Below, piece by piece: positions 1 to 48,993 of a DNA stretch of 48,993 bases. The notes beneath the pieces are model-generated. The model ran no database searches, was not told the DNA's origin, and saw only the letters and a list, made by a program, of their open reading frames with translations. The stretch comes from an uncultured Clostridia bacterium. Its GTDB lineage: Bacteria > Bacillota > Clostridia > Oscillospirales > Oscillospiraceae. Positions within the stretch are counted from its first letter, which is position 1, and each line of letters begins with the position of its first letter. Position numbers and translations under genes: made by a program. The stretch spans positions 1-48,993 of the forward strand of contig CAMVJF010000001.1 of the NCBI GenBank assembly GCA_947167725.1, given 5' to 3'.

Positions 1-971
1 CATTTTCAACGGCCAGCGGCGCGATCCAGAGCACGGCGAGCTCCGTCTGGAACTCCGTCAGCTCTACAACGTCGAGCCTCTGGAGCTCTATCCAGAACGC
101 GATCGGCAGCAAGATCCAAGCGGCGCAGAACACAGTCAGCAGCGTGACCGGTACGATCAAGAACGTGACGAGCTCCGCATGGAACGCCGTCAGCTCTACG
201 ACGTCGAGTATCTGGAACAGCGTCACGAGCACGATCAGCAGCAAAGTGAACAGCGCAAAGAGCACCGTTTCGAGCGTGTTCAACAGCATAAAGTCCACAA
301 TCAGCAGCACGCTGAACGGGGCATTCAGCACCGTGCAAAACATTTTCAACAACATTCAGAACTCGATCACGAATAAGATCAACGCAGCAAAAACAGCGGT
401 AAGCAATGCGATCAGCGCAATAAAAAGCGCGTTTAATTTCTCGTGGAGCCTGCCGAGTTTGAAGCTGCCGCATATAAGCATAACCGGTAGTTTTTCGATA
501 AAACCGCCGAGCGTCCCGCACTTCGGGATCAGCTGGTACAAAAAGGGCGGTATCTTAACAGAGCCGACGATCTTCGGAGCTGCCGGAAACAATCTGCTCG
601 CAGGCGGTGAGGCTGGAGCCGAGGCCGTTCTGCCTCTGGCAGTCCTCTGGGATAAGCTGGAGTCAATTCTGCGGGCAATCCTCAGACAAGAGCAGTCGCA
701 GGCACCGGAAACAGATCCGGACACCAGCCTGCTGCAAAAGGCCGGTCAGCTTCTCACGCTTGACGACTTCTCGCTCGGTACCCTTGCAAATACCGGCGGC
801 ACCGTGATTTATTACGACTTCTCCGGGCTCACATGGGCGCCGCAGATCCAGACCGCGGGCAGCGCAGAGGACGAGCCGGATCTCATGGCAGAGCTGAGGG
901 CGCACGAGGCCGAGTTTTTCGACTGGCTGGAGGAATTTATAAAAATGCGGGAGGTGGCGCAGTTTGCGTAG
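1..971 (+). CDS. Tape measure protein, C-terminal part (same ORF as 43514..48993, continued across the circular junction; codon phase starts at nt 3)
   Basis: The reading frame is open from nt 3 to the TAG at 969-971 and is in phase with the ORF running off the window end. It continues the 44-aa repeats (xGTIKNVxSSAWNAVSS...). The C-terminal part SLPSLKLPHISITGSF...GISWYKKGGILTEPTIFGA is typical of tape measure C-termini. Confidence 0.9.
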   Translation, partial: FSTASGAIQSTASSVWNSVSSTTSSLWSSIQNAIGSKIQAAQNTVSSVTGTIKNVTSSAWNAVSSTTSSIWNSVTSTISSKVNSAKSTVSSVFNSIKSTISSTLNGAFSTVQNIFNNIQNSITNKINAAKTAVSNAISAIKSAFNFSWSLPSLKLPHISITGSFSIKPPSVPHFGISWYKKGGILTEPTIFGAAGNNLLAGGEAGAEAVLPLAVLWDKLESILRAILRQEQSQAPETDPDTSLLQKAGQLLTLDDFSLGTLANTGGTVIYYDFSGLTWAPQIQTAGSAEDEPDLMAELRAHEAEFFDWLEEFIKMREVAQFA

Positions 972-1206
972 AGTCACAGGCTACAAGGAATACACGACGC
1001 GCGAGGGCGACACCTTCGACGCTCTGGCGCTGGATATGTACGGCGCCGAAACCCTCGCTCACTATATCATTGAATTTAACCCGGACTACGCCGACGTGCT
1101 GATCTTCGAGGCGAATGTGCCGCTACGGCTGCCGATCATCGAGGACGCAGAGCTGCCGGACACTCTGCCGCCGTGGCGCCGGGGAGACGAGGGGGACGAC
1201 TCGTGA
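964..1206 (+). CDS. LysM-domain tail protein (P2 gpX / PBSX XkdP-like)
   Basis: TTG start at 964, 6 nt after GGGAGGTGG (949-957). LysM-like motif YTTREGDTFDALALDMYG. Sits directly after the tape measure gene, as in P2/PBSX tail modules. Confidence 0.7.
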   Translation: MRRVTGYKEYTTREGDTFDALALDMYGAETLAHYIIEFNPDYADVLIFEANVPLRLPIIEDAELPDTLPPWRRGDEGDDS

Positions 1207-2120
1207 ACCTCTTTATCAATGGGGTGGATATATACAAGGACGTATCGGTCAACTACTGCACGCACGAAATGTTCGCAGAAAAGCAAGCCGACGGCCTCGT
1301 GATCCGCTTCAATGACACCAAGGGGGCGTGGAGCAAATGGCAGCCGGCCGAGGGTGCCGTGATCCGTCTGAAAGAGGGCGCAGCGGACACCGGGAAAATG
1401 TTCATACACTCCATGACCTCAGAGAACGGGCTCTACACGATCCGGGCTCTCTCTCTGCCGCTGAGCGGCAAGACGAAACGATCGAAAAGCTGGGAGGGCG
1501 TGCGCTTCTTCCAACTCGGCCGAGAGATCGCAGCGGCTCACGGCCTAACATTCCAGACATACGGCTGCACCGATCAGGTGTACCCGTACATGGTGCAGGA
1601 CAGGGAGACAGACTTCGCTCTGTTCTCCCGGATCTGCGCGCTGGAAAGCTGCCAAATGATTATATACGACGGCAGGCTGCTGGCATACAGCGAGCCGGCC
1701 ATGGAAAGCAAAGCGCCGGCGGGCAGCCTGCTGGTGGATCAGAACGGGCACTTCTCGTACCACGACGACCGGGCCGCCTGCTTTGGCTCGTGCGAGATCA
1801 ACTGCGGAGACTGCTCCGGCAGCTTCAAGGCACCGAGCGCTATCAGCAGCGCGATCCTGCGCCCGGAGGGCGTCAAGGTAAGCAGCAGCGGTGAGGCGGC
1901 TCGCTTCGCAAAGGGGCTGCTCAGAAATGTGAACAAGTACGGACGGACGGGGCGCTTCTCCCGTTCACTTTTGCCCGGATATGCAGCGGCAAGCCTGCTG
2001 AAACTGGAAACGAAAAAGGCGAGCGCGTGGAACGGTACCGTCTTTGTGTATAAGGTGCGGCACGATTTTGTCGGGAACAAGACGACGCTCTATTTCCGCA
2101 ATATTCTGGAGGGGTACTAA
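1203..2120 (+). CDS. Tail/baseplate hub protein (P2 gpD / XkdQ-like)
   Basis: GTG at 1203 overlaps the upstream stop (GTGA); an in-frame GTG at 1173 is an alternative start. About 305 aa, between the LysM protein and the small spike protein, matching gpD/XkdQ order. The family call rests on position and general resemblance. Confidence 0.55.
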   Translation: MNLFINGVDIYKDVSVNYCTHEMFAEKQADGLVIRFNDTKGAWSKWQPAEGAVIRLKEGAADTGKMFIHSMTSENGLYTIRALSLPLSGKTKRSKSWEGVRFFQLGREIAAAHGLTFQTYGCTDQVYPYMVQDRETDFALFSRICALESCQMIIYDGRLLAYSEPAMESKAPAGSLLVDQNGHFSYHDDRAACFGSCEINCGDCSGSFKAPSAISSAILRPEGVKVSSSGEAARFAKGLLRNVNKYGRTGRFSRSLLPGYAAASLLKLETKKASAWNGTVFVYKVRHDFVGNKTTLYFRNILEGY

Positions 2121-2450
2121 ATGGGGAGCATTTTCAAAGGCAAGATCGCAGCAATCGAGAACAACGCCGCCCGCGTCGTCCCCTCAGAGGCAGGCGCAAA
2201 GCCGACGGCGAAGATCGTGATCCCGTGGCACCTGCGCGGAGCAGCTGGAAACCTACAAAAAGGCACCCCGGTGGTGTATGTGGAATTTGACGACGGCACC
2301 GGCCTTCTGCTCGGCAGAGCGGACGGAGAGTGGGGCGCGTATCTGCCGGCACTCAGCGCCGGATCCATAACGGACAGCGGCGTCCGACTTGCTTCACACT
2401 CTCACGGTGGCGTAGAACCCGGCAGCGGCCGCACGAGCGGGCCGGCGTAA
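2121..2450 (+). CDS. Small baseplate spike/plug protein (gpV / XkdR-like)
   Basis: 109 aa with an RBS upstream. Beta-rich N-terminus KGKIAAIENNAARVVPSE...TPVVYVEFDDGTGLLLG resembles the OB-fold spike N-domain. Position is between the gpD-like and gp25-like genes. Confidence 0.45.
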   Translation: MGSIFKGKIAAIENNAARVVPSEAGAKPTAKIVIPWHLRGAAGNLQKGTPVVYVEFDDGTGLLLGRADGEWGAYLPALSAGSITDSGVRLASHSHGGVEPGSGRTSGPA

Positions 2451-2462
2451 GGAGGCGACGGC

Positions 2463-3143
2463 ATGGTAACAATGGCAAGGTGGGGCTCAAAGTCGTGGGC
2501 GGTGAGCTCGAACAAGGTGCTCGCTCTGGAGGGGCTGACGTTTTCCTTCCAGCAGGTAGCAGACAATAACACCAGCACCGAGGAAAAGAAAACAACGAAC
2601 GAAAGAGGCACCGAGCTTTTCCCGCTATCATTCACCACGGTGCTGCACTCCGGAGCAGGCGTAGACGTCCGCGCAGAGATCGAGAGCTGGAAGGCTCTCG
2701 TCACAAAGGTTAATTATTTCTATCTCGGAGGCAAGAGGCTGGGGCCTATGCTCCAGCTGCGAAAAGTCGCCGTCTCGAATGTGAAGCTCGACAACCTCGG
2801 CCGCATGAGACTGGCGACTCTCTCGTTTGAGTTTAAGGAGTACGACCAGAACACGTCCAGCGTGAAGGTGGACTGGTCAGCGCTCACAGTATGCGCAGAC
2901 GACGAGGACAAAGCAGTCAAAAAAGAGGATAACGACGGCGTGACGAATGCACCTACGCAGACAATCAAAGTCGGCAGCCGCGTGAAACCGACGGGCGCAA
3001 AATACACGACCGGGCAGACGATCCCGCAATGGGTAAAGGATCGCAGCCATGAGGTGAGCCAAATCAGCGGCGACAAGGTGCTGCTGGGGTACCCGAACGG
3101 GATATGCAGCTGGGTGTACTTGAACGAGGTTACGCTCGTGTGA
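2463..3143 (+). CDS. gpU-like tail protein with C-terminal SH3-like domain
   Basis: The N-terminal 125 aa (LALEGLTFSF...RLATLSFEFKEY) resembles the P2 gpU family pattern. The C-terminal IKVGSRVKPTGAKYTTGQTIPQWV...GDKVLLGYPNGICSWVYLNEV looks like an SH3b-type wall-binding fold. Confidence 0.4.
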   Translation: MVTMARWGSKSWAVSSNKVLALEGLTFSFQQVADNNTSTEEKKTTNERGTELFPLSFTTVLHSGAGVDVRAEIESWKALVTKVNYFYLGGKRLGPMLQLRKVAVSNVKLDNLGRMRLATLSFEFKEYDQNTSSVKVDWSALTVCADDEDKAVKKEDNDGVTNAPTQTIKVGSRVKPTGAKYTTGQTIPQWVKDRSHEVSQISGDKVLLGYPNGICSWVYLNEVTLV

Positions 3144-3157
3144 AGGGAGGCGGCAGC

Positions 3158-3454
3158 ATGAAAGCAAGCGGAAACGGTGCGCCGGAAACGTGCGCCGGCA
3201 ATCTGCTGAGGATCGTCCGCGGCGAGGTACCATACGACAGGGTGAGAGGGCGCGACGGCTCCCTCATAGATCAGCCAAACGCGGCAGACGAGGCAATGGC
3301 AGACGCCGAGTGGCTGCTCTCAAAGTATGAGCCGCGCGTCGAGATCACGGACATATCAGCAAACACCGACGGCGCAGCGGACGGAGACTTCGGGCTCTCC
3401 GTTAGTATCAAAGGAAAGGGGCAGAGCGACAAATGGCCGAACTCGATTTTATAA
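3158..3454 (+). CDS. Baseplate wedge protein (gpW / gp25 / XkdS-like)
   Basis: ATG at 3158 follows GGGAGG. About 98 aa, immediately upstream of and overlapping the baseplate J gene. Motif LLRIVRGEVPYDRVRG is typical of the gp25-like family. Confidence 0.6.
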   Translation: MKASGNGAPETCAGNLLRIVRGEVPYDRVRGRDGSLIDQPNAADEAMADAEWLLSKYEPRVEITDISANTDGAADGDFGLSVSIKGKGQSDKWPNSIL

Positions 3455-4779
3455 ACACAAGTGCAGACGAGATCGTCACCGAGGTGCTGGAGCAGCTGGA
3501 AAACGGCGTAGCCGAGCCGCTGTACCCCGGCGACGAGCGCCGAATCTTCGGCGACGCTCTGGCCGCGGTGATCGTGAGCGTTTTCAACAGCGTGAACGAC
3601 GCCTGCCGCCAGAAAATGCTCCGATATGCACGCGGCGAAGTGCTCGACGCTCTCGGCGAGAACCGAGACGTCAAGCGGCTGGATCCGACGTATGCCACCA
3701 CGACGCTGCGCTTCGGCATTTCGTCGGCGGTGGCGTCAAATATTGTTATACCTGCCGGGCTCCGCGTGAGCAGCGACTTTAACCGCTATTTTCTGACAGA
3801 CTCCACCGTCGTGCTATATGCCGGCGCTCTGAGCGTGGACGTAGCAGCGACAGCGGAGCGGGGCGGCTCAGAATACAACGGGATCGCGCCCGGAGAGATC
3901 GCGACCATTGTTGACATATCAGAGGCGGCTCTGATCGACACCGTGACGAACCTCACGGAAACGGCAGGCGGCGGCGACGTCGAGAGCGACGACGCATACC
4001 GCGAGAGGATCAGAGAGGCAGAGAACAAGCTCAGCACCGCGGGGCCTGCGAAAGCCTACAAGTATTGGGCGCTCTCCGCGAACTCTCTCGTCTCTGACGC
4101 TGTGGTGCTCTCAGATCGGGAGGAAATCACCAGCACGCTGCCGGTATACGGCGGGCACGCCTTCAAGGGCGGCGAAACGCTGCTGCCGGACACTCTGGTG
4201 GTGTATCTGCCGGGCGGCGCAGCAGCAACAGCCGGCACAGACTACACGGCGACGTATGCGGACGATCTGCTCACTCTGGAGCTGAGCGGGGCGCTTGCAA
4301 GCGTCACAACCGTGAAGATCAAGATCACCCGCGATATGCGGGGCACCGTCAAGATTGTGCCGATCTGTGCAGGCGGTGAACTACCGAGCGAGGACGTGCT
4401 GGCCGACGTGCTGGCGGCGTGCTCCGCGGACGACGTGCGGCCGCTCACCGATCATGTGACCGTCGAGGCGCCGAGCGTGGCGTATTATGACATAAATCTG
4501 GTATACTACACGACGCGCGCGAACGAGTCCGAAGTCGTCCAGAACGTCGAGGGCTCCGACGGTGCGATCAATCGCTACATTTACTGGCAAGGCTCGAACC
4601 TCGACCAAGATATAAACCCGGACTACCTCAGAAAGCTGATCCTCGCGCCGGACTGGAGCGACGGGCTCGCCGGTGCAACCCGCGTAGAGATCACCGCGCC
4701 GCAGTTTACGGAGCTGGACAGCACGACCGTGGCGAAATTCTCCGGGAACCTCACCGTCACCCATGTGGTGAAGGACTAA
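3433..4779 (+). CDS. Baseplate J-like protein (gpJ / XkdT)
   Basis: 448 aa. N-terminus EIVTEVLEQLENGVAEPLYPGDERRIFGDALAAV and the motif GGGDVESDDAYRERIRE are characteristic of the Baseplate_J family. Confidence 0.85.
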   Translation: MAELDFINTSADEIVTEVLEQLENGVAEPLYPGDERRIFGDALAAVIVSVFNSVNDACRQKMLRYARGEVLDALGENRDVKRLDPTYATTTLRFGISSAVASNIVIPAGLRVSSDFNRYFLTDSTVVLYAGALSVDVAATAERGGSEYNGIAPGEIATIVDISEAALIDTVTNLTETAGGGDVESDDAYRERIREAENKLSTAGPAKAYKYWALSANSLVSDAVVLSDREEITSTLPVYGGHAFKGGETLLPDTLVVYLPGGAAATAGTDYTATYADDLLTLELSGALASVTTVKIKITRDMRGTVKIVPICAGGELPSEDVLADVLAACSADDVRPLTDHVTVEAPSVAYYDINLVYYTTRANESEVVQNVEGSDGAINRYIYWQGSNLDQDINPDYLRKLILAPDWSDGLAGATRVEITAPQFTELDSTTVAKFSGNLTVTHVVKD

Positions 4780-4791
4780 GGGGGCGACGCT

Positions 4792-5613
4792 ATGGCAGGT
4801 ATGAAACTATCAGAGCTCGACTTTGTGCGGCTGCTGCCTGCATTTATGAGGGACGACGAGGCAGCGATCGCTCTCTGCAAAGCCGTGAACGAGGTCGTCG
4901 GCCCGCCGTGCGGCAGGCTGAAAACGATCCGGACATGGGATCAGATCGACAACTTGAACGAGGCAGAGTGCGACGAAATGGCGTGGGAGCAGGACGTGGA
5001 CTGGTACGACTCCGCAGGCATGACGCTGGAAGAAAAACGCGCCACGATCAAGCTCGCGCAGCAAATCAAGCGAAAGCGCGGCACGAAATGGGCGGTGGAG
5101 CGGCTGATCTCCGCATACATCGGAGACGGCTATGTGCTGGAGTGGTACGATCTCGACGTCGAGGGCTTCACGGCTCCCTATACTTTTTTAGCGCTCACGA
5201 CAAACGCGGCGATCGACCAAGAGAGCTACGCGAAATTCGTCGAGGCGGTGAAAGCCGCCAAAAACGAGCGCTCTCACATAGCGGGCGTGTTTTATTTCTG
5301 GCAGCAGGGCCCGGATCCCGGCGTCGAGTGCGCTATGGGGTACGCTGCGTATCAATACGAATTTGAGCGGATCTGCGGCACATACCCCCGCGAGGCGGTG
5401 GTGGGCGCTCTGGGGCGCTTTGCCGCGGAGACAGAGCCGGAGACAGCGGCTCACTTTTACGGCTTCACAGAGGCCGGAGAGGACACCTGCGGCACATACC
5501 CGTCAAGCGGGACGATCGGCGCCGCACTATCAGCAGCGGCAGCGGCAGAGGAAACGCTCGCAGCCTTCGGCTATACGCTGACAAGGTGCGGGACGCTTCA
5601 CTGTGGCGAGTAA
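4792..5613 (+). CDS. Tail protein I-like (P2 gpI / XkdU)
   Basis: 273 aa directly after baseplate J. N-terminal LLPAFMRDDEAAIAL and ...AWEQDVDWYD...KRATIKLAQQIKRKRGTKWAVERL fit the gpI family pattern. Confidence 0.65.
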   Translation: MAGMKLSELDFVRLLPAFMRDDEAAIALCKAVNEVVGPPCGRLKTIRTWDQIDNLNEAECDEMAWEQDVDWYDSAGMTLEEKRATIKLAQQIKRKRGTKWAVERLISAYIGDGYVLEWYDLDVEGFTAPYTFLALTTNAAIDQESYAKFVEAVKAAKNERSHIAGVFYFWQQGPDPGVECAMGYAAYQYEFERICGTYPREAVVGALGRFAAETEPETAAHFYGFTEAGEDTCGTYPSSGTIGAALSAAAAAEETLAAFGYTLTRCGTLHCGE

Positions 5614-5634
5614 AAAGGAAGGAGGCGCAGCTCT

Positions 5635-5946
5635 ATGGCTTATTTTCAGAGCAATTTCTTGAACTACCGTAGGCAGCAATGGCTCCGATCTCTGGTACAC
5701 GTCGAGGCACAAGTCGGCTCGACATGGTACCGCGGAACCATAAACCAGAAGAAGATCGAGGGCGACACGCTCGTCATTATGGTGACATTTCCGCAGCTTG
5801 ACAACAGCGCGGTGACGATCAGCGCGTCGCGTGTGATTGATATTCGCGGGGAGATCGCAGCATACCAGACGCGAACGATCCGCAAAGTGGCCGGGCAGGG
5901 CACCATGATCAAGATCACGATCCCGATCTACGAGGTAACAAGCTGA
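5635..5946 (+). CDS. Hypothetical protein in the tail fibre region
   Basis: Strong RBS GGAAGGAGG upstream, 103 aa, tight spacing with neighbouring genes. Confidence 0.5.
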   Translation: MAYFQSNFLNYRRQQWLRSLVHVEAQVGSTWYRGTINQKKIEGDTLVIMVTFPQLDNSAVTISASRVIDIRGEIAAYQTRTIRKVAGQGTMIKITIPIYEVTS

Positions 5947-5963
5947 CAGGAAGGAGGGAAACC

Positions 5964-6389
5964 ATGTATAACCGCACACAATGGAAAGACAGGGTGGTCG
6001 ATCCAGTCACCGGCGAGGTGATCCAAGAGGGCACGCTCCAGAGCGCCGGCAACTTCAACAAAATGGAGGACGGGATCGAGGACGCGACCGTCGCGGCTGC
6101 GTTTCTTGTGATCGCTGCCGGACAGCTCGACGCTCAGACCGCCGCCGAGGAAAAGACGGTAACGCTCACGAACTCGCAGAGCTACCCGTTCAATAACTCG
6201 CAAAAGACGGTGAGCCTCGGCGTCACCAGAACCACCACGGCGTACTCGGTGGACGTCGAAGTGCTGGAGCACTCCGGCGACGTCGGCGACGTTCTGATCA
6301 GCGACAAGCTGCTGAATGGCTTCAAGGTACGCTTCGACGGCAGCGCAAAGAGTGCGACCGTGAAACTCATTATCAAGGGAGGTATGTAA
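5964..6389 (+). CDS. Tail fibre / receptor-binding protein (short)
   Basis: The N-terminus MYNRTQWKDRVVDPVTGEVIQEGTLQSAGNFNKMEDGIEDA is a motif seen at the N-termini of Firmicutes prophage tail fibre proteins. RBS GGAAGGAGGG upstream. Confidence 0.5.
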   Translation: MYNRTQWKDRVVDPVTGEVIQEGTLQSAGNFNKMEDGIEDATVAAAFLVIAAGQLDAQTAAEEKTVTLTNSQSYPFNNSQKTVSLGVTRTTTAYSVDVEVLEHSGDVGDVLISDKLLNGFKVRFDGSAKSATVKLIIKGGM

Positions 6390-6392
6390 ACC

Positions 6393-6704
6393 ATGGCGAA
6401 CAATGTCAAAGTGATTGAAAAGAACCCCGGTCAGAAGATCGAGTGGGAGCAGAGCGGCACCCGTCTGTATTTCGGAGACGACGAGATCATGATCAACGCC
6501 GCGAAGTATCAGAAGGACTGGCCCGTCTCGGTTGACATCTGCACGGACAGATCCGGCAATCTCACGATCGGCACCGAGTCCGCGCTGCGCTATGTCGCGC
6601 AGGTGGAGATCCCCGCGGCGCAGTACACCGAGGACGGCGAGAACCGGGAGCAGCTGCCGCTCGACATGGGCGACGTGACGCTCACACTCTGGAGCATTGA
6701 ATAA
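6393..6704 (+). CDS. Hypothetical protein in the tail fibre region
   Basis: RBS AGGGAGG upstream, 103 aa, between the fibre gene and the DGR target. Confidence 0.5.
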   Translation: MANNVKVIEKNPGQKIEWEQSGTRLYFGDDEIMINAAKYQKDWPVSVDICTDRSGNLTIGTESALRYVAQVEIPAAQYTEDGENREQLPLDMGDVTLTLWSIE

Positions 6705-6719
6705 GAAAGGAGCACACTC

Positions 6720-7817
6720 ATGGCAAATTTTGATCTCACAAATCTGGCAGTAAAAATGATCTGCCCGAACAACACCGTCCAGCTGGACGACACCGGGTTG
6801 CCGTCGGTGCTGGTGTATATCCCGGCATTTAAGAACAGCGACGTCCTCACCGGCGGCGACGACAGCACGCACCCCGCCTTCATCGTGAACGGCGTCCAGA
6901 TCCCCGGCTTCTACTACTCGAAGTATCAGAACAAAGTGAACAGCGGCGTCGCCTATTCGCTGCCGGCAGAGGATCCGACTGCAAATATTACATTTGACAC
7001 CGCGATCGCTCGCTGCACCGCAAAGGGCGCCGGCTGGCACCTCAGCACGAACGCGGAGTGGGCAGCGATCGCTCTCTGGTGCAAGAAAAACGGCTTTTTG
7101 CCCTATGGCAATAACAACTACGGCAAGGACTCCAGAGAGAGCAACTACCGCGCGATCCCGACAACCAAGGACGGCAGCGGGAACACGCTCCATGTGGCAA
7201 CCGGCACTGGCCCGCTCTCGTGGAGCCACGATCAGACGCCGAGCGGTATCTGGGACATGAACGGCAATGTCGCAGAATGGCAGGGCGGTATCCGTCTTGT
7301 ATGGGGCGAGCTCCAGATCCTTGCAAACAATGACGCAGCGGATCCGGACAACCCGCAGAACGCGACAAGCACCTGCTGGAAGGCGATCAACGCCAGCACC
7401 GGCGCGCTGGTGGATCCGGAATGCAGCACAACAGACGCGACCGGCACAACGTCCGGAAACACGGTGCGCCTCGATTATGTGAGCAGCAAGTGGAAATTTG
7501 TCACCAGCATTTCGAGCGCTGCGGACAGCTCGCGGAACTGCAATTTCGGCGCCGTAACTGCCGACAGCACGATCGGCGACGCTGCAAAGGTGCTGCTGCG
7601 CGCGCTCGCTCTGCTGCCGGACTCTGACGCACAGGAAGCAGACTACGAGGGCGACGTCATGTACTGGAATAACGGCGTAGCCGAGCGCTGCGTGTATCGC
7701 GGGGGCTCCTGCGGCCACGGGGTGTCCGCGGGCGTTTTCTGCGTCGACGGCTATCCCCGCTCGAACTCGGGCGCGAACATCGGCTTCCGCTCCGCTTATA
7801 TTCCGGAAATCGGGTAA
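6720..7817 (+). CDS. DGR target protein: tail fibre-associated receptor-binding protein with a C-terminal FGE/C-type-lectin-like fold carrying the variable region
   Basis: 365 aa. Motifs GWHLSTNAEWAAIALWC and IWDMNGNVAEW are typical of the formylglycine-generating-enzyme-type CLec fold. The last ~40 codons form the VR that matches the TR at 8261-8377. Confidence 0.85.
   Translation: MANFDLTNLAVKMICPNNTVQLDDTGLPSVLVYIPAFKNSDVLTGGDDSTHPAFIVNGVQIPGFYYSKYQNKVNSGVAYSLPAEDPTANITFDTAIARCTAKGAGWHLSTNAEWAAIALWCKKNGFLPYGNNNYGKDSRESNYRAIPTTKDGSGNTLHVATGTGPLSWSHDQTPSGIWDMNGNVAEWQGGIRLVWGELQILANNDAADPDNPQNATSTCWKAINASTGALVDPECSTTDATGTTSGNTVRLDYVSSKWKFVTSISSAADSSRNCNFGAVTADSTIGDAAKVLLRALALLPDSDAQEADYEGDVMYWNNGVAERCVYRGGSCGHGVSAGVFCVDGYPRSNSGANIGFRSAYIPEIG
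7683..7796 (+). repeat. DGR variable region (VR)
   Basis: 114 nt alignable to the TR at 8261-8377. There are 13 substitutions, every one at a TR adenine, plus one 3-nt gap. Identical GC-rich 3' end cggcttccgctccgct. Confidence 0.9.
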
Positions 7818-7842
7818 TCTGGCGATCTGAAAATCTGGCAAA

Positions 7843-7864
7843 CGGCGGCGACGCTTCGCCGCCG
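7843..7864 (+). promoter_or_regulatory. GC-rich hairpin 3' of the VR (candidate DGR target-recognition hairpin and/or terminator)
   Basis: CGGCGGCG(acgctt)CGCCGCCG: an 8-bp GC stem 47 nt after the VR end and 26 nt after the target stop codon. No U-tract follows. Confidence 0.55.
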
Positions 7865-7884
7865 GCACCATTCACGAGGTAACA

Positions 7885-8229
7885 ATGGACACACTACAAC
7901 TCAGACAGAGGATCGTCAGATCCATGATCCGCGTGAGCGAACGCACCAACAGCATGAGAAAGCCGGAGAAATTCGTCTACCGGGAACGCTTGACGGGCAC
8001 CTACATGAATATGCTCCGGCTATGTATCAAAGCGAACCATTCACGCGGGCCGGCACGGCGTCAGCTCCAGAACGAGATCGACACCGAGCTCGACGTGCTG
8101 CGCTCGCTTATTGACACCGCAGCGAGCCCGGAGGATCGTCTGATCTCCACCGGGCTGCACGAGGTATGGAGCAAGGAGCTAAACGAAATCGGGCGTATGC
8201 TCGGCGGCTGGATCAAGTCAAACGACTGA
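7885..8229 (+). CDS. avd: DGR accessory variability determinant (Avd-like four-helix-bundle protein)
   Basis: 114 aa, basic, predicted all-helical. Sits between the VR and TR, as avd does in Bordetella phage BPP-1. C-terminal ...LNEIGRMLGGWIKS resembles four-helix-bundle (Avd / 23S-IVS protein) family ends. Confidence 0.7.
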   Translation: MDTLQLRQRIVRSMIRVSERTNSMRKPEKFVYRERLTGTYMNMLRLCIKANHSRGPARRQLQNEIDTELDVLRSLIDTAASPEDRLISTGLHEVWSKELNEIGRMLGGWIKSND

Positions 8230-8260
8230 CCGCCCGTGGGGGATATGCCGAGAAAATCGG

Positions 8261-8377
8261 GAGCGCTGCGTGTATCGCGGGGGCAACTACAACAACGGGG
8301 TGAACGCGGGCGTTTTCTACGTCAACGGCAACAATCCCCGCTCGAACTCGAACGCGAACATCGGCTTCCGCTCCGCT
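8261..8377 (+). repeat. DGR template region (TR)
   Basis: 117 nt matching the VR. Carries 25 adenines, mostly in AAC (Asn) codons when read in the VR frame (NYNNGVNAGVFYVNGNNPRSNSNANIGFRSA). Confidence 0.9.
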
Positions 8378-8639
8378 CTGGCTTTACTCGTTAGGCCCGC
8401 GGGCTACGGCTCGGCGGGAACAATAAAGCAAAAGGGGCGTATCTCCCGGCCAAAAGGCCAAAGATACCGCCCGCCACCAGCGGACAACCGGGGCGACGGG
8501 CAAAACCGCGTAGACTGGCCGCTCTCGGCAAACGAGTGGAGCCCTGCCCGGCGGCCGCGGGGTAGCGTCTGCGGATCAAGGGCAGAGGCAAGGAGCGTCA
8601 CGCGCGGCGCTATTATTATGAAACAAAGGAGGGCACACC
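8378..8639 (+). ncRNA. DGR RNA spacer region between TR and RT (non-coding, structured)
   Basis: No credible ORF with an RBS. Nested hairpin GGCGTATCT..GGCC-aaaa-GGCC..AGATACCGCC at 8435-8471. The position corresponds to the self-priming spacer of characterised DGR RNAs. Confidence 0.5.
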
Positions 8640-9725
8640 ATGGAGGAAGGCAAGGCGCCGTCTCTTTTGGAGCGGATTTACTCGTGGGACAATCTCATGG
8701 AAGCATACCACGAGGCAGGCCGCGGCAAATGGTACCGGGGCGACGTGACGTCCTTCACGGCAAATCTGGAGGAAAATCTGATCAGCATACAAAACGATCT
8801 GATCTGGCACACATACAAGGTGGGACGGTACCGGGAGTTTTATGTGCAGGAACCGAAGAAGCGCCTCGTCATGGCTCTGAGTTTTCGCGATCGCGTCGTT
8901 CAATGGGCGATCTATCGGCAGATAAACGACGAGCTCGACAACTGCATGATTTTTCACAGCTACGGGTGCAGAGTCGGAAAAGGAACCACCAGATCAGCCG
9001 ACAAGCTCCAAGACTGGTGCACCCTCGTGGGACGTAAGCAGCAGCCGTGGTATTATCTGAAACTTGACATTTCAAAGTATTTTTACCGGGTGGATCACAC
9101 CGTTCTGCTCGGTATCATGGAGAGGAAATACCCGGACGAGGACGGCTTTCTGTGGCTCATGCGCGAGATCGTCAACTGTGACCACACACCCTTCGGACTA
9201 CCGCCCGGCAAGAATGCCGACGAGGTGCCGCCGCCCGAGAGGCTTTTCGAGGTGGGAATGCCGATCGGCAACCTCACCAGCCAACTGCTCGCGAACGTCT
9301 GCCTCAACGAGCTGGATCAGTACATAAAGCACGAGCTCCGCGCGCACTACTACGTCCGCTACATGGACGACATGGTGCTGCTGCACCCGGATCCGAAGGT
9401 ACTCAACGAGTGGCGCGTGCTGATCGAGGACTATCTCAACAATGTGCTGAGGCTGGAGCTCAACGGCAAGACCGCGATCGGGCTCGTGAAGAACGGGATC
9501 ACGTTTGTGGGCTGCCGCATTTTTCCGGGGTACCGCAGAATGACGGCGAAGTCCGTCAAGAAAATGAAGAAGCGTATGCAATACATAGCGAAGGAATACC
9601 AAGCCGGGCTAATCGACTTCGACGCCGTAGACGCTACAATGCAGAGCTATTTCGGGCTTATGGGGCATTGTGCCACCAAAGGGCTCCAGAAATGGATCGA
9701 ACAAAATATAGTTTTCAAGGGGTGA
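8640..9725 (+). CDS. DGR reverse transcriptase
   Basis: 361 aa with RBS AAGGAGGG upstream. RT motifs: KLDISKYFYRVDH, IGNLTSQLLANVCLNELD (DGR-type [IL]GxxxSQ) and catalytic YVRYMDDMVLL. Confidence 0.9.
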   Translation: MEEGKAPSLLERIYSWDNLMEAYHEAGRGKWYRGDVTSFTANLEENLISIQNDLIWHTYKVGRYREFYVQEPKKRLVMALSFRDRVVQWAIYRQINDELDNCMIFHSYGCRVGKGTTRSADKLQDWCTLVGRKQQPWYYLKLDISKYFYRVDHTVLLGIMERKYPDEDGFLWLMREIVNCDHTPFGLPPGKNADEVPPPERLFEVGMPIGNLTSQLLANVCLNELDQYIKHELRAHYYVRYMDDMVLLHPDPKVLNEWRVLIEDYLNNVLRLELNGKTAIGLVKNGITFVGCRIFPGYRRMTAKSVKKMKKRMQYIAKEYQAGLIDFDAVDATMQSYFGLMGHCATKGLQKWIEQNIVFKG

Positions 9726-9729
9726 TACT

Positions 9730-10092
9730 ATGAACGAGACAGTGATCGCCGTGCTGGCGGCGGCCGGCATTCCTTCGGCGATAACCGGCTTCGGGCTTTG
9801 GCTAATTCAGCAGAAGATCCAGAAGCGTGAGGCAAAACGCGAGCAGGAAGAACAGGAACGCAGAAAGAGGCGTGAGGAACGGGAGAAGAAGCGCGAGGAA
9901 AACGAGGTGCTTCTGCTCCATAGCGTGAACGCTGCGATCGCTCTCGGCGAGGCTACGGCCAAAGCGGTGCAGCGGATCCCGGACGCTCATTGTAACGGGG
10001 ATATGCACGCCGCGCTCGAATACGCCGAGAAGGTAAAGCACGAGCAAAAGGAGTTTCTGGCACGTCAAGGGATCGGCTCCCTCTACGACTGA
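9730..10092 (+). CDS. Membrane-anchored coiled-coil protein (BhlA-like topology, possible holin/lysis accessory)
   Basis: One N-terminal TM segment (VIAVLAAAGIPSAITGFGLWLI) followed by a highly charged K/R/E helix. Lies just upstream of the lysis genes. Confidence 0.4.
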   Translation: MNETVIAVLAAAGIPSAITGFGLWLIQQKIQKREAKREQEEQERRKRREEREKKREENEVLLLHSVNAAIALGEATAKAVQRIPDAHCNGDMHAALEYAEKVKHEQKEFLARQGIGSLYD

Positions 10093-10107
10093 GAGGGGGG
10101 CGAGCTC

Positions 10108-10446
10108 ATGAACGACGAGAAGATCCGGGAACTCATGGAGGAAAACGCCCGGCTCAAAAAAGAGAACAAGCGGCTCAGAACGCTATACAAGAGCAAGCGC
10201 GTGGAGTTTTCAAAGGTTATTTTTGCGGTAGTCGCGATCATGACCGCGGGGATCATCGTCTTTTCCTGCGCTTTGATCTGGCGAACCGGCGACACGTCCA
10301 CGCTCGCGTATCTGATCCCCGCAGTTTTCGCCGAGCTGGCGTCGGCTACCGGCTTTTATTACAACAAAGCCAAAGCCGAGAACAAGATCAAACTCATGGC
10401 TCTGACAGGAACAGAGCCGGACGCGCAGACATTTGAAACCATGTAA
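10108..10446 (+). CDS. Putative holin / XhlA-like lysis membrane protein
   Basis: N-terminal coiled coil followed by two TM segments (VIFAVVAIMTAGIIVFSCALIW; LAYLIPAVFAELASATGFYY). Immediately precedes the endolysin. Confidence 0.45.
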   Translation: MNDEKIRELMEENARLKKENKRLRTLYKSKRVEFSKVIFAVVAIMTAGIIVFSCALIWRTGDTSTLAYLIPAVFAELASATGFYYNKAKAENKIKLMALTGTEPDAQTFETM

Positions 10447-10460
10447 AGGGGGGCATAAAC

Positions 10461-12002
10461 ATGGCATTGATAGGCAAGAACAACGAGGAAAAGATCTGGA
10501 ACTTCCTCACCGGCAAGGGGCTGAGCGCTCACGGAGCTGCCGGCCTCATGGGTAATCTGTACGCGGAGAGCGCGCTCGAACCCATGAATTTGCAGAACAC
10601 CTACGAGAAAAGCCTCGGCTATACTGACGCCGGCTACACGGCGGCGGTGGACTCCGGGAAATATACCAATTTCGTGCACGACTCCGCAGGCTACGGCCTC
10701 GCACAATGGACATACTACACCCGCAAAGAGGCGCTGCTGAAATATGCGAAAGCTGCCGGCGCCTCGATCGGAGATCTGGAGACGCAGCTCGGCTTTTTAT
10801 ACAAAGAGCTCAGCAGCGGCTACCCGGCTTTACTCTCCACGCTCAGAACTGCCGCCACCGTGCGCACAGCGTCGGACGCCGTTCTGACAATCTACGAGCG
10901 CCCGGCTGATATGTCGGAGCGCGTAAAGGTACAGCGCGCGAACTTCGGGCAAAAGTACCTCGACAAATACGGCAGCGCCGTGACTCCGACGCCGGAACCA
11001 AGCACCGGGGGGAGCTGCACAGCGGCGGCTCTGCTCGCGATCGCAGCGGCAGAGATCGGGTACCATGAGAAGGCGTCGAACGCAAACCTCGACAGCAAGA
11101 CCGGGAACTCCGGCGCCGCGAACTTCACGAAATACTCCCGCGATTTGGCAGCGGCCGGCTATTACAACGGGAACAAGCAGGGCGTGGCGTGGTGTGACGT
11201 GTTCGTGGACTGGTGCTTCTACCAGCTGGCAGGCAGGAACGCAAAGAAGGCGCAGGAAATCGAGTGCCAGACCGGGCCGCTCGGCGCCGGCTGCCTCTAC
11301 TCTATGCAATACTACCAGCAGCAGGGGCGCTTCTATACATCGAACCCGCAGCCGGGCGACCAAGTTTTCTACCAGTCCGGCGGCTCTATCAGTCACACCG
11401 GCATTGTCGAGAGCGTGAACGGCTCGACCTTCACGACCATTGAAGGCAATGCAAGCGATCAAGTTATGCGCTGCAAGCGCAAAATGAACGACGGCTACAC
11501 CTACGGCTTCGGCCGCCCGAAGTACGACGCGGGGACAGACTCTGCGCCGACAGAGCCGGCACAGCCGAGCACACCGCTGAAATACAAGATCGGGGACGTC
11601 GTGAACTTCTCCGGCTCGGTGCATTATGTGAGCTCCAACGCCGCGAACGGATCCAACTGCAAGCCCGGCAAGGTGAAGATCACCGCCGTGTATGCGAGCG
11701 GCAAGCACCCGTACCACGCGATCGCAGAGGCAGGCGGCGGCTCTACGGCATACGGCTGGGTGGACACTGACAAGCTGAGCCCGATCACGGAGATCAAGAT
11801 CGGCGACGCCGTGAAGTTTAAGGGCGGCCCGCACTATGCGAGCTCGACCGCTGCGGCAGACTCCGGATCCCCGAAAGCCGGCCCCGCTACCGTGACAGCG
11901 ATCGCGAAGGGCGCAAAGCACCCGTACCACGTCGTACACACGGACAAGCAGTCCACCGTCTACGGCTGGGTGGACGCTGCCCTCGTGGAGAAAACGCAAT
12001 GA
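10461..12002 (+). CDS. Multidomain endolysin: N-terminal phage lysozyme-like domain, central CHAP domain, two C-terminal SH3-like repeats
   Basis: N-terminus GAAGLMGNLYAESALEP...YGLAQWTYYTRK (phage tail lysozyme-type). Middle NGNKQGVAWCDVFVDWC...SHTGIV...IEGNAS (CHAP Cys/His). Two C-terminal ~70-aa repeats, KIGDxVxFxG..HY.SS...YGWVD. Confidence 0.85.
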   Translation: MALIGKNNEEKIWNFLTGKGLSAHGAAGLMGNLYAESALEPMNLQNTYEKSLGYTDAGYTAAVDSGKYTNFVHDSAGYGLAQWTYYTRKEALLKYAKAAGASIGDLETQLGFLYKELSSGYPALLSTLRTAATVRTASDAVLTIYERPADMSERVKVQRANFGQKYLDKYGSAVTPTPEPSTGGSCTAAALLAIAAAEIGYHEKASNANLDSKTGNSGAANFTKYSRDLAAAGYYNGNKQGVAWCDVFVDWCFYQLAGRNAKKAQEIECQTGPLGAGCLYSMQYYQQQGRFYTSNPQPGDQVFYQSGGSISHTGIVESVNGSTFTTIEGNASDQVMRCKRKMNDGYTYGFGRPKYDAGTDSAPTEPAQPSTPLKYKIGDVVNFSGSVHYVSSNAANGSNCKPGKVKITAVYASGKHPYHAIAEAGGGSTAYGWVDTDKLSPITEIKIGDAVKFKGGPHYASSTAAADSGSPKAGPATVTAIAKGAKHPYHVVHTDKQSTVYGWVDAALVEKTQ

Positions 12003-12169
12003 TCCGGGGCATGGCAGCCGTGATCCTCATCGTCGGCGGCTTTATCACGTTTGTGGGGTGGCTGCACGGCGTCCTTAATTCGGACGGCCGGTGCGATCCC
12101 GGCGCAGACTGTGAGAGCTGCCCGTTTCCGTGCGAGCACCACGAGAGGAAACGCAGGAACAAGAAATAA
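11999..12169 (+). CDS. Small membrane protein with Cys-rich C-terminus (56 aa, below the ORF-track cutoff)
   Basis: ATG overlaps the endolysin stop (ATGA at 11999-12002). MIRGMAAVILIVGGFITFVGWLHGVLNSDGRCDPGADCESCPFPCEHHERKRRNKK: one TM segment plus a CxxxxxCxxCxxxC tail. Last gene of the late/lysis operon. Confidence 0.45.
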   Translation: MIRGMAAVILIVGGFITFVGWLHGVLNSDGRCDPGADCESCPFPCEHHERKRRNKK

Positions 12170-12216
12170 ACAGAACACCGTCCACGAGCTCTCAGCGGCT
12201 CGCTGGACGCATGGCA

Positions 12217-12250
12217 AGAGCCCGGAGGGTGTAACAACCTTCCGGGCTCT
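12217..12250. other. Inverted repeat between convergent lysis and integrase genes (candidate attP core and/or bidirectional terminator)
   Basis: AGAGCCCGGA (12217-12226) and TCCGGGCTCT (12241-12250): 10-bp perfect arms around a 14-nt spacer, in the only non-coding gap next to the int 3' end. Confidence 0.4.
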
Positions 12251-12270
12251 CTCTGCGTCTACAAACGCTG

Positions 12271-13875
12271 TTATTTGCGAATTTTGCACACGACCGCGAC
12301 AACCTTCTCGAAGAAATACAAGATCGTCGCCGAGGTGTTCAATTTCGCGCAATTTGGTGGAGCTGACCGCGCGAAAGCTGAACACTCAGGATCCGCGCAG
12401 TTTGTGGCATTCTCCACGAGCTCCAGCGTCACCTTGCAATTATCGCCGGAGTAATTCAGCACGAGGGTGAGTTTGTCGTCGTACAGATAGGCGGCATTCA
12501 AGAACACACCGACAAGCAACTGCCGGTAGCTCTCGTCGTCCACGTCGCCGCCTCTGAAACGCTCCAGAAAATAAACGATCTGATCGCGCTCCAGATCCGG
12601 CTCGGCGATAAGCTGCTGAGCGATCCCCGTCTCGATCTGCGCCTTCTCAGCTTCGAGCTGCACGAGCCGGGACTTTGTGGACGGGGTAATGATCCCCGCC
12701 TCGATCGCTGCGATCATGTTCTGGATCGCCTTCTCGTTCTCACGCTGCCGGGCTTCGAGGGCGTGGAGGGCGCTCTGATCCTTCTCGCGCTTCTGGTACT
12801 CCATGCAGCGATCCGCGACCTCGTTTATAAATTCATCGGAGTGGATCAGCTTCACCAGCTCGTCGATCACCAGCTGCTCGATCCAGTCCTTCGGCGCCCT
12901 CTCTTTGTCGCATTTCCGGCGCTTCCTATTGTTACAAGTGTAATAGTGATACACGCGGCCGGTTTTACTCGTGCCGCCGTCGCCGGTCATAGGCTCGCCG
13001 CAATGGCCGCAGAACAGCTTCGACGTGAGCAGGAAGGACACGTCCCGCGCCGCTGCCGGTGAATGGTGGTGCGTGGCGAGCATACTCTGGCATTTGTCGA
13101 ACAGCTCCCGGCTCACGATCGGCGGGATCCCGTGCTCGTCTCGAATATCCTTGTATTGATAAACGCCGACGTATTTCTCATTTTTCAGAATGTGCCGTAA
13201 ACTGTTTTTATTGAACAGCCCGCCGCGGCTCGTCCGGTACCCCTCATTATTCAGCCGGGTGTAAATATCTTTTGCAGGCTCTCCGGCTGCGTATTCCTCG
13301 AAGATCCGGAGCACGATCGGAGCTGTTTCCGGATCAATCTCGAACCGCCCGTCCGGGCCCTTCCTCAGACCTAACACTTTGTAGCCGAGTGTTTTCCGCT
13401 CCAGAGCGCTGTCATAATTGCCGCGCTTTATGTTTTGGCTGAGGTTTTCGCTGTAATACTCCGCGTAGCCTTCCATGACCGACTCCAGAATAATGCCCTC
13501 CGGGCCTTCTGGGATCGCCTCTTTTGCGTAGTATACGCGGACGCCGTTCTTTTTGAGTTTATACTTGTATGTGGCTGAGTCGTACCGGTTACGGGCGAAC
13601 CGGTCAATTTTCCAGCAGATCACAGCCTTGAACACGCCGCGCTCTGAGTCCCGGAGCATTCTCTGAAAGTCCGGGCGTTTATCCGTGCGGCCGGTGAGAG
13701 CTTTGTCGGTGTATTCTCCGATAATGCGGAACCCATTCCGCGCCGCCCATGCTCTGCACTCGCGGAGCTGCCCCTCGATACTTTCTTCACGCTGCCCGCT
13801 GCTGGAGTATCTGGCATAGATCACGGCGGGGATCAGAGCGGGATCCGGAGCGGCTGCTGTTTTCTTCCTGCTCAT
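12271..13875 (-). CDS. Large serine recombinase (phage integrase)
   Basis: N-terminal resolvase catalytic domain AVIYARYSSSGQREESIEGQ...WKIDRFARN, then a recombinase domain and a zinc-ribbon CGHCGEPM...YYTCNNRKRRKC, then a coiled coil. The ATG at 13875 overlaps the upstream stop (ATGA). Confidence 0.9.
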   Translation of the reverse strand: MSRKKTAAAPDPALIPAVIYARYSSSGQREESIEGQLRECRAWAARNGFRIIGEYTDKALTGRTDKRPDFQRMLRDSERGVFKAVICWKIDRFARNRYDSATYKYKLKKNGVRVYYAKEAIPEGPEGIILESVMEGYAEYYSENLSQNIKRGNYDSALERKTLGYKVLGLRKGPDGRFEIDPETAPIVLRIFEEYAAGEPAKDIYTRLNNEGYRTSRGGLFNKNSLRHILKNEKYVGVYQYKDIRDEHGIPPIVSRELFDKCQSMLATHHHSPAAARDVSFLLTSKLFCGHCGEPMTGDGGTSKTGRVYHYYTCNNRKRRKCDKERAPKDWIEQLVIDELVKLIHSDEFINEVADRCMEYQKREKDQSALHALEARQRENEKAIQNMIAAIEAGIITPSTKSRLVQLEAEKAQIETGIAQQLIAEPDLERDQIVYFLERFRGGDVDDESYRQLLVGVFLNAAYLYDDKLTLVLNYSGDNCKVTLELVENATNCADPECSAFARSAPPNCAKLNTSATILYFFEKVVAVVCKIRK

Positions 13876-14768
13876 GGCTTCCAGTTTGTGCAACGGTTTG
13901 AGCCGTGCTTATTCAGCAGATCGGTGACTTCATCGTCTGGGAACTGGATCCGGAGCTCAGAGACGCCGGAGGGAGAAACGACCGTCAGAAACTCGGCACC
14001 GTGCGGCACAGCTATGAACTGCCCGCCCTCGTTCATGACGTTATCGTCTGTGTACTTCCGCAGCAGATAGGTGTAAACCTTCTTTTTGGCAACTTCCAAG
14101 AGCCCGGCGGGACGAATGAACGCAAAGCGAGGATAAACGAGCGGGACAACCTCGGAGGCGTGAGCAAGGCACCACTCAAACTTTGCTTTTTTGGTGCTTT
14201 TAATCTCTGCTGGGAATGAAAAGCCGAGAGCTTCCAGCTTTTCGAGCGTCATTTTCTGAGTGTGCTCGCGGAGTGCCTGCTCGTCGTTCTGGTACGTTTC
14301 GACAAGCCCGTCTGCGATCGCCTTCTGCATAATTTCGGTGTTTTCGCACGGGCAGCTTTTCCCGGTGTTATGGAGGTACATCATTTCCCGGATTTTGCTT
14401 TGCGCCTCGTCGGTGTATGTTTCAAGCAATTCAACAGCGCGAGCGAGCGCCTGCTTTCTCTCCGAAGAAGTGGGGGTGGGCGCTTTTACCGCTTTGGAGT
14501 CAGAGGAAACAGCTCCGGCAGACATGAGCCCGCACTCGATCGCGAGTCTGTAAATGTGTTTGCACGGCTGCTTCCTGCGTGAGAAGTCCACACAAGTGCA
14601 AGCTGCCAGCGTCGTATTATAAAGACCATGAGAGCCGGAGAATGTCGCCGCCCCCGCGTTTTTGTCGATAGAAACCGGAGTGTTTTCTGCTTTTATGGCC
14701 GAGCTGATCCGCTTCTGCTGCTCTGGATCGGAGTGCATTCCGTCCCATTTCTTCCACATATTCTGCAT
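13872..14768 (-). CDS. SWIM zinc-finger protein, translationally coupled to the integrase
   Basis: The start at 14768 (MQNMWKKW) follows GAAAGTGAGG. SWIM signature CTCVDFSRRKQPCKHIYRL (CxC...CxH). About 298 aa, remainder unrecognised. Confidence 0.6.
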   Translation of the reverse strand: MQNMWKKWDGMHSDPEQQKRISSAIKAENTPVSIDKNAGAATFSGSHGLYNTTLAACTCVDFSRRKQPCKHIYRLAIECGLMSAGAVSSDSKAVKAPTPTSSERKQALARAVELLETYTDEAQSKIREMMYLHNTGKSCPCENTEIMQKAIADGLVETYQNDEQALREHTQKMTLEKLEALGFSFPAEIKSTKKAKFEWCLAHASEVVPLVYPRFAFIRPAGLLEVAKKKVYTYLLRKYTDDNVMNEGGQFIAVPHGAEFLTVVSPSGVSELRIQFPDDEVTDLLNKHGSNRCTNWKP

Positions 14769-14783
14769 AACGACCTCACTTTC

Positions 14784-14813
14784 TCCCGCCGTTTGGCGGG
14801 ATTTTATTTTTTT
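14784..14813 (+). terminator. Rho-independent terminator oriented on the plus strand
   Basis: TCCCGCC-gttt-GGCGGGA stem (14784-14801) followed by TTTTATTTTTTT (14802-14813). Confidence 0.5.
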
Positions 14814-14891
14814 GAAATTTAATAATTCGACACACTTCACCCGGCTGCTTTTTTGCGATATTGCCAGAACAAACAGAAAAATCTACATAAA

Positions 14892-15260
14892 TCACACGGC
14901 CGACTCTTTTTTGACCGCTGGCCGCCTATTGCACCTCAGCACCATGAGCGCGGACTCTCTGGCCGAGTCTGTGGCCTCTCGCCACGCTTGCAAAATCTCT
15001 GCTTCATCGTTTTGCACCACAACGCCCTCACCGGGCGGGTGCATACCTTCCAGCGGATCGTCAGTCCAGCACATCAAGTAAGCCGGTGAGCAATGCAGAG
15101 CCTTCGCGAACAGCTCCACGGTGTTCGTGTAGACGTTTTTGATCACGTTCTTCTCGTACTTCTGAATAGCCGATCGGCTGACTCCGACAACGGCGCCGAC
15201 TTCTTCCAGAGTCAACCCCATGTCGAGACGGCGCTGTTTCATTCTCTCAGAGCTAAACAA
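14892..15260 (-). CDS. XRE/CI-like HTH repressor
   Basis: TTG start at 15260, 6 nt after AGGGAGGG. HTH LTLEEVGAVVGVSRSAIQKYEKN. Divergent from the early operon. Confidence 0.75.
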   Translation of the reverse strand: MFSSERMKQRRLDMGLTLEEVGAVVGVSRSAIQKYEKNVIKNVYTNTVELFAKALHCSPAYLMCWTDDPLEGMHPPGEGVVVQNDEAEILQAWREATDSARESALMVLRCNRRPAVKKESAV

Positions 15261-15292
15261 GAAAAGCCCTCCCTTCGTTTCATAATACCCTA

Positions 15293-15321
15293 ATTATACC
15301 ACAAAAAACACTGCAAAGCAA
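15293..15321 (-). promoter_or_regulatory. Leftward (repressor) promoter
   Basis: On the minus strand: TTGCTT, 17-nt spacer, TGgTATAAT (extended -10). Lies upstream of the repressor RBS. Confidence 0.55.
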
Positions 15322-15351
15322 CAATTTTTGAAAAAAATTTTCATTTGTGGC

Positions 15352-15380
15352 TTGACAAGCTACAAAAATGATGATATAAT
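15352..15380 (+). promoter_or_regulatory. Rightward early promoter
   Basis: Perfect consensus TTGACA (15352-15357), 17-nt spacer, TATAAT (15375-15380), 65 nt upstream of the Cro-like gene. Confidence 0.65.
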
Positions 15381-15445
15381 TATACATGAACCGGGGGAGC
15401 CGGGCCAAAACGAACAAGACGACAAGCCGAAAAGGAGGCGAGAAC

Positions 15446-15661
15446 ATGGTAAACACCACGGAGCTGCGCGTTTATATGACACGGCGCGACAATATGACGA
15501 TCTCAGAACTGGCGAAGGCAATCGGGAAAAGCCCCGCAACTGTGAGCCGCTGGTTTGAAAACAGGGATATGCCGGTAAGCTACGCCGAGACAATCGCGAA
15601 GATCCTCGAAATCCCTCAGAAGGAAATGATCTCAATTTTTTTTGCTAACTTTGTAGCGTGA
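15446..15661 (+). CDS. Cro-like / HTH early regulator
   Basis: ATG at 15446 follows AAAGGAGG. HTH MTISELAKAIGKSPATVSRWFEN. First gene of the rightward operon. Confidence 0.65.
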   Translation: MVNTTELRVYMTRRDNMTISELAKAIGKSPATVSRWFENRDMPVSYAETIAKILEIPQKEMISIFFANFVA

Positions 15662-15691
15662 CACGCTACAAGATAGAAGGAGGGCACCGAC

Positions 15692-16066
15692 ATGAAAGAC
15701 GTTAAGATCGTAGCAACAGACAACCGCACCTATCTGGTGAGAGCCACCACGAGGCGCTTCGGAGAGGACGCGGTGCTGTTTGAGAGCTGGAAGTGGAGCG
15801 ACTGCCTCGACTATCTGAGGCGCCTCGGTATCGAGTACACGGGCAAGCGCCCGGCGTTTCCTCGTCACAGAGCGAACGGCACGACGATCACCCGGCACCC
15901 CGACCGCTGGAACCCCGCAAAGGTTTGGCTCGTCAAGCGCTACGCCGACGGGCACTACGCACTCAATCAAGAGATCAGCGGCTTTGTGTTCTACACGAAA
16001 TACCAGCGCGCGCCGCTCTGGTACATCGAGCAGATCCTCACAGGCTACACCCGCCAAATGAACTAA
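15692..16066 (+). CDS. Hypothetical early protein
   Basis: RBS GAAGGAGGG upstream, 124 aa. Confidence 0.55.
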   Translation: MKDVKIVATDNRTYLVRATTRRFGEDAVLFESWKWSDCLDYLRRLGIEYTGKRPAFPRHRANGTTITRHPDRWNPAKVWLVKRYADGHYALNQEISGFVFYTKYQRAPLWYIEQILTGYTRQMN

Positions 16067-16086
16067 CCGCAGAAAAGGAGCAGGCT

Positions 16087-16686
16087 ATGAACATTAAAGA
16101 ATTTTCCGACCGTACCGGCTTTTATCCGTCTTTTGAGCTCTACACCGTGATCGAGGCGCACTACATGGAGCAGTCCGGGGACAAGGACGCATTTTGTAAG
16201 GCGTACAAAGAGAACGCCGACGGGCTCGCCGAGAAGATCCAGCAGGAGGCGGCAATGCTCGCCCTCAACAATCAGAGCCGCATGATCGCAGCGGCGAACG
16301 AGCTCAGAGCCGAGAACGAAACCCTCAAAGAGCAGGCCGAGCGGCTGATCGCTCAGCTGGAGCGCGAGCAGGAGTGGAAACCCTTCGGGCACAACAGCAG
16401 CATGAAGGACGACGACTACGCGAGACTTTGCCAGAGCGGCAGAACCATGACCGACGACGAGGCCGTGGAGCTGATCGCCTCAGAGTTTGGCTTTGCGCCG
16501 GAGAAGATCGAGATCGTGCGCCAAATCAAGACATACGAGGTCAGCCGGCACCGCCAGCTCAGACAGAAGGGCACGATCGACCGGCTGCCGGTATACGACG
16601 CGACCGACTGGAACTACGTCCGCTTCGACTGTGCCGGCTGGCAGTACGAAATGATCAACGGGCAGCTGCACCCCTTCAATGACTGA
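16087..16686 (+). CDS. Hypothetical early protein with a coiled-coil centre
   Basis: ATG at 16087 follows AAAGGAG. 199 aa, with a heptad-like segment AANELRAENETLKEQAERLIAQLEREQE. Confidence 0.55.
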   Translation: MNIKEFSDRTGFYPSFELYTVIEAHYMEQSGDKDAFCKAYKENADGLAEKIQQEAAMLALNNQSRMIAAANELRAENETLKEQAERLIAQLEREQEWKPFGHNSSMKDDDYARLCQSGRTMTDDEAVELIASEFGFAPEKIEIVRQIKTYEVSRHRQLRQKGTIDRLPVYDATDWNYVRFDCAGWQYEMINGQLHPFND

Positions 16687-16698
16687 GGGGGTGCGGAC

Positions 16699-16950
16699 AT
16701 GACGAGCAAGACGCTTGAAAAATACGCGCTTTTGAAAGCAATGCACCAAATCGTCCGCAGCCTAAACAATGAGGGCGCATACTACGACCGCTGGATCCTC
16801 ATTATCCCGGACAAGGCGACAGACGAAGAACTCTACGACATTGCCGAGGACGAGGACGACGAGATCTTCCGCGACTCTGTGAAATGCTTCGAGGGTATCA
16901 TGAAAGACTACATCGACGACGGGCTATATGTGGCCGGTAAATTGTACTGA
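16699..16950 (+). CDS. Hypothetical small acidic protein
   Basis: RBS GAGGGGG upstream, 83 aa, D/E-rich (EELYDIAEDEDDEIFRD). Confidence 0.5.
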   Translation: MTSKTLEKYALLKAMHQIVRSLNNEGAYYDRWILIIPDKATDEELYDIAEDEDDEIFRDSVKCFEGIMKDYIDDGLYVAGKLY

Positions 16951-16962
16951 GGGGGCACCGAT

Positions 16963-17385
16963 ATGAAGGTTATCAAGAGAAAATTCAACCGTTTCACGCA
17001 CATGATCGACGAGCTCGTGATCTTCGAGAGCTCCGACGGCGGCGAGTGCATGGCTGCCTATATGCGGGAGCGGCTGACGATCCCGGACTATGGCAAGGAC
17101 GTGGACGTCATGATCGTGCACGATCCGGAGGTTAAGGACTACGACCTGCGGCCGGAGCTCGGCAAGGTATACAAGGACAAGAGCGGGAACGATCAGCTCT
17201 GCCTCATGGTATACAATGACCGGGAGGCGCAAATGAAGAACCTCACGAGCGGCTGGATCTGCGACGTGCACGGCGTAATCCAGCACCCGGACGGCTCGAT
17301 CGAGTGGCTGCGCTCCCACGGCGGGCACTTCGCTGACGACGCTCTGGCACCTGCCGCCAGCCCGGCGCTGGCACCTGCCACATGA
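16963..17385 (+). CDS. Hypothetical protein
   Basis: RBS GAGGGGG upstream, 140 aa. Confidence 0.5.
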   Translation: MKVIKRKFNRFTHMIDELVIFESSDGGECMAAYMRERLTIPDYGKDVDVMIVHDPEVKDYDLRPELGKVYKDKSGNDQLCLMVYNDREAQMKNLTSGWICDVHGVIQHPDGSIEWLRSHGGHFADDALAPAASPALAPAT

Positions 17386-17927
17386 AGCGCGGGATCGCAG
17401 TCCGCGGCGACTACGACTTCCACGACCGCTACGTCGTAGTAGTCGAGAAGGCGCGCGGCAAGCTGACGCTCGACGAGATCGAGGACGCGCTGCGAACCAA
17501 TGACCGCGGCGCATTCTGCGGCAATTATGTGATCATGCTCCGCTGCGGCGAGTCTACGATCGGCGGCTCCGGCTGGGACATATACGAGGATCTGAAAAGC
17601 GACACCGTGCAGGTGTACCCCGTGGACGGCGAGGACACCTGCCCGGTATGCGCTAAGCTCACCCCGCCCTATCCGTATTGCCCGGAGTGCGGGAGCAGCT
17701 GGGACAGCGAGGGAGAAGAAGCGACAAGGCGGGCAACGGTGGAGAACCTGCTCGACGCTATGAGAGAGGAAGCGGAGCACCGGACAAGGGGCGGCGACCT
17801 CGCAGCGTACTGGCAATACACCGGAGCCGTAAGCATGGCAAGGCAGCTGTGCTTCATTGACACAAAGAAAGCCGCGGAGCTGATCGAGAAAGCAGCAGGC
17901 TTTAAGCCGGAGGGGGTGACGAAATGA
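17382..17927 (+). CDS. Hypothetical protein with a zinc-ribbon motif
   Basis: ATGA overlap with the upstream gene. CPVCAKLTPPYPYCPECG. Confidence 0.5.
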   Translation: MKRGIAVRGDYDFHDRYVVVVEKARGKLTLDEIEDALRTNDRGAFCGNYVIMLRCGESTIGGSGWDIYEDLKSDTVQVYPVDGEDTCPVCAKLTPPYPYCPECGSSWDSEGEEATRRATVENLLDAMREEAEHRTRGGDLAAYWQYTGAVSMARQLCFIDTKKAAELIEKAAGFKPEGVTK

Positions 17928-18271
17928 CCGACGACGAGCAGATCCGCAAAGAGCGGAACGACCAAAATCGCGCACTCGTTCACAAGATCATGAAGGAAGC
18001 GCAGGCAAAGTACGACCGATACTGGAACGACTACCAGACCTGCGGAGGGGCTTCACAGCTGAGAACCGCGCGGAAATACGAGGATCTGCTGATCTGCTGC
18101 GAGCTGGCGCTCAGGGAGCTGGACGAAGGCTGCGAGAACTGCCTCAGACGCTCCCGGAACGGCAAGGCAATGGCCGATCAGCTCCGGCAGCGCCGCGACG
18201 TAGGCGGCGAGACTACGATCAGCATAGATGAGGCGATCGCTCTCGTGGAAACCGCTTCCTCGATCTTTTGA
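17924..18271 (+). CDS. Hypothetical protein
   Basis: ATGA overlap with the upstream gene, 115 aa. Confidence 0.5.
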   Translation: MTDDEQIRKERNDQNRALVHKIMKEAQAKYDRYWNDYQTCGGASQLRTARKYEDLLICCELALRELDEGCENCLRRSRNGKAMADQLRQRRDVGGETTISIDEAIALVETASSIF

Positions 18272-18283
18272 GGGGGTGGCTCT

Positions 18284-18574
18284 ATGTACGAATTGACACC
18301 AGCGGAGCAGCTGCCGGCAAGTGCGGCCGCTCCGGATCTGAGCGACGCGATCCGGCGTCTGGGTGAGGCCTTCAAGGAGCTGGGGCGGCGTCTCGCCGAG
18401 GTATTGACAGCAGCCTGCCGGGAGATCGCCGCAGCGTTTCGCAAATGGCTGGACGCTATTCTCCGGCGAATGAACCCGCGGATCTATCACCTATACAAGC
18501 ACGCAAAGAAGGCGCGAGCCCGAAAAAAGAACTATCACAGACTCATGAAGGAGCTGCACCGGTGGCTAAATTGA
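18284..18574 (+). CDS. Hypothetical protein
   Basis: RBS GAGGGGGTGG upstream, 96 aa, basic C-terminus. Confidence 0.5.
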   Translation: MYELTPAEQLPASAAAPDLSDAIRRLGEAFKELGRRLAEVLTAACREIAAAFRKWLDAILRRMNPRIYHLYKHAKKARARKKNYHRLMKELHRWLN

Positions 18575-18771
18575 AAAGCAAAGGCAAGAACCGCGGCGGC
18601 TACCTCTACGAAGTGTGCCGCGAGTGCGGCAAGGAATGGAACATAGCACGCGGGCAATATATCCCGCCGGCCGGGTATCTCTGCCCGGCGTGCACCTACG
18701 GCAGAAAGGAGGCGCGAGCCAATGAAAACAGCACAGAGCACGGCGCTGGCAGACGTAAGCGTCGATCTTGA
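18571..18771 (+). CDS. Possible small zinc-ribbon protein (start uncertain)
   Basis: TTG at 18571 overlaps the upstream stop. CRECGKEW...CPAC. Overlaps the next, better-supported gene by 50 nt. Confidence 0.3.
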   Translation: MKSKGKNRGGYLYEVCRECGKEWNIARGQYIPPAGYLCPACTYGRKEARANENSTEHGAGRRKRRS

Positions 18772-18919
18772 AACACTACCCGCGCACGAGTCCGACGCGA
18801 TATGCCGGACGGTGCTCGGCTCCGTCTCCCGTTTATTCGACGATCCGGCCGTTCTGGCCGACTACAAACGCTGGAAGAAGGAACGCCAGCGAGAAAAGGA
18901 GCAGAACAATGACACATGA
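18722..18919 (+). CDS. Hypothetical small protein
   Basis: Strong RBS AAAGGAGG upstream, 65 aa. Confidence 0.5.
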   Translation: MKTAQSTALADVSVDLETLPAHESDAICRTVLGSVSRLFDDPAVLADYKRWKKERQREKEQNNDT

Positions 18920-19679
18920 AAACAAAAGCGGCGCGATCTTCGACGAGCTTTTCGGCAAATACTCCGCGCTCGTGTTCTTTGACACCGAGACGAGCGGGCT
19001 CGATCCTTCCACCTGCCAGATCATTGAGCTGGCGGCACAGCGGATCGAGAGGGCGCCGGACGGCTCTCTGACCGTCACCGCTTCAATGGACGACCTCGTT
19101 CAACTGCGACCGGGCGAAAAGCTCCCGGAGAAGATCACGGAGCTGACGCACATCACCGACGAAATGCTCCAGAAGGCAGGCGTCAGCTGCATGGACGCGG
19201 CCGAGCGCTTCACCGGTTTGATCAGACTCGCAGACAAGCCGGTGCTGCTGATCGCGCACAACGCGCACTTCGATCTCCAATTCACCAAGGTGCTGCTCTG
19301 GAGTTGCTGCCCGGCCGGGCTCAGAGCTCTGGAGGCTGCCGACTATCTCGACACGCTGACGGTATACAAAGACCGCCGGGCATATCCTCACCGCCTCGCG
19401 AATGCGATCGAGGACTACGGGCTCGGCGGCAAGGTGCAGAACTCGCACAGGGCGATCGACGACGTGGCCGCTCTGGTGGAGGTGTGCAAGGCAATGGCAG
19501 CGGAGCGGGACGACCTCGGCGCCTATGTGAATATCTTCGGATATAACCCGAAGTACGGCGTCAGCGGGCAGCGCGTGGACGGCGTGACATACTGGCCGCA
19601 GTATTATTCCGACGAAATGCGCGGAGCGGCTGAGATCCTGCCGGAGATCGTAAGAAAGGAGGGCGGCTTTCGTGGCTGA
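18909..19679 (+). CDS. DnaQ-like 3'-5' exonuclease (DEDDh family)
   Basis: Exo motifs VFFDTETSGLD, LIAHNAHFDLQF and HRAIDDVAAL. Confidence 0.75.
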   Translation: MTHENKSGAIFDELFGKYSALVFFDTETSGLDPSTCQIIELAAQRIERAPDGSLTVTASMDDLVQLRPGEKLPEKITELTHITDEMLQKAGVSCMDAAERFTGLIRLADKPVLLIAHNAHFDLQFTKVLLWSCCPAGLRALEAADYLDTLTVYKDRRAYPHRLANAIEDYGLGGKVQNSHRAIDDVAALVEVCKAMAAERDDLGAYVNIFGYNPKYGVSGQRVDGVTYWPQYYSDEMRGAAEILPEIVRKEGGFRG

Positions 19680-20508
19680 GGCTGAGAAGAAGGAGCGGGC
19701 AGCTCCGGCAAAGCAGACAGCACCGAAGGCCGCGACGCTCCAGCAGAAGTTTGTCGAGCTGCGGAAAGCGATCCCCGTGATCGTCAGAGGCAGCACGAAC
19801 GAGGAACACGGCTACACCTTCGCGAAGATCTCCGACGTGTACCGCCTTCTCGTGCCGGCTATGAACGAGCACGGCGTCAACTTCGACATAGTAGAGGAAC
19901 GGGCGACGAGGCACGACCAGAACGGCGACGCGAGGTACGTCACAAGCTACACGCAGAACACCGGCAGAGGCGAGCGCGTCGTCTGGATCTACGAGGCCGA
20001 TCTGGTGATCCGCTGGACGAATGCGGAGAACCCGAAAGACGCAATGGACGTGACGCTGCACGCAATCGGCACCAATGACGGCGGCCCGGATAAGGCGAAG
20101 GGCTCCGCGTGGACGTATTGCCTCAAATATTATCTTTTTGAGAAATTCAGCATTGACCAAGGCACAGACGATCCCGACGCAGCAGATCACAGCACGGCAC
20201 CGTCTCAGAGGGCACCACAAGCTCCGACAGCGGCTCCGACTGCTGGGGGCAATAATTACCCGCCCGGAGCTGCACAGGGGCAGCAGCGGCCGCAGGGAGG
20301 CGCTGTGCGTCCTCTGAGCGAGGCGCAGCTGAGCAGGCTTTACAAGAAGGCAGAGGCAGCGGGCATAGCACAGCAGCAGGTGAACGCTCAGATCTTCCAG
20401 AGGTACGGGCAGCAGGATCCGCACAACCTCACGCGGCAGCAGTATGACGAGATCTGCGCCTACATGGACAACGCAGCAAGGCAAGGAGGAAACACAAATG
20501 CTCAATAG
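19672..20508 (+). CDS. ERF-family single-strand annealing recombinase
   Basis: GTG start. FVELRKAIPVI...GYTFAKISDVYRLLVPAMNEHGV...KGSAWTYCLKYYLFEKF fits the ERF superfamily pattern. Sits next to SSB and the exonuclease. Confidence 0.7.
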   Translation: MAEAEKKERAAPAKQTAPKAATLQQKFVELRKAIPVIVRGSTNEEHGYTFAKISDVYRLLVPAMNEHGVNFDIVEERATRHDQNGDARYVTSYTQNTGRGERVVWIYEADLVIRWTNAENPKDAMDVTLHAIGTNDGGPDKAKGSAWTYCLKYYLFEKFSIDQGTDDPDAADHSTAPSQRAPQAPTAAPTAGGNNYPPGAAQGQQRPQGGAVRPLSEAQLSRLYKKAEAAGIAQQQVNAQIFQRYGQQDPHNLTRQQYDEICAYMDNAARQGGNTNAQ

Positions 20509-20905
20509 TGTGAATTTGCAGGGCAGGCTCACCGAGTCGCCGGAGCTCAGATACACGCAGGGCGGCGTCCCCGTCGTCCGCTTCGGGCTCGCGGTAGAGG
20601 GGGCAGGCAAAGACGCGCCGACGGACTTCTTCACGATCGTGTGCTGGAGAGAGACGGCCGAGTTTGTCGCCCGGTATCTGACCAAGGGGCGGCAGGTAGT
20701 CGTCGAGGGCAGGCTCACGACGAACAAGTGGACGGACAAGAACGGCTGCAATCGCAAAGACGTGGAGATCACGGCAAACCGCGTGCACTTCGCTGGGAAC
20801 AAGGAGCAGCAGCAGGATCCCGGATATCAGGCACCGCCGCAGAACTACGATGACGTGCCGCCGGACTTCGATGTGCCGCCGGAATTTATGGGCGGCGGAT
20901 ATTGA
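20498..20905 (+). CDS. ssb: Single-stranded DNA-binding protein
   Basis: OB-fold N-terminus MLNSVNLQGRLTESPELRYTQGGVPVVRFGLAV...VVEGRLTTNKWTDKNG, with a Q/P-rich acidic tail. Confidence 0.85.
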   Translation: MLNSVNLQGRLTESPELRYTQGGVPVVRFGLAVEGAGKDAPTDFFTIVCWRETAEFVARYLTKGRQVVVEGRLTTNKWTDKNGCNRKDVEITANRVHFAGNKEQQQDPGYQAPPQNYDDVPPDFDVPPEFMGGGY

Positions 20906-21033
20906 TACAAACGACCGCCGGACAGACCACGGACAGACCGCAAAGCGACCGAAAACAAACCGAGAGGAAACCGCGCTGCGACCGTTTAAGCTATCCGGCA
21001 TAACCAAAAACCGACCGAAAGGAGGTGCGATCA

Positions 21034-21909
21034 ATGGCATGGATCCAAGTGCACCAGACACTCAAAGACCACCGCAAAGTCTACGCGGCCGCCGACGCGC
21101 TCGACGTCGATCCAGCGCACGCGCTGGGGCTGATCGTGAGCTTTTGGCTCTGGGCTTTGGACAATGCACCGAGCGGATCGCTGGACGGTATCAGCAATCG
21201 CATGATCGCCAGAGCAGCGCAATGGACAGGCAACGCCGACGAGTTTGTGGAGGCGCTGAAAAGCGCGGAATTACTGGACGAAACGCCCGGCGGAGGGCTG
21301 GAGCTGCACGACTGGCAGGAATACACCGGGAGTCTGATTGAGAAACGAGAAGCGGAGAAACAGCGCTCCAGAAAGAGGCGCGCCGCTGCCAAAGAGACGC
21401 CCGCAGACGCCGCCGCGCTGCCGCCTTCATGGAGTCAAACGACCGCCGGACAGACCGCGGACGGAACAGAGGGCGACCAGCAAAAGACCGCAGGTAGAGT
21501 AGAGTATAGTAGAGTAGAGTATAGTAGAGAAGAAATAGGGGGTAAACCCCCTATATCCCCCGACGCCGTGAGCGAGCGCTTCGCTCGTTTCTGGAAAGCA
21601 TATCCGAAAAAAGTCGGCAAGGGAGCAGCTGAGAAGGCATGGAAGAAGATCAAGCCCTCTGCGGAGCTGTTCGACACGATCATGGCAGCCATAGACGCAG
21701 CCAAAGCCTCAGAACAATGGCAGCGAGAGAACGGCCGCTACATTCCGAACCCGGCGACATGGCTCAACCAGAGCCGCTGGGAGGACGAGCTGCCGCCAGC
21801 CGCTCCGCTTTACTCTCAACCGCAGGCAGGTGGAAAAGGTGGAAAACCTAACACCATGGACGTGCTCGCCGGCATAATCGCAGCAGAGGAAGGAGGGGCG
21901 CCGGTATGA
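21034..21909 (+). CDS. Phage replisome organiser / replication initiation protein
   Basis: ATG at 21034 follows AAAGGAGG. N-terminus WIQVHQTLKDHRKV... and C-terminus FWKAYPKKVGKGAAEKAWKKI...NGRYIPNPATWLNQSRWEDE are typical of replisome-organiser/DnaD-like phage proteins. Contains internal iteron-like repeats. Confidence 0.65.
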   Translation: MAWIQVHQTLKDHRKVYAAADALDVDPAHALGLIVSFWLWALDNAPSGSLDGISNRMIARAAQWTGNADEFVEALKSAELLDETPGGGLELHDWQEYTGSLIEKREAEKQRSRKRRAAAKETPADAAALPPSWSQTTAGQTADGTEGDQQKTAGRVEYSRVEYSREEIGGKPPISPDAVSERFARFWKAYPKKVGKGAAEKAWKKIKPSAELFDTIMAAIDAAKASEQWQRENGRYIPNPATWLNQSRWEDELPPAAPLYSQPQAGGKGGKPNTMDVLAGIIAAEEGGAPV

Positions 21910-22568
21910 CAAGAGCAGACGCGGCAAAGCTGGTGGCGATCATTGTCACAGCCTACCCGAACTTCGACAAATTCCGGGACGCGCAGGCCGTGGCCTCGAC
22001 CGTCGATCTCTGGGCGGCTATGTTCGCAGACGACGACGCCCGGATCGTAGGGCTCGCAGTTAAGAAGCACATAGCGACGAACAAGTGGCCGCCGAGTGTG
22101 GCAGAGCTCCGGGAGATCATGCTGGAGATCCAGAGGCCGGAGCTGATCGCCCCGGATCAAGCGTGGGCGGCAGTCTCCGACTATATGCACACCGCCGGGA
22201 GCTGGAGCGGCGATCATCTGGACAGGGCTCTCCCGCCGCTCGTGGCGCGTGCGGTGGAGGTTATAGGGTACCACAATCTCTACGAAATGAACCGGGGGGC
22301 ATACGGCGACAGCAAGCCCGGCATGGCTCGCGTGGCATTTATGCAGCAATACACGGCAATGTATGACCGTGAGAAGGCCAGAGCAATGACGCCGGCAGAG
22401 ATCACGGCAACGATCGACGCGATCGCCGGAGCTCTCCCGGATAAGGGACAGCGCCTTCTCGCCGTCAGAGAGCAAGACCGCCGAAGAAAAGACCGAGAGT
22501 GGGACGAGATCACGCACCTGAGCTTCGACAGCATAACAATGACAGCGCGGCCGGCGCTGGAAGGATAG
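21906..22568 (+). CDS. G39P-like helicase loader
   Basis: AAKLVAIIVTAYPNFDKF...VDLWAAMFADDD...KKHIATNKWPPSVAELRE matches the SPP1 G39P loader-family pattern. Confidence 0.55.
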   Translation: MTRADAAKLVAIIVTAYPNFDKFRDAQAVASTVDLWAAMFADDDARIVGLAVKKHIATNKWPPSVAELREIMLEIQRPELIAPDQAWAAVSDYMHTAGSWSGDHLDRALPPLVARAVEVIGYHNLYEMNRGAYGDSKPGMARVAFMQQYTAMYDREKARAMTPAEITATIDAIAGALPDKGQRLLAVREQDRRRKDREWDEITHLSFDSITMTARPALEG

Positions 22569-22579
22569 GAGGGCGATCC

Positions 22580-22825
22580 GTGAAACACGAGCTCAAAATA
22601 TTACCGGAATACTTCGAGGCCGTCGTGAGGGGGATCAAGACATTTGAAGTCAGAAAAGACGACCGCCCATACAACCCCGGCGACGTTCTCATGCTCAGAG
22701 AATACGACGGCACAGAGTACACCGGGAGAACCTGCGGCGCCGACGTGCTCTATGTCCTGCGCGGCGAGTATTGCCGGGACGGCTATTGCATTATGAGCAT
22801 AAAACCAAGGAGGGCAGCCAAATGA
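22580..22825 (+). CDS. DUF3850/ASCH-like PUA-fold protein
   Basis: GTG at 22580 follows AGGAGGG. HELKILPEYFEAVVRGIKTFEVRKDDRPYNPGDVLMLREY. Confidence 0.7.
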   Translation: MKHELKILPEYFEAVVRGIKTFEVRKDDRPYNPGDVLMLREYDGTEYTGRTCGADVLYVLRGEYCRDGYCIMSIKPRRAAK

Positions 22826-23607
22826 CCGACGAAGAACTGAGCCGCGGGCGGCGCTGCTGCTGCTGCGACTACGCCACCAAAAACAGCACCGGCTATTACT
22901 GTGCACGCTGGAACGGCCCGACGAATGGGCCGGACGACTGGTGCTTTTATTACAAACCGAAACCGGAAGGAGGAACCACCATGAAAGACGAAACAACAAC
23001 AGCGACCGATCTCTCCGCAGCGCCGGAGGCCGTGAAGGCTCAGATCCTCGCAAACGATCAGAAGCTCCGCGACCGTGACAGCGGCAAGCGCTCCCGGCTG
23101 GTGTATATCTGCTCCAGATACAAGGACGATCCAGACCGGAACGTCCAGAAAGCGCAGGAATACTGCCGGGAGGCTATGGAGCTCTGGCCAGACGTGCTGC
23201 CGCTCGCGCCTCATGTGTATTTTACACAGTTTTTGGACGACAGCGTGCCGCGCGAGAGGGCTCTCGGTTTGGCCGCCGGGATCTCACTGCTGGATATGTG
23301 CGACGAGATCTGGGTGTACGGTATGGAAAATCCGAGCGAGGGCATGGCTGCCGAGATCGCATACGCGAAGGAGCACGGGATCCCGATCATCGACGCCGCG
23401 GAGCTGTACCGAAACAGGAAGCGGGAGCAGCTGGACACACCGATCGGCAGCGTCACGATCTCCCCGCCGGCCTCGCGCTCTGACCTCGAAGGCGTGAGCG
23501 CCTGCTCCGCTGCGGAGATCACGATTGAGGGGGAGCTGATCTGCGAGCTGGCGAAACAGCTCCGGCGCAATCCCGGCCGCGATCTGATTGTCAACGGGGA
23601 GCTGTGA
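22822..23607 (+). CDS. Cys-rich N-terminal domain fused to a DUF4406 / nucleoside deoxyribosyltransferase-like domain
   Basis: N-terminus RRCCCCDYATKNSTGYYCARW...WCFYYKP. C-terminus LVYICSRYKDDP...LAPHVYF...MCDEIWVYG...SEGMAAEIAYAKEHGIPI. Confidence 0.5.
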   Translation: MTDEELSRGRRCCCCDYATKNSTGYYCARWNGPTNGPDDWCFYYKPKPEGGTTMKDETTTATDLSAAPEAVKAQILANDQKLRDRDSGKRSRLVYICSRYKDDPDRNVQKAQEYCREAMELWPDVLPLAPHVYFTQFLDDSVPRERALGLAAGISLLDMCDEIWVYGMENPSEGMAAEIAYAKEHGIPIIDAAELYRNRKREQLDTPIGSVTISPPASRSDLEGVSACSAAEITIEGELICELAKQLRRNPGRDLIVNGEL

Positions 23608-24224
23608 GCGGCTGGAGAGAGATCCGGGGCAAGAATAGCGAGGGCTACCCGGATCCGACAGCGACGACGGCACTCGCGAACATAGCACGAGAGGAACGCA
23701 GGCAGAGGGGGCTCCGGAGCAGGCTTGACGGTGAGATCTTCGAGAACATGATCCAGACGAGCCTCGACTGGTACCGTGACAAGGGGCTCGCGTATGTTGA
23801 GAAAACGCCGGAGCCTATGCGGCCTCTGGCACCGCCGAACAAGCAGGGGCAGTTTAAGGCCTGCTACACCAAAGCCGGGCAGCCGGACTTCAAGGGGACG
23901 CTGATCGGCGGCCGGGCGATCGTATTCGAGGCAAAGCACACCGGGGACGACCGGATCGAATACGGGCGTCTGACCGCGGAGCAGGTGCAGAGCCTCACGG
24001 ATCACGACCGGCTCGGCGCTGCCGCATACGTCATGGTGAGTTTTAAGCTCCAGAACTTCTACCGGATCCCGTGGAGCGTCTGGCGCGACATGAAGGAGCT
24101 GTACGGCCGGAAATACATCAAGGAGGCAGAGCTCGCACCGTATCGGGTGAAGTTTATCGCCGGCGTGATCAAGCTGCTGGAAGGCGTGGAGACGACGCTC
24201 GCGGAAATGGAGGCGAACAAGTGA
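23604..24224 (+). CDS. recU: RecU-like Holliday junction resolvase
   Basis: GEIFENMIQTSLDWYRDKGLAYVEKTPEP...QPDFKGTLIGGRAIVFEAKHT fits the RecU core motifs. Confidence 0.7.
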   Translation: MSGWREIRGKNSEGYPDPTATTALANIAREERRQRGLRSRLDGEIFENMIQTSLDWYRDKGLAYVEKTPEPMRPLAPPNKQGQFKACYTKAGQPDFKGTLIGGRAIVFEAKHTGDDRIEYGRLTAEQVQSLTDHDRLGAAAYVMVSFKLQNFYRIPWSVWRDMKELYGRKYIKEAELAPYRVKFIAGVIKLLEGVETTLAEMEANK

Positions 24225-24424
24225 CGATCAAGGAGGCAAACGAGGCCGCCCGCCAGCTGCTCCCGGTGATCTTCGACGGCATGGAGTTTGAACGGATAAC
24301 ACAAGTCGGGATCAACTACAACGACAAGGGAGAGCCGCGGTATTTTCTCCAGATTTTAGGAAAGAACCACGGCAGCGTCGTATATGTGGAGCCGAGAAGC
24401 TGCGAGGTTAAGCGGCCGAACTAA
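24221..24424 (+). CDS. Hypothetical small protein
   Basis: GTG overlaps the recU stop (GTGA), 67 aa. Confidence 0.4.
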   Translation: MTIKEANEAARQLLPVIFDGMEFERITQVGINYNDKGEPRYFLQILGKNHGSVVYVEPRSCEVKRPN

Positions 24425-24446
24425 TTCAAAGAAAAGGAGCAGGAAC

Positions 24447-25126
24447 ATGAACAAGGCATTATTAAGCAGCAAGAACATGAGCTGGTGCACGCCGCCGGAC
24501 TTCTTCGCGGAGCTGGATCGTGAATTTTCTTTTAATCTGGATCCCGCAGCAACGCCAAAGAGTGCGAAGTGCTCCCGGTACTTCACGCCGGAGGACGACG
24601 GCCTGCGGCAGAGCTGGGGGGGTGTAGCGTGTTCTGTAATCCACCATACGGCCGCGCGATCGGCGAATGGGTGCAGAAGGGCTACGAGGAAAGCCGAAAG
24701 CCCGGCACCGTCGTGGTAATGCTGATACCGGCGAGGACGGACACGGCATATTTTCACGACTTTATCTTCCACGGCAAAGCCGACGAGGTGAGGTTTCTCC
24801 GCGGGCGGCTGAAATTCACAGACGAGGACGGGAACGCAAAGGACGCAGCGCCGTTTCCCTCTGCTGTGATCGTTTGGCGCAGCCCGGATATGTCGAAGGG
24901 CGTCAAGGATATGGTGCTGGAGCTGATCAAGGACGAGGCTCTGACGGCGAACGAGATCGCCGCAGCTCTGAGCGACAAAGGCCAGAGGGTAAGCCGCAGC
25001 GACGTGGGGCCAATCCTCACAAAAGCGCAGGCAGCCGGCAAGGCTATGAACGCCGGCAAGCGCGTGTGCAGAGTGACCGGGCGATCTGCTATCGTCTGGA
25101 GAGCTCAGAAAGGGGCAGGAACATGA
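24447..25126 (+). CDS. Phage DNA N6-adenine methyltransferase (Dam family), split by a frameshift at a G7 tract (24616-24622)
   Basis: The N-terminal part, in frame 0, reads WCTPPDFFAELDREFSFNLDPAAT...DGLRQSWGG. The catalytic part is in the -1 frame: SVFCNPPYGRAIGEWV...LIPARTDTAYFH...LRGRLKF. One additional G would fuse the two parts. Confidence 0.8.
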
Positions 25127-25317
25127 ACCAAGCAGAAGTAGACGCCAGAGCGCTGACGATCGCCGCCGCGATCATGGCAGCGGCCGGCCTCTGCCGGTAC
25201 GAGGCACCAGACAAGTGCAAACATCAGTACCCGAACAATGAAATTTGTGCAAAGTGCATAAAGGCATGGATCAAGAATAAGGCAAAGCAAGAACTCAGGA
25301 AGGAGGCGAGGACATGA
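25123..25317 (+). CDS. Hypothetical small protein
   Basis: RBS AAAGGGGCAGG upstream, 64 aa. Confidence 0.45.
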   Translation: MNQAEVDARALTIAAAIMAAAGLCRYEAPDKCKHQYPNNEICAKCIKAWIKNKAKQELRKEART

Positions 25318-25571
25318 GCACAAGACCGTGCAAGGCCTGCGGCGCGCAGATCATCTGGATCAAGACGCCGGCGGGCAAGGCGATCCCGTGCGACCTAAAC
25401 GCGGTGTATTATGCGCGCACGAGGTACAGCAACACCAGAGTGGTGCTGCCTAACGGCGAGGTTATTCTGGCCGAAATCGTGAGAGACTACGCTCACGCCG
25501 AGGGCTACGGCTATATTCCACATTGGAGCACCTGCACAAACCCGGACGCATTCAGAAGAAAGGGGCGGTAA
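25314..25571 (+). CDS. Hypothetical small protein with an N-terminal CxxC
   Basis: ATGA overlap with the upstream gene, 85 aa. Confidence 0.5.
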   Translation: MSTRPCKACGAQIIWIKTPAGKAIPCDLNAVYYARTRYSNTRVVLPNGEVILAEIVRDYAHAEGYGYIPHWSTCTNPDAFRRKGR

Positions 25572-25573
25572 AC

Positions 25574-26098
25574 ATGACAAGCAAAAAGGGCACGAGCCGG
25601 ATCAATCTGCAAAAGCTCGCCGGCGGCGCCTTCGCCGAAAAGCTCAACGAGGCGCTGCTGCAAGTGGCCGACAACATTCAGAACCCGAACACCGACGCCG
25701 TGGCAAAGCGTGAGATCACGATCAAGATCAAATTCGCGCCGAACAAGACGCGCCAGCTCGTCAACACCACCATTTCGGTGACGACCAAGCTCGCAGCGAC
25801 CGAGGCGATCGACACTCAAATGCTCATGGGTAAGGATCTGAAAACCGGCCGGTTGGAGATCGCAGAGTATGACGGGCAGACACCCGGACAAATGAGTCTA
25901 TTCGACGAACCAGAGGACGACGAGGATCTGATCGACGAGCTCGAACAGCTCCAGACCGACAAGCCTCTGGATCTCCGCGAACGCGGAAAGCAGCAGAAGG
26001 GCCCGGAGCAGCTGAAAACCGGCGGTCATACAGAGGACGACCGCGGAACGACCGGCGGTTTATTCGTATCAATCAATAACAGAGCCGCGCAAGGCTAA
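25574..26098 (+). CDS. Hypothetical protein
   Basis: ATG at 25574, 174 aa, acidic central segment. Confidence 0.5.
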   Translation: MTSKKGTSRINLQKLAGGAFAEKLNEALLQVADNIQNPNTDAVAKREITIKIKFAPNKTRQLVNTTISVTTKLAATEAIDTQMLMGKDLKTGRLEIAEYDGQTPGQMSLFDEPEDDEDLIDELEQLQTDKPLDLRERGKQQKGPEQLKTGGHTEDDRGTTGGLFVSINNRAAQG

Positions 26099-26113
26099 AA
26101 GGAGGACGAACAC

Positions 26114-26857
26114 ATGGAAGGTATCAAAGAGGCGATCGCGTACATCGCAGGACTGGCGGTCAAGGCAGAAAAGCCGGAGATCGTGGACATTAACGGCCGG
26201 ACATATTGCACGAAGGATCTCAGACGCTACGACGCGGAGCACATGGCAGAGCCGATCAAGGCGACCACGCTCACGTCGCTGGTGGACTACATCAAGGAAA
26301 GCCGCGACGAGCTCCGCGACCGCATGATCATTCAAGTGGTGAGTGCCACCGAGGTGCGGCTCTATTCCGGACTGCTGGCAGAACGTGAGCGCGAAACGCT
26401 GTTTGTCGTCAACGCGCTGCTGCCGCGCTTTGAATACGGCACAGAGTACGATCAAGAGACTTTTCTCGTCTCGCTCCAGAGCTGCTTCGCTCAGAGCGGC
26501 GAGCGTGAGGCCGTCGCCGTTCTGGCGTCCAACATCGTGAACACCAAGGCCGCCGAGTATTCAGACGACGGCACAACGCAGCAGGCGACGATCCGCACCG
26601 GCATTGTCACAAAGGGCGACGCGCTCGTGCCAAACCCGGTGACGCTCATTCCGTACCGCACATTTCTGGAAGTGGAGCAGCCGGCGAGCGACTTCATTTT
26701 CAGAATAAGCGAGGGGCGCAGCGGTGAGCCGCTTTTCAAGCTCGTGGCTGCTGACGGCGGGCTCTGGAAGGCGCAGGCCGTCCAGAACGTGAAAGCCTAC
26801 CTCGTGGAGCAGCTGGCAGACATTCCGGATCGCTCACAAATTACCATTATCGCATAA
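26114..26857 (+). CDS. Hypothetical protein
   Basis: RBS AAAGGAGGA upstream, 247 aa. Confidence 0.55.
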   Translation: MEGIKEAIAYIAGLAVKAEKPEIVDINGRTYCTKDLRRYDAEHMAEPIKATTLTSLVDYIKESRDELRDRMIIQVVSATEVRLYSGLLAERERETLFVVNALLPRFEYGTEYDQETFLVSLQSCFAQSGEREAVAVLASNIVNTKAAEYSDDGTTQQATIRTGIVTKGDALVPNPVTLIPYRTFLEVEQPASDFIFRISEGRSGEPLFKLVAADGGLWKAQAVQNVKAYLVEQLADIPDRSQITIIA

Positions 26858-26918
26858 TCAAAATAAAAACCGGGAGGGGGTGCAAATTCTCTCCCGGCAA
26901 TACGAAAGGAGCAGGCTC

Positions 26919-27557
26919 ATGGAATACAAGCCGAAAATCATCAACGGCAAGGCGCAGAACACCGGCTACCCGATCGACGGGCACGTTCTGACGCTCTCAC
27001 AATGGGACTATGACAACCACGCGAGCTGGCACCTCTACGGCTGGGAGCCGAGCGAGGACGAGGCCGTCATGGAGACAATGTACCGGGCGGAGCTGGACGC
27101 AGGCTTTAGAGCAGACGACACCCGCGAGGAATTTGTGGAGACGTGGAAGGCTGGAGAGTATGAACCGCCAGCCGCCTTCGCGCTGGAGCTCGATCAAGTC
27201 GAGGTGCTGGAGGTATTGCAGGAAGAAGAAGGCACAGCTCCGGCCGCAGGCATAAGACCGCGGGAGCTGCACGACAAGGGCGGGATCATGTGCCTGCCTC
27301 TGGATCAGAACCTCAACGGCGACACGCAGGCAAAGCACCCGGAGTGGACTCCGATCAGCTGCCCGCGCTGCGGCCGCAAATGCTGGAAACCGACAGAGGC
27401 AGACCGGATCCACAAGGCGCAGGGCGTCCGCTTCTTATGTACCGAGTGCGCGATCAAGGCGGGGCTGCTGGCGCCGTATAAGCCCGGAAGCAACCCGAAC
27501 CCGGCGGGAAACCGGGCGCAGAGAAGGAGGGCTAACCGTGAAAAGAGAAGAAAATAA
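26919..27557 (+). CDS. Hypothetical protein with a C-terminal zinc ribbon
   Basis: ATG at 26919 follows GAAAGGAG. CPRCGRKCW...CTEC. Confidence 0.5.
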   Translation: MEYKPKIINGKAQNTGYPIDGHVLTLSQWDYDNHASWHLYGWEPSEDEAVMETMYRAELDAGFRADDTREEFVETWKAGEYEPPAAFALELDQVEVLEVLQEEEGTAPAAGIRPRELHDKGGIMCLPLDQNLNGDTQAKHPEWTPISCPRCGRKCWKPTEADRIHKAQGVRFLCTECAIKAGLLAPYKPGSNPNPAGNRAQRRRANREKRRK

Positions 27558-28083
27558 CAGCGGCGTGGGCTTTTGGCTCGCTTTGTCGGTGATCGCTGCG
27601 GCGCTATGGGTGGCGCTGCTCGTCTCGAAAGCCGCCGGAGCTGTTCACATCAGCTGGCCGGCTGCGCTTCTGGCGCTGTTCTGGATCTCTGCCGCTGTTA
27701 TGCTCTCCGGGATCTTTGTTATCGTCGGAGGCGACAAGCTGGAGCGGCTTATGAAGCAAGCCAAAAAGCGCCGGCGCCAGCGCGAAATGATCCGCACGAT
27801 CAGCGAAACAATGAAGATCCTCACCATGAACGGTGTGGGCGGCGTTTACGGCGTCAAGAGAGAGCCCGGCGAGAGCAACCGGCACTTCCAGAAGCGGATC
27901 AACGCCGCAGCGTGCGAGCTCGACAACTCAGAGCGCCACAGACCTGCTCCGGCGACCGGCGCAAAGCTCGACCGGATCGCAGAAGCGCACGGGCTCGCTC
28001 GCGGAGCTGGAGAAACCGACGCGGAGCTGCAAGAACGGATCCGGCAGAGCGTATTCCGAAAACTGGAGGGGGCAGGCAAATGA
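27538..28083 (+). CDS. Membrane protein (2-3 TM segments) with a soluble C-terminal domain
   Basis: GTG start. TM segments GFWLALSVIAAALWVALLV and ALLALFWISAAVMLSGIFVIVGG. Confidence 0.5.
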   Translation: MKREENNSGVGFWLALSVIAAALWVALLVSKAAGAVHISWPAALLALFWISAAVMLSGIFVIVGGDKLERLMKQAKKRRRQREMIRTISETMKILTMNGVGGVYGVKREPGESNRHFQKRINAAACELDNSERHRPAPATGAKLDRIAEAHGLARGAGETDAELQERIRQSVFRKLEGAGK

Positions 28084-29417
28084 CAGACTATCAGACAGCG
28101 GCAGAGCCTCGCGCTCACGCCGACGGGGTGCCGGTATTCTTCGCCCACGACGAGATCGTGGAAGTGGAGAAGCTGATCCCGAACCCGAAGAACCCGAACA
28201 CACACCCGGACGCGCAGATCCAAGCGCTCGGCCGCATTATCCGGCAGACCGGCTGGCGGCAGCCGATCACAGTCAGCAGGCGCTCCGGCTTTATCGTGAA
28301 GGGGCACGGCAGACTCAGCGCCGCGCTGCTGGAGGGGCTGGCAGCTGCTCCGGTTGAGTATCAGAACTACACGAGCGAGGCCGAGGAGTACGCGGATCTG
28401 GTGGCAGACAACCGGATCGCGGAGCTGGCCGAAATCGACAACAAAATGCTGGCTGACATTTTCGCAGACATCGACACCGGCGAGATCCCTCTGGAGCTGA
28501 CCGGCTTCACCGAGGACGAGGTGGCGGGGCTGATCACGGCAATGAGTGAAGCGCTGCACAACGATCTCACAGAGCCAGATGAGGTGCCGGAAACACCGGA
28601 GCCGGACGACGTAATAAGCAAAAAGGGCGACCTCTGGATCCTCGGCAGACACCGCGTAGTATGCGGGGACTGCACAGACGAGAAAGCGCGGGAGCTGCTT
28701 TTGGACGGCGCAACACCGGAGATCCTGCTCACAGATCCACCGTACTGCTCCGGCGGCTTCCAAGAGTCAGGGCGCAGCTCCGGCAGTATAGGGACAAAGC
28801 GATACGGTGCAGACGGCAAAGAGATCCAAGTCACGATCGCAAACGATACGCTCAGCACGCGAGGTTATCAACAGCTTATGCGCGCGGTGCTGAAAAGTTT
28901 TGAAGGCACCGTCGTTTACGCCTTCACAGACTGGCGTATGTGGCTATATCTCTACGACGTCATGGAGGAGAGCGGCTTCGGCGTCAAAAATATGATCGTT
29001 TGGAACAAGAAAACGCCCGGCATGGGTATGGGCTGGAGAACGCAGCACGAGCTCGTCATGTTTGCGCACCGCACAAAGCCGCAATGGGACAACCACAAGG
29101 GCTACGGGAACGTGATCGAGGCCACCCGCTCCGGGAACGAGCTGCACCCGACGCAAAAGCCGGTCGAAATACTGGAGAAGCTGCTCGACAATACCGGCTG
29201 GGCTGAGGGCGTCCTCGATACCTTCGGAGGCTCCGGCACGACTCTGATCGCCGCCGAGAGCGTCGGACAGCCTGCCTACCTCATGGAAATGGAGCCCGCG
29301 TTTGTGGACGTGATCGTCAAGCGATACATAAGGACGACCGGCAGCAGCGCGATCCAGCTCGTGAGGGGGGGCGAAACCGTGCCGCGTGAGGAATACGAGG
29401 ACATTTTCAACGAATAA
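28080..29417 (+). CDS. ParB-like nuclease domain fused to an N4/N6 DNA methyltransferase
   Basis: The N-terminal ParB/Srx-like part has LIPNPKNPNTHPDAQIQAL...VKGHGRL. The C-terminal MTase part has LLTDPPY, LHPTQKP and LDTFGGSGTT. Confidence 0.85.
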   Translation: MTDYQTAAEPRAHADGVPVFFAHDEIVEVEKLIPNPKNPNTHPDAQIQALGRIIRQTGWRQPITVSRRSGFIVKGHGRLSAALLEGLAAAPVEYQNYTSEAEEYADLVADNRIAELAEIDNKMLADIFADIDTGEIPLELTGFTEDEVAGLITAMSEALHNDLTEPDEVPETPEPDDVISKKGDLWILGRHRVVCGDCTDEKARELLLDGATPEILLTDPPYCSGGFQESGRSSGSIGTKRYGADGKEIQVTIANDTLSTRGYQQLMRAVLKSFEGTVVYAFTDWRMWLYLYDVMEESGFGVKNMIVWNKKTPGMGMGWRTQHELVMFAHRTKPQWDNHKGYGNVIEATRSGNELHPTQKPVEILEKLLDNTGWAEGVLDTFGGSGTTLIAAESVGQPAYLMEMEPAFVDVIVKRYIRTTGSSAIQLVRGGETVPREEYEDIFNE

Positions 29418-29435
29418 GGCAAGGGGGTGGAGTCC

Positions 29436-29918
29436 ATGGCTCAACAGCAGCCAAAGGAAACCGACGCAATAAAGCACAAGCTGGAGAGCTTCGCGGCACT
29501 CCAGCGGAAAATCGACAATCAGATCGAGCGACTGGAGCAGCTGAAACAGACCATGGGCTCCCCGTCGTCTCCAAACCTCGGCAGCAGCGGAGGGGGCGGC
29601 TCTGACGGTGTGAGCAAGATCGAGCGGCAAGTCGAGAGGAAGGACGAGCTCGAAAGGAAGATCCGGGAGCTGATCAGCCGGGAGTCGGAGATCCGCACCG
29701 AGCTGGAGCAGCTGATCGAGCGGCTGCCAAAGCCGGACGAGCAGACCGTCCTCGAAATGCGATACCTCGACCGGCAGAACTGGTGGACAATCTGCGCCGC
29801 ACTCTACGGCGACCGGGAGGACTACCAGAGCAACGGCGAGAAGTATCTGAAAAAGGTTTTCAAAGTCCACGGCTCTGCGCTGCAATCGCTGGCCAAGATT
29901 TACAACACAATTATGTGA
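29436..29918 (+). CDS. Sigma-70 region-4-like / DUF1492-type phage late transcription regulator
   Basis: N-terminal coiled coil, then LPKPDEQTVLEMRYLDRQNWWTICAAL (HTH of sigma region-4 type). Last gene before the late-operon leader. Confidence 0.55.
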   Translation: MAQQQPKETDAIKHKLESFAALQRKIDNQIERLEQLKQTMGSPSSPNLGSSGGGGSDGVSKIERQVERKDELERKIRELISRESEIRTELEQLIERLPKPDEQTVLEMRYLDRQNWWTICAALYGDREDYQSNGEKYLKKVFKVHGSALQSLAKIYNTIM

Positions 29919-29950
29919 CCGACAATAATGTCGGCCGCAAAACGAGGCGG

Positions 29951-29980
29951 CGCCCTGCATAAATGCGGGGCGTTTTCTTT
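29951..29980 (+). terminator. Rho-independent terminator ending the early/middle operon
   Basis: CGCCCTGCA-taaa-TGCGGGGCG (9 bp including one G-U pair) followed by TTTTCTTT. Confidence 0.65.
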
Positions 29981-30006
29981 ATGCACTATGCACAAACAAA
30001 AACCGG

Positions 30007-30056
30007 GAGGGGGGGATAAAAAGGGAGTAACGGGGATAAAACGGGACAAAACGGGA
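30007..30056 (+). repeat. Five 10-bp-phased decamers ending in GGGA (TAAAAcGGGA type)
   Basis: GGGA at 30013, 30023, 30033, 30043 and 30053, exactly 10 nt apart. Four units read TAAAAAGGGA, GTAACGGGGA, TAAAACGGGA and CAAAACGGGA. The array abuts a -35 element. Confidence 0.7.
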
Positions 30057-30057
30057 G

Positions 30058-30086
30058 TTTACAAGCCCGATTTTGCGTGCTATGAT
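30058..30086 (+). promoter_or_regulatory. Candidate late promoter
   Basis: TTTACA (30058-30063), 17-nt spacer, TGcTATGAT (extended -10, TATGAT at 30081-30086). Confidence 0.5.
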
Positions 30087-30106
30087 TAAGCTGGACAACA
30101 AAACGC

Positions 30107-30140
30107 ACGACGGCCGATCAAAAGGCTGCCGGGCGTTTTT
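30107..30140 (+). terminator. Candidate terminator about 20-50 nt downstream of the late promoter
   Basis: CGACGGCC-gatcaaaa-GGCTGCCG (8 bp, one mismatch, one G-U pair) followed by GGCGTTTTTCT. Confidence 0.4.
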
Positions 30141-30457
30141 CTCCACATATACCCGTAGAAAATACGGGGAGGGGGCAAAAATTCGGAGAGCCCTCTCAAT
30201 ATGTTTTTTGTGAATAGCGTGTAAGGCGTCCAGCAAGCCAGCTGAGGCGCTTTTACTTTTAGGGTGTAAGTTTGTAGGGTGAACGCCGTCGGAGCGGCTG
30301 TGAGTGCGCGTGCGTGCTCTCAGAGGCAAAAAGGCGGGCGGCTACAAAATCGGCGCCAATTTTTCACACCCCCTATTTTCTGCATGAGGATCAAGCGGGG
30401 CAAAAGCACCCGCTCTGATCTTCGCGCATAAAGCAACAGCAAAAAGGAGCTGATCGC

Positions 30458-31129
30458 ATGGCAGGAAAAAAAGGCGGGGCATTCTCCGTAACAATGAAGG
30501 ACGGGGAAAAGCTCGCGCAGAAGATCGCAAAAATGAAAGAAGGGGGCGAAACAGCAATAAAGCGCACCGTCTCCGACTTCACATCAAGAGCGCCCGGCTG
30601 GATCTCGAAGGGGATCCGGCAGCATTATGGGGTAGACACCGCAGCGATCAAGGGAGCGGGGCCGACAGCAAAGAAGGGAGCAACCCATGTGCACGTCTCC
30701 GGCATAGCTGTGGACGCTGCCGCTCTGGAATACCGAGGCAGAACTCTGACGACGACACACTTCGGGCAATCTCCGAAGGCTGCGCCGAGCGGTAGGCAAT
30801 CAAAGAAAATAAGGGTACCCGGCCAAGCCGTGAAAACAGACGGGGGCTCTCCCGTGGCAATGATCAGCCCGCCGAAGAAGTACACCGTCAAGGCGACGAT
30901 CATCAAAGGCAACCGCGCGAGCTTTGCGCCGGGTACGTTTATTGCTTCATCAAACGGGGCGACGCTGCCATTCCAGAGAAAAGGAACAGCGCGGACTCCG
31001 GTTGACGCTGTTCGCACGCTCTCTGTTCCTCAGATGATCAGCGGCAAAGCAAAGGAAACGATCGAGCAACTGATCAGCGAGAACATAGAAAAGCGTTTTG
31101 AACATCACGTCCAGCAAGCAATGAAATGA
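30458..31129 (+). CDS. Lambda gpZ / HK97 gp10-like tail completion protein
   Basis: 223 aa with RBS AAAGGAG upstream. The C-terminal half GNRASFAPGTFIASSNGATLPFQRKGTARTPVDAVRTLSVPQMIS...IEKRFEHHVQQ is collinear with lambda gpZ (GNRRIPGAFIQQLKNGRWHVMQRV...PIDVVKIPM...). Confidence 0.5.
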   Translation: MAGKKGGAFSVTMKDGEKLAQKIAKMKEGGETAIKRTVSDFTSRAPGWISKGIRQHYGVDTAAIKGAGPTAKKGATHVHVSGIAVDAAALEYRGRTLTTTHFGQSPKAAPSGRQSKKIRVPGQAVKTDGGSPVAMISPPKKYTVKATIIKGNRASFAPGTFIASSNGATLPFQRKGTARTPVDAVRTLSVPQMISGKAKETIEQLISENIEKRFEHHVQQAMK

Positions 31130-31163
31130 TTTTGCTTTTCTCTGTTCTCTTTTCAATTCACTT

Positions 31164-31285
31164 TTGAACAGCTCCGAAACATTCAACTTTTAAGCGCTTG
31201 AAATGTTGAAAAGCTGTGCAATTCTCTTTGAAATCTCGCGAAAATCTTTTGAAATTCATTTGAATTTAATCAAAACGATTTGAAA
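31164..31285 (+). repeat. Seven copies of a TTGAA(A/T) motif in an AT-rich island (candidate cosB / terminase or bending-protein sites)
   Basis: TTGAA begins at 31164, 31199, 31207, 31229, 31250, 31260 and 31280. Intervals are roughly 35, 8, 22, 21, 10 and 20 nt, and the last four are close to multiples of a helical turn. Confidence 0.5.
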
Positions 31286-31480
31286 AACCAACGAAAACGC
31301 CGAAAAACAGGCTTTTCCAAATGTTGACGAGCTCGCGACGATCTCGCGAAATTTTGCCGGAAGGTACTGTGGGGGCTCAGAAAAGCCCTGCGGTGCTCGC
31401 GAGCCCAATTCTTTGCCAGACACGAAAAAAATTTTTTGAGGCGTTTCGTTTCGTTTGGAGGCCGGAAAGGAGGGGCGCCC

Positions 31481-32053
31481 GTGGCTGATACTAAGCAGAA
31501 TTTACAGTCCAGCGAGACGATCGCAAAGCTGTTCGGCGTCACTCCGCGGCGAGTGCAGCAGCTCGCACAGGATAACATTATACCCGCAGCAAAAAAGCGC
31601 CCGTATATGTTCGACCAGCTGCCGACGATCCAGACATATATCAGGTATCTGAGCGATAAAGTCGCCGGCAAGGAGCAGAAACCGGCAGACACCGCCAGAG
31701 CCGAGGCCGACAAAGTGCGAGCCGAGGCAGATCTGAAACAAGCGAAGGCGAAGATCGCAGAAATGCAGCTCAAAGAGCTGGAGGGCACTATGCACCGGAG
31801 CGAGGACGTGGCCGCCGTAATGGACGACCTTGTTTTTACGATCCGCGGCATGATCGTGGCGCTGCCGGGACGTCTGGCAATGGACGTATCACGGGCAAGC
31901 ACCGCCGCCGAGGCGTCGGCTATTATCCGCGCCGAGTGTAACAAAGTGCTGAACGAGCTCGCGAACTACAAGTACGATCCCGAAGAATACCAACGGCGGG
32001 TGAGGGATCGCGAAGGCTGGAGCGAGGCCTTCGCAGATGAAACAGACGAGTAA
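31481..32053 (+). CDS. Terminase small subunit (lambda Nu1-like)
   Basis: GTG at 31481 follows GGAAAGGAGGGG. N-terminal HTH ETIAKLFGVTPRRVQQLAQDNIIP, then a coiled coil. Overlaps the TerL start. Confidence 0.7.
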   Translation: MADTKQNLQSSETIAKLFGVTPRRVQQLAQDNIIPAAKKRPYMFDQLPTIQTYIRYLSDKVAGKEQKPADTARAEADKVRAEADLKQAKAKIAEMQLKELEGTMHRSEDVAAVMDDLVFTIRGMIVALPGRLAMDVSRASTAAEASAIIRAECNKVLNELANYKYDPEEYQRRVRDREGWSEAFADETDE

Positions 32054-33959
32054 AACCGCCGCCCGAAAACTTAACGCGGCCATAGGCTCAGCCGTCCGAA
32101 ATTTCAGACCACCCGAAGAACTGACGGTGGCAGAATGGGCCGACAGACACCGCCGACTGTCCCCGGAGAACTCCGCGGAGGCTGGCCCGTGGCGCACTTC
32201 GCGCACACCATACCTACGGGAGCCCATGGAGGCTTTCACAGATCCGAAAATTCGCAAAATCGTAATGGTGGCGGCGTCACAGGTGGGAAAGTCAGAGCTT
32301 GAACTGAATGTGATCGGGTACATCATCGACCAAGATCCCGGCTCTATCCTATTTGTGCAGCCAACACTTGACGACGCCCGGAAGTTTTCACGGCTTCGCG
32401 TGGCGCCTATGATAAGAGACAGCAAACCGCTGAAAGCCAAAGTCAGCGACGTGAAGGCCAAAGACTCCGGCAACACGATCCTGCAAAAGTCTTTTCCCGG
32501 CGGTATGCTGACGATCACCGGATCGAACAGCGCCTCGGCTCTGGCCTCGACGCCGGCGCGCTACATTATCGGCGACGAGCGCGACCGCTGGGCGGCAAGC
32601 GCAGGAACCGAGGGCGATCCGTGGGCGCTCGCTGAGGCAAGGCAGGCGACCTTCTACAACGCGAAGGCCGTCGAGGTATCAACGCCGACGATCAAGGGAG
32701 CGTCGAACATTGAAAGCAGCTACTACCAAGGCACACAAGAACGCTGGTGCCATCTCTGCCCGGAGTGCGGCGAGTACGGCGAGATCCTATTCGACCGAAT
32801 CCAATTCAAACACCGCACCGAGAAAATAAGAGGGAAAAAGACATACACGATAGACGGCCCGATCTCATGGATCTGCCCGCATTGCGGCGTCCTCTCTACC
32901 GAGGAAACCATGAGGCGGCAGCCGGCGAAGTGGATCCCGGAGAACCCGGAGGCATACAAAGCGGGCGTCCGCTCGTTTTGGCTTAACGCCTTCTCGTCCC
33001 CGTGGACTCCATGGGAGAAGATCGTGCTCAAATTCTTGCAAGCAAAGGACGATCCGCAGAAGCTCAAAGTCGTATTTAACACGCTACTCGGCGAGCTCTG
33101 GGAGGATCGCGGCGATCTGGCCGACGAGGACACCATGCTGGCAAGGCGTGAGGACTACGGCACAAACGCCGACGGCTCTCCCGTGGAGCTGCCGGAGGGC
33201 GTGCTGGTGCTCACCTGCGGGGTAGATACGCAGGACAACCGCCTCGAATACGAGGTAGTGGGGCACGGCTACTACGGCGAAACATGGGGCATAAAAAAGG
33301 GCTACATCATGGGGAAACCGGACGCCGACGAGGTATGGGAACAGCTCGACGACGTGATCGGCCACATTTACCATTTTCGTGACGGAAAGGGGCTCCGGAT
33401 CTCGATCACCTGCGTGGACTCCGGCGGCCATTATACACAAGAGGTTTACGCTCGCTGCCGGCAGCGCAAAGACAAGCGCGTTTTTGCAATCAAGGGCAAG
33501 GGCGGCGACGGTGTGCCGTTTGTCACACCGCCGCACAAGATCCCGATCAAAGACAATAAGCGGATCACCTGCTGGCTCTACACCCTCGGCGTAGACGCTG
33601 GCAAAGAGACGATAATGTCAAGCCTCAAAGTGCAGGAACCGGGCGCGAAATACTGCCATTTCCCTGCGGGCGACGCCTACGGCTACGACGGCTACTACTT
33701 CGCCGGGCTGCTCTCCGAAAAGCTGGAGCTCACGCAGACACGGCGCGGCAATGTCTGGCGCTGGGTGAAGATACCCGGCCACGCCAGAAACGAGGCGCTC
33801 GACTGCCGAAACTACGCGCTCGCGGGGCTCAAAATCATAGATCCAGACATGGCAGCCGTGGAGAGACGACTCAAAAACCTGCCGGAAAAAGAGCGACCGG
33901 CAAAAGCACAGCCGCAGCGCCCAAAGAAGCAGGCGCCCGATCCCTTCGACGACTGGTAA
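32037..33959 (+). CDS. Terminase large subunit (lambda GpA family)
   Basis: 640 aa. AEWADRHRRLSPENSAEAGPWRTSRTPYLREPMEAF...VMVAASQVGKSE (Walker A-like) and a zinc-ribbon CHLCPECG...CPHCG are typical of the GpA family. Confidence 0.9.
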   Translation: MKQTSKTAARKLNAAIGSAVRNFRPPEELTVAEWADRHRRLSPENSAEAGPWRTSRTPYLREPMEAFTDPKIRKIVMVAASQVGKSELELNVIGYIIDQDPGSILFVQPTLDDARKFSRLRVAPMIRDSKPLKAKVSDVKAKDSGNTILQKSFPGGMLTITGSNSASALASTPARYIIGDERDRWAASAGTEGDPWALAEARQATFYNAKAVEVSTPTIKGASNIESSYYQGTQERWCHLCPECGEYGEILFDRIQFKHRTEKIRGKKTYTIDGPISWICPHCGVLSTEETMRRQPAKWIPENPEAYKAGVRSFWLNAFSSPWTPWEKIVLKFLQAKDDPQKLKVVFNTLLGELWEDRGDLADEDTMLARREDYGTNADGSPVELPEGVLVLTCGVDTQDNRLEYEVVGHGYYGETWGIKKGYIMGKPDADEVWEQLDDVIGHIYHFRDGKGLRISITCVDSGGHYTQEVYARCRQRKDKRVFAIKGKGGDGVPFVTPPHKIPIKDNKRITCWLYTLGVDAGKETIMSSLKVQEPGAKYCHFPAGDAYGYDGYYFAGLLSEKLELTQTRRGNVWRWVKIPGHARNEALDCRNYALAGLKIIDPDMAAVERRLKNLPEKERPAKAQPQRPKKQAPDPFDDW

Positions 33960-33971
33960 GGAGGCAAGACC

Positions 33972-34238
33972 ATGAAACGATCACCAAAAGCGATCCAGAC
34001 AGAGCTCACGCGGACACGCGAACGCCTCGACCTCTATCTCAAACGGGAGGCCGATATGCTCGGCGACGGCGTACAGCTTTACACGATAGGCTCCAGAAAC
34101 CTGCAACGCTACCAGACGACACTCTCGTCGGTGCAGGCAGAGATCGACAGACTCCAGAAGAAAGTCGATCAGCTGGAGGCAGAACTGGCGGGCGGTACAG
34201 CTCGCCGCGCGGTGGGAATTATCCCCCGCGACTGGTAA
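33972..34238 (+). CDS. Head-tail joining protein (lambda gpW-like)
   Basis: 88 aa between TerL and portal, as in lambda. ...YTIGSRNLQRYQTTLSSVQAEIDRLQKKV resembles gpW. Confidence 0.6.
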   Translation: MKRSPKAIQTELTRTRERLDLYLKREADMLGDGVQLYTIGSRNLQRYQTTLSSVQAEIDRLQKKVDQLEAELAGGTARRAVGIIPRDW

Positions 34239-34378
34239 TGGGTAAACGCCGGCGGCGGCCGGCTTTACTATATGCGGGCGCGGTGGAATTTGTGCTCCTT
34301 TATTTGCCGCGCCTGCCTCTATAAAAATAACAGAAGGAGGCGAGCACGACGTTCAAAGACCGCAAAACCGGGCTGATT

Positions 34379-36022
34379 TTGCCCGACTCTGTGCGACCTC
34401 AGAATAAGGGCTACGGAGAGGCCGGCGCCAGCTGGAAGAAAAAAGCCGTCAAGGGCTTCAACGCGCCGAGTGGATCCGCGCACGAGGACATAGACTTCAA
34501 CAACTTCACGCTGCGGCAGAGAGCGCGTATGCTCTACATGGCCGCGCCGATCGCCACCTCGGCGATCAAGACGAACCGCACAAACGTGGTAGGCGTCGGG
34601 CTCCAGCTGAAAAGCAGGATAGACCGCGAGGCTCTGGGACTATCCCCGGAGGCGGCAGAAGCATGGCAGAAAGCAGCGGAGCGAGAGTTTGCGCTGTGGG
34701 CGCAGAACAAGCGAGCGTGTGACGCCACCGGCGTGAATACGTTCTACGGGCTCCAGCAGCTCGCGCTCGTCTCGTGGCTATTGTCAGGCGACTGTATCGC
34801 CGTAATCAAGCAATACAAGCCGAGCAAGCTCACGCCCTACGCGCTGCGCGTGCACATCATCGAGTCCGACAGAGTGGCGACGCCCGGCGGCTCTGGTATC
34901 GGTGCGGCGCTGCTGCTGACGACCGGGAAAAACCCTGACAACGGGAACACGATCTTCGACGGCGTGGAGGTTGACAAAAACGGCGCCGTCGTGGCCTATC
35001 ATATCCGCAGCACATACCCCTATGAGCTCGGCAACCCTACGCCGACGACATGGGCGCGCGTGAAGGCGTACCAAGAACACACCGGGCTCCCTAACGTCGT
35101 GCACGTTATGGACTCAGAACGGCCGGATCAGTACCGCGGCGTCAGCTATCTGGCGCAGGTGATCGAGCCGCTGCTGCAAATGCGCAGATACACCGAGAGC
35201 GAGCTCATGGCTGCGGTGATCGAGTCGTTCTTCACGGCGTTTGTAAAGACGGAAGCGCCCACGGACGAAATGCCGTTCAACGAAACAGACGAACCGCCGG
35301 CAGAACCGCGAGGCCCTAACGACTACAACATGGGGCCGGGCACCGTCAACATTATGCAGCCCGGTGAGAGCGTGGAGTTTGCACAGCCGGCACGCCCGGC
35401 CGGAGGCTTCGGCAATTTCGTGAGCGCGATCAGTCAACAGATCGGCGCCGCTCTGGAGATCCCGGCTGATCTGCTGCTGAAATCGTTCAACGCCTCGTAC
35501 TCTGCGAGCCGTGCGGCTCTGCTGGAGGCGTGGAAGTCGTTCAAAATGCGCCGGGAATGGCTGGCAGACGACTTCTGCCGCCCTATCTACGAAGTGTGGA
35601 TGAGCGAGGCCGTGGCACGCGGGCGCATTTACGCGCCGGGCTTCTTTGCCGATCCGGTGATCCACGCCGCATACCTCGGCAGCGAATGGCTCGGCCCGTC
35701 GCAGGGGCAGCTCGATCCGGTGAAGGAGATCACCGCCGAGGTGCTGGCGTGCTCCGAAGGCTTTTCAACGCACGAGCAGAGCACGATCCGGCTCAACGGC
35801 GGCCAATGGGACGCAAATGTCGAGCAGCTGCGCCGCGAAAACGAAAAGCTCGGTGGCAAAGCGCCGGATCCGCACCAGAGCGGGCAGGGCGGCGATCAAG
35901 AGCCGCCCGAAGATACCGACGACAACCCGCACGATCCGCGGCAAGCAGAGGCAAGAGCCCGGCAAGCCGTGAGAGATCTCGTGCTGCGGGAGTCTATCAA
36001 AAAAGCATTTGAAGGAGGTTAA
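34379..36022 (+). CDS. Portal protein (lambda gpB family); start codon uncertain
   Basis: NFTLRQRARMLYMAAPIATSAIKTNRTNVVG...FYGLQQLALVSWLLSGDC is collinear with lambda-type portals. The TTG at 34379 is the first usable start, but the strong RBS sits at 34333-34340. Confidence 0.85.
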   Translation: MPDSVRPQNKGYGEAGASWKKKAVKGFNAPSGSAHEDIDFNNFTLRQRARMLYMAAPIATSAIKTNRTNVVGVGLQLKSRIDREALGLSPEAAEAWQKAAEREFALWAQNKRACDATGVNTFYGLQQLALVSWLLSGDCIAVIKQYKPSKLTPYALRVHIIESDRVATPGGSGIGAALLLTTGKNPDNGNTIFDGVEVDKNGAVVAYHIRSTYPYELGNPTPTTWARVKAYQEHTGLPNVVHVMDSERPDQYRGVSYLAQVIEPLLQMRRYTESELMAAVIESFFTAFVKTEAPTDEMPFNETDEPPAEPRGPNDYNMGPGTVNIMQPGESVEFAQPARPAGGFGNFVSAISQQIGAALEIPADLLLKSFNASYSASRAALLEAWKSFKMRREWLADDFCRPIYEVWMSEAVARGRIYAPGFFADPVIHAAYLGSEWLGPSQGQLDPVKEITAEVLACSEGFSTHEQSTIRLNGGQWDANVEQLRRENEKLGGKAPDPHQSGQGGDQEPPEDTDDNPHDPRQAEARARQAVRDLVLRESIKKAFEGG

Positions 36023-36025
36023 GGC

Positions 36026-37246
36026 ATGAGGAAAAAATTTCTCATGGGCTCCGCTGCGCGTCAGCCTACTGCCGCTGCGCCGAAATTCTGGAACATGGCA
36101 GAAACCGGCGACGACTCGGCAGAGATCACACTCTACGGGGACGTTATGGCAAAGCAGCCGACAGACTGGTGGACAGGGCAGCCGGAACCGGGGCTTTACA
36201 TCACGCCGGAGGGCTTTATGGACGATCTGGCAAAGATCAAGGACAAAGCCCACATCACCGTCAAGCTCAACAGCTGCGGCGGCGATCTCTACACCGGGAT
36301 CGCTATCCACAATGCGCTGAAGGCCCTCAGCGGCGAGGTGAATGTCGTCGTCGAGGGTATCGCTGCAAGCGCGGCGAGCGTGATCATGTGCGCAGGCGAC
36401 ACCGTGACGGTGTTCCCCGGCTCTCTGATTATGATCCACGGCGTCAGCGTCGTGCTCTGGGACGCGCTCAACATTCAGGACATGAAGCAGCTGATCAAGG
36501 GCATGGACGCGAGCGAGCGCGCGGTGGCTGCGATCTACAACGCAAAGACCGGGATCGAGATCGACAAGCTCCGCGGCATGATGACCAAAGAGACGTGGCT
36601 CACCGGCGCGGAGGCGATCGAGAACGGCTTCGCCGACGAGCTGGCAGAGGGTGAGACTGCCGCAGAAATGAGCATGAGCGGCGACAGGAAGGTGCTGTTC
36701 GTGAACGGCATTCAGCACAACGTCGGAACCTTCCGCAATATACCGGGCACAATCCCGGTCAATAACAGCGCAAAACCGGAAAAGCCGGTAGCGAATAAGC
36801 CGTCCAAGGCGGCAAAACATGAAGGAGGAAAGCAGCACATGACACTCGAAGAACTCAGAGCACAGGAGCCGGAGCTCGTGGCTCAGATCGAGCAGGACGC
36901 GAGAAACACCGCGCAGTCTGCCGCAGTAACAGCGGAGCGCGAACGCCTCGCGGCCATTGACTCGATCGCGGCCTCGGTGCCGGATCAGCAGCTCGTCCAC
37001 GACGCAAAGTACGGGGACAACCCCTGCACAGCGCAGGATCTCTGCTTCCGCGTTATGCAGCAGAGCGCAGCACAGGGGCAGAGCTTCCTCACGGCATACG
37101 CGCAGGACGGCAAAAACTCCGGCGCGGCAGACGTGAGCGCAGCGCCTAACGGTGGAGCGGCAAGCACACCGGAGGAACAGGACGCGGCAGAACTCGCCGT
37201 CGTTCTTAATGCGTACAACCAGACGAAGGGAGGCAGCAAGAAATGA
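36026..37246 (+). CDS. ClpP-like prohead protease with a C-terminal scaffold-like domain
   Basis: KFWNMAE...AEITLYGDV...KLNSCGGDLYTGIAIHNAL...ASAASVIMCAGD...IMIHG carries the ClpP/S14 Ser-His pattern. The C-terminal half is helical and low in complexity. Confidence 0.8.
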   Translation: MRKKFLMGSAARQPTAAAPKFWNMAETGDDSAEITLYGDVMAKQPTDWWTGQPEPGLYITPEGFMDDLAKIKDKAHITVKLNSCGGDLYTGIAIHNALKALSGEVNVVVEGIAASAASVIMCAGDTVTVFPGSLIMIHGVSVVLWDALNIQDMKQLIKGMDASERAVAAIYNAKTGIEIDKLRGMMTKETWLTGAEAIENGFADELAEGETAAEMSMSGDRKVLFVNGIQHNVGTFRNIPGTIPVNNSAKPEKPVANKPSKAAKHEGGKQHMTLEELRAQEPELVAQIEQDARNTAQSAAVTAERERLAAIDSIAASVPDQQLVHDAKYGDNPCTAQDLCFRVMQQSAAQGQSFLTAYAQDGKNSGAADVSAAPNGGAASTPEEQDAAELAVVLNAYNQTKGGSKK

Positions 37247-37845
37247 GCACCAGACTTGACGAGACGATCGCAACAATGGGCGCCGACAATCTGATCAGCG
37301 ACGTTTACCCGCCTGCTGACGTGTTCTCTGTGAAGATCCTCAAAGAGAGCGGCACGGCGACAACCTACAAGCGCGGCACCGTTCTGGCACTCGGCGAGGA
37401 CGGGAAAATGGTGATCCTCGGCACAGCAGGAACGGCCGGCACATTCTCCGGAACCGGAGACGGCAGCACAAAGGCGTTTTCTCTGATCGCAAACGGCGTA
37501 AAGCCTGCAACAGTCACCGAGGTGAAGGTGGACGGCACAGCGCTGGAAACCGGCTTCGAGTACAACGCCGAAACCGGCTATCTGATCTTTGCAGAGGCGC
37601 CGGCAAATACTAAGACAATCGCGGTCAAGACCACGATTGGCGCGTACACCGCTAACGCTATTCTGGCCGAGGACGTGACCGTCGGCTCCGCAGCAGACGC
37701 CGCGGCGATCGCATACCGCACCGGACACTTCAACAGCAATGCGCTGATCGTGGCGTCCGGCTACACTATCACCGCAGCAGACAAAGAAGCGCTCCGCACC
37801 GCGGGGATCCTGCTCTCTGACGCTGTGAGCATTGCAAGCAACTAA
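37243..37845 (+). CDS. Head decoration protein (lambda gpD-like) with an inserted domain
   Basis: ATGA overlap with the upstream gene, immediately before the major capsid gene. The termini (DNLISDVYPP...; ...AYRTGHFNSNALIVASGY...ILLSD) fit the gpD family. Confidence 0.6.
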   Translation: MSTRLDETIATMGADNLISDVYPPADVFSVKILKESGTATTYKRGTVLALGEDGKMVILGTAGTAGTFSGTGDGSTKAFSLIANGVKPATVTEVKVDGTALETGFEYNAETGYLIFAEAPANTKTIAVKTTIGAYTANAILAEDVTVGSAADAAAIAYRTGHFNSNALIVASGYTITAADKEALRTAGILLSDAVSIASN

Positions 37846-37862
37846 GGAAGGAGGACAAGGCA

Positions 37863-38945
37863 ATGGCTCTCAATTTTTTTGACACCCACACGCTGCTCGC
37901 CTCTGTGCAGCAGCTCGAACCGCTTCACACCTTCCTGCTCGACCGCTATTTCCCCACAAACTCGGCGACGGACGTTTTCGCCACCGACGACGTGCTCGTG
38001 GAATACAAGAAGGGCAGCAAGAAGGCCGCACCGTTTGTGGCGCCTCGTAAGGGCGGCATCACCATTCTGCGCGACGGCTACACCGTGAAGCGCTTCACCC
38101 CCTCGTATATCGCGCCTAAGCGCACGCTGACGATCGACGACCTCAACAAGAGGGGCTTCGGCGAGGCTCTGTACTCTCAGCTCACACCTCAGCAGAGGCA
38201 GGCCGTGCTCATGCTTCGCGATCTCGACGAGCTCCGCACAATGAACGAACGCCGCAAGGAGGCAATGGCCGCCGAGGTGATCTTCACGAACGGCTGCGTC
38301 ATGGACGAATATGTGGACGACCTGCACACCTTCGAGGAAAAAGAGGTGCGCTTTTACGACGGGCCTCAGAACCCGGCCGTCTACACCCCCTCGGCGTACT
38401 GGAGTACGACAGAGGCAAGCGGAAAGCAGATCCTCAGTGACGTGGCGGCCATGATCGCCATGCTGACAAGGCGCGGGCTCCCTGCCACAGAGGTGCTGGT
38501 GGCTCCCGACGTCGCAGACGTGATCCTCGCGAACGAGTGGATCCTCAAACTGCTTGACAACAGGCACTACGAGATCGGCGGCGTGGATCCTGCCGTTCTG
38601 CCGTCCGGTGCGTCGAAGATCTGCCGCCTCAACATCAAGGGCCGCATGATCGACTTCCTCAGTTACGAGGACACATACACCGAGATCGACGGCACGGTCA
38701 AGTCCTTCATTCCGCAGGGCATGATCGCCGTGTGCGCTCCCTCGGCAGGCCGCACCATTTACGGCGCAGTCACTCAGCTGGAACAGGCAGACGGAGAGTT
38801 TCACACCTATGCCGGCGTGAATGTGCCGAAGTATCTCAGCGACGCGAGAAGCAACGTCCGCGAGCTGATCCTCACGTCTGCGCCTCTCTGTATGCCTAAC
38901 AACGAAAACCCGTTTATCACAGCTCGCGTGATCGCTGCTACTTAA
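37863..38945 (+). CDS. Major capsid protein (lambda gpE family)
   Basis: 360 aa. The N-terminus FFDTHTLLASVQQLEPLHTFLLDRYFP...VEYKKGSKKAAPFVAPRKGG is characteristic of the Phage_cap_E family. Confidence 0.85.
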   Translation: MALNFFDTHTLLASVQQLEPLHTFLLDRYFPTNSATDVFATDDVLVEYKKGSKKAAPFVAPRKGGITILRDGYTVKRFTPSYIAPKRTLTIDDLNKRGFGEALYSQLTPQQRQAVLMLRDLDELRTMNERRKEAMAAEVIFTNGCVMDEYVDDLHTFEEKEVRFYDGPQNPAVYTPSAYWSTTEASGKQILSDVAAMIAMLTRRGLPATEVLVAPDVADVILANEWILKLLDNRHYEIGGVDPAVLPSGASKICRLNIKGRMIDFLSYEDTYTEIDGTVKSFIPQGMIAVCAPSAGRTIYGAVTQLEQADGEFHTYAGVNVPKYLSDARSNVRELILTSAPLCMPNNENPFITARVIAAT

Positions 38946-38969
38946 TCGGCGACAGAAAGGAGCGAAGAT

Positions 38970-39386
38970 ATGGCAAAAATCAAAGTGATCCGCGGCGGCT
39001 GCGGCATTTCGTACAAAGACGAGCACGGAGCTGATCGTCACGCTCTGAGGACAGCCGAGGACGGCCCCTTCGAGTGCGACGAGCAGCAGGCCTCGCGCCT
39101 CGTTTCTCTCGGCGTCGCCGAGTATGCAGACGAACAGCAGGCGGCGGCCCCTGCAATCGCAGAGGCAACACCGGAGGGCGAGGAACCGATCGCCGGCACG
39201 CTGGATCCGGATCAGCTCAAAGACATGAGCCTCAATCAGCTGAAAGAACTCGCGGCAGATATGGGGGCAGACGTTAAGGGCTGCAAGTCGAAGGGCGACT
39301 ACATCAACGCGATCACGGCGCTGGAGGTAGAAGCAGGCGACGAGGACGACGACCTGCCGGATCTCGGCGCTGCTGATCCGGAGTAA
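38970..39386 (+). CDS. Hypothetical protein with a Rho_N/HeH-like motif (paralogue 1)
   Basis: LNQLKELAADMGADVKGCKSKGDYINAI. The N-terminus is homologous to the next gene. Confidence 0.55.
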   Translation: MAKIKVIRGGCGISYKDEHGADRHALRTAEDGPFECDEQQASRLVSLGVAEYADEQQAAAPAIAEATPEGEEPIAGTLDPDQLKDMSLNQLKELAADMGADVKGCKSKGDYINAITALEVEAGDEDDDLPDLGAADPE

Positions 39387-39399
39387 GGAGGGCAGCAGC

Positions 39400-39720
39400 A
39401 TGATCAAAATTATCAAAGGCAGCTACGGGCTGAAAGTGGGCGGCACAGTCAAGGCCATGGGGCCGGGCTCTGATCCGTTCACACTCTCAGAGGCCCGCGA
39501 GGCTGAGCTGGTAGCTCTCGGCGTGGCTGAGAAAGTGGAAACAGCAGAGAGCGACTACGCAGGCAAGACAATGGCAGAACTCCGCACAGAGGCAGCTAAA
39601 CGCGGCGTAGACGTTAAGCAGGCCAAGAGCAAGCGCGAAGTGATCAACGCGCTGGAGTCCAGCGGCACAAAGCAGCAGGACAACGGCGAGAGCGCCGAGA
39701 GCGACGAGGGCGCAGAGTAA
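39400..39720 (+). CDS. Hypothetical protein with a Rho_N/HeH-like motif (paralogue 2)
   Basis: MAELRTEAAKRGVDVKQAKSKREVINAL. N-terminus IKIIKGSYGLKVGG...LVALGVAEKV parallels 38970..39386. Confidence 0.55.
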   Translation: MIKIIKGSYGLKVGGTVKAMGPGSDPFTLSEAREAELVALGVAEKVETAESDYAGKTMAELRTEAAKRGVDVKQAKSKREVINALESSGTKQQDNGESAESDEGAE

Positions 39721-39723
39721 GCG

Positions 39724-40041
39724 GTGAACTTCAAGGATCAGATCCGGAAGGATCTCACAAGCGTTTTCTTGAACCTCGGCGAATTTGCAGAGCTTCACAG
39801 GATCGAAGGCAAACAGGTGGCCGCCGTTATTGACGACGACGAGCTGCGCGAGCTCAAAAAGGGGCAGATCCTCGACATGACGGAGGCTGATATGCTGATT
39901 TTAGCAAAAGCCGACGACCTGCCGCGGGATCTGGATCCGGGGCGGCTGCTGAATGTTGACGGCCGCGAAATGCTCATAGTTAAAGCCGGCGAGGACATGG
40001 GGCTCGCGGAAGTCGCTCTACGCCAGAACCGCAGCGCATAA
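39724..40041 (+). CDS. Putative head-tail connector / head closure protein
   Basis: GTG start, 105 aa. The call rests on position between the head and tail modules. Confidence 0.4.
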   Translation: MNFKDQIRKDLTSVFLNLGEFAELHRIEGKQVAAVIDDDELRELKKGQILDMTEADMLILAKADDLPRDLDPGRLLNVDGREMLIVKAGEDMGLAEVALRQNRSA

Positions 40042-40055
40042 GGAGGGTGATCGCT

Positions 40056-40682
40056 ATGCTGGTATCACAGATCGACAGCGTGGTGAAATGGCTCGCCTCT
40101 AATGTGTGCGGCAAGATCACGCTAAAGGTGCCGGACGACTACAAAAACGACGCAGACTATCCCGTCGAAATGGTGCACCCTGCGGCTTTTCCGCTCTATG
40201 TACCGGGCAAGGAAAGGCTGCCGCCTAATGTGCCGGCGCCTATCCCCTCTATCTGCGTGCAGCTTATGGAGGGAAACGACGACCTCACAAAGAGCCGCCG
40301 ATCGCTCCAGATCCGGCTCTGCCTTGCGTGCTGGAACCCCGGCGAACACGGGGACGCTACTTTTCAAGCGCGGGAAAATCCGGCGGCGCTGGGCGGGTAT
40401 TCTTATTACCTGCTGAGCGACAAAAGCGAGCAGAGCTATGTCAGAAATATGGACGGCTGGAAGGACTCGCTCACCTTCGCGGATCTCGTGCTCAGAGAGC
40501 TGGAGAACGCGGAGTACATCGCCGGTCTGAGGCTCGTCAAAGAGGACGGGATCAAATTCGGGCTTTTCACAGAGGACGGGAATATCTGGGACTACTACCC
40601 GTACTGGCATAACTGGATCAGCTTCACGCTGGAGGCCGGGATCACGCCGAAGAACCCGAAGATCTACGAGAATTTACTTTAA
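40056..40682 (+). CDS. Putative neck / tail completion protein
   Basis: ATG at 40056, 9 nt after AAGGAGG. The GTG at 40047 abuts the RBS, so it is less likely. Sits upstream of the sheath gene. Confidence 0.45.
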   Translation: MLVSQIDSVVKWLASNVCGKITLKVPDDYKNDADYPVEMVHPAAFPLYVPGKERLPPNVPAPIPSICVQLMEGNDDLTKSRRSLQIRLCLACWNPGEHGDATFQARENPAALGGYSYYLLSDKSEQSYVRNMDGWKDSLTFADLVLRELENAEYIAGLRLVKEDGIKFGLFTEDGNIWDYYPYWHNWISFTLEAGITPKNPKIYENLL

Positions 40683-40697
40683 CAAGGAGGAAAAACA

Positions 40698-42371
40698 ATG
40701 GCCTACAAACACGGAGCCTACGGTGAAATCACCGAAAGCAAGGTAGAAAGAGCAACACAGGCCGACGTCGTAGCCGGCTACATCGGCACAGCGCCGGTCA
40801 ATCTGATCCGCGGCTGGGCGAGCCTCGATCTCGTCAATGTGCCGATCAAGATCAACAATATGGGAGACGCGCAGAGCAAGCTCGGCTACGCTTCCGACTG
40901 GAGCAAGTTTACACTCTGCGAGGCCTTCGCTCAGCATTTTGACAACACCGTCCAGAATATCGGCCCGATCTACGTCGTCAATGTTCTGGATCCTGCTGTT
41001 CACAGGAAGGCGACAGCGACAACCAAGTCTCTGACACTCGCGAACAAGCGCGTCGAGTTTGAGAGCACAACAATCATTCTCGACACCTTCGCGATCGCGG
41101 ACAAGGTGGAGGGCGTCGATTATACTCTCTCATACAATTTCGCAAAGGGCACCGTCACGCTGACATGGATCGGCTCGAACACTCCGACGACCGTCTCCGC
41201 AACCTTCAACGAGGTGGATCCCTCGGCGGTGGCTGCCGCTGACATTATCGGCTCGCAGAGCGCGGACGGCGTTTACAAGGGACTTTTCGCGTTTAAGCTG
41301 CTGTATCAGTATTTTGGCGCAGTCCTCAACATTCTGGCAGCGCCCGGCTGGAGCGAGATCCCGGAAGTCTACACCGCAATGGTGGCGACCGTCACAAAGC
41401 TGAACGGACATTGGGACGGCTTCGCGCTGGCAGACATTCCGATCGAGGATCAGAAGTCTGAGGAAGTGGACGTAACAAGCCACGCCGCGACTCTGACAGA
41501 CGCGAACCTCATTCTCAGCACCGTGGAAGTTTACAACGGCACCACAAAGGGAGCGCTCACAACGGACTACACGCTCGGCTATGCCAGCAACACGCTGACC
41601 GTCACACTCGTGAACGCCGGCGCACTTTACAGCGCCACAAAGCTGACGATCAAGTACAAAGCCAAGGTGCCGACAATTTCCGCGGCAATTACATGGAAAG
41701 CCGCGAACGGCTATACAGCCGAAAACTCCAAGGTTTTCTGGCCGCAGGTTAAGGACGGCAGCGGCAGAGTGTTCCACCTCTCCACCGCGGCTGCTGCGAC
41801 TATGCTCGCGACAGATCTCGGCAATCAGAGCGTGCCGTTTGAGTCTCCCTCGAACAAGGAGATCATGGCAACGGCTCAGTATTTCGGAGCTGCAAGCACA
41901 AACCGCGGCTTTGATCAGGACACCGCGAACAGCCTCAACGAGCAGGGCATTACGACCGCTTGCTTCTGGGCGTCCCGCTGGGTGCTCTGGGGCCCGCACA
42001 CCGCCGCCTATGCCTTCAACGGTAACATGGACGCCCGCGCGGTGTTCGACGTCAATATTCGTATGCTTATGCACATCACGAACGGCTTCCAGCTGGATCA
42101 CGGTACCGAGATTGATCAGCCTATGACTCCGCAGGACAGAGACGCGATCCTCAGCGCCGAGCGCGAGAGACTGGACACGCTGAAAGGTATCGGCGCTCTG
42201 ATCGGCGAGCCCGTCGTGGAGTTTGTGGAGGCGGAGAACCCGGTCAGCAACATGGTGAACGGCGACTTCACATGGCACTTTGACGTCACCAACACGCCGC
42301 CCTTCAAGTCTGCAACCGGCCGCGTAACCTACACGGACGAAGGTTTTCAGGCGTATTTTGAAGGCGAATAA
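40698..42371 (+). CDS. Contractile tail sheath protein
   Basis: 557 aa. N-terminus MAYKHGAYGEITES...GYIGTAPVN is typical of sheath proteins. Followed by the tube gene. Confidence 0.85.
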   Translation: MAYKHGAYGEITESKVERATQADVVAGYIGTAPVNLIRGWASLDLVNVPIKINNMGDAQSKLGYASDWSKFTLCEAFAQHFDNTVQNIGPIYVVNVLDPAVHRKATATTKSLTLANKRVEFESTTIILDTFAIADKVEGVDYTLSYNFAKGTVTLTWIGSNTPTTVSATFNEVDPSAVAAADIIGSQSADGVYKGLFAFKLLYQYFGAVLNILAAPGWSEIPEVYTAMVATVTKLNGHWDGFALADIPIEDQKSEEVDVTSHAATLTDANLILSTVEVYNGTTKGALTTDYTLGYASNTLTVTLVNAGALYSATKLTIKYKAKVPTISAAITWKAANGYTAENSKVFWPQVKDGSGRVFHLSTAAAATMLATDLGNQSVPFESPSNKEIMATAQYFGAASTNRGFDQDTANSLNEQGITTACFWASRWVLWGPHTAAYAFNGNMDARAVFDVNIRMLMHITNGFQLDHGTEIDQPMTPQDRDAILSAERERLDTLKGIGALIGEPVVEFVEAENPVSNMVNGDFTWHFDVTNTPPFKSATGRVTYTDEGFQAYFEGE

Positions 42372-42388
42372 GGAAGGAGGAACAAACA

Positions 42389-42898
42389 ATGGGAAAGTGG
42401 CAGGATATTAAGGGCCCCGTCGTGGCTGATACCGTCTACTCCAGCAATGTGCTGGTAGCGAGAGACGTCAGCTTTACGCTGCCCGGTATCGAATTTCTGA
42501 CCGCAGACGTGCAGGCCATGGGCAACATGACCGTGCCTCTCGTCGGCCTTCTGGAGAACATGGAGCTCTCGATCACAAAGGTGGGGATCGACGACGGCCT
42601 CAAAAAGCTGAATAAGCTCGAAAAGCAGAACCTCGAATTTCGCTGGGTGCAGAACGTCGTCAAGTCCGACGGCACTCAGACCGTGGAGGGCTGCAAGGCG
42701 TTTGTGCGCACTCTGCCCGCGGCGACTCCGGAGATCGGCGTCGAAGTCGGCAGCGCGCCGGAGGAAGAAATGACCTACAACGTGACAAGGCTCCAGATCT
42801 ACGTCAACGGCCGCGAATTTTTGACCGTGGACAGACTCGCCGGCATTCTCAGAGTGGACGGCAAGGACTACATGAGCAAGATCAACAGCCTGCTTTAA
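42389..42898 (+). CDS. Tail tube protein (P2 FII-like)
   Basis: 169 aa directly after the sheath gene. ...FTLPGIEFLTADVQAMGNMTVPLVG.. fits the tube family pattern. Confidence 0.8.
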   Translation: MGKWQDIKGPVVADTVYSSNVLVARDVSFTLPGIEFLTADVQAMGNMTVPLVGLLENMELSITKVGIDDGLKKLNKLEKQNLEFRWVQNVVKSDGTQTVEGCKAFVRTLPAATPEIGVEVGSAPEEEMTYNVTRLQIYVNGREFLTVDRLAGILRVDGKDYMSKINSLL

Positions 42899-42912
42899 GC
42901 ACCGGCACACCG

Positions 42913-42950
42913 AAGGACTGCCGCCGCCGGATTATGGGGGCGGCGTCCTT
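42913..42950 (+). terminator. GC-rich hairpin after the tube gene (attenuator/terminator-like)
   Basis: AAGGAC(T)GCCGCC...GGCGGCGTCCTT followed by CTTGTATT. Confidence 0.4.
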
Positions 42951-42987
42951 CTTGTATTATCTGAAAATCTGAAAGGAGTAACCCCAC

Positions 42988-43389
42988 ATGGAAAAGCTGA
43001 CACTCAAAAAGCCTATTATGGTGAACGGCGAAGAAGTCAAGGAGCTGACATACGACGCGAACGAGATCGACGGCGTGCTTTTTGCGACAGCGGAGAGCAA
43101 GAAGAAGGCGGCAGCCGGCCAGAATTTGTCGATCAGCCCGGCCGCGGAGTTTGACTATGGCCTGCACCTCTACCTCGGCTACGCTGCCATTATCGCGGTG
43201 AACCCGTCGATCGACTGGAGCGACCTCGAAAGAGTGAAAGGCCGCGACATTATGGAGATCATGAAAATCGGCCGAAGTTTTATGCTCGGCTCGGACGAGG
43301 CTTCACAGGAAAGCGACTCCGCCGAGCCTATCGAGACTACGGCAGGATCTACCACACCAGCCAAGCCGACCTCCAAAAAAAGCGAATAA
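42988..43389 (+). CDS. Tail assembly chaperone (P2 gpE / lambda gpG analogue), with a -1 frameshift extension to 43499
   Basis: 133 aa between the tube and tape measure genes. An A7 run at 43375-43381 lies just before the stop, and the -1 frame stays open to the TAA at 43497-43499. Confidence 0.7.
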   Translation: MEKLTLKKPIMVNGEEVKELTYDANEIDGVLFATAESKKKAAAGQNLSISPAAEFDYGLHLYLGYAAIIAVNPSIDWSDLERVKGRDIMEIMKIGRSFMLGSDEASQESDSAEPIETTAGSTTPAKPTSKKSE

Positions 43390-43513
43390 CCGACTTTATA
43401 CTGGAGTACGCAGAAGCGGCCGAAGATCTGGCGGAAGAACACAAACGGGCGCAGCAGCGGGCAAAGGCTCCATTTATGAAGAAACACGGCAGACACTAAG
43501 GAGGTGAGCGCGC

Positions 43514-46500
43514 GTGTCGAAAACTCTTGAAACCTCGGTCGAGATCTCCGGCGTCCTCAGTCCGTCGCTGCAATCCGCGATCCAGAAGGCCGTCGAAGGC
43601 TTCAACAATATGAGCAAGGAGGCGCTGCAAGCAGCTGGAGCGGGCGAAAAGCTGGCGGCACAAATCAAGGCAGAGGAAACCGTTCTCCGCAGCCTCGAAA
43701 GAGGCTACGCCGATTATGTCGTAGCCGGGCAGGAAGGAACGCAGGAAGCCCAGCAGCTCGCACAGCAGATCCAGACGCTCAGCAAGGAGCTGGACGGGAA
43801 CAAGGGACAACTGCAAGCAGCAGAAGCAGCAGCCGAAAAGCTCGCCAGCGGTATGGGTAAGACCGAAACCGAGTCCGACAAGCTGAGAAACACCATTTCA
43901 CAGCAAGAGAGCACGCTCCAGCAACTCAAAGAGCGATACGTCGCGCTCCAACTCTCCGAAGGCGACACCACGGACGAGTCCCGCGAGCTCGCACAGCAGA
44001 TCGACAAGCTCAGCACAGAGCTGAGCGAGAACCGGCAGAGGCTCTCTGACGCAGAGCGAGCAGCCGACGAGCTCGACAACTCTCTCGAAGAAGTGGACGA
44101 CTCTGCAAAGCTGGCAGAGGAAGGCTTCACCGTATTCAAGGCAACACTCGCAAACCTCGCAGCCGACGCGATCCGCGCAGCTATCACAGGTATCAAGGAA
44201 CTGGCGCAAAACGTGGTGGAGCTCGGCAAAGAGTTTTCGAGAACCATGTCAGAGGTGGCGGCGCTCTCCGGAGCGACCGGCGCCGAGTTTGAAAAGCTGG
44301 AAGCGACCGCCCGCGAATACGGATCCACGACCGTTTTCAGCGCCTCACAATCCGCAGAGGCTCTAAAGTACATGGCACTCGCCGGCTGGGACGTGGAGCA
44401 GTCCACGAGCGCGCTCGGCGGTGTGCTCAATCTGGCGGCAGCGTCCGGCATGGATCTGGCCGCTGCGTCGGATATGGTAACCGACTATATGAGCGCCTTC
44501 TCTCTGGAGGCTGACAAGTCGGCATACTTCGCCGATCTTCTCGCATACGCGCAGGCGCACAGCAACACAACAGCCGAGCAGCTGGGTGAAGCGTACCGGA
44601 ACTGCGCCGCAAACCTTAACGCAGCAGGGCAAGACGTCGAAACCGTCACCTCTATGCTGGAGGCTATGGCAAATCAAGGCCTAAAGGGCACAAAGTCCGG
44701 CACGGCTTTGGCTGCTATTATGCGAGACATAACAAACGCAATGGACGACGGCAAGATCTCGATCGGAGAGACTTCGATCGCCGTCACCGACGCCGAGGGC
44801 AACTACCGGGATCTGACCGATATTATCCGGGACGTATCAAACGCCGTGGACGGTATGGGAACGGCAGAACGCGCGGCGGCTCTGAGTGCGACCTTCACGG
44901 CCGACTCTACAAAGGGCATGAACTTGATCCTCAATGAAGGGATCGACAATATCGCGGGATATGAGGAAGCGCTGCGAGGCTCGTCTGGAGCAGCTGAGGA
45001 AATGGCCAAGATCATGAACGACAACCTCAGCGGCGACATGGCTCAGATGAACAGCGCGTGGGAAGAATTGCAGCTGAAACTATACGACAAGGTGGAGCCC
45101 GCGCTCCGCTCCGTCGTGCAGTACATCACAAGCGGAGTGATCCCCGCCGTGGAATGGATCACAAATCACCTGCCGGAAGTCGGCGTGGTGATCTCCGGTA
45201 TCGGCGCCGCTATTGTAGCGGTGAAATGGAAATCCGTTTTGAATTTGATAACTAAAGCGAAGGGTGCGATCAAGGGCATAACAGCCGCACTCGGAGGCGT
45301 TTCCGCTCCGGCTCTGGCCGTGATCGCCGCCGTAACTGCCGTCGCCCTCGCTTTTATGAACCTCTGGAGAAATAACGAGGAATTTCGGAACAAGATCACG
45401 GCGATCTGGGACGGTATCAAGTCAAAGTTTGACGCCTTCGGGCAAGGTATCGTGGACAGATTGAACGAGCTCGGCTTCGAGTTTACGGACATAACCGAGG
45501 TGCTGAAAGCCGTGTGGGACGGCTTTTGCGAAGTGCTCGCGCCGATTTTTGAGGGGGCATTTCAAGCAATCAGCGTATGGCTGGGGGCCGCTCTCGATAT
45601 TCTGACGGGGCTTTTCGATGTATTCGCCGGCATTTTCACAGGCGACTGGGATCGAGTCTGGAGCGGCGTCAAGGAGATTTTCGGCGGATACTGGGATCTG
45701 ATAACCGGGTATTTCTCGACCGCACTCGACACGCTCAAAGGCGTGGCAGACGTTTTCCTCGGCTGGTTTGGCACGAGCTGGGACGAGCTTTGGAGCAATG
45801 CGCCCGGCCCCGTGAGCGAGGCGTGGGACACCATAACCAGCTTTTTGAGCTCGTCGTGGGAAACGATAAAGCAGGTAAGCACAGACGCGGCGGGCAAGAT
45901 CTCGGAGTTTATGACGGGAACCTTCGCGCCGGCAGCGATCGCAGCGTGGGAAAAGATCAAGGCGGTGGCCGAGGTAGTCGCCGACTTTTTCAAAGGAACC
46001 GTGCTGCCAGATATGCAACAGATCGGCCGCTCGATCGGTGAGGCTCTGAGGGCCGGCTGGGAGCTGGCCAAAGCTGCGTGGGACTTTGCAAAGCCGTATT
46101 TTGCAGCGCTTTGGAGTGCGATCAAGGCCGTGTGGGACTTTGCCGTCCCGTTCTTTGCAGCCGTCTGGGAAGGTATCAAGGGAGCATTTAAGCCTCTGGT
46201 ATCTATCCTCGGCAGTTATTTCCGCAATGCGTGGGAAGTGATCAAAGCCGTTTGGAACGTGGCCGCATCGTATTTCAAGACCATTTTCGACACGATCGCC
46301 GGGATCTTCTCGGCCGTCAAGTCGGTGCTCCGCGGGGACTTCTCCGGGGCGTGGGACGCGATCAAGGGCGTTTTCTCCAGCTGGGGCTCGTTCTTCGGCA
46401 CTCTCTGGAACTCGCTCAAATCTATTTTCGGAGCAGTCGGCAGCTTCATGAAAGACGCATTTTCCGGCGCGTGGGAGGCCGTCAAGGCAATTTGGCGACC

Positions 46501-48993
46501 GGTGGCAGCGTGGTTTGACTCTGCCGTCCTGCAACCTCTCCGGGCGTTTTTCAGCGGCGACAGTCTGATCGCCGTCTATTTCAGAACCGCGTGGGACAAC
46601 GTGAAGCAGGTGTGGGGCGTCGCCGTCTCATTCTTCACTACATTATGGGACACAATCGCCGGGATCTTCTCGGCCGTCAAGTCGGTGCTCCACGGCGACT
46701 TCTCCGGAGCGTGGGAGGCCGTCAAGGGCATTTTTGCGAGCTGGGGCTCGTTCTTCTCCGGACTGTTCGACGCAGCGGTGAACATCTTCGCAAATATCGG
46801 CGAATTTATCGGGGCTGCCTTCTCGAAAGCGTGGGAGGGAGTCAAGAGCATTTGGAGCACGGCGGCCGGGTGGTTTGAGTCCGGCGTGCTGGAGCCGATT
46901 TGTGCATTTTTCGGCGGTGACAGCGTGATCGCTGCGTATTTCAGAACAGCGTGGGAAAACGTGAAGGAGGTGTGGGGCGTCGCTGCCTCGTACTTCCAGA
47001 CCGTGTTCGACACGATCGCCGGGATCTTCTCGGCCGTCAAGTCGGTGCTCCGCGGGGACTTCTCCGGGGCGTGGGACGCGATCAAGGGCGTTTTCTCTAG
47101 CTGGGGCTCGTTCTTCTCCGGGCTCTGGGACTCTGTAAAGAACATTTTCAGCAACACCACGAGCTTCTTCGGAACCGTATTCTCGAAGGCGTGGGAGGGC
47201 GTCAAAAACATTTGGAGCGCAGCGGCCGGGTGGTTTGACTCTGCCGTCCTGCAACCTCTCCGGACGTTTTTCAGCGGCGACAGCGTGATCGCTCAGTATT
47301 TCAGAACGGCGTGGGAGAACATCAAAACCGTTTGGAATGTGGCAGCCTCGTATTTCAAGACCATTTTCGACACGATCGCCGGGATCTTCTCGGCCGTCAA
47401 GTCGGTGCTCCACGGCGACTTCTCCGGAGCGTGGGAGGCAGTCAAGGGCATTTTTGCGAGCTGGGGCTCGTTCTTCTCCGGGCTCTGGGACTCTGTAAAG
47501 AGCATTTTCAGCAACACCGTGGGCTTCTTTGGCTCGCTTTTTGGTGCAGCATGGGACGCAATCAAGGGGATCTGGCAATCGGTGGCGGCGTGGTTTGACT
47601 CCACGATCGTGCGGCCGGTGGCCGGCTTCTTCGCCGGACTGTGGGACGGCATAAGCAGCGCGGCCTCTACCGCGTGGGCTGCCGTTTCCGGCGTCTGGAG
47701 CGCAGCGACGGCGTGGTTTAACGACACGATCGTCGAGCCGATCCGGACGACATTCACGGCTCTGTGGGACTCTCTGACAGCGATCGCCTCGGCGGCGTGG
47801 GAGAAGATCAAGAACGTGGTACAGTTTGGCGTCATGCTCGTTAAGGAAATTTTGAGCGCAGCCTTCCAGATCATAACGCTGCCGTTTAGGTTTATCTGGG
47901 AGAACTGCAAGGACACCGTGATCGCGATCTGGGAGAACATCACCGGAGCGATCTCCGGCTTTGTTGACAAAATCAAGACCACGATCTCCGAAAAGCTGGA
48001 GGCGGCGAAGGCAATCGTCACCGCCGTGACGACTACGATCAAGAACGTGGCGAGCGCCGCGTGGAACGCGATCAGCTCGACCGCTTCGACAGTCTGGGAG
48101 GCTATCAAGACCACGATCTCGGACAAAATCACAGCGGCAAAGGATAAGATCGACGCCGTGACGACTACGATCAAGAATGTGGCCGGCGCTGCGTGGGACT
48201 TTGTGAGCTCCAAGACGTCAGCGGCGTGGGAGGCTATCAAGACCGCGATCTCCGACAAAATAACAGCCGCAAAGGATAAGATCGACGCCGTGACCGGCAC
48301 GATCAAGAACGTGGCCGGCGCTGCGTGGGACTTTGTAAGCTCCAAGACGTCGGCAGCGTGGGAGGCTATCAAGAGCGCGATCAGCTCGAAGATCGACGCG
48401 GCAAAGCAGAAGATCAGCGCCGTGACGACCACGATCAAGAGCGTGGCGAGCGCTGCGTGGGACTTTGTGAGCTCCAAGACGTCAGCAGCGTGGGAGACTA
48501 TCAAGACCGCAATCTCCGACAAAATCACAGCGGCAAAGGACAAGATCGACGCCGTATTGAACGCCGTTAAGAGCGTGATCGGCGCTGCGTGGGACTTTGT
48601 AAGCTCCAAGACGTCGGCAGCGTGGGAGGCTATCAAGAGCGCGATCAGCTCGAAGATCGACGCGGCAAAGCAGAAGATCAGCGCCGTGACCGGCACGATC
48701 AAGAGCATGGCGAGCTCCGCGTGGGACGCCGTAAGCTCTAAAACCTCGGCAGCGTGGGAAACCGTCAAGAGCACAATCGGCTCGAAGATTGACACAGCAA
48801 AGCAGGCATTTTCAACGGCCAGCGGCGCGATCCAGAGCACGGCGAGCTCCGTCTGGAACTCTATCAGCTCGACCGCCTCGACGACGTGGGAGTCTATCAG
48901 AGGGCACATCAGCGGCAAGATCGACGCAGCAAAGCAGACATTTTCAACGGCCAGCGGCGCGATCCAGAGCACGGCGAGCTCCGTCTGGAACTC
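43514..48993 (+). CDS. Tape measure protein, N-terminal 1826 codons (runs off the window end and continues at 1..971)
   Basis: GTG at 43514, 9 nt after AAGGAGG. Coiled-coil N-terminus, then the conserved core GKEFSRTMSEVAALSGATGAEFEKLEATAREYGSTTVFSASQSAEALKYMALAGW, TM helices, then W/F-periodic repeats. Total 2131 aa as assembled. Confidence 0.9.
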   Translation, partial: MSKTLETSVEISGVLSPSLQSAIQKAVEGFNNMSKEALQAAGAGEKLAAQIKAEETVLRSLERGYADYVVAGQEGTQEAQQLAQQIQTLSKELDGNKGQLQAAEAAAEKLASGMGKTETESDKLRNTISQQESTLQQLKERYVALQLSEGDTTDESRELAQQIDKLSTELSENRQRLSDAERAADELDNSLEEVDDSAKLAEEGFTVFKATLANLAADAIRAAITGIKELAQNVVELGKEFSRTMSEVAALSGATGAEFEKLEATAREYGSTTVFSASQSAEALKYMALAGWDVEQSTSALGGVLNLAAASGMDLAAASDMVTDYMSAFSLEADKSAYFADLLAYAQAHSNTTAEQLGEAYRNCAANLNAAGQDVETVTSMLEAMANQGLKGTKSGTALAAIMRDITNAMDDGKISIGETSIAVTDAEGNYRDLTDIIRDVSNAVDGMGTAERAAALSATFTADSTKGMNLILNEGIDNIAGYEEALRGSSGAAEEMAKIMNDNLSGDMAQMNSAWEELQLKLYDKVEPALRSVVQYITSGVIPAVEWITNHLPEVGVVISGIGAAIVAVKWKSVLNLITKAKGAIKGITAALGGVSAPALAVIAAVTAVALAFMNLWRNNEEFRNKITAIWDGIKSKFDAFGQGIVDRLNELGFEFTDITEVLKAVWDGFCEVLAPIFEGAFQAISVWLGAALDILTGLFDVFAGIFTGDWDRVWSGVKEIFGGYWDLITGYFSTALDTLKGVADVFLGWFGTSWDELWSNAPGPVSEAWDTITSFLSSSWETIKQVSTDAAGKISEFMTGTFAPAAIAAWEKIKAVAEVVADFFKGTVLPDMQQIGRSIGEALRAGWELAKAAWDFAKPYFAALWSAIKAVWDFAVPFFAAVWEGIKGAFKPLVSILGSYFRNAWEVIKAVWNVAASYFKTIFDTIAGIFSAVKSVLRGDFSGAWDAIKGVFSSWGSFFGTLWNSLKSIFGAVGSFMKDAFSGAWEAVKAIWRPVAAWFDSAVLQPLRAFFSGDSLIAVYFRTAWDNVKQVWGVAVSFFTTLWDTIAGIFSAVKSVLHGDFSGAWEAVKGIFASWGSFFSGLFDAAVNIFANIGEFIGAAFSKAWEGVKSIWSTAAGWFESGVLEPICAFFGGDSVIAAYFRTAWENVKEVWGVAASYFQTVFDTIAGIFSAVKSVLRGDFSGAWDAIKGVFSSWGSFFSGLWDSVKNIFSNTTSFFGTVFSKAWEGVKNIWSAAAGWFDSAVLQPLRTFFSGDSVIAQYFRTAWENIKTVWNVAASYFKTIFDTIAGIFSAVKSVLHGDFSGAWEAVKGIFASWGSFFSGLWDSVKSIFSNTVGFFGSLFGAAWDAIKGIWQSVAAWFDSTIVRPVAGFFAGLWDGISSAASTAWAAVSGVWSAATAWFNDTIVEPIRTTFTALWDSLTAIASAAWEKIKNVVQFGVMLVKEILSAAFQIITLPFRFIWENCKDTVIAIWENITGAISGFVDKIKTTISEKLEAAKAIVTAVTTTIKNVASAAWNAISSTASTVWEAIKTTISDKITAAKDKIDAVTTTIKNVAGAAWDFVSSKTSAAWEAIKTAISDKITAAKDKIDAVTGTIKNVAGAAWDFVSSKTSAAWEAIKSAISSKIDAAKQKISAVTTTIKSVASAAWDFVSSKTSAAWETIKTAISDKITAAKDKIDAVLNAVKSVIGAAWDFVSSKTSAAWEAIKSAISSKIDAAKQKISAVTGTIKSMASSAWDAVSSKTSAAWETVKSTIGSKIDTAKQAFSTASGAIQSTASSVWNSISSTASTTWESIRGHISGKIDAAKQTFSTASGAIQSTASSVWN

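What the first reader, a model, noticed from the sequence alone, without database searches (positions are those of the whole stretch)
6720..9725. Complete diversity-generating retroelement (DGR) targeting a tail fibre-region receptor-binding protein
All four DGR parts are present in the order seen in Bordetella phage BPP-1 (mtd-avd-TR-brt):
- A target gene (6720-7817) whose last ~40 codons form a 114-nt variable region (VR, 7683-7796).
- An Avd-like accessory gene (7885-8229).
- A 117-nt template region (TR, 8261-8377).
- A reverse transcriptase (8640-9725) with YMDD and the DGR-type IGNLTSQ motif.

Aligning TR to VR gives 13 substitutions, and every one is at a TR adenine (for example AAC to TCC, GGC, CAC or GAC, and TAC to TGC). 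No non-A position differs.

Read in the VR frame, the TR is rich in AAC codons (NYNNGVN..YVNGNN..SNSNAN). The target carries FGE/C-type-lectin-fold motifs (GWHLSTNAEW, IWDMNGNVAEW).

This indicates a phage that hypermutates its receptor-binding surface. DGRs in high-GC Firmicutes-type myoviruses with lambda-like heads are poorly characterised.
Basis: partly seen in the sequence, partly recalled or inferred. Interest (0 to 1): 0.85.

Follow-up and report, generated by a model that had tools for sequence, protein, structure and literature searches.

The report
Known-type phage DGR hypermutation cassette
This is a complete diversity-generating retroelement in a gut Clostridia phage related to Faecalibacterium phage Lagaffe; it rewrites the tip of a tail-module binding protein at adenine-templated positions, but the same cassette is already published for that relative.

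Summary

The proteins fit a DGR:
- Avd passes NCBI's DGR-Avd model.
- The RT is closest to Bordetella phage BPP-1 Brt and keeps its catalytic and template-contact residues. It fails the group II intron, retron and Drt cut-offs.
- The target is homologous along its full length to the solved DGR variable protein TaqVP.

The noncoding parts also fit. A GC hairpin follows the VR. A covariation-supported RNA around the TR reproduces the BPP-1 layout.

A 98.7%-identical genome has an identical TR, but its VR differs at 19 positions, so diversification was recent.

The window is a circular ~48.9-kb genome, collinear with Faecalibacterium phage FP_Lagaffe (~70-76% nt). That phage's DGR was published in 2018 and 2024, so this is a new member of a known kind and of low interest.

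One small lead: a (WCTG-N4)x3 repeat sits just 3' of the VR. It occurs once in this genome and twice in Lagaffe, once after each of its two VRs.

The parts
6720..7817 (+). DGR target gene (365 aa): an Mtd/TaqVP-like FGE-type C-type-lectin variable protein. It is the last gene of the tail/baseplate module.
   Evidence: ORF. Pfam FGE-sulfatase PF03781, 31.1 bits against a cut-off of 23.3. phrog_2889, E 6.5e-133. PDB 5VF4 (TaqVP), E 5.6e-40 over residues 19-361. 77% aa identity to Lagaffe's 'BPP-1 major tropism-determinant-like protein'. The genes upstream are P2 J-like and I-like baseplate proteins.
7683..7796 (+). Variable region (VR), 114 nt, codons 322-359 of the target.
   Evidence: Alignment to the TR gives 13 of 13 mismatches at TR-A plus a one-codon gap. 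Among five 95-99%-identical genomes, the 100-nt bin 7700-7799, which holds most of the VR, is the most variable of 8.7 kb. 21 of 23 TR-A positions vary, against 10 of 91 non-A positions.
7782..7796 (+). GC-rich 3' end of the VR/TR homology (GGCTTCCGCTCCGCT). By position it corresponds to the (GC)14 part of the BPP-1 IMH.
   Evidence: Sequence checked. The homology to the TR ends exactly here. The BPP-1 IMH definition is from PMC3240598. The role is inferred.
7818..7837 (+). VR-specific flank repeat TCTGgcgaTCTGaaaaTCTG, that is (WCTG-N4)x3. It is a candidate target-site or directionality element.
   Evidence: It is the only match in the 49-kb window, against 0.06 expected. In the Lagaffe genome there are exactly two matches, one after VR1 and one after VR2. 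With N3-4 spacing, 46 of 63 VR-bearing loci have it within 60 nt 3' of the VR, and only 1 hit lies elsewhere in 531 kb. The function is inferred.
7843..7864 (+). GC-rich inverted repeat CGGCGGCGA[CGCT]TCGCCGCCG (9-bp stem, 4-nt loop), 46 nt after the VR end. Predicted DGR hairpin/cruciform.
   Evidence: DNA fold. A perfect 6-12-bp GC stem starts 17-29 nt after the stop codon in 20 of 23 related sequences, with 15 different arm sequences. The BPP-1 precedent is in PMC3240598.
7885..8229 (+). avd, the accessory variability determinant (114 aa).
   Evidence: NCBIfam NF033474 DivGenRetAVD, 87.6 bits against a cut-off of 80. Pfam bAvd PF22296, E 8.4e-16. phrog_3206 'Avd protein of DGR', E 4.7e-35.
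8238..8249 (+). 5' strand of the long-range RNA duplex that encloses the TR. It pairs with 8436-8447 and is the predicted equivalent of the BPP-1 'cPRT Stop' duplex.
   Evidence: RNAalifold helix of 12 pairs, 100% paired in 23 sequences, 4 pairs with compensatory changes. The BPP-1 element is described in bioRxiv 10.1101/2023.10.23.563531.
8261..8377 (+). Template region (TR), 117 nt, with 25 adenines in 15 codons (10 of them AAC/AAT).
   Evidence: It is identical (117/117) in the 98.7%-identical genome L084, although the VRs differ. It shares a 23-nt identical stretch with the BPP-1 TR.
8381..8429 (+). Stem-loop just 3' of the TR, capped by the UACG tetraloop at 8405-8408. Predicted Avd-binding stem-loop.
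   Evidence: Helices 8-10: 16 pairs, 100% paired, 8 pairs with compensatory changes. In BPP-1 the Avd-binding element is an 11-bp stem capped by a UNCG loop at the 5' end of Sp.
8428..8435 (+). GCAAAAGG block, nearly invariant in 23 relatives. Predicted primer strand and priming adenosine (most likely A8433, opposite U8377, the last TR/VR-homologous base).
   Evidence: Column conservation. The position, two nucleotides before the Stop-duplex strand, matches BPP-1 Sp A56. The register is inferred and is not resolved by covariation.
8436..8462 (+). 3' strand of the Stop duplex (8436-8447), then the short stem-loop GGCC-AAAA-GGCC (8448-8459), then AAA (8460-8462).
   Evidence: The order is the same as in the BPP-1 cPRT Stop: duplex, short stem-loop, then unpaired adenosines that form A-minor contacts.
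8469..8607 (+). Distal structured part of the spacer RNA (helices 12-19). Probable RT-binding domain. The whole spacer is 262 nt, against 140-144 nt in BPP-1.
   Evidence: Helices 12, 13 and 17-19 carry compensatory changes. The role is inferred.
8640..9725 (+). DGR reverse transcriptase (361 aa).
   Evidence: Pfam RVT_1, E 6.3e-20. phrog_1423, E 1.6e-139. The best PDB match is 8ub7, which is BPP-1 Brt, at E 1.5e-41. D143, D243, D244, I209, G210, Q215 and K30 align with Brt D138, D215, D216, I181, G182, Q187 and K29.

Best explanation
Window 6720-9725 is a complete BPP-1-type diversity-generating retroelement in a temperate Lagaffe-like phage of gut Clostridia.

**Proposed mechanism**
1. A transcript runs from just after avd, through the TR, into the 262-nt spacer. 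It folds so that a 12-bp duplex (8238-8249 with 8436-8447) closes off the TR.
2. A UACG-capped stem-loop next to the TR binds Avd.
3. An invariant A-rich strand (8430-8433) lies against the TR 3' end and primes cDNA synthesis in cis.
4. The RT-Avd complex copies the TR faithfully except at its 25 adenines.
5. The cDNA replaces the homologous 114-117 nt at the 3' end of the target gene. It is guided by the shared GC-rich end, by the VR-specific flank (WCTG repeats) and by the downstream GC hairpin.
6. This re-randomises up to 15 codons (about 6e14 protein variants) on the ligand-binding face of a C-type-lectin-fold protein encoded at the end of the tail module. That protein is most likely the receptor-binding protein.

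**Shown here:** the parts, their family assignments, the adenine-only TR/VR pattern, RNA covariation, and recent VR turnover between near-identical genomes.

**Inferred by analogy with BPP-1:** the priming site, the roles of individual RNA and DNA elements, and the ligand.
For: **TR/VR pair**
- 13 of 13 mismatches fall at TR-A, P = 2.6e-11.
- In 55 distinct TR/VR pairs from related loci, 764 of 807 mismatches (94.7%) fall at TR-A.

**Proteins**
- Avd is above the curated DGR-Avd cut-off.
- The RT is closest to Brt, and the catalytic and T-site residues are conserved.
- The RT is below the cut-offs for group II (102.9 vs 300), retron (44 vs 235) and Drt3a (41.9 vs 200).
- The target is homologous to TaqVP (5VF4), and the two VRs align.

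**Conserved layout**
- The order target-avd-TR-RT is kept in the related viral loci that extend far enough to include all the genes.

**RNA around the TR**
- 93 pairs are 98% paired, against 38-47% in slid controls.
- 30 pairs carry compensatory changes, against 5-10 in slid controls.
- The element order matches the BPP-1 RNP structure.

**Target site**
- A GC hairpin after the VR is structurally conserved, with 15 different arm sequences.

**Recent activity in the lineage**
- L084 is 98.7% identical over 11.5 kb and has an identical TR. Its VR differs from the window's at 19 positions plus a codon indel.
- 22 of the 148 differences in 8.7 kb lie in the 114-nt VR.
- Non-A differences between the TRs of the two subclades are mirrored in their own VRs.

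**Published precedent**
- The homologous Lagaffe DGR shows read-level VR variability (PMC5883640).
Against: - No reads or experiments exist for this genome, so activity in this particular phage is not shown. In one study the Lagaffe prophage DGR gave no read-level signal (PMC11792537).
- The hairpin departs from the BPP-1 rules. Its loop is CGCT rather than GRNA, and it lies 46 nt from the VR end rather than 4-34 bp.
- There is no recognisable IMH/IMH* pair of similar 21-bp sequences. The VR and TR flanks are unrelated right after the shared GC-rich end.
- The AlphaFold model of the target was too poor to confirm the fold (pLDDT 43).
- Virion location and ligand of the target are unknown.
- L084's VR carries 3 non-A mismatches to its TR.
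Confidence: 0.93

Rival explanations
1. The cassette is structurally intact but currently silent in this genome. The VR state would be inherited from earlier activity, and the element would do nothing at present.
For: The Lagaffe prophage and another DGR-bearing prophage showed no read-level VR variation in the 2024 study, whose authors suggest temporary inactivation (PMC11792537). Nothing in a single assembled sequence can show ongoing activity.
Against: - All ORFs are intact.
- The catalytic residues are conserved.
- The TR retains all 25 adenines.
- The RNA structure is conserved.
- A 98.7%-identical genome already carries a different VR on an identical TR, so turnover is faster than 1.3% background divergence.
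- A decayed example (L011, whose TR has lost its adenines) looks clearly different.
Confidence: 0.15
2. The diversified protein is not the host-receptor-binding protein. It could be another adhesin, for example one that binds mucus or other environmental glycans, or a protein that is not part of the virion.
For: - Function is inferred only from gene position and from homology to Mtd and TaqVP.
- TaqVP itself lacks a surface-targeting signal.
- Lagaffe carries a second homologous target in its early-gene region, far from the tail genes.
- Other Faecalibacterium phage DGRs target Hoc-like capsid decoration proteins.
Against: - The gene directly follows the P2 J-like and I-like baseplate genes and three small conserved ORFs, and it precedes the lysis genes. 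This is the usual tail-fibre slot, and it is conserved in Lagaffe.
- BPP-1 Mtd, a homologue with the same VR placement, is the experimentally shown tropism determinant.
Confidence: 0.25
3. The RT belongs to a group II intron, a retron or an RT-based defence system, and the TR/VR similarity is an ordinary partial duplication of the gene's 3' end.
For: NCBIfam's best-scoring RT model is group II intron RT/maturase (102.9 bits). That library has no DGR-RT model.
Against: - That score is far below the 300-bit cut-off. Retron and Drt scores are lower still.
- No group II intron, retron msr/msd or any other Rfam family matches anywhere in the window.
- Brt is the best solved relative by 28 orders of magnitude in E-value.
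- A DGR-specific Avd lies next to the RT.
- Ordinary divergence cannot put 13 of 13 differences on adenines of one copy only (P = 2.6e-11). Nor can it reproduce that pattern in 55 related pairs.
Confidence: 0.01

Closest known systems
DGR of Faecalibacterium phage FP_Lagaffe (MG711461 / NC_047911; Lagaffevirus lagaffe)
   Same: - The genome is collinear at about 70-76% nt identity.
- The cassette has the same order at the same place, between the baseplate and lysis genes.
- Protein identities are 77% (target), 75% (Avd) and 80% (RT).
- It has the same WCTG repeat and a hairpin after the VR.
- It has the same spacer-RNA architecture.
- Its DGR is published with read-level VR variability (PMC5883640) and with a second VR (PMC11792537).
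   Different: - The window has a single target. The second FGE-type target of Lagaffe (31798-33060) and its surrounding module are absent.
- The integrase is a serine recombinase, not Lagaffe's IS30-type enzyme.
- The hairpin loop is the 4-nt CGCT, where Lagaffe has the 7-nt CCACCAA.
- The window's VR lacks one codon relative to its TR.
- The closest prophage found in a genome is in a rabbit-gut Clostridia MAG, so the host may not be Faecalibacterium.
Bordetella phage BPP-1 DGR (mtd-avd-TR-brt), the prototype
   Same: - Same four parts in the same order.
- The RT is homologous to Brt, with conserved catalytic and template-contact residues.
- The VR lies at the 3' end of a CLec-fold target.
- A 23-nt stretch of the TR is identical.
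- A GC-rich hairpin lies downstream of the VR.
- The RNA elements come in the same order: UNCG-capped stem-loop, primer strand, Stop duplex, short stem-loop, adenosines, distal stem.
   Different: - The hairpin lies 46 nt from the VR end with loop CGCT. In BPP-1 it lies 4 bp away with loop GAAA.
- There is no 21-bp IMH/IMH* pair. The flank carries WCTG repeats instead.
- The upstream strand of the Stop duplex lies after the avd stop codon, not inside avd.
- The spacer is 262 nt, against about 140 nt.
- The host is a Gram-positive anaerobe and the virion is a myovirus-type particle with a P2-like baseplate.
Thermus aquaticus DGR variable protein TaqVP (PDB 5VF4)
   Same: It is the best solved relative of the target (E 5.6e-40, residues 19-361 against 26-384). 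It has the FGE-type CLec fold with the VR at the extreme C-terminus, and the two VRs align.
   Different: TaqVP is a chromosomal, apparently intracellular, monomeric protein of a thermophile. The window protein is encoded in a phage tail module.

Membership tests
Diversity-generating retroelement (DGR) | Template/variable repeat pair whose differences lie (almost) only at adenines of the template copy | tested here: met
   13 of 13 mismatches fall at TR-A, P = 2.6e-11. The same pattern holds in 55 related pairs, where 764 of 807 mismatches are at A.
Diversity-generating retroelement (DGR) | RT of the DGR clade: motif [LIV]GxxxSQ, YxDD, and closest to Brt rather than to group II, retron or defence RTs | tested here: met
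   IGNLTSQ and YMDD are present. The best PDB hit is Brt at E 1.5e-41, against 4e-13 for a group II RT. The RT is below the cut-offs of TIGR04416, NF038233 and NF041747. No formal phylogeny was built.
Diversity-generating retroelement (DGR) | Accessory protein Avd (BPP-1-type DGRs) | tested here: met
   NF033474 equivalog, 87.6 bits against a cut-off of 80. PF22296. phrog_3206.
Diversity-generating retroelement (DGR) | VR at the 3' end of a target ORF with a C-type-lectin (FGE-type) fold, with the variable residues on the binding face | tested here: met
   The VR covers codons 322-359 of 365. Sequence homology to the solved CLec protein TaqVP includes its VR. Pfam FGE-sulfatase matches. The 3D model was too poor to show surface exposure.
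Diversity-generating retroelement (DGR) | IMH at the VR 3' end: a GC-rich stretch shared with the TR, plus a related but mismatched 21-bp IMH/IMH* pair that sets directionality | tested here: inconclusive
   A GC-rich shared end is present (7782-7796). Beyond it, the VR and TR flanks show no similarity. A VR-specific WCTG repeat may fill the role, but this is untested.
Diversity-generating retroelement (DGR) | GC-rich inverted repeat (7-10 bp stem) downstream of the VR | tested here: met
   A 9-bp GC stem lies at 7843-7864. Its position is conserved in relatives, with 15 different arm sequences.
Diversity-generating retroelement (DGR) | 4-nt GRNA hairpin loop, 4-34 bp from the VR (phage DGR consensus of Guo et al. 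2011) | tested here: not met
   The loop is CGCT and the stem starts 46 nt after the VR end. Lagaffe-like relatives have 7-9-nt loops. More distant relatives keep GATA or GAGA loops. This is a consensus, not a strict requirement of the family.
Diversity-generating retroelement (DGR) | DGR RNA architecture: an upstream:spacer 'cPRT Stop' duplex, an Avd-binding tetraloop stem-loop next to the TR, and a stem-loop plus adenosines after the duplex | tested here: met
   Covariation analysis on an alignment that was not fitted to any structure. Comparison.
Diversity-generating retroelement (DGR) | Demonstrated RT-dependent mutagenic retrohoming | not testable with these tools
   Only a proxy is available. 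VR turnover at TR-A positions separates genomes that are 98.7% and about 95% identical, while the TR stays constant or co-varies with its own VR.
Genus Lagaffevirus | Genome-wide nucleotide similarity at genus level to Lagaffevirus lagaffe (a threshold of about 70% over the full genome, from my own knowledge of ICTV practice) | tested here: inconclusive
   Collinear blastn blocks of 69-81% identity cover most of the genome. The region at about 12-19 kb is unrelated. Intergenomic similarity was not computed formally.
Group II intron / retron / Drt defence RT systems | RT above the family cut-off, plus the cognate structured RNA (intron domains or msr/msd) | tested here: not met
   Scores are 102.9 vs 300, 44 vs 235 and 41.9 vs 200 bits. 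There are no Rfam hits in the window.

The most novel reading that the evidence does not exclude
In this large lineage of Mtd-like-target DGRs, a short periodic repeat, (WCTG-N3-4)x3, lies immediately 3' of every VR and just before the hairpin. It may be the element that marks a sequence as recipient, playing the role of BPP-1's 21-bp IMH. It may also license remote targets. It would work together with hairpins whose loops have drifted away from the GRNA rule. I found no description of this repeat in the papers I read, but I did not search for it specifically.
Probability: 0.35. Interest if true: 0.4.

Novelty: new member of a known kind. Interest (0 to 1): 0.2.

Why it matters
As a discovery it matters little. 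DGRs are common in gut phages, and this cassette's closest cultured relative has been described twice.

Its value is as a clean, complete and well-resolved example:
- Five genomes at 95-99% identity carry distinct VR alleles, and the TR is either constant or evolves in concert with its own VR.
- Codon indels occur at tandem AAC codons.
- A covariation-supported RNA reproduces the BPP-1 ribonucleoprotein layout in a Gram-positive anaerobe phage.
- A sharply VR-specific flank repeat could be tested as a target-site determinant. That would be useful both for predicting remote DGR targets and for engineering DGR-based mutagenesis.

Tried and rejected
- **Second VR.** I scanned both strands with the TR treated as A-tolerant, and ran tblastn with the window target and both Lagaffe targets. 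No second VR or target was found.
- **Rfam, tRNA and terminators.** Rfam at gathering thresholds found nothing in the window. ARAGORN found no tRNA or tmRNA. The promoter and terminator scan was not above shuffled expectation and was not used.
- **Structure of the target.** AlphaFold2 on a 31-sequence alignment gave mean pLDDT 43 and pTM 0.45. The homologues available were all at least 70% identical, so the alignment was too shallow. The model was discarded and no fold search was run.
- **Avd in the PDB.** A sequence search found no hit.
- **Hairpin in bacterial genomes.** An exact-pattern search for the window-clade hairpin in genome contigs found nothing. Metagenome and viral scans gave only four contigs.
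- **Hairpin covariation.** The MAFFT alignment of the VR-to-avd spacer did not align the hairpin arms column by column, so hairpins were scored per sequence instead.
- **cDNA pairing with the WCTG repeats.** I considered that the cDNA 5' end might pair with the repeats. The TR flank reads 'CTCTG' in the window clade. I dropped the idea because the flank is not conserved in Lagaffe-like relatives, which read 'CTCTTG'.
- **Codon indels.** I considered these as possibly novel, but slippage in AAC repeats is already discussed in the literature (PMC12875486).
- **8UB7.** A paper search for this PDB code found nothing. The chain was identified as Brt by tblastn instead.

Full report
**1. Observation**

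A gapped local alignment places the VR at 7683-7796 and the TR at 8261-8377. Of 114 aligned positions, 101 are identical, and all 13 substitutions fall where the TR has an adenine. The TR has 23 A among the aligned positions, so the hypergeometric probability of this is 2.6e-11.

The length difference (114 vs 117 nt) is one missing codon. One AAC of the TR's 'GGC AAC AAT' has no counterpart in the VR.

Read in the target's frame, the TR encodes ERCVYRGGNYNNGVNAGVFYVNGNNPRSNSNANIGFRSA. Its 25 adenines sit in 15 codons, 10 of which are AAC or AAT. None of these codons can become a stop. The repertoire is about 1e15 DNA variants and 6e14 protein variants. No second VR exists in the window.

**2. 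The proteins**

- **Avd.** It exceeds the curated cut-off of NCBIfam NF033474, 'diversity-generating retroelement protein Avd' (87.6 vs 80 bits). It also hits Pfam bAvd and phrog_3206, 'Avd protein of DGR'.
- **RT, closest relative.** The RT hits RVT_1. Its best solved relative is chain 8ub7_A (E 1.5e-41), against 3.9e-13 for the best group II intron RT and about 1e-11 for chains deposited as 'retron-type reverse transcriptase'. I confirmed by tblastn that 8ub7_A is BPP-1 Brt, at 100% identity to brt.
- **RT, conserved residues.** In that alignment, window D143, D243 and D244 match the Brt catalytic D138, D215 and D216. Window I209, G210, Q215 and K30 match I181, G182, Q187 and K29, which contact the template base, the incoming nucleotide and the template phosphate in the Brt-Avd-RNA structure.
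- **RT, rival families.** Against NCBI's curated models it stays far below every rival cut-off: group II 102.9 vs 300, retron 44 vs 235, Drt3a 41.9 vs 200. Rfam finds no intron, retron or other RNA family in the window.
- **RT, distribution.** Distant relatives at 32-38% identity in species-representative genomes include Patescibacteria/CPR, Nanoarchaeota and Woesearchaeota.
- **Target.** It matches Pfam FGE-sulfatase and phrog_2889 (E 6.5e-133). It aligns over residues 19-361 with PDB 5VF4 (E 5.6e-40). 5VF4 is TaqVP, the FGE-type C-type-lectin variable protein of the Thermus aquaticus DGR. TaqVP's VR (residues 341-381) aligns with the window's VR.

**3. Genomic context**

The window ends with the same 55 nt with which it begins. 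A 98.7%-identical contig reads straight across the junction. The window is therefore a circular assembly of a genome of about 48.9 kb at 58.5% GC.

It is collinear with Faecalibacterium phage FP_Lagaffe (MG711461) at roughly 69-81% nt identity in blocks. The main exception is the region at about 12-19 kb.

The DGR sits in the same slot as in Lagaffe. It follows the P2 J-like and I-like baseplate genes and three small conserved ORFs, and it precedes two small ORFs of unknown function and the endolysin gene.

GenBank already annotates the Lagaffe genes as 'BPP-1 major tropism-determinant-like protein', 'Avd-like protein' and 'reverse transcriptase'. Cornuault et al. [quoted passage not shown] A 2024 study added a second VR in a second Mtd-like gene (PMC11792537).

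The window lacks that second target. It also carries a serine integrase in place of Lagaffe's IS30-type enzyme.

The closest prophage in a bacterial genome is in a rabbit-gut Clostridia MAG (RT 94% identical). Relatives at about 80% lie in Lachnospiraceae, Oscillospiraceae and Ruminococcaceae genomes.

**4. How common it is**

- The target family has more than 4,600 clusters at 90% identity. Single clusters hold up to 12,825 distinct member sequences, as expected for a hypervariable protein.
- 153 relatives were found in IMG/VR.
- Among the 80 loci fetched, wherever enough flank is present the order target-avd-TR-RT recurs.
- 55 distinct VR/TR pairs show 764 of 807 mismatches (94.7%) at TR adenines.

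**5. Evidence for recent activity**

Four contigs are 95-98.7% identical to the window across the region.

- L084 (JAEEGL013327072.1) is 98.7% identical over 11.5 kb, and its TR is identical at 117 of 117 positions. Its VR nevertheless differs from the window's at 19 positions, and it has the full 117-nt length.
- 22 of the 148 differences in 8.7 kb fall inside the 114-nt VR.
- Across the five genomes, the 7700-7799 bin is the most variable of 87 bins (0.29).
- 21 of 23 TR-A positions vary, against 10 of 91 non-A positions.
- By my count from the listed columns, about six of those ten follow differences between the two subclades' TRs. This is concerted evolution, as TR-to-VR transfer predicts.
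- Three of the five VRs carry codon indels at tandem AAC codons. The window and L003 have -3 at AAC-AAT/AAC, and L004 has +3 at AAC-AAC. Such slippage in AAC repeats is already discussed for DGRs (PMC12875486).

**6. Target-site DNA**

TR/VR homology ends at the GC-rich GGCTTCCGCTCCGCT (7782-7796). Beyond it the two flanks are unrelated.

A 9-bp GC stem with a 4-nt loop, CGGCGGCGA[CGCT]TCGCCGCCG, lies at 7843-7864. In 20 of 23 related sequences a perfect 6-12-bp GC stem starts 17-29 nt after the stop codon, with 15 different arm sequences. The structure is conserved, not the sequence. This matches the requirement shown for BPP-1 (PMC3240598).

The loop and the distance depart from that paper's consensus of a GRNA tetraloop 4-34 bp from the VR. 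Lagaffe-like phages have CCACCAA(A) loops and the window clade has CGCT. More distant relatives keep GATA or GAGA loops.

Between the stop codon and the hairpin lies TCTGgcgaTCTGaaaaTCTG.
- The pattern (WCTG-N4)x3 occurs once in the 49-kb window, against 0.06 expected.
- It occurs exactly twice in the 48-kb Lagaffe genome, after VR1 and after VR2. The copy after VR2 lies inside coding sequence and has no avd downstream.
- With N3-4 spacing it lies within 60 nt 3' of the VR in 46 of 63 loci, and only once elsewhere in 531 kb.
- The 21-bp IMH of BPP-1 also contains TCTG...CCTG, and the second unit is lost in the TR's IMH* (my reading).

I infer that the repeat is a recipient-site element. This is untested.

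**7. The DGR RNA**

I aligned the stretch from the avd stop codon to the RT start codon in 23 non-identical relatives, using MAFFT without fitting to any structure. The consensus fold has 93 pairs.
- 98.0% of cells are paired, against 38-47% when partners are slid by 1-3 columns.
- 30 pairs carry compensatory changes, against 5-10 in the slid controls.
- No shuffle reached the observed values on four of the five measures.

In window coordinates, the elements after the TR are:

| Element | Coordinates |
|---|---|
| Stem-loop capped by UACG (tetraloop 8405-8408) | 8381-8429 |
| Nearly invariant GCAAAAGG | 8428-8435 |
| 12-bp duplex pairing 8436-8447 with 8238-8249, just upstream of the TR (4 covarying pairs) | 8436-8447 / 8238-8249 |
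| Short stem-loop GGCC-AAAA-GGCC | 8448-8459 |
| AAA | 8460-8462 |
| Distal structured domain | 8469-8607 |

This is the order seen in the cryo-EM structure of the BPP-1 RNP: an Avd-binding UNCG stem-loop, a primer strand ending in A56, two nucleotides, the avd:Sp 'cPRT Stop' duplex, a short stem-loop, A-minor adenosines, and then the RT-binding stem (bioRxiv 10.1101/2023.10.23.563531). The same authors predicted comparable elements in 207 of 278 Avd-type DGRs.

By analogy the priming adenosine is one of A8430-A8433. The most likely is A8433, opposite U8377, the last base of TR/VR homology. The register is an inference. The spacer is 262 nt, against about 140 nt in BPP-1.

**8. Verdict**

The finding is real and correctly interpreted. 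It is a complete, apparently functional BPP-1-type DGR whose lineage has diversified its target very recently.

It is a new member of a known kind, namely a single-target, serine-integrase relative of Lagaffe. It is not a poorly characterised class.

The receptor-binding role of the target is likely but inferred. The only mildly new lead is the VR-specific WCTG repeat, together with non-canonical hairpin loops.

A structure model of the target failed (pLDDT 43). The fold therefore rests on sequence homology to 5VF4.

Noticed in passing
window 1-55 and 48939-48993: The first and last 55 nt are identical, and a 98.7%-identical contig (L084) reads across the junction inside the tape-measure gene. 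The window is therefore a circularly closed assembly of a whole phage genome of about 48.9 kb. A 55-nt overlap looks like an assembler k-mer.
   Followed up: yes
window 7818-7837; L002 (Lagaffe) 22585-22604 and 32720-32739: The periodic repeat (WCTG-N4)x3 lies just 3' of the VR. It is unique in the window, against 0.06 expected. In the Lagaffe genome it occurs only after VR1 and VR2. Distant relatives use ACTG units with 7-8-nt spacing. It may be the equivalent of the BPP-1 21-bp IMH.
   Followed up: partly
window 7751 (VR) vs 8329-8331 (TR); L003 4961-5074; L004 4961-5080: VRs of near-identical genomes differ from their TR by whole codons at tandem AAC codons. The window and L003 have -3 nt, L004 has +3 nt, and L083 and L084 have none. 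The mutated VR no longer contains the tandem repeat, so slippage most likely happens while the TR is copied. The phenomenon is already mentioned in the literature (PMC12875486).
   Followed up: partly
window 7843-7864; related loci in alignment A1: The loop of the post-VR hairpin changes by clade. Distant relatives have GATA, GAGA or GGTA tetraloops (the GRNA consensus). Lagaffe-like phages have 7-9-nt CCACCAA(A) loops. The window clade has CGCT. In BPP-1, loop size and sequence were critical for homing.
   Followed up: partly
window 8270-9037; L002 23260-24573: A spurious 255-aa ORF starts inside the TR and runs through the structured spacer RNA. In GenBank the Lagaffe RT is annotated from 23260 (437 aa). 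Homology to all relatives, and a good ribosome-binding site, begin at 23428. The deposited RT start therefore probably overlaps the noncoding spacer RNA.
   Followed up: partly
L011 (IMGVR_UViG_3300045988_052626) 5550-5664: The 'TR' of this relative has lost most of its adenines. It reads like a mutagenised VR, and its mismatches to its own VR are not A-specific. It looks like a decayed DGR, or one whose TR was itself overwritten.
   Followed up: no
window ~12000-19000 vs L002 27000-33000: The lysogeny and early module is unrelated to Lagaffe's. The window has a serine recombinase (12271-13893, minus strand) in place of the IS30-type integrase. It lacks Lagaffe's second FGE-type DGR target. 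Another relative, L065, has a second VR about 4.6 kb upstream of its first (368-481).
   Followed up: partly
window 8342-8364; L087 (BPP-1) 1420-1442: The window TR and the BPP-1 TR share 23 identical nucleotides, TCGAACTCGAACGCGAACATCGG, which encode SNSNANIG. Both spacers also cap their first stem-loop with UACG. This is striking conservation between phages of Clostridia and of Bordetella.
   Followed up: partly
L039, L040, L046, L056, L070, L079, L080: Several related viral contigs encode the Mtd-like target but have no avd or RT within the downstream flank that was fetched. They may be remote targets, truncated contigs or DGR loss.
   Followed up: no

What the first reader, a model, noticed from the sequence alone, without database searches (positions are those of the whole stretch)
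30007..30140. Exactly 10-bp-phased GGGA decamer array abutting a promoter that is followed at once by a terminator: a candidate late-operon control region
Three elements occur in close succession:
- Five GGGA motifs at 30013, 30023, 30033, 30043 and 30053, spaced exactly 10 nt apart. Four of the units have the form TAAAAcGGGA, alternating A-tracts and G-tracts, which fits either a protein-binding array or a DNA bend.
- A candidate promoter that the array runs directly into: TTTACA, 17-nt spacer, TGcTATGAT (30058-30086).
- A hairpin with a T-run at 30107-30140. A transcript stopped there would be only about 50 nt long.

The promoter-then-terminator layout resembles lambda PR'-6S RNA-tR', where late expression needs antitermination.

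The gene just upstream (29436-29918) is a sigma region-4-like regulator, so it is the obvious candidate to bind the array or modify RNA polymerase. Every late gene lies downstream on the same strand: gpZ-like, terminase, head, tail, DGR and lysis.
Basis: partly seen in the sequence, partly recalled or inferred. Interest (0 to 1): 0.65.

Follow-up and report, generated by a model that had tools for sequence, protein, structure and literature searches.

The report
Late-gene activator binding array and promoter
This is the control region of a gut-bacterium phage's late genes: five repeated landing sites for the phage's own late activator (a known family), a promoter, and then a conserved stop signal whose role is still open.

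Summary
GGGA starts at 30013, 30023, 30033, 30043 and 30053, exactly 10 bp apart (no such triple in 100 shuffles). It runs into TTTACA-17-TGcTATGAT (30058-30086). An A-tract, GC stem and U-tract hairpin follows at 30100-30140.

The upstream gene (29436-29918) is a DUF1492 protein. That is the LtrB branch of the Ltr/RinA/ArpU/Alt late activators of Gram-positive phages, which are known to bind direct repeats just after their own gene.

In about 25 related loci (40-95% protein identity, including cultured Faecalibacterium phage FP_Lagaffe):
- the array recurs with spacing always exactly 10;
- it keeps its phase with the -10 element;
- its sequence changes together with the protein's putative recognition helix (GGGA with YLKK/R; GGAA with YLNK; ATGTC with YLRR).

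So the array is the activator's operator. This is a new member of a known kind.

The terminator after the promoter is also conserved, in at least five unrelated sequence versions, and always lies before the first late gene. Two lineages have no other terminator after the activator gene.

Whether late transcripts leak through it or are made terminator-resistant, as with lambda Q, is unresolved. No Q-family protein is present, and no usable RNA data were found.

The parts
29436..29918 (+). ltr gene: late transcriptional activator of 160 aa, DUF1492 (LtrB branch of the Ltr/RinA/ArpU/Alt superfamily). It has two long N-terminal helices and a basic C-terminal helical DNA-binding part. The putative recognition helix is K136-YLKKVFKVHG.
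   Evidence: Pfam PF07374, E 4.6e-9, above the cut-off. PHROG 36 'transcriptional regulator', E 3e-24. AF2 model with helices 5-41, 62-95 and 102-159, pLDDT 70. pI is 6.8 overall and 8.8 for residues 96-160.
29949..29984 (+). T1: intrinsic terminator of the ltr (early/middle) transcript. It is an 11-bp stem followed by TTTTCTTTAT.
   Evidence: Terminator scan. Fold z = -3.1. Present in most relatives, but absent in L050 and phage nd4.
30003..30062 (+). Operator array: five in-phase decamers starting at 30013, 30023, 30033, 30043 and 30053 (GGGA + [TC/G]-A-rich), preceded by a G-rich degenerate unit. It spans about -81 to -32 from the predicted start. The last unit overlaps the -35 hexamer.
   Evidence: for the window. 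Spacing is exactly 10 in all GGGA-array loci. The offset to the -10 element is 17/18, 28 or 38 bp. It co-varies with the Ltr recognition helix. TP901-1 Alt binds repeats at -76 to -32 (PMC3152322).
30058..30086 (+). Late promoter: -35 TTTACA (30058-30063), 17-bp spacer, extended -10 TGcTATGAT (30078-30086). The start is predicted near 30093/30094 and has not been mapped.
   Evidence: Promoter scan, 10 of 12 matches plus TG. The TGnTAnnnT element is conserved at a fixed phase from the array in all relatives.
30087..30092 (+). Second -10-like hexamer (TAAGCT), directly abutting the first. Relatives have TACAAT, TATAAC, TAAAAT or CAAAAT after a gap of 0-1 nt. Its function is unexplained.
   Evidence: all loci. 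It is also seen in distant relatives with other arrays.
30100..30140 (+). T2: promoter-proximal intrinsic terminator. It comprises A-tract 30100-30103, an interrupted GC-rich stem 30104-30135 with an 8-nt loop, and U-tract 30136-30140.
   Evidence: Fold -19.2 kcal/mol, z = -3.9. It is 100% conserved in L001-L003 although the promoter and array diverge. A hairpin plus T-run lies 45-49 nt after the -10 element in about 20 loci with three unrelated stem sequences. In the L008-type group 93% of cells are paired against at most 61% in slid controls, and 2 pairs show double changes.
30152..30198 (+). Leader hairpin CCCGTAgaaaaTACGGG, followed by GGGGAGGGGGCAAAAATT (resembling the first array unit) and a second stem GAGGGGGC/GCCCTCTC, then a U6 run.
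   Evidence: Fold z = -3.4. The hairpin plus GGGAGGG[TC]AAATTTT element recurs in L013, L023, L027, L034 and FP_Lagaffe.
30219..30260 (+). T3-like hairpin GGCGTCCAGC/GCTGaGGCGC followed by TTTTACTTTT. It is a possible second leader terminator.
   Evidence: Fold -18.7 kcal/mol, z = -1.9. Conserved in L001-L004, L046 and L047.
30381..30428 (+). Strong leader hairpin just upstream of the ribosome-binding site (AAGGAG, 30444-30449) of the first late gene.
   Evidence: Fold -36.1 kcal/mol, z = -6.0. Compensatory G-C to A-T change in L001.
30458..31129 (+). First late gene: Neck1 / tail-completion (gpZ-like) protein. It is followed by the probable cos region, terS (31436-32053) and GpA-type terL (32037-33959).
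   Evidence: PHROG 27, E 8e-22, and PHROG 57, E 8e-37. Homologous first late gene in L008 and L023. Annotated 'neck protein Ne1' in FP_Lagaffe.

Best explanation
The region is the operator and promoter of the phage's single late operon. It is built for an Ltr-type activator.

Proposed mechanism (inferred):
1. The DUF1492 (LtrB-type) protein encoded at 29436-29918 is made from the early/middle transcript, which stops at terminator T1.
2. Several copies of the protein bind the five GGGA decamers. The decamers lie one helical turn apart, so the copies sit on one face of the DNA from about -81 to -32. Each GGGA is read through the basic C-terminal helix-turn-helix (helix KYLKKVF). The long N-terminal helices probably hold the copies together.
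3. The promoter-proximal copy abuts the -35 hexamer. From there the bound array recruits or stabilises host sigma-A RNA polymerase at the extended -10 promoter (TGcTATGAT).
4. Transcription starts near 30093. It runs through a 365-nt structured leader into Neck1, across cos, and into the terminase, head, tail and lysis genes.
5. An intrinsic terminator (T2, 30100-30140) sits about 10-47 nt into the transcript. My most likely reading is that T2 is a constitutive, partly efficient gate. It blocks read-through from the early operon and damps basal firing of a promoter that looks strong by consensus. Late genes then appear only when Ltr drives very frequent initiation.

What is shown: the sequence features, their conservation, their phasing, and the covariation between protein and array.
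What is inferred: binding, activation, the start site, and how T2 behaves.
For: Family:
- PF07374 above the cut-off and PHROG 36.
- Gene position matches the Ltr paradigm: end of the early module, after the methyltransferase, immediately before the packaging and morphogenesis operon.

Literature:
- Ltr proteins, including an LtrB tested in a reporter, bind direct repeats just distal to their gene.
- The repeats are necessary and sufficient for specificity, and the C-terminus sets that specificity.
- Ltr is the only phage protein needed (PMC3753634).
- TP901-1 Alt binds four repeats at -76 to -32 (PMC3152322; PMC13123087).
- The window array spans -81 to -32 for a start at 30094.

Statistics: 0 expected phased triples, and only one array in the window.

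Conservation:
- Arrays of 3-6 units occur in about 25 loci from Ruminococcus, Lachnospiraceae, Oscillospiraceae and FP_Lagaffe, at 54-95% protein identity.
- Spacing is exactly 10 in every case.
- The last GGGA lies 17/18, 28 or 38 bp from the -10 hexamer.

Covariation:
- GGGA arrays go with YLK[KR].
- Both GGAA arrays (L002, L046) go with YLNK.
- L026 has an ATGTC array with SYLRR/RIHG, whereas its sibling L025 has GGGA with KYLKR.

T2:
- Conserved hairpin plus U-tract in three unrelated sequence types at 45-49 nt from the -10 element.
- Further versions lie at about 90-115 nt in L016, L038 and nd4.
- T1 is absent in L050 and nd4, so there T2 is the only terminator between ltr and the late genes.
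Against: - No binding, start-site or termination data exist. Public RNA runs held only sparse fragments of the Neck1 gene, or looked like DNA.
- The whole protein is not basic (pI 6.8), unlike the 'small basic' description of Ltr proteins.
- Similarity to sigma region 4 could not be confirmed by fold.
- A passive terminator lowers the on and off states equally. It therefore explains poorly why it is so strictly conserved downstream of the only late promoter.
- Several relatives have consensus-grade promoters that should not need an activator for recruitment. L050 has TTGACA-17-TGcTATAAT.
- The window leader carries further terminator-like hairpins.

The last three points favour a regulated terminator.
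Confidence: 0.7

Rival explanations
1. Promoter-loaded antitermination, working like lambda Q at PR'/tR'. The promoter fires on its own or with help from Ltr. Polymerases are stopped at T2, giving an RNA of about 45 nt, unless Ltr bound at the array is handed to the polymerase or otherwise makes it terminator-resistant. Only transcripts started at this promoter would then cross T2, the other leader hairpins and the 30-kb operon.
For: - T2 lies between the only late promoter and all late genes in every lineage examined, in at least five unrelated sequences.
- It is 100% conserved in L002/L003, where the array and the -35 hexamer have diverged.
- L050 and nd4 lack T1. T2 must stop early read-through there, yet late transcripts must pass it.
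- Near-consensus promoters occur in the window, L004, L047 and L050.
- Only about 10 nt lie upstream of the stem, so no alternative RNA fold could act as a cis switch.
- The window leader has extra terminator-like hairpins.
- The published Ltr reporter designs (Pcad-ltr-intergenic-terS'-blaZ) do not by themselves separate activation from antitermination.
- A -10-like second hexamer is conserved.
Against: - No Q-family domain is present.
- The second hexamer sits at about -6 to -1, not in the transcribed region where sigma-dependent pause elements lie.
- Relatives such as L008, L013 and FP_Lagaffe have weak -10 hexamers and no -35 hexamer, which is typical of plain activator-dependent promoters.
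- T2 has only 4-5 U and, in the window, two stem mismatches, so it may simply be leaky.
- Three literature searches found no report of antitermination by Ltr, RinA or ArpU proteins.
Confidence: 0.3
2. The hairpin is mainly a 5'-terminal stabiliser of the long late mRNA, giving protection from 5'-end-dependent decay in Firmicutes. It is not a terminator. The U-run is kept because it pairs with the upstream A-run.
For: - The hairpin starts 4-11 nt from either candidate start site.
- A-tract/U-tract pairing is predicted in all versions.
- In L008-type loci the better -10 hexamer is the second one, which would put the start at the base of the stem.
Against: - A GC stem followed directly by 4-6 U acts as an intrinsic terminator whatever else it does.
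- In L016, L038 and nd4 the equivalent hairpin plus T-run lies 90-115 nt downstream, not at the 5' end.
- In L050 and nd4 it is the only terminator after ltr.
Confidence: 0.12
3. The array is only an intrinsically bent, UP-element-like stretch of phased A-tracts. It would stimulate the promoter through DNA shape or the polymerase alpha subunits, with no sequence-specific phage protein.
For: A4-5 tracts are repeated every 10 bp from -80 to -40, which is the position of UP elements and of bend-activated promoters.
Against: - The invariant part is GGGA, not the A-run.
- L026 keeps the architecture with the non-A-rich units ATGTCAGTAC and ATGTCAGCGC.
- The array motif changes together with residues of the Ltr C-terminal helix.
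- Repeat arrays are experimentally required for specific Ltr binding in related families.
Confidence: 0.05

Closest known systems
Ltr superfamily late activators (RinA, ArpU, LtrA, LtrB/DUF1492, LtrC) and their repeat operators upstream of terS (Quiles-Puchalt et al. 2013, PMC3753634; Ferrer et al. 2011, PMC3152322; Phi13 Ltr 2026, PMC13123087)
   Same: - The regulator gene is the last gene of the early module.
- Direct repeats lie just downstream of it.
- A single promoter serves the whole packaging, morphogenesis and lysis operon.
- The C-terminal part sets the specificity for the repeats.
- The protein carries the DUF1492 domain that defines LtrB.
   Different: - The hosts are gut Clostridia (Ruminococcus, Faecalibacterium, Lachnospiraceae), not bacilli or cocci.
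- The protein has about 60 extra N-terminal residues (a long helix plus an invariant MGSPSSPN loop) and is not basic overall.
- The repeats are strict 10-bp decamers abutting or overlapping the -35 hexamer. Phi13 has 18-bp repeats, and the RinA sites lie more than 155 bp from the mapped start.
- The first late gene is Neck1, not terS.
- A conserved leader terminator lies downstream of the promoter.
Alt activator and P-late of Lactococcus phage TP901-1 (DUF722)
   Same: - There are four or five imperfect direct repeats with roughly one-turn spacing, occupying -76 to -32. The window array occupies -81 to -32.
- The repeats have a similar G-rich plus A-tract look: GGGATAAAAACGACACGAAAAAGGCACGAAATT directly after alt.
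- There is no good -35 hexamer.
- The leader is long, with a terminator-like hairpin just before the first late gene's ribosome-binding site.
- Some relatives of the window protein carry weak DUF722 hits.
   Different: - It belongs to a different Pfam family (DUF722, not DUF1492).
- The TP901-1 leader carries two tRNA genes, and its hairpin lies about 450 nt from the start rather than about 10 nt.
Lambda PR' - 6S RNA - tR' with antiterminator Q
   Same: - A promoter that looks strong is followed at once by an intrinsic terminator, ahead of a single very long late operon.
- The DNA site for the regulator is at the promoter.
- The late transcript crosses cos into Nu1/GpA-type terminase genes.
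   Different: - No Q-family protein is present.
- The regulator sites lie upstream of the -35 hexamer as a five-unit array, not as a QBE.
- No -10-like pause element is found in the early transcribed region.
- The terminated RNA would be about 45 nt rather than 194 nt.
- Antitermination has not been tested.
Faecalibacterium phage FP_Lagaffe (MG711461), a cultured relative
   Same: - The gene order is the same: methyltransferase, Ltr (63% identity, annotated 'RNA polymerase sigma factor'), Neck1, then terS and GpA terL.
- The control region is the same: T1, 4 x GGGA decamers, GTGCTACTCT-G-TATAAC, then the hairpin GCCGTCCGG...CCGGACGGTTTTT.
   Different: - It has four units and no -35 hexamer.
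- The terminator stem has a different sequence.
- The leader is short.
- The window phage has a tail sheath, so it is myovirus-like.

Membership tests
Ltr-type late activator system (LtrB/DUF1492 branch) | The regulator belongs to one of the Ltr protein families (here the DUF1492 domain). | tested here: met
   PF07374, E 4.6e-9, 36.8 bits against a cut-off of 21.5. PHROG 36 transcriptional regulator.
Ltr-type late activator system (LtrB/DUF1492 branch) | [quoted passage not shown] | tested here: met
   The order is methyltransferase 28080-29417, ltr 29436-29918, then Neck1, terS and terL. Relatives and FP_Lagaffe have the same order.
Ltr-type late activator system (LtrB/DUF1492 branch) | Direct repeats lie just distal to the ltr gene and upstream of the late promoter. 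| tested here: met
   Five decamers at 30013-30062, which is 95 bp after the stop codon and abutting the -35 hexamer. Conserved in relatives.
Ltr-type late activator system (LtrB/DUF1492 branch) | [quoted passage not shown] | tested here: met
   Covariation by comparison only: K139 (YLKK) with GGGA, N (YLNK) with GGAA in two loci, and SYLRR/RIHG with ATGTC.
Ltr-type late activator system (LtrB/DUF1492 branch) | The protein is small and basic. | tested here: inconclusive
   It is 160 aa with pI 6.8 overall. The C-terminal 65 aa have pI 8.8 and the N-terminal extension is acidic.
Ltr-type late activator system (LtrB/DUF1492 branch) | The protein binds the repeats and is required and sufficient for late-promoter activity. 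| not testable with these tools
   This needs gel shift, footprinting and reporter assays. It has been shown for other family members.
Lambda Q-type late antitermination module | A Q-family antiterminator protein is present. | tested here: not met
   The regulator has only a DUF1492 hit. The neighbouring proteins scanned, three of them upstream early-module proteins, gave no antiterminator hit; the rest of the window's early region was not scanned.
Lambda Q-type late antitermination module | A sigma-dependent pause element (-10-like) lies in the initial transcribed region. | tested here: not met
   A conserved second -10-like hexamer exists, but it directly abuts the -10 element (gap of 0-1 nt). 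That places it at about -6 to -1 or +1.
Lambda Q-type late antitermination module | A promoter is followed by an intrinsic terminator upstream of all late genes. | tested here: met
   Conserved in relatives down to 40% identity.
Lambda Q-type late antitermination module | Read-through depends on the factor. | not testable with these tools
   RNA runs were uninformative.
Intrinsic (factor-independent) terminator | A GC-rich stem-loop is followed immediately by a U-run, with an optional upstream A-run. | tested here: met
   Stem 30104-30135 (10 pairs, 9 of them G-C and one G-U, with two mismatches), UUUUU at 30136-30140 and AAAA at 30100-30103. The energy is -19.2 kcal/mol with z = -3.9. It was missed by the strict pattern scan.
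Sigma-70 region 4 fold | Sequence or fold match to a sigma region 4 helix-turn-helix. | tested here: inconclusive
   Sigma70_r4_2 E = 0.19 and sigma70-ECF E = 0.0025, both below their cut-offs. Foldseek against the PDB gave no significant hit for the full-length or the C-terminal model.

The most novel reading that the evidence does not exclude
The DUF1492/Ltr protein would be both activator and antiterminator. Loaded from its phased array at the promoter, it would make polymerase resistant to the conserved terminator 10-47 nt downstream and to later terminators in the 30-kb operon. That would be a Q-like mechanism that evolved independently in Gram-positive phages. It would also call for a second look at how the whole Ltr/RinA/ArpU/Alt superfamily works.
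Probability: 0.3. Interest if true: 0.7.

Novelty: new member of a known kind. Interest (0 to 1): 0.35.

Why it matters
It extends the Ltr/Alt late-switch paradigm, worked out in staphylococcal, enterococcal and lactococcal phages, to temperate phages of dominant gut Clostridia such as Ruminococcus, Faecalibacterium and Lachnospiraceae. In those phages these genes are currently annotated as 'sigma factor' or 'hypothetical'.

It gives an unusually clean operator grammar:
- 10-bp decamers in fixed phase with the -10 element;
- a one-residue, one-base specificity pair (K139/GGGA against N/GGAA) that can be tested directly.

This is useful for predicting late promoters and for building orthogonal switches.

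The terminator, conserved immediately after the only late promoter, raises a testable question: do Ltr proteins only activate, or do they also antiterminate? A cultured system with the same architecture exists (FP_Lagaffe on F. prausnitzii).

Tried and rejected
- Rfam, E-value mode, on 29800-31500: only sub-threshold chance hits.
- RNA evidence, 4 run searches and 3 read layouts:
  - Ruminant metatranscriptome contigs cover only 30773-31139 at low depth.
  - The mouse-gut 'RNA-Seq' runs have flat depth and contigs spanning T1, promoter and T2, so they look like DNA.
  - The runs matching L013 are DNA.
- Fold and structure searches:
  - Foldseek on the full-length model is dominated by coiled-coil look-alikes such as STAT and designed bundles.
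  - The C-terminal model gave no hit.
  - A PDB sequence search found nothing.
- RNAalifold on a mixed alignment of all hairpin types mis-registered the arms and gave a meaningless consensus. I replaced it with per-sequence folds and a hand-specified structure on the L008-type subgroup.
- A search for other GGGA arrays or tandem -10 modules in the window found none. The phased GGGA triple at 17691 is G-rich coding sequence with no A-tracts and no promoter, so I treat it as chance.
- Internal terminators in the late operon are not above the shuffle expectation. They give no argument for processive antitermination.
- I considered that the real -10 element is the second hexamer. I rejected this as the general case, because only the first hexamer keeps a constant phase with the array.

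Full report
**1. The observation**

The sequence read shows GGGA at 30013, 30023, 30033, 30043 and 30053. The units are GGGATAAAAA, GGGAGTAACG, GGGATAAAAC, GGGACAAAAC and GGGAGTTTAC. A further GGGA at 30005 is out of phase. Three overlapping matches to GGGA-N6-GGGA-N6-GGGA lie here, against 0.00 expected in 100 dinucleotide-preserving shuffles. Exact GGGAYAAAA occurs nowhere else in the window.

The promoter scan independently reports TTTACA-17-TATGAT with an upstream TG at 30058-30086. It scores 10 of 12 and is the best + strand site in 29400-31500.

The hairpin is not reported by the strict terminator pattern, because its stem has two mismatches. It still folds as A-tract 30100-30103, stem 30104-30135 and U5 at 30136-30140. 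The energy is -19.2 kcal/mol, z = -3.9, and 0 of 200 shuffles fold as well.

**2. The neighbourhood**

- The upstream gene (29436-29918) hits Pfam DUF1492 above the gathering score and PHROG 36 'transcriptional regulator'.
- It has its own terminator, T1, at 29949-29974.
- Downstream genes are a Neck1/tail-completion gene (30458-31129), terS and a GpA-type terL. Further on come the tail sheath and a + strand ORF of at least 1828 aa that runs off the window end. Baseplate and endolysin genes lie at the window start.
- The region therefore sits exactly at the early/late boundary of a temperate, lambda-like-packaging phage.

**3. What is known about such proteins**

- DUF1492 is the LtrB family of the Ltr superfamily (RinA, ArpU, LtrA, LtrB, LtrC).
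[quoted passage not shown] - Ltr is the only phage protein needed to turn on the late operon. An LtrB was tested in a reporter (PMC3753634).
- TP901-1 Alt binds four imperfect repeats at -76 to -32 (PMC3152322; PMC13123087).
- With a start at 30094, the window array spans -81 to -32.
- The TP901-1 sequence after alt reads GGGTCAAATTGGGATAAAAACGACACGAAAAAGGCACGAAATT, a similar G-plus-A-tract array.

**4. Comparative evidence**

I collected loci from several sources:
- viral contigs and genome contigs;
- contigs encoding intermediate homologues;
- GenBank phages FP_Lagaffe and nd4.

(a) Every GGGA-type locus has 3-6 units with spacing exactly 10, never 9 or 11.

(b) The last GGGA lies 17/18, 28 or 38 bp upstream of a TGnTAnnnT extended -10 element. 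The array is therefore in constant helical phase with the promoter. Some loci have a TTGAAA or TTGACA -35 hexamer inside the last unit. Others, including L013 and FP_Lagaffe, have no -35 hexamer at all.

(c) The motif co-varies with the putative recognition helix:

| Array motif | Loci | Recognition helix |
|---|---|---|
| GGGA | all GGGA-array loci | YLK[KR] |
| GGAA | L002 and L046 | YLNK |
| ATGTC | L026 | SYLRR/RIHG |

- L002 is otherwise 94% identical to the window protein.
- L026's sibling L025 keeps GGGA with KYLKR.
- The ATGTC units are not A-rich, so A-tract bending is not the core feature.

I conclude that the array is the operator of the DUF1492 activator. The basis is comparative inference plus family knowledge.

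**5. The terminator after the promoter**

- In about 20 non-redundant loci a hairpin plus T-run ends 45-49 nt after the -10 element. The energies are -12 to -21 kcal/mol for the stems alone.
- There are three unrelated stem sequences: window type CGCACGACGGCC/GGCTGCCGGGCG, L050 type, and L008/Lagaffe type GCCGTCTGGAG/CTCTGGGCGGC.
- All of them have an upstream A-run and z-scores between -3 and -6.5.
- Within the L008 type, 93% of cells pair against at most 61% in slid controls, with double changes at two pairs.
- FP_Lagaffe turns a U-G pair into U-A.
- More distant relatives place the terminator 90-115 nt downstream, but always before the first late gene (L016, L038; nd4).
- In L002/L003 the hairpin is 100% identical to the window, although the array and the -35 hexamer have changed.
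- L050 and nd4 have no T1. There, this hairpin is the only terminator between ltr and the late genes.
- The window leader also has a second terminator-like hairpin at 30219-30260 and two further strong stems. The whole leader has z = -5.4.

**6. Mechanism**

The part I consider well supported is that several Ltr copies bind one face of the DNA from about -81 to -32 and activate a sigma-A extended -10 promoter. This is a class-II-like geometry, with the last unit at -41.

The role of T2 is open. Only about 10 nt precede the stem, so no cis RNA switch is possible. Two readings remain:
- T2 is a constitutive partial gate, acting as an insulator against early read-through and a damper of a consensus-grade promoter.
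- Polymerase that starts here is made terminator-resistant.

Points for the second reading:
- the strict conservation of T2;
- lineages that lack T1;
- perfect-consensus promoters such as the one in L050;
- extra leader terminators in the window.

Points against it:
- there is no Q-family protein;
- the conserved second -10-like hexamer abuts the -10 element instead of lying in the transcribed region;
- relatives have weak promoters;
- the U-tracts are short;
- I found no literature report of antitermination by these proteins.

I put the passive gate at about 0.45, antitermination at about 0.3, and a mainly stabilising 5' hairpin at about 0.12.

**7. Tests that gave nothing**

- Rfam.
- RNA runs.
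- PDB sequence and fold searches.
- Similarity to sigma region 4 has only sub-threshold hits.
- The AF2 model has pLDDT 70. It shows two long N-terminal helices with a disordered loop that holds the invariant MGSPSSPN, plus a short-helix C-terminal domain.

**8. Verdict**

This is a genuine, conserved late-operon control region. The array and promoter are a new member of the known Ltr/Alt kind, now documented for gut Clostridia phages with a clear grammar and a testable specificity code. The conserved promoter-proximal terminator and the tandem -10 hexamers are the parts not described for this family. They deserve an experiment in FP_Lagaffe.

Noticed in passing
window 30081-30092; also L004, L008, L013, L016, L023, L025, L026, L037, L044, L050, L055: A second -10-like hexamer (TAAGCT, TACAAT, TATAAC, TAAAAT or TAAACT) follows the first -10 hexamer after 0-1 nt in every relative. 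This includes distant relatives with different repeat arrays. In loci with a weak first hexamer the second is near consensus, and the reverse also holds. The function is unknown.
   Followed up: partly
window 30152-30185; L013, L023, L027, L034; L053 2718-2755: Right after the terminator, a hairpin with an A-rich loop (CCCGTAgaaaaTACGGG) is followed by GGGGAGGGGGCAAAAATT. This resembles the first unit of the array. It is conserved in several lineages just upstream of the first late gene's ribosome-binding site.
   Followed up: partly
window 30381-30428: A very stable leader hairpin (-36 kcal/mol, z = -6) lies about 15 nt before the ribosome-binding site of the first late gene. L001 shows a compensatory change. 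It may be a processing or stability element.
   Followed up: partly
window about 31130-31435; L013 4195-4205: This is probably the cos site. The FP_Lagaffe record ends after the Neck1 gene and starts just before terS. Contigs from two runs break, with an 11-nt overlap, between Neck1 and terS in L013. The late transcript would therefore have to cross cos, as in lambda.
   Followed up: partly
window 15352-15408: A perfect consensus promoter, TTGACA-17-TGnTATAAT, lies on the + strand at 15352-15380. A divergent promoter on the - strand overlaps it at 15408-15379. Leftward genes at 12271-14840 lie next to it. This is probably the lysis/lysogeny switch.
   Followed up: no
window 43508-48993 and 1-12002: A + strand ORF of at least 1828 aa, tape-measure-like, runs off the window end. 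The listed minus-strand ORFs at 43496-48972 have no PHROG hits and look like antisense artefacts. Baseplate and endolysin genes lie at the window start, so the window appears to be a circular permutation of the phage genome.
   Followed up: partly
L052 (TP901-1) 2135-2209, 2289-2376 and 2519-2539: The late leader of TP901-1, between P-late and terS, holds two tRNA genes (Lys-ttt and Ala-cgc) that are not annotated in the record. It also has a terminator-like hairpin directly before the terS ribosome-binding site.
   Followed up: partly
L047/L048 about 3400-3640: In these relatives (84% identical Ltr) an AT-rich insertion of about 300 nt lies in the late leader, between the conserved hairpins and the first late gene.
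   Followed up: no
L044 about 2860-3120: A distant relative (24% identity) has two tandem copies of the array-promoter module (GTCAC/ATGTCA units, TTGAAT-18-TATGAT-G-TAGATG). The first copy is followed by a hairpin plus T-run and the second is not.
   Followed up: no
L010 2960-3100: In this locus the sequence after ltr is replaced by a consensus promoter (TTGACA...TATAAT) and an inserted gene instead of the GGGA array.
   Followed up: no
window 28080-29417: A methyltransferase with N6_N4_Mtase and a weak, sub-threshold ParB_N-like match directly precedes ltr. It is conserved in that position in nearly all relatives, including FP_Lagaffe and nd4.
   Followed up: no
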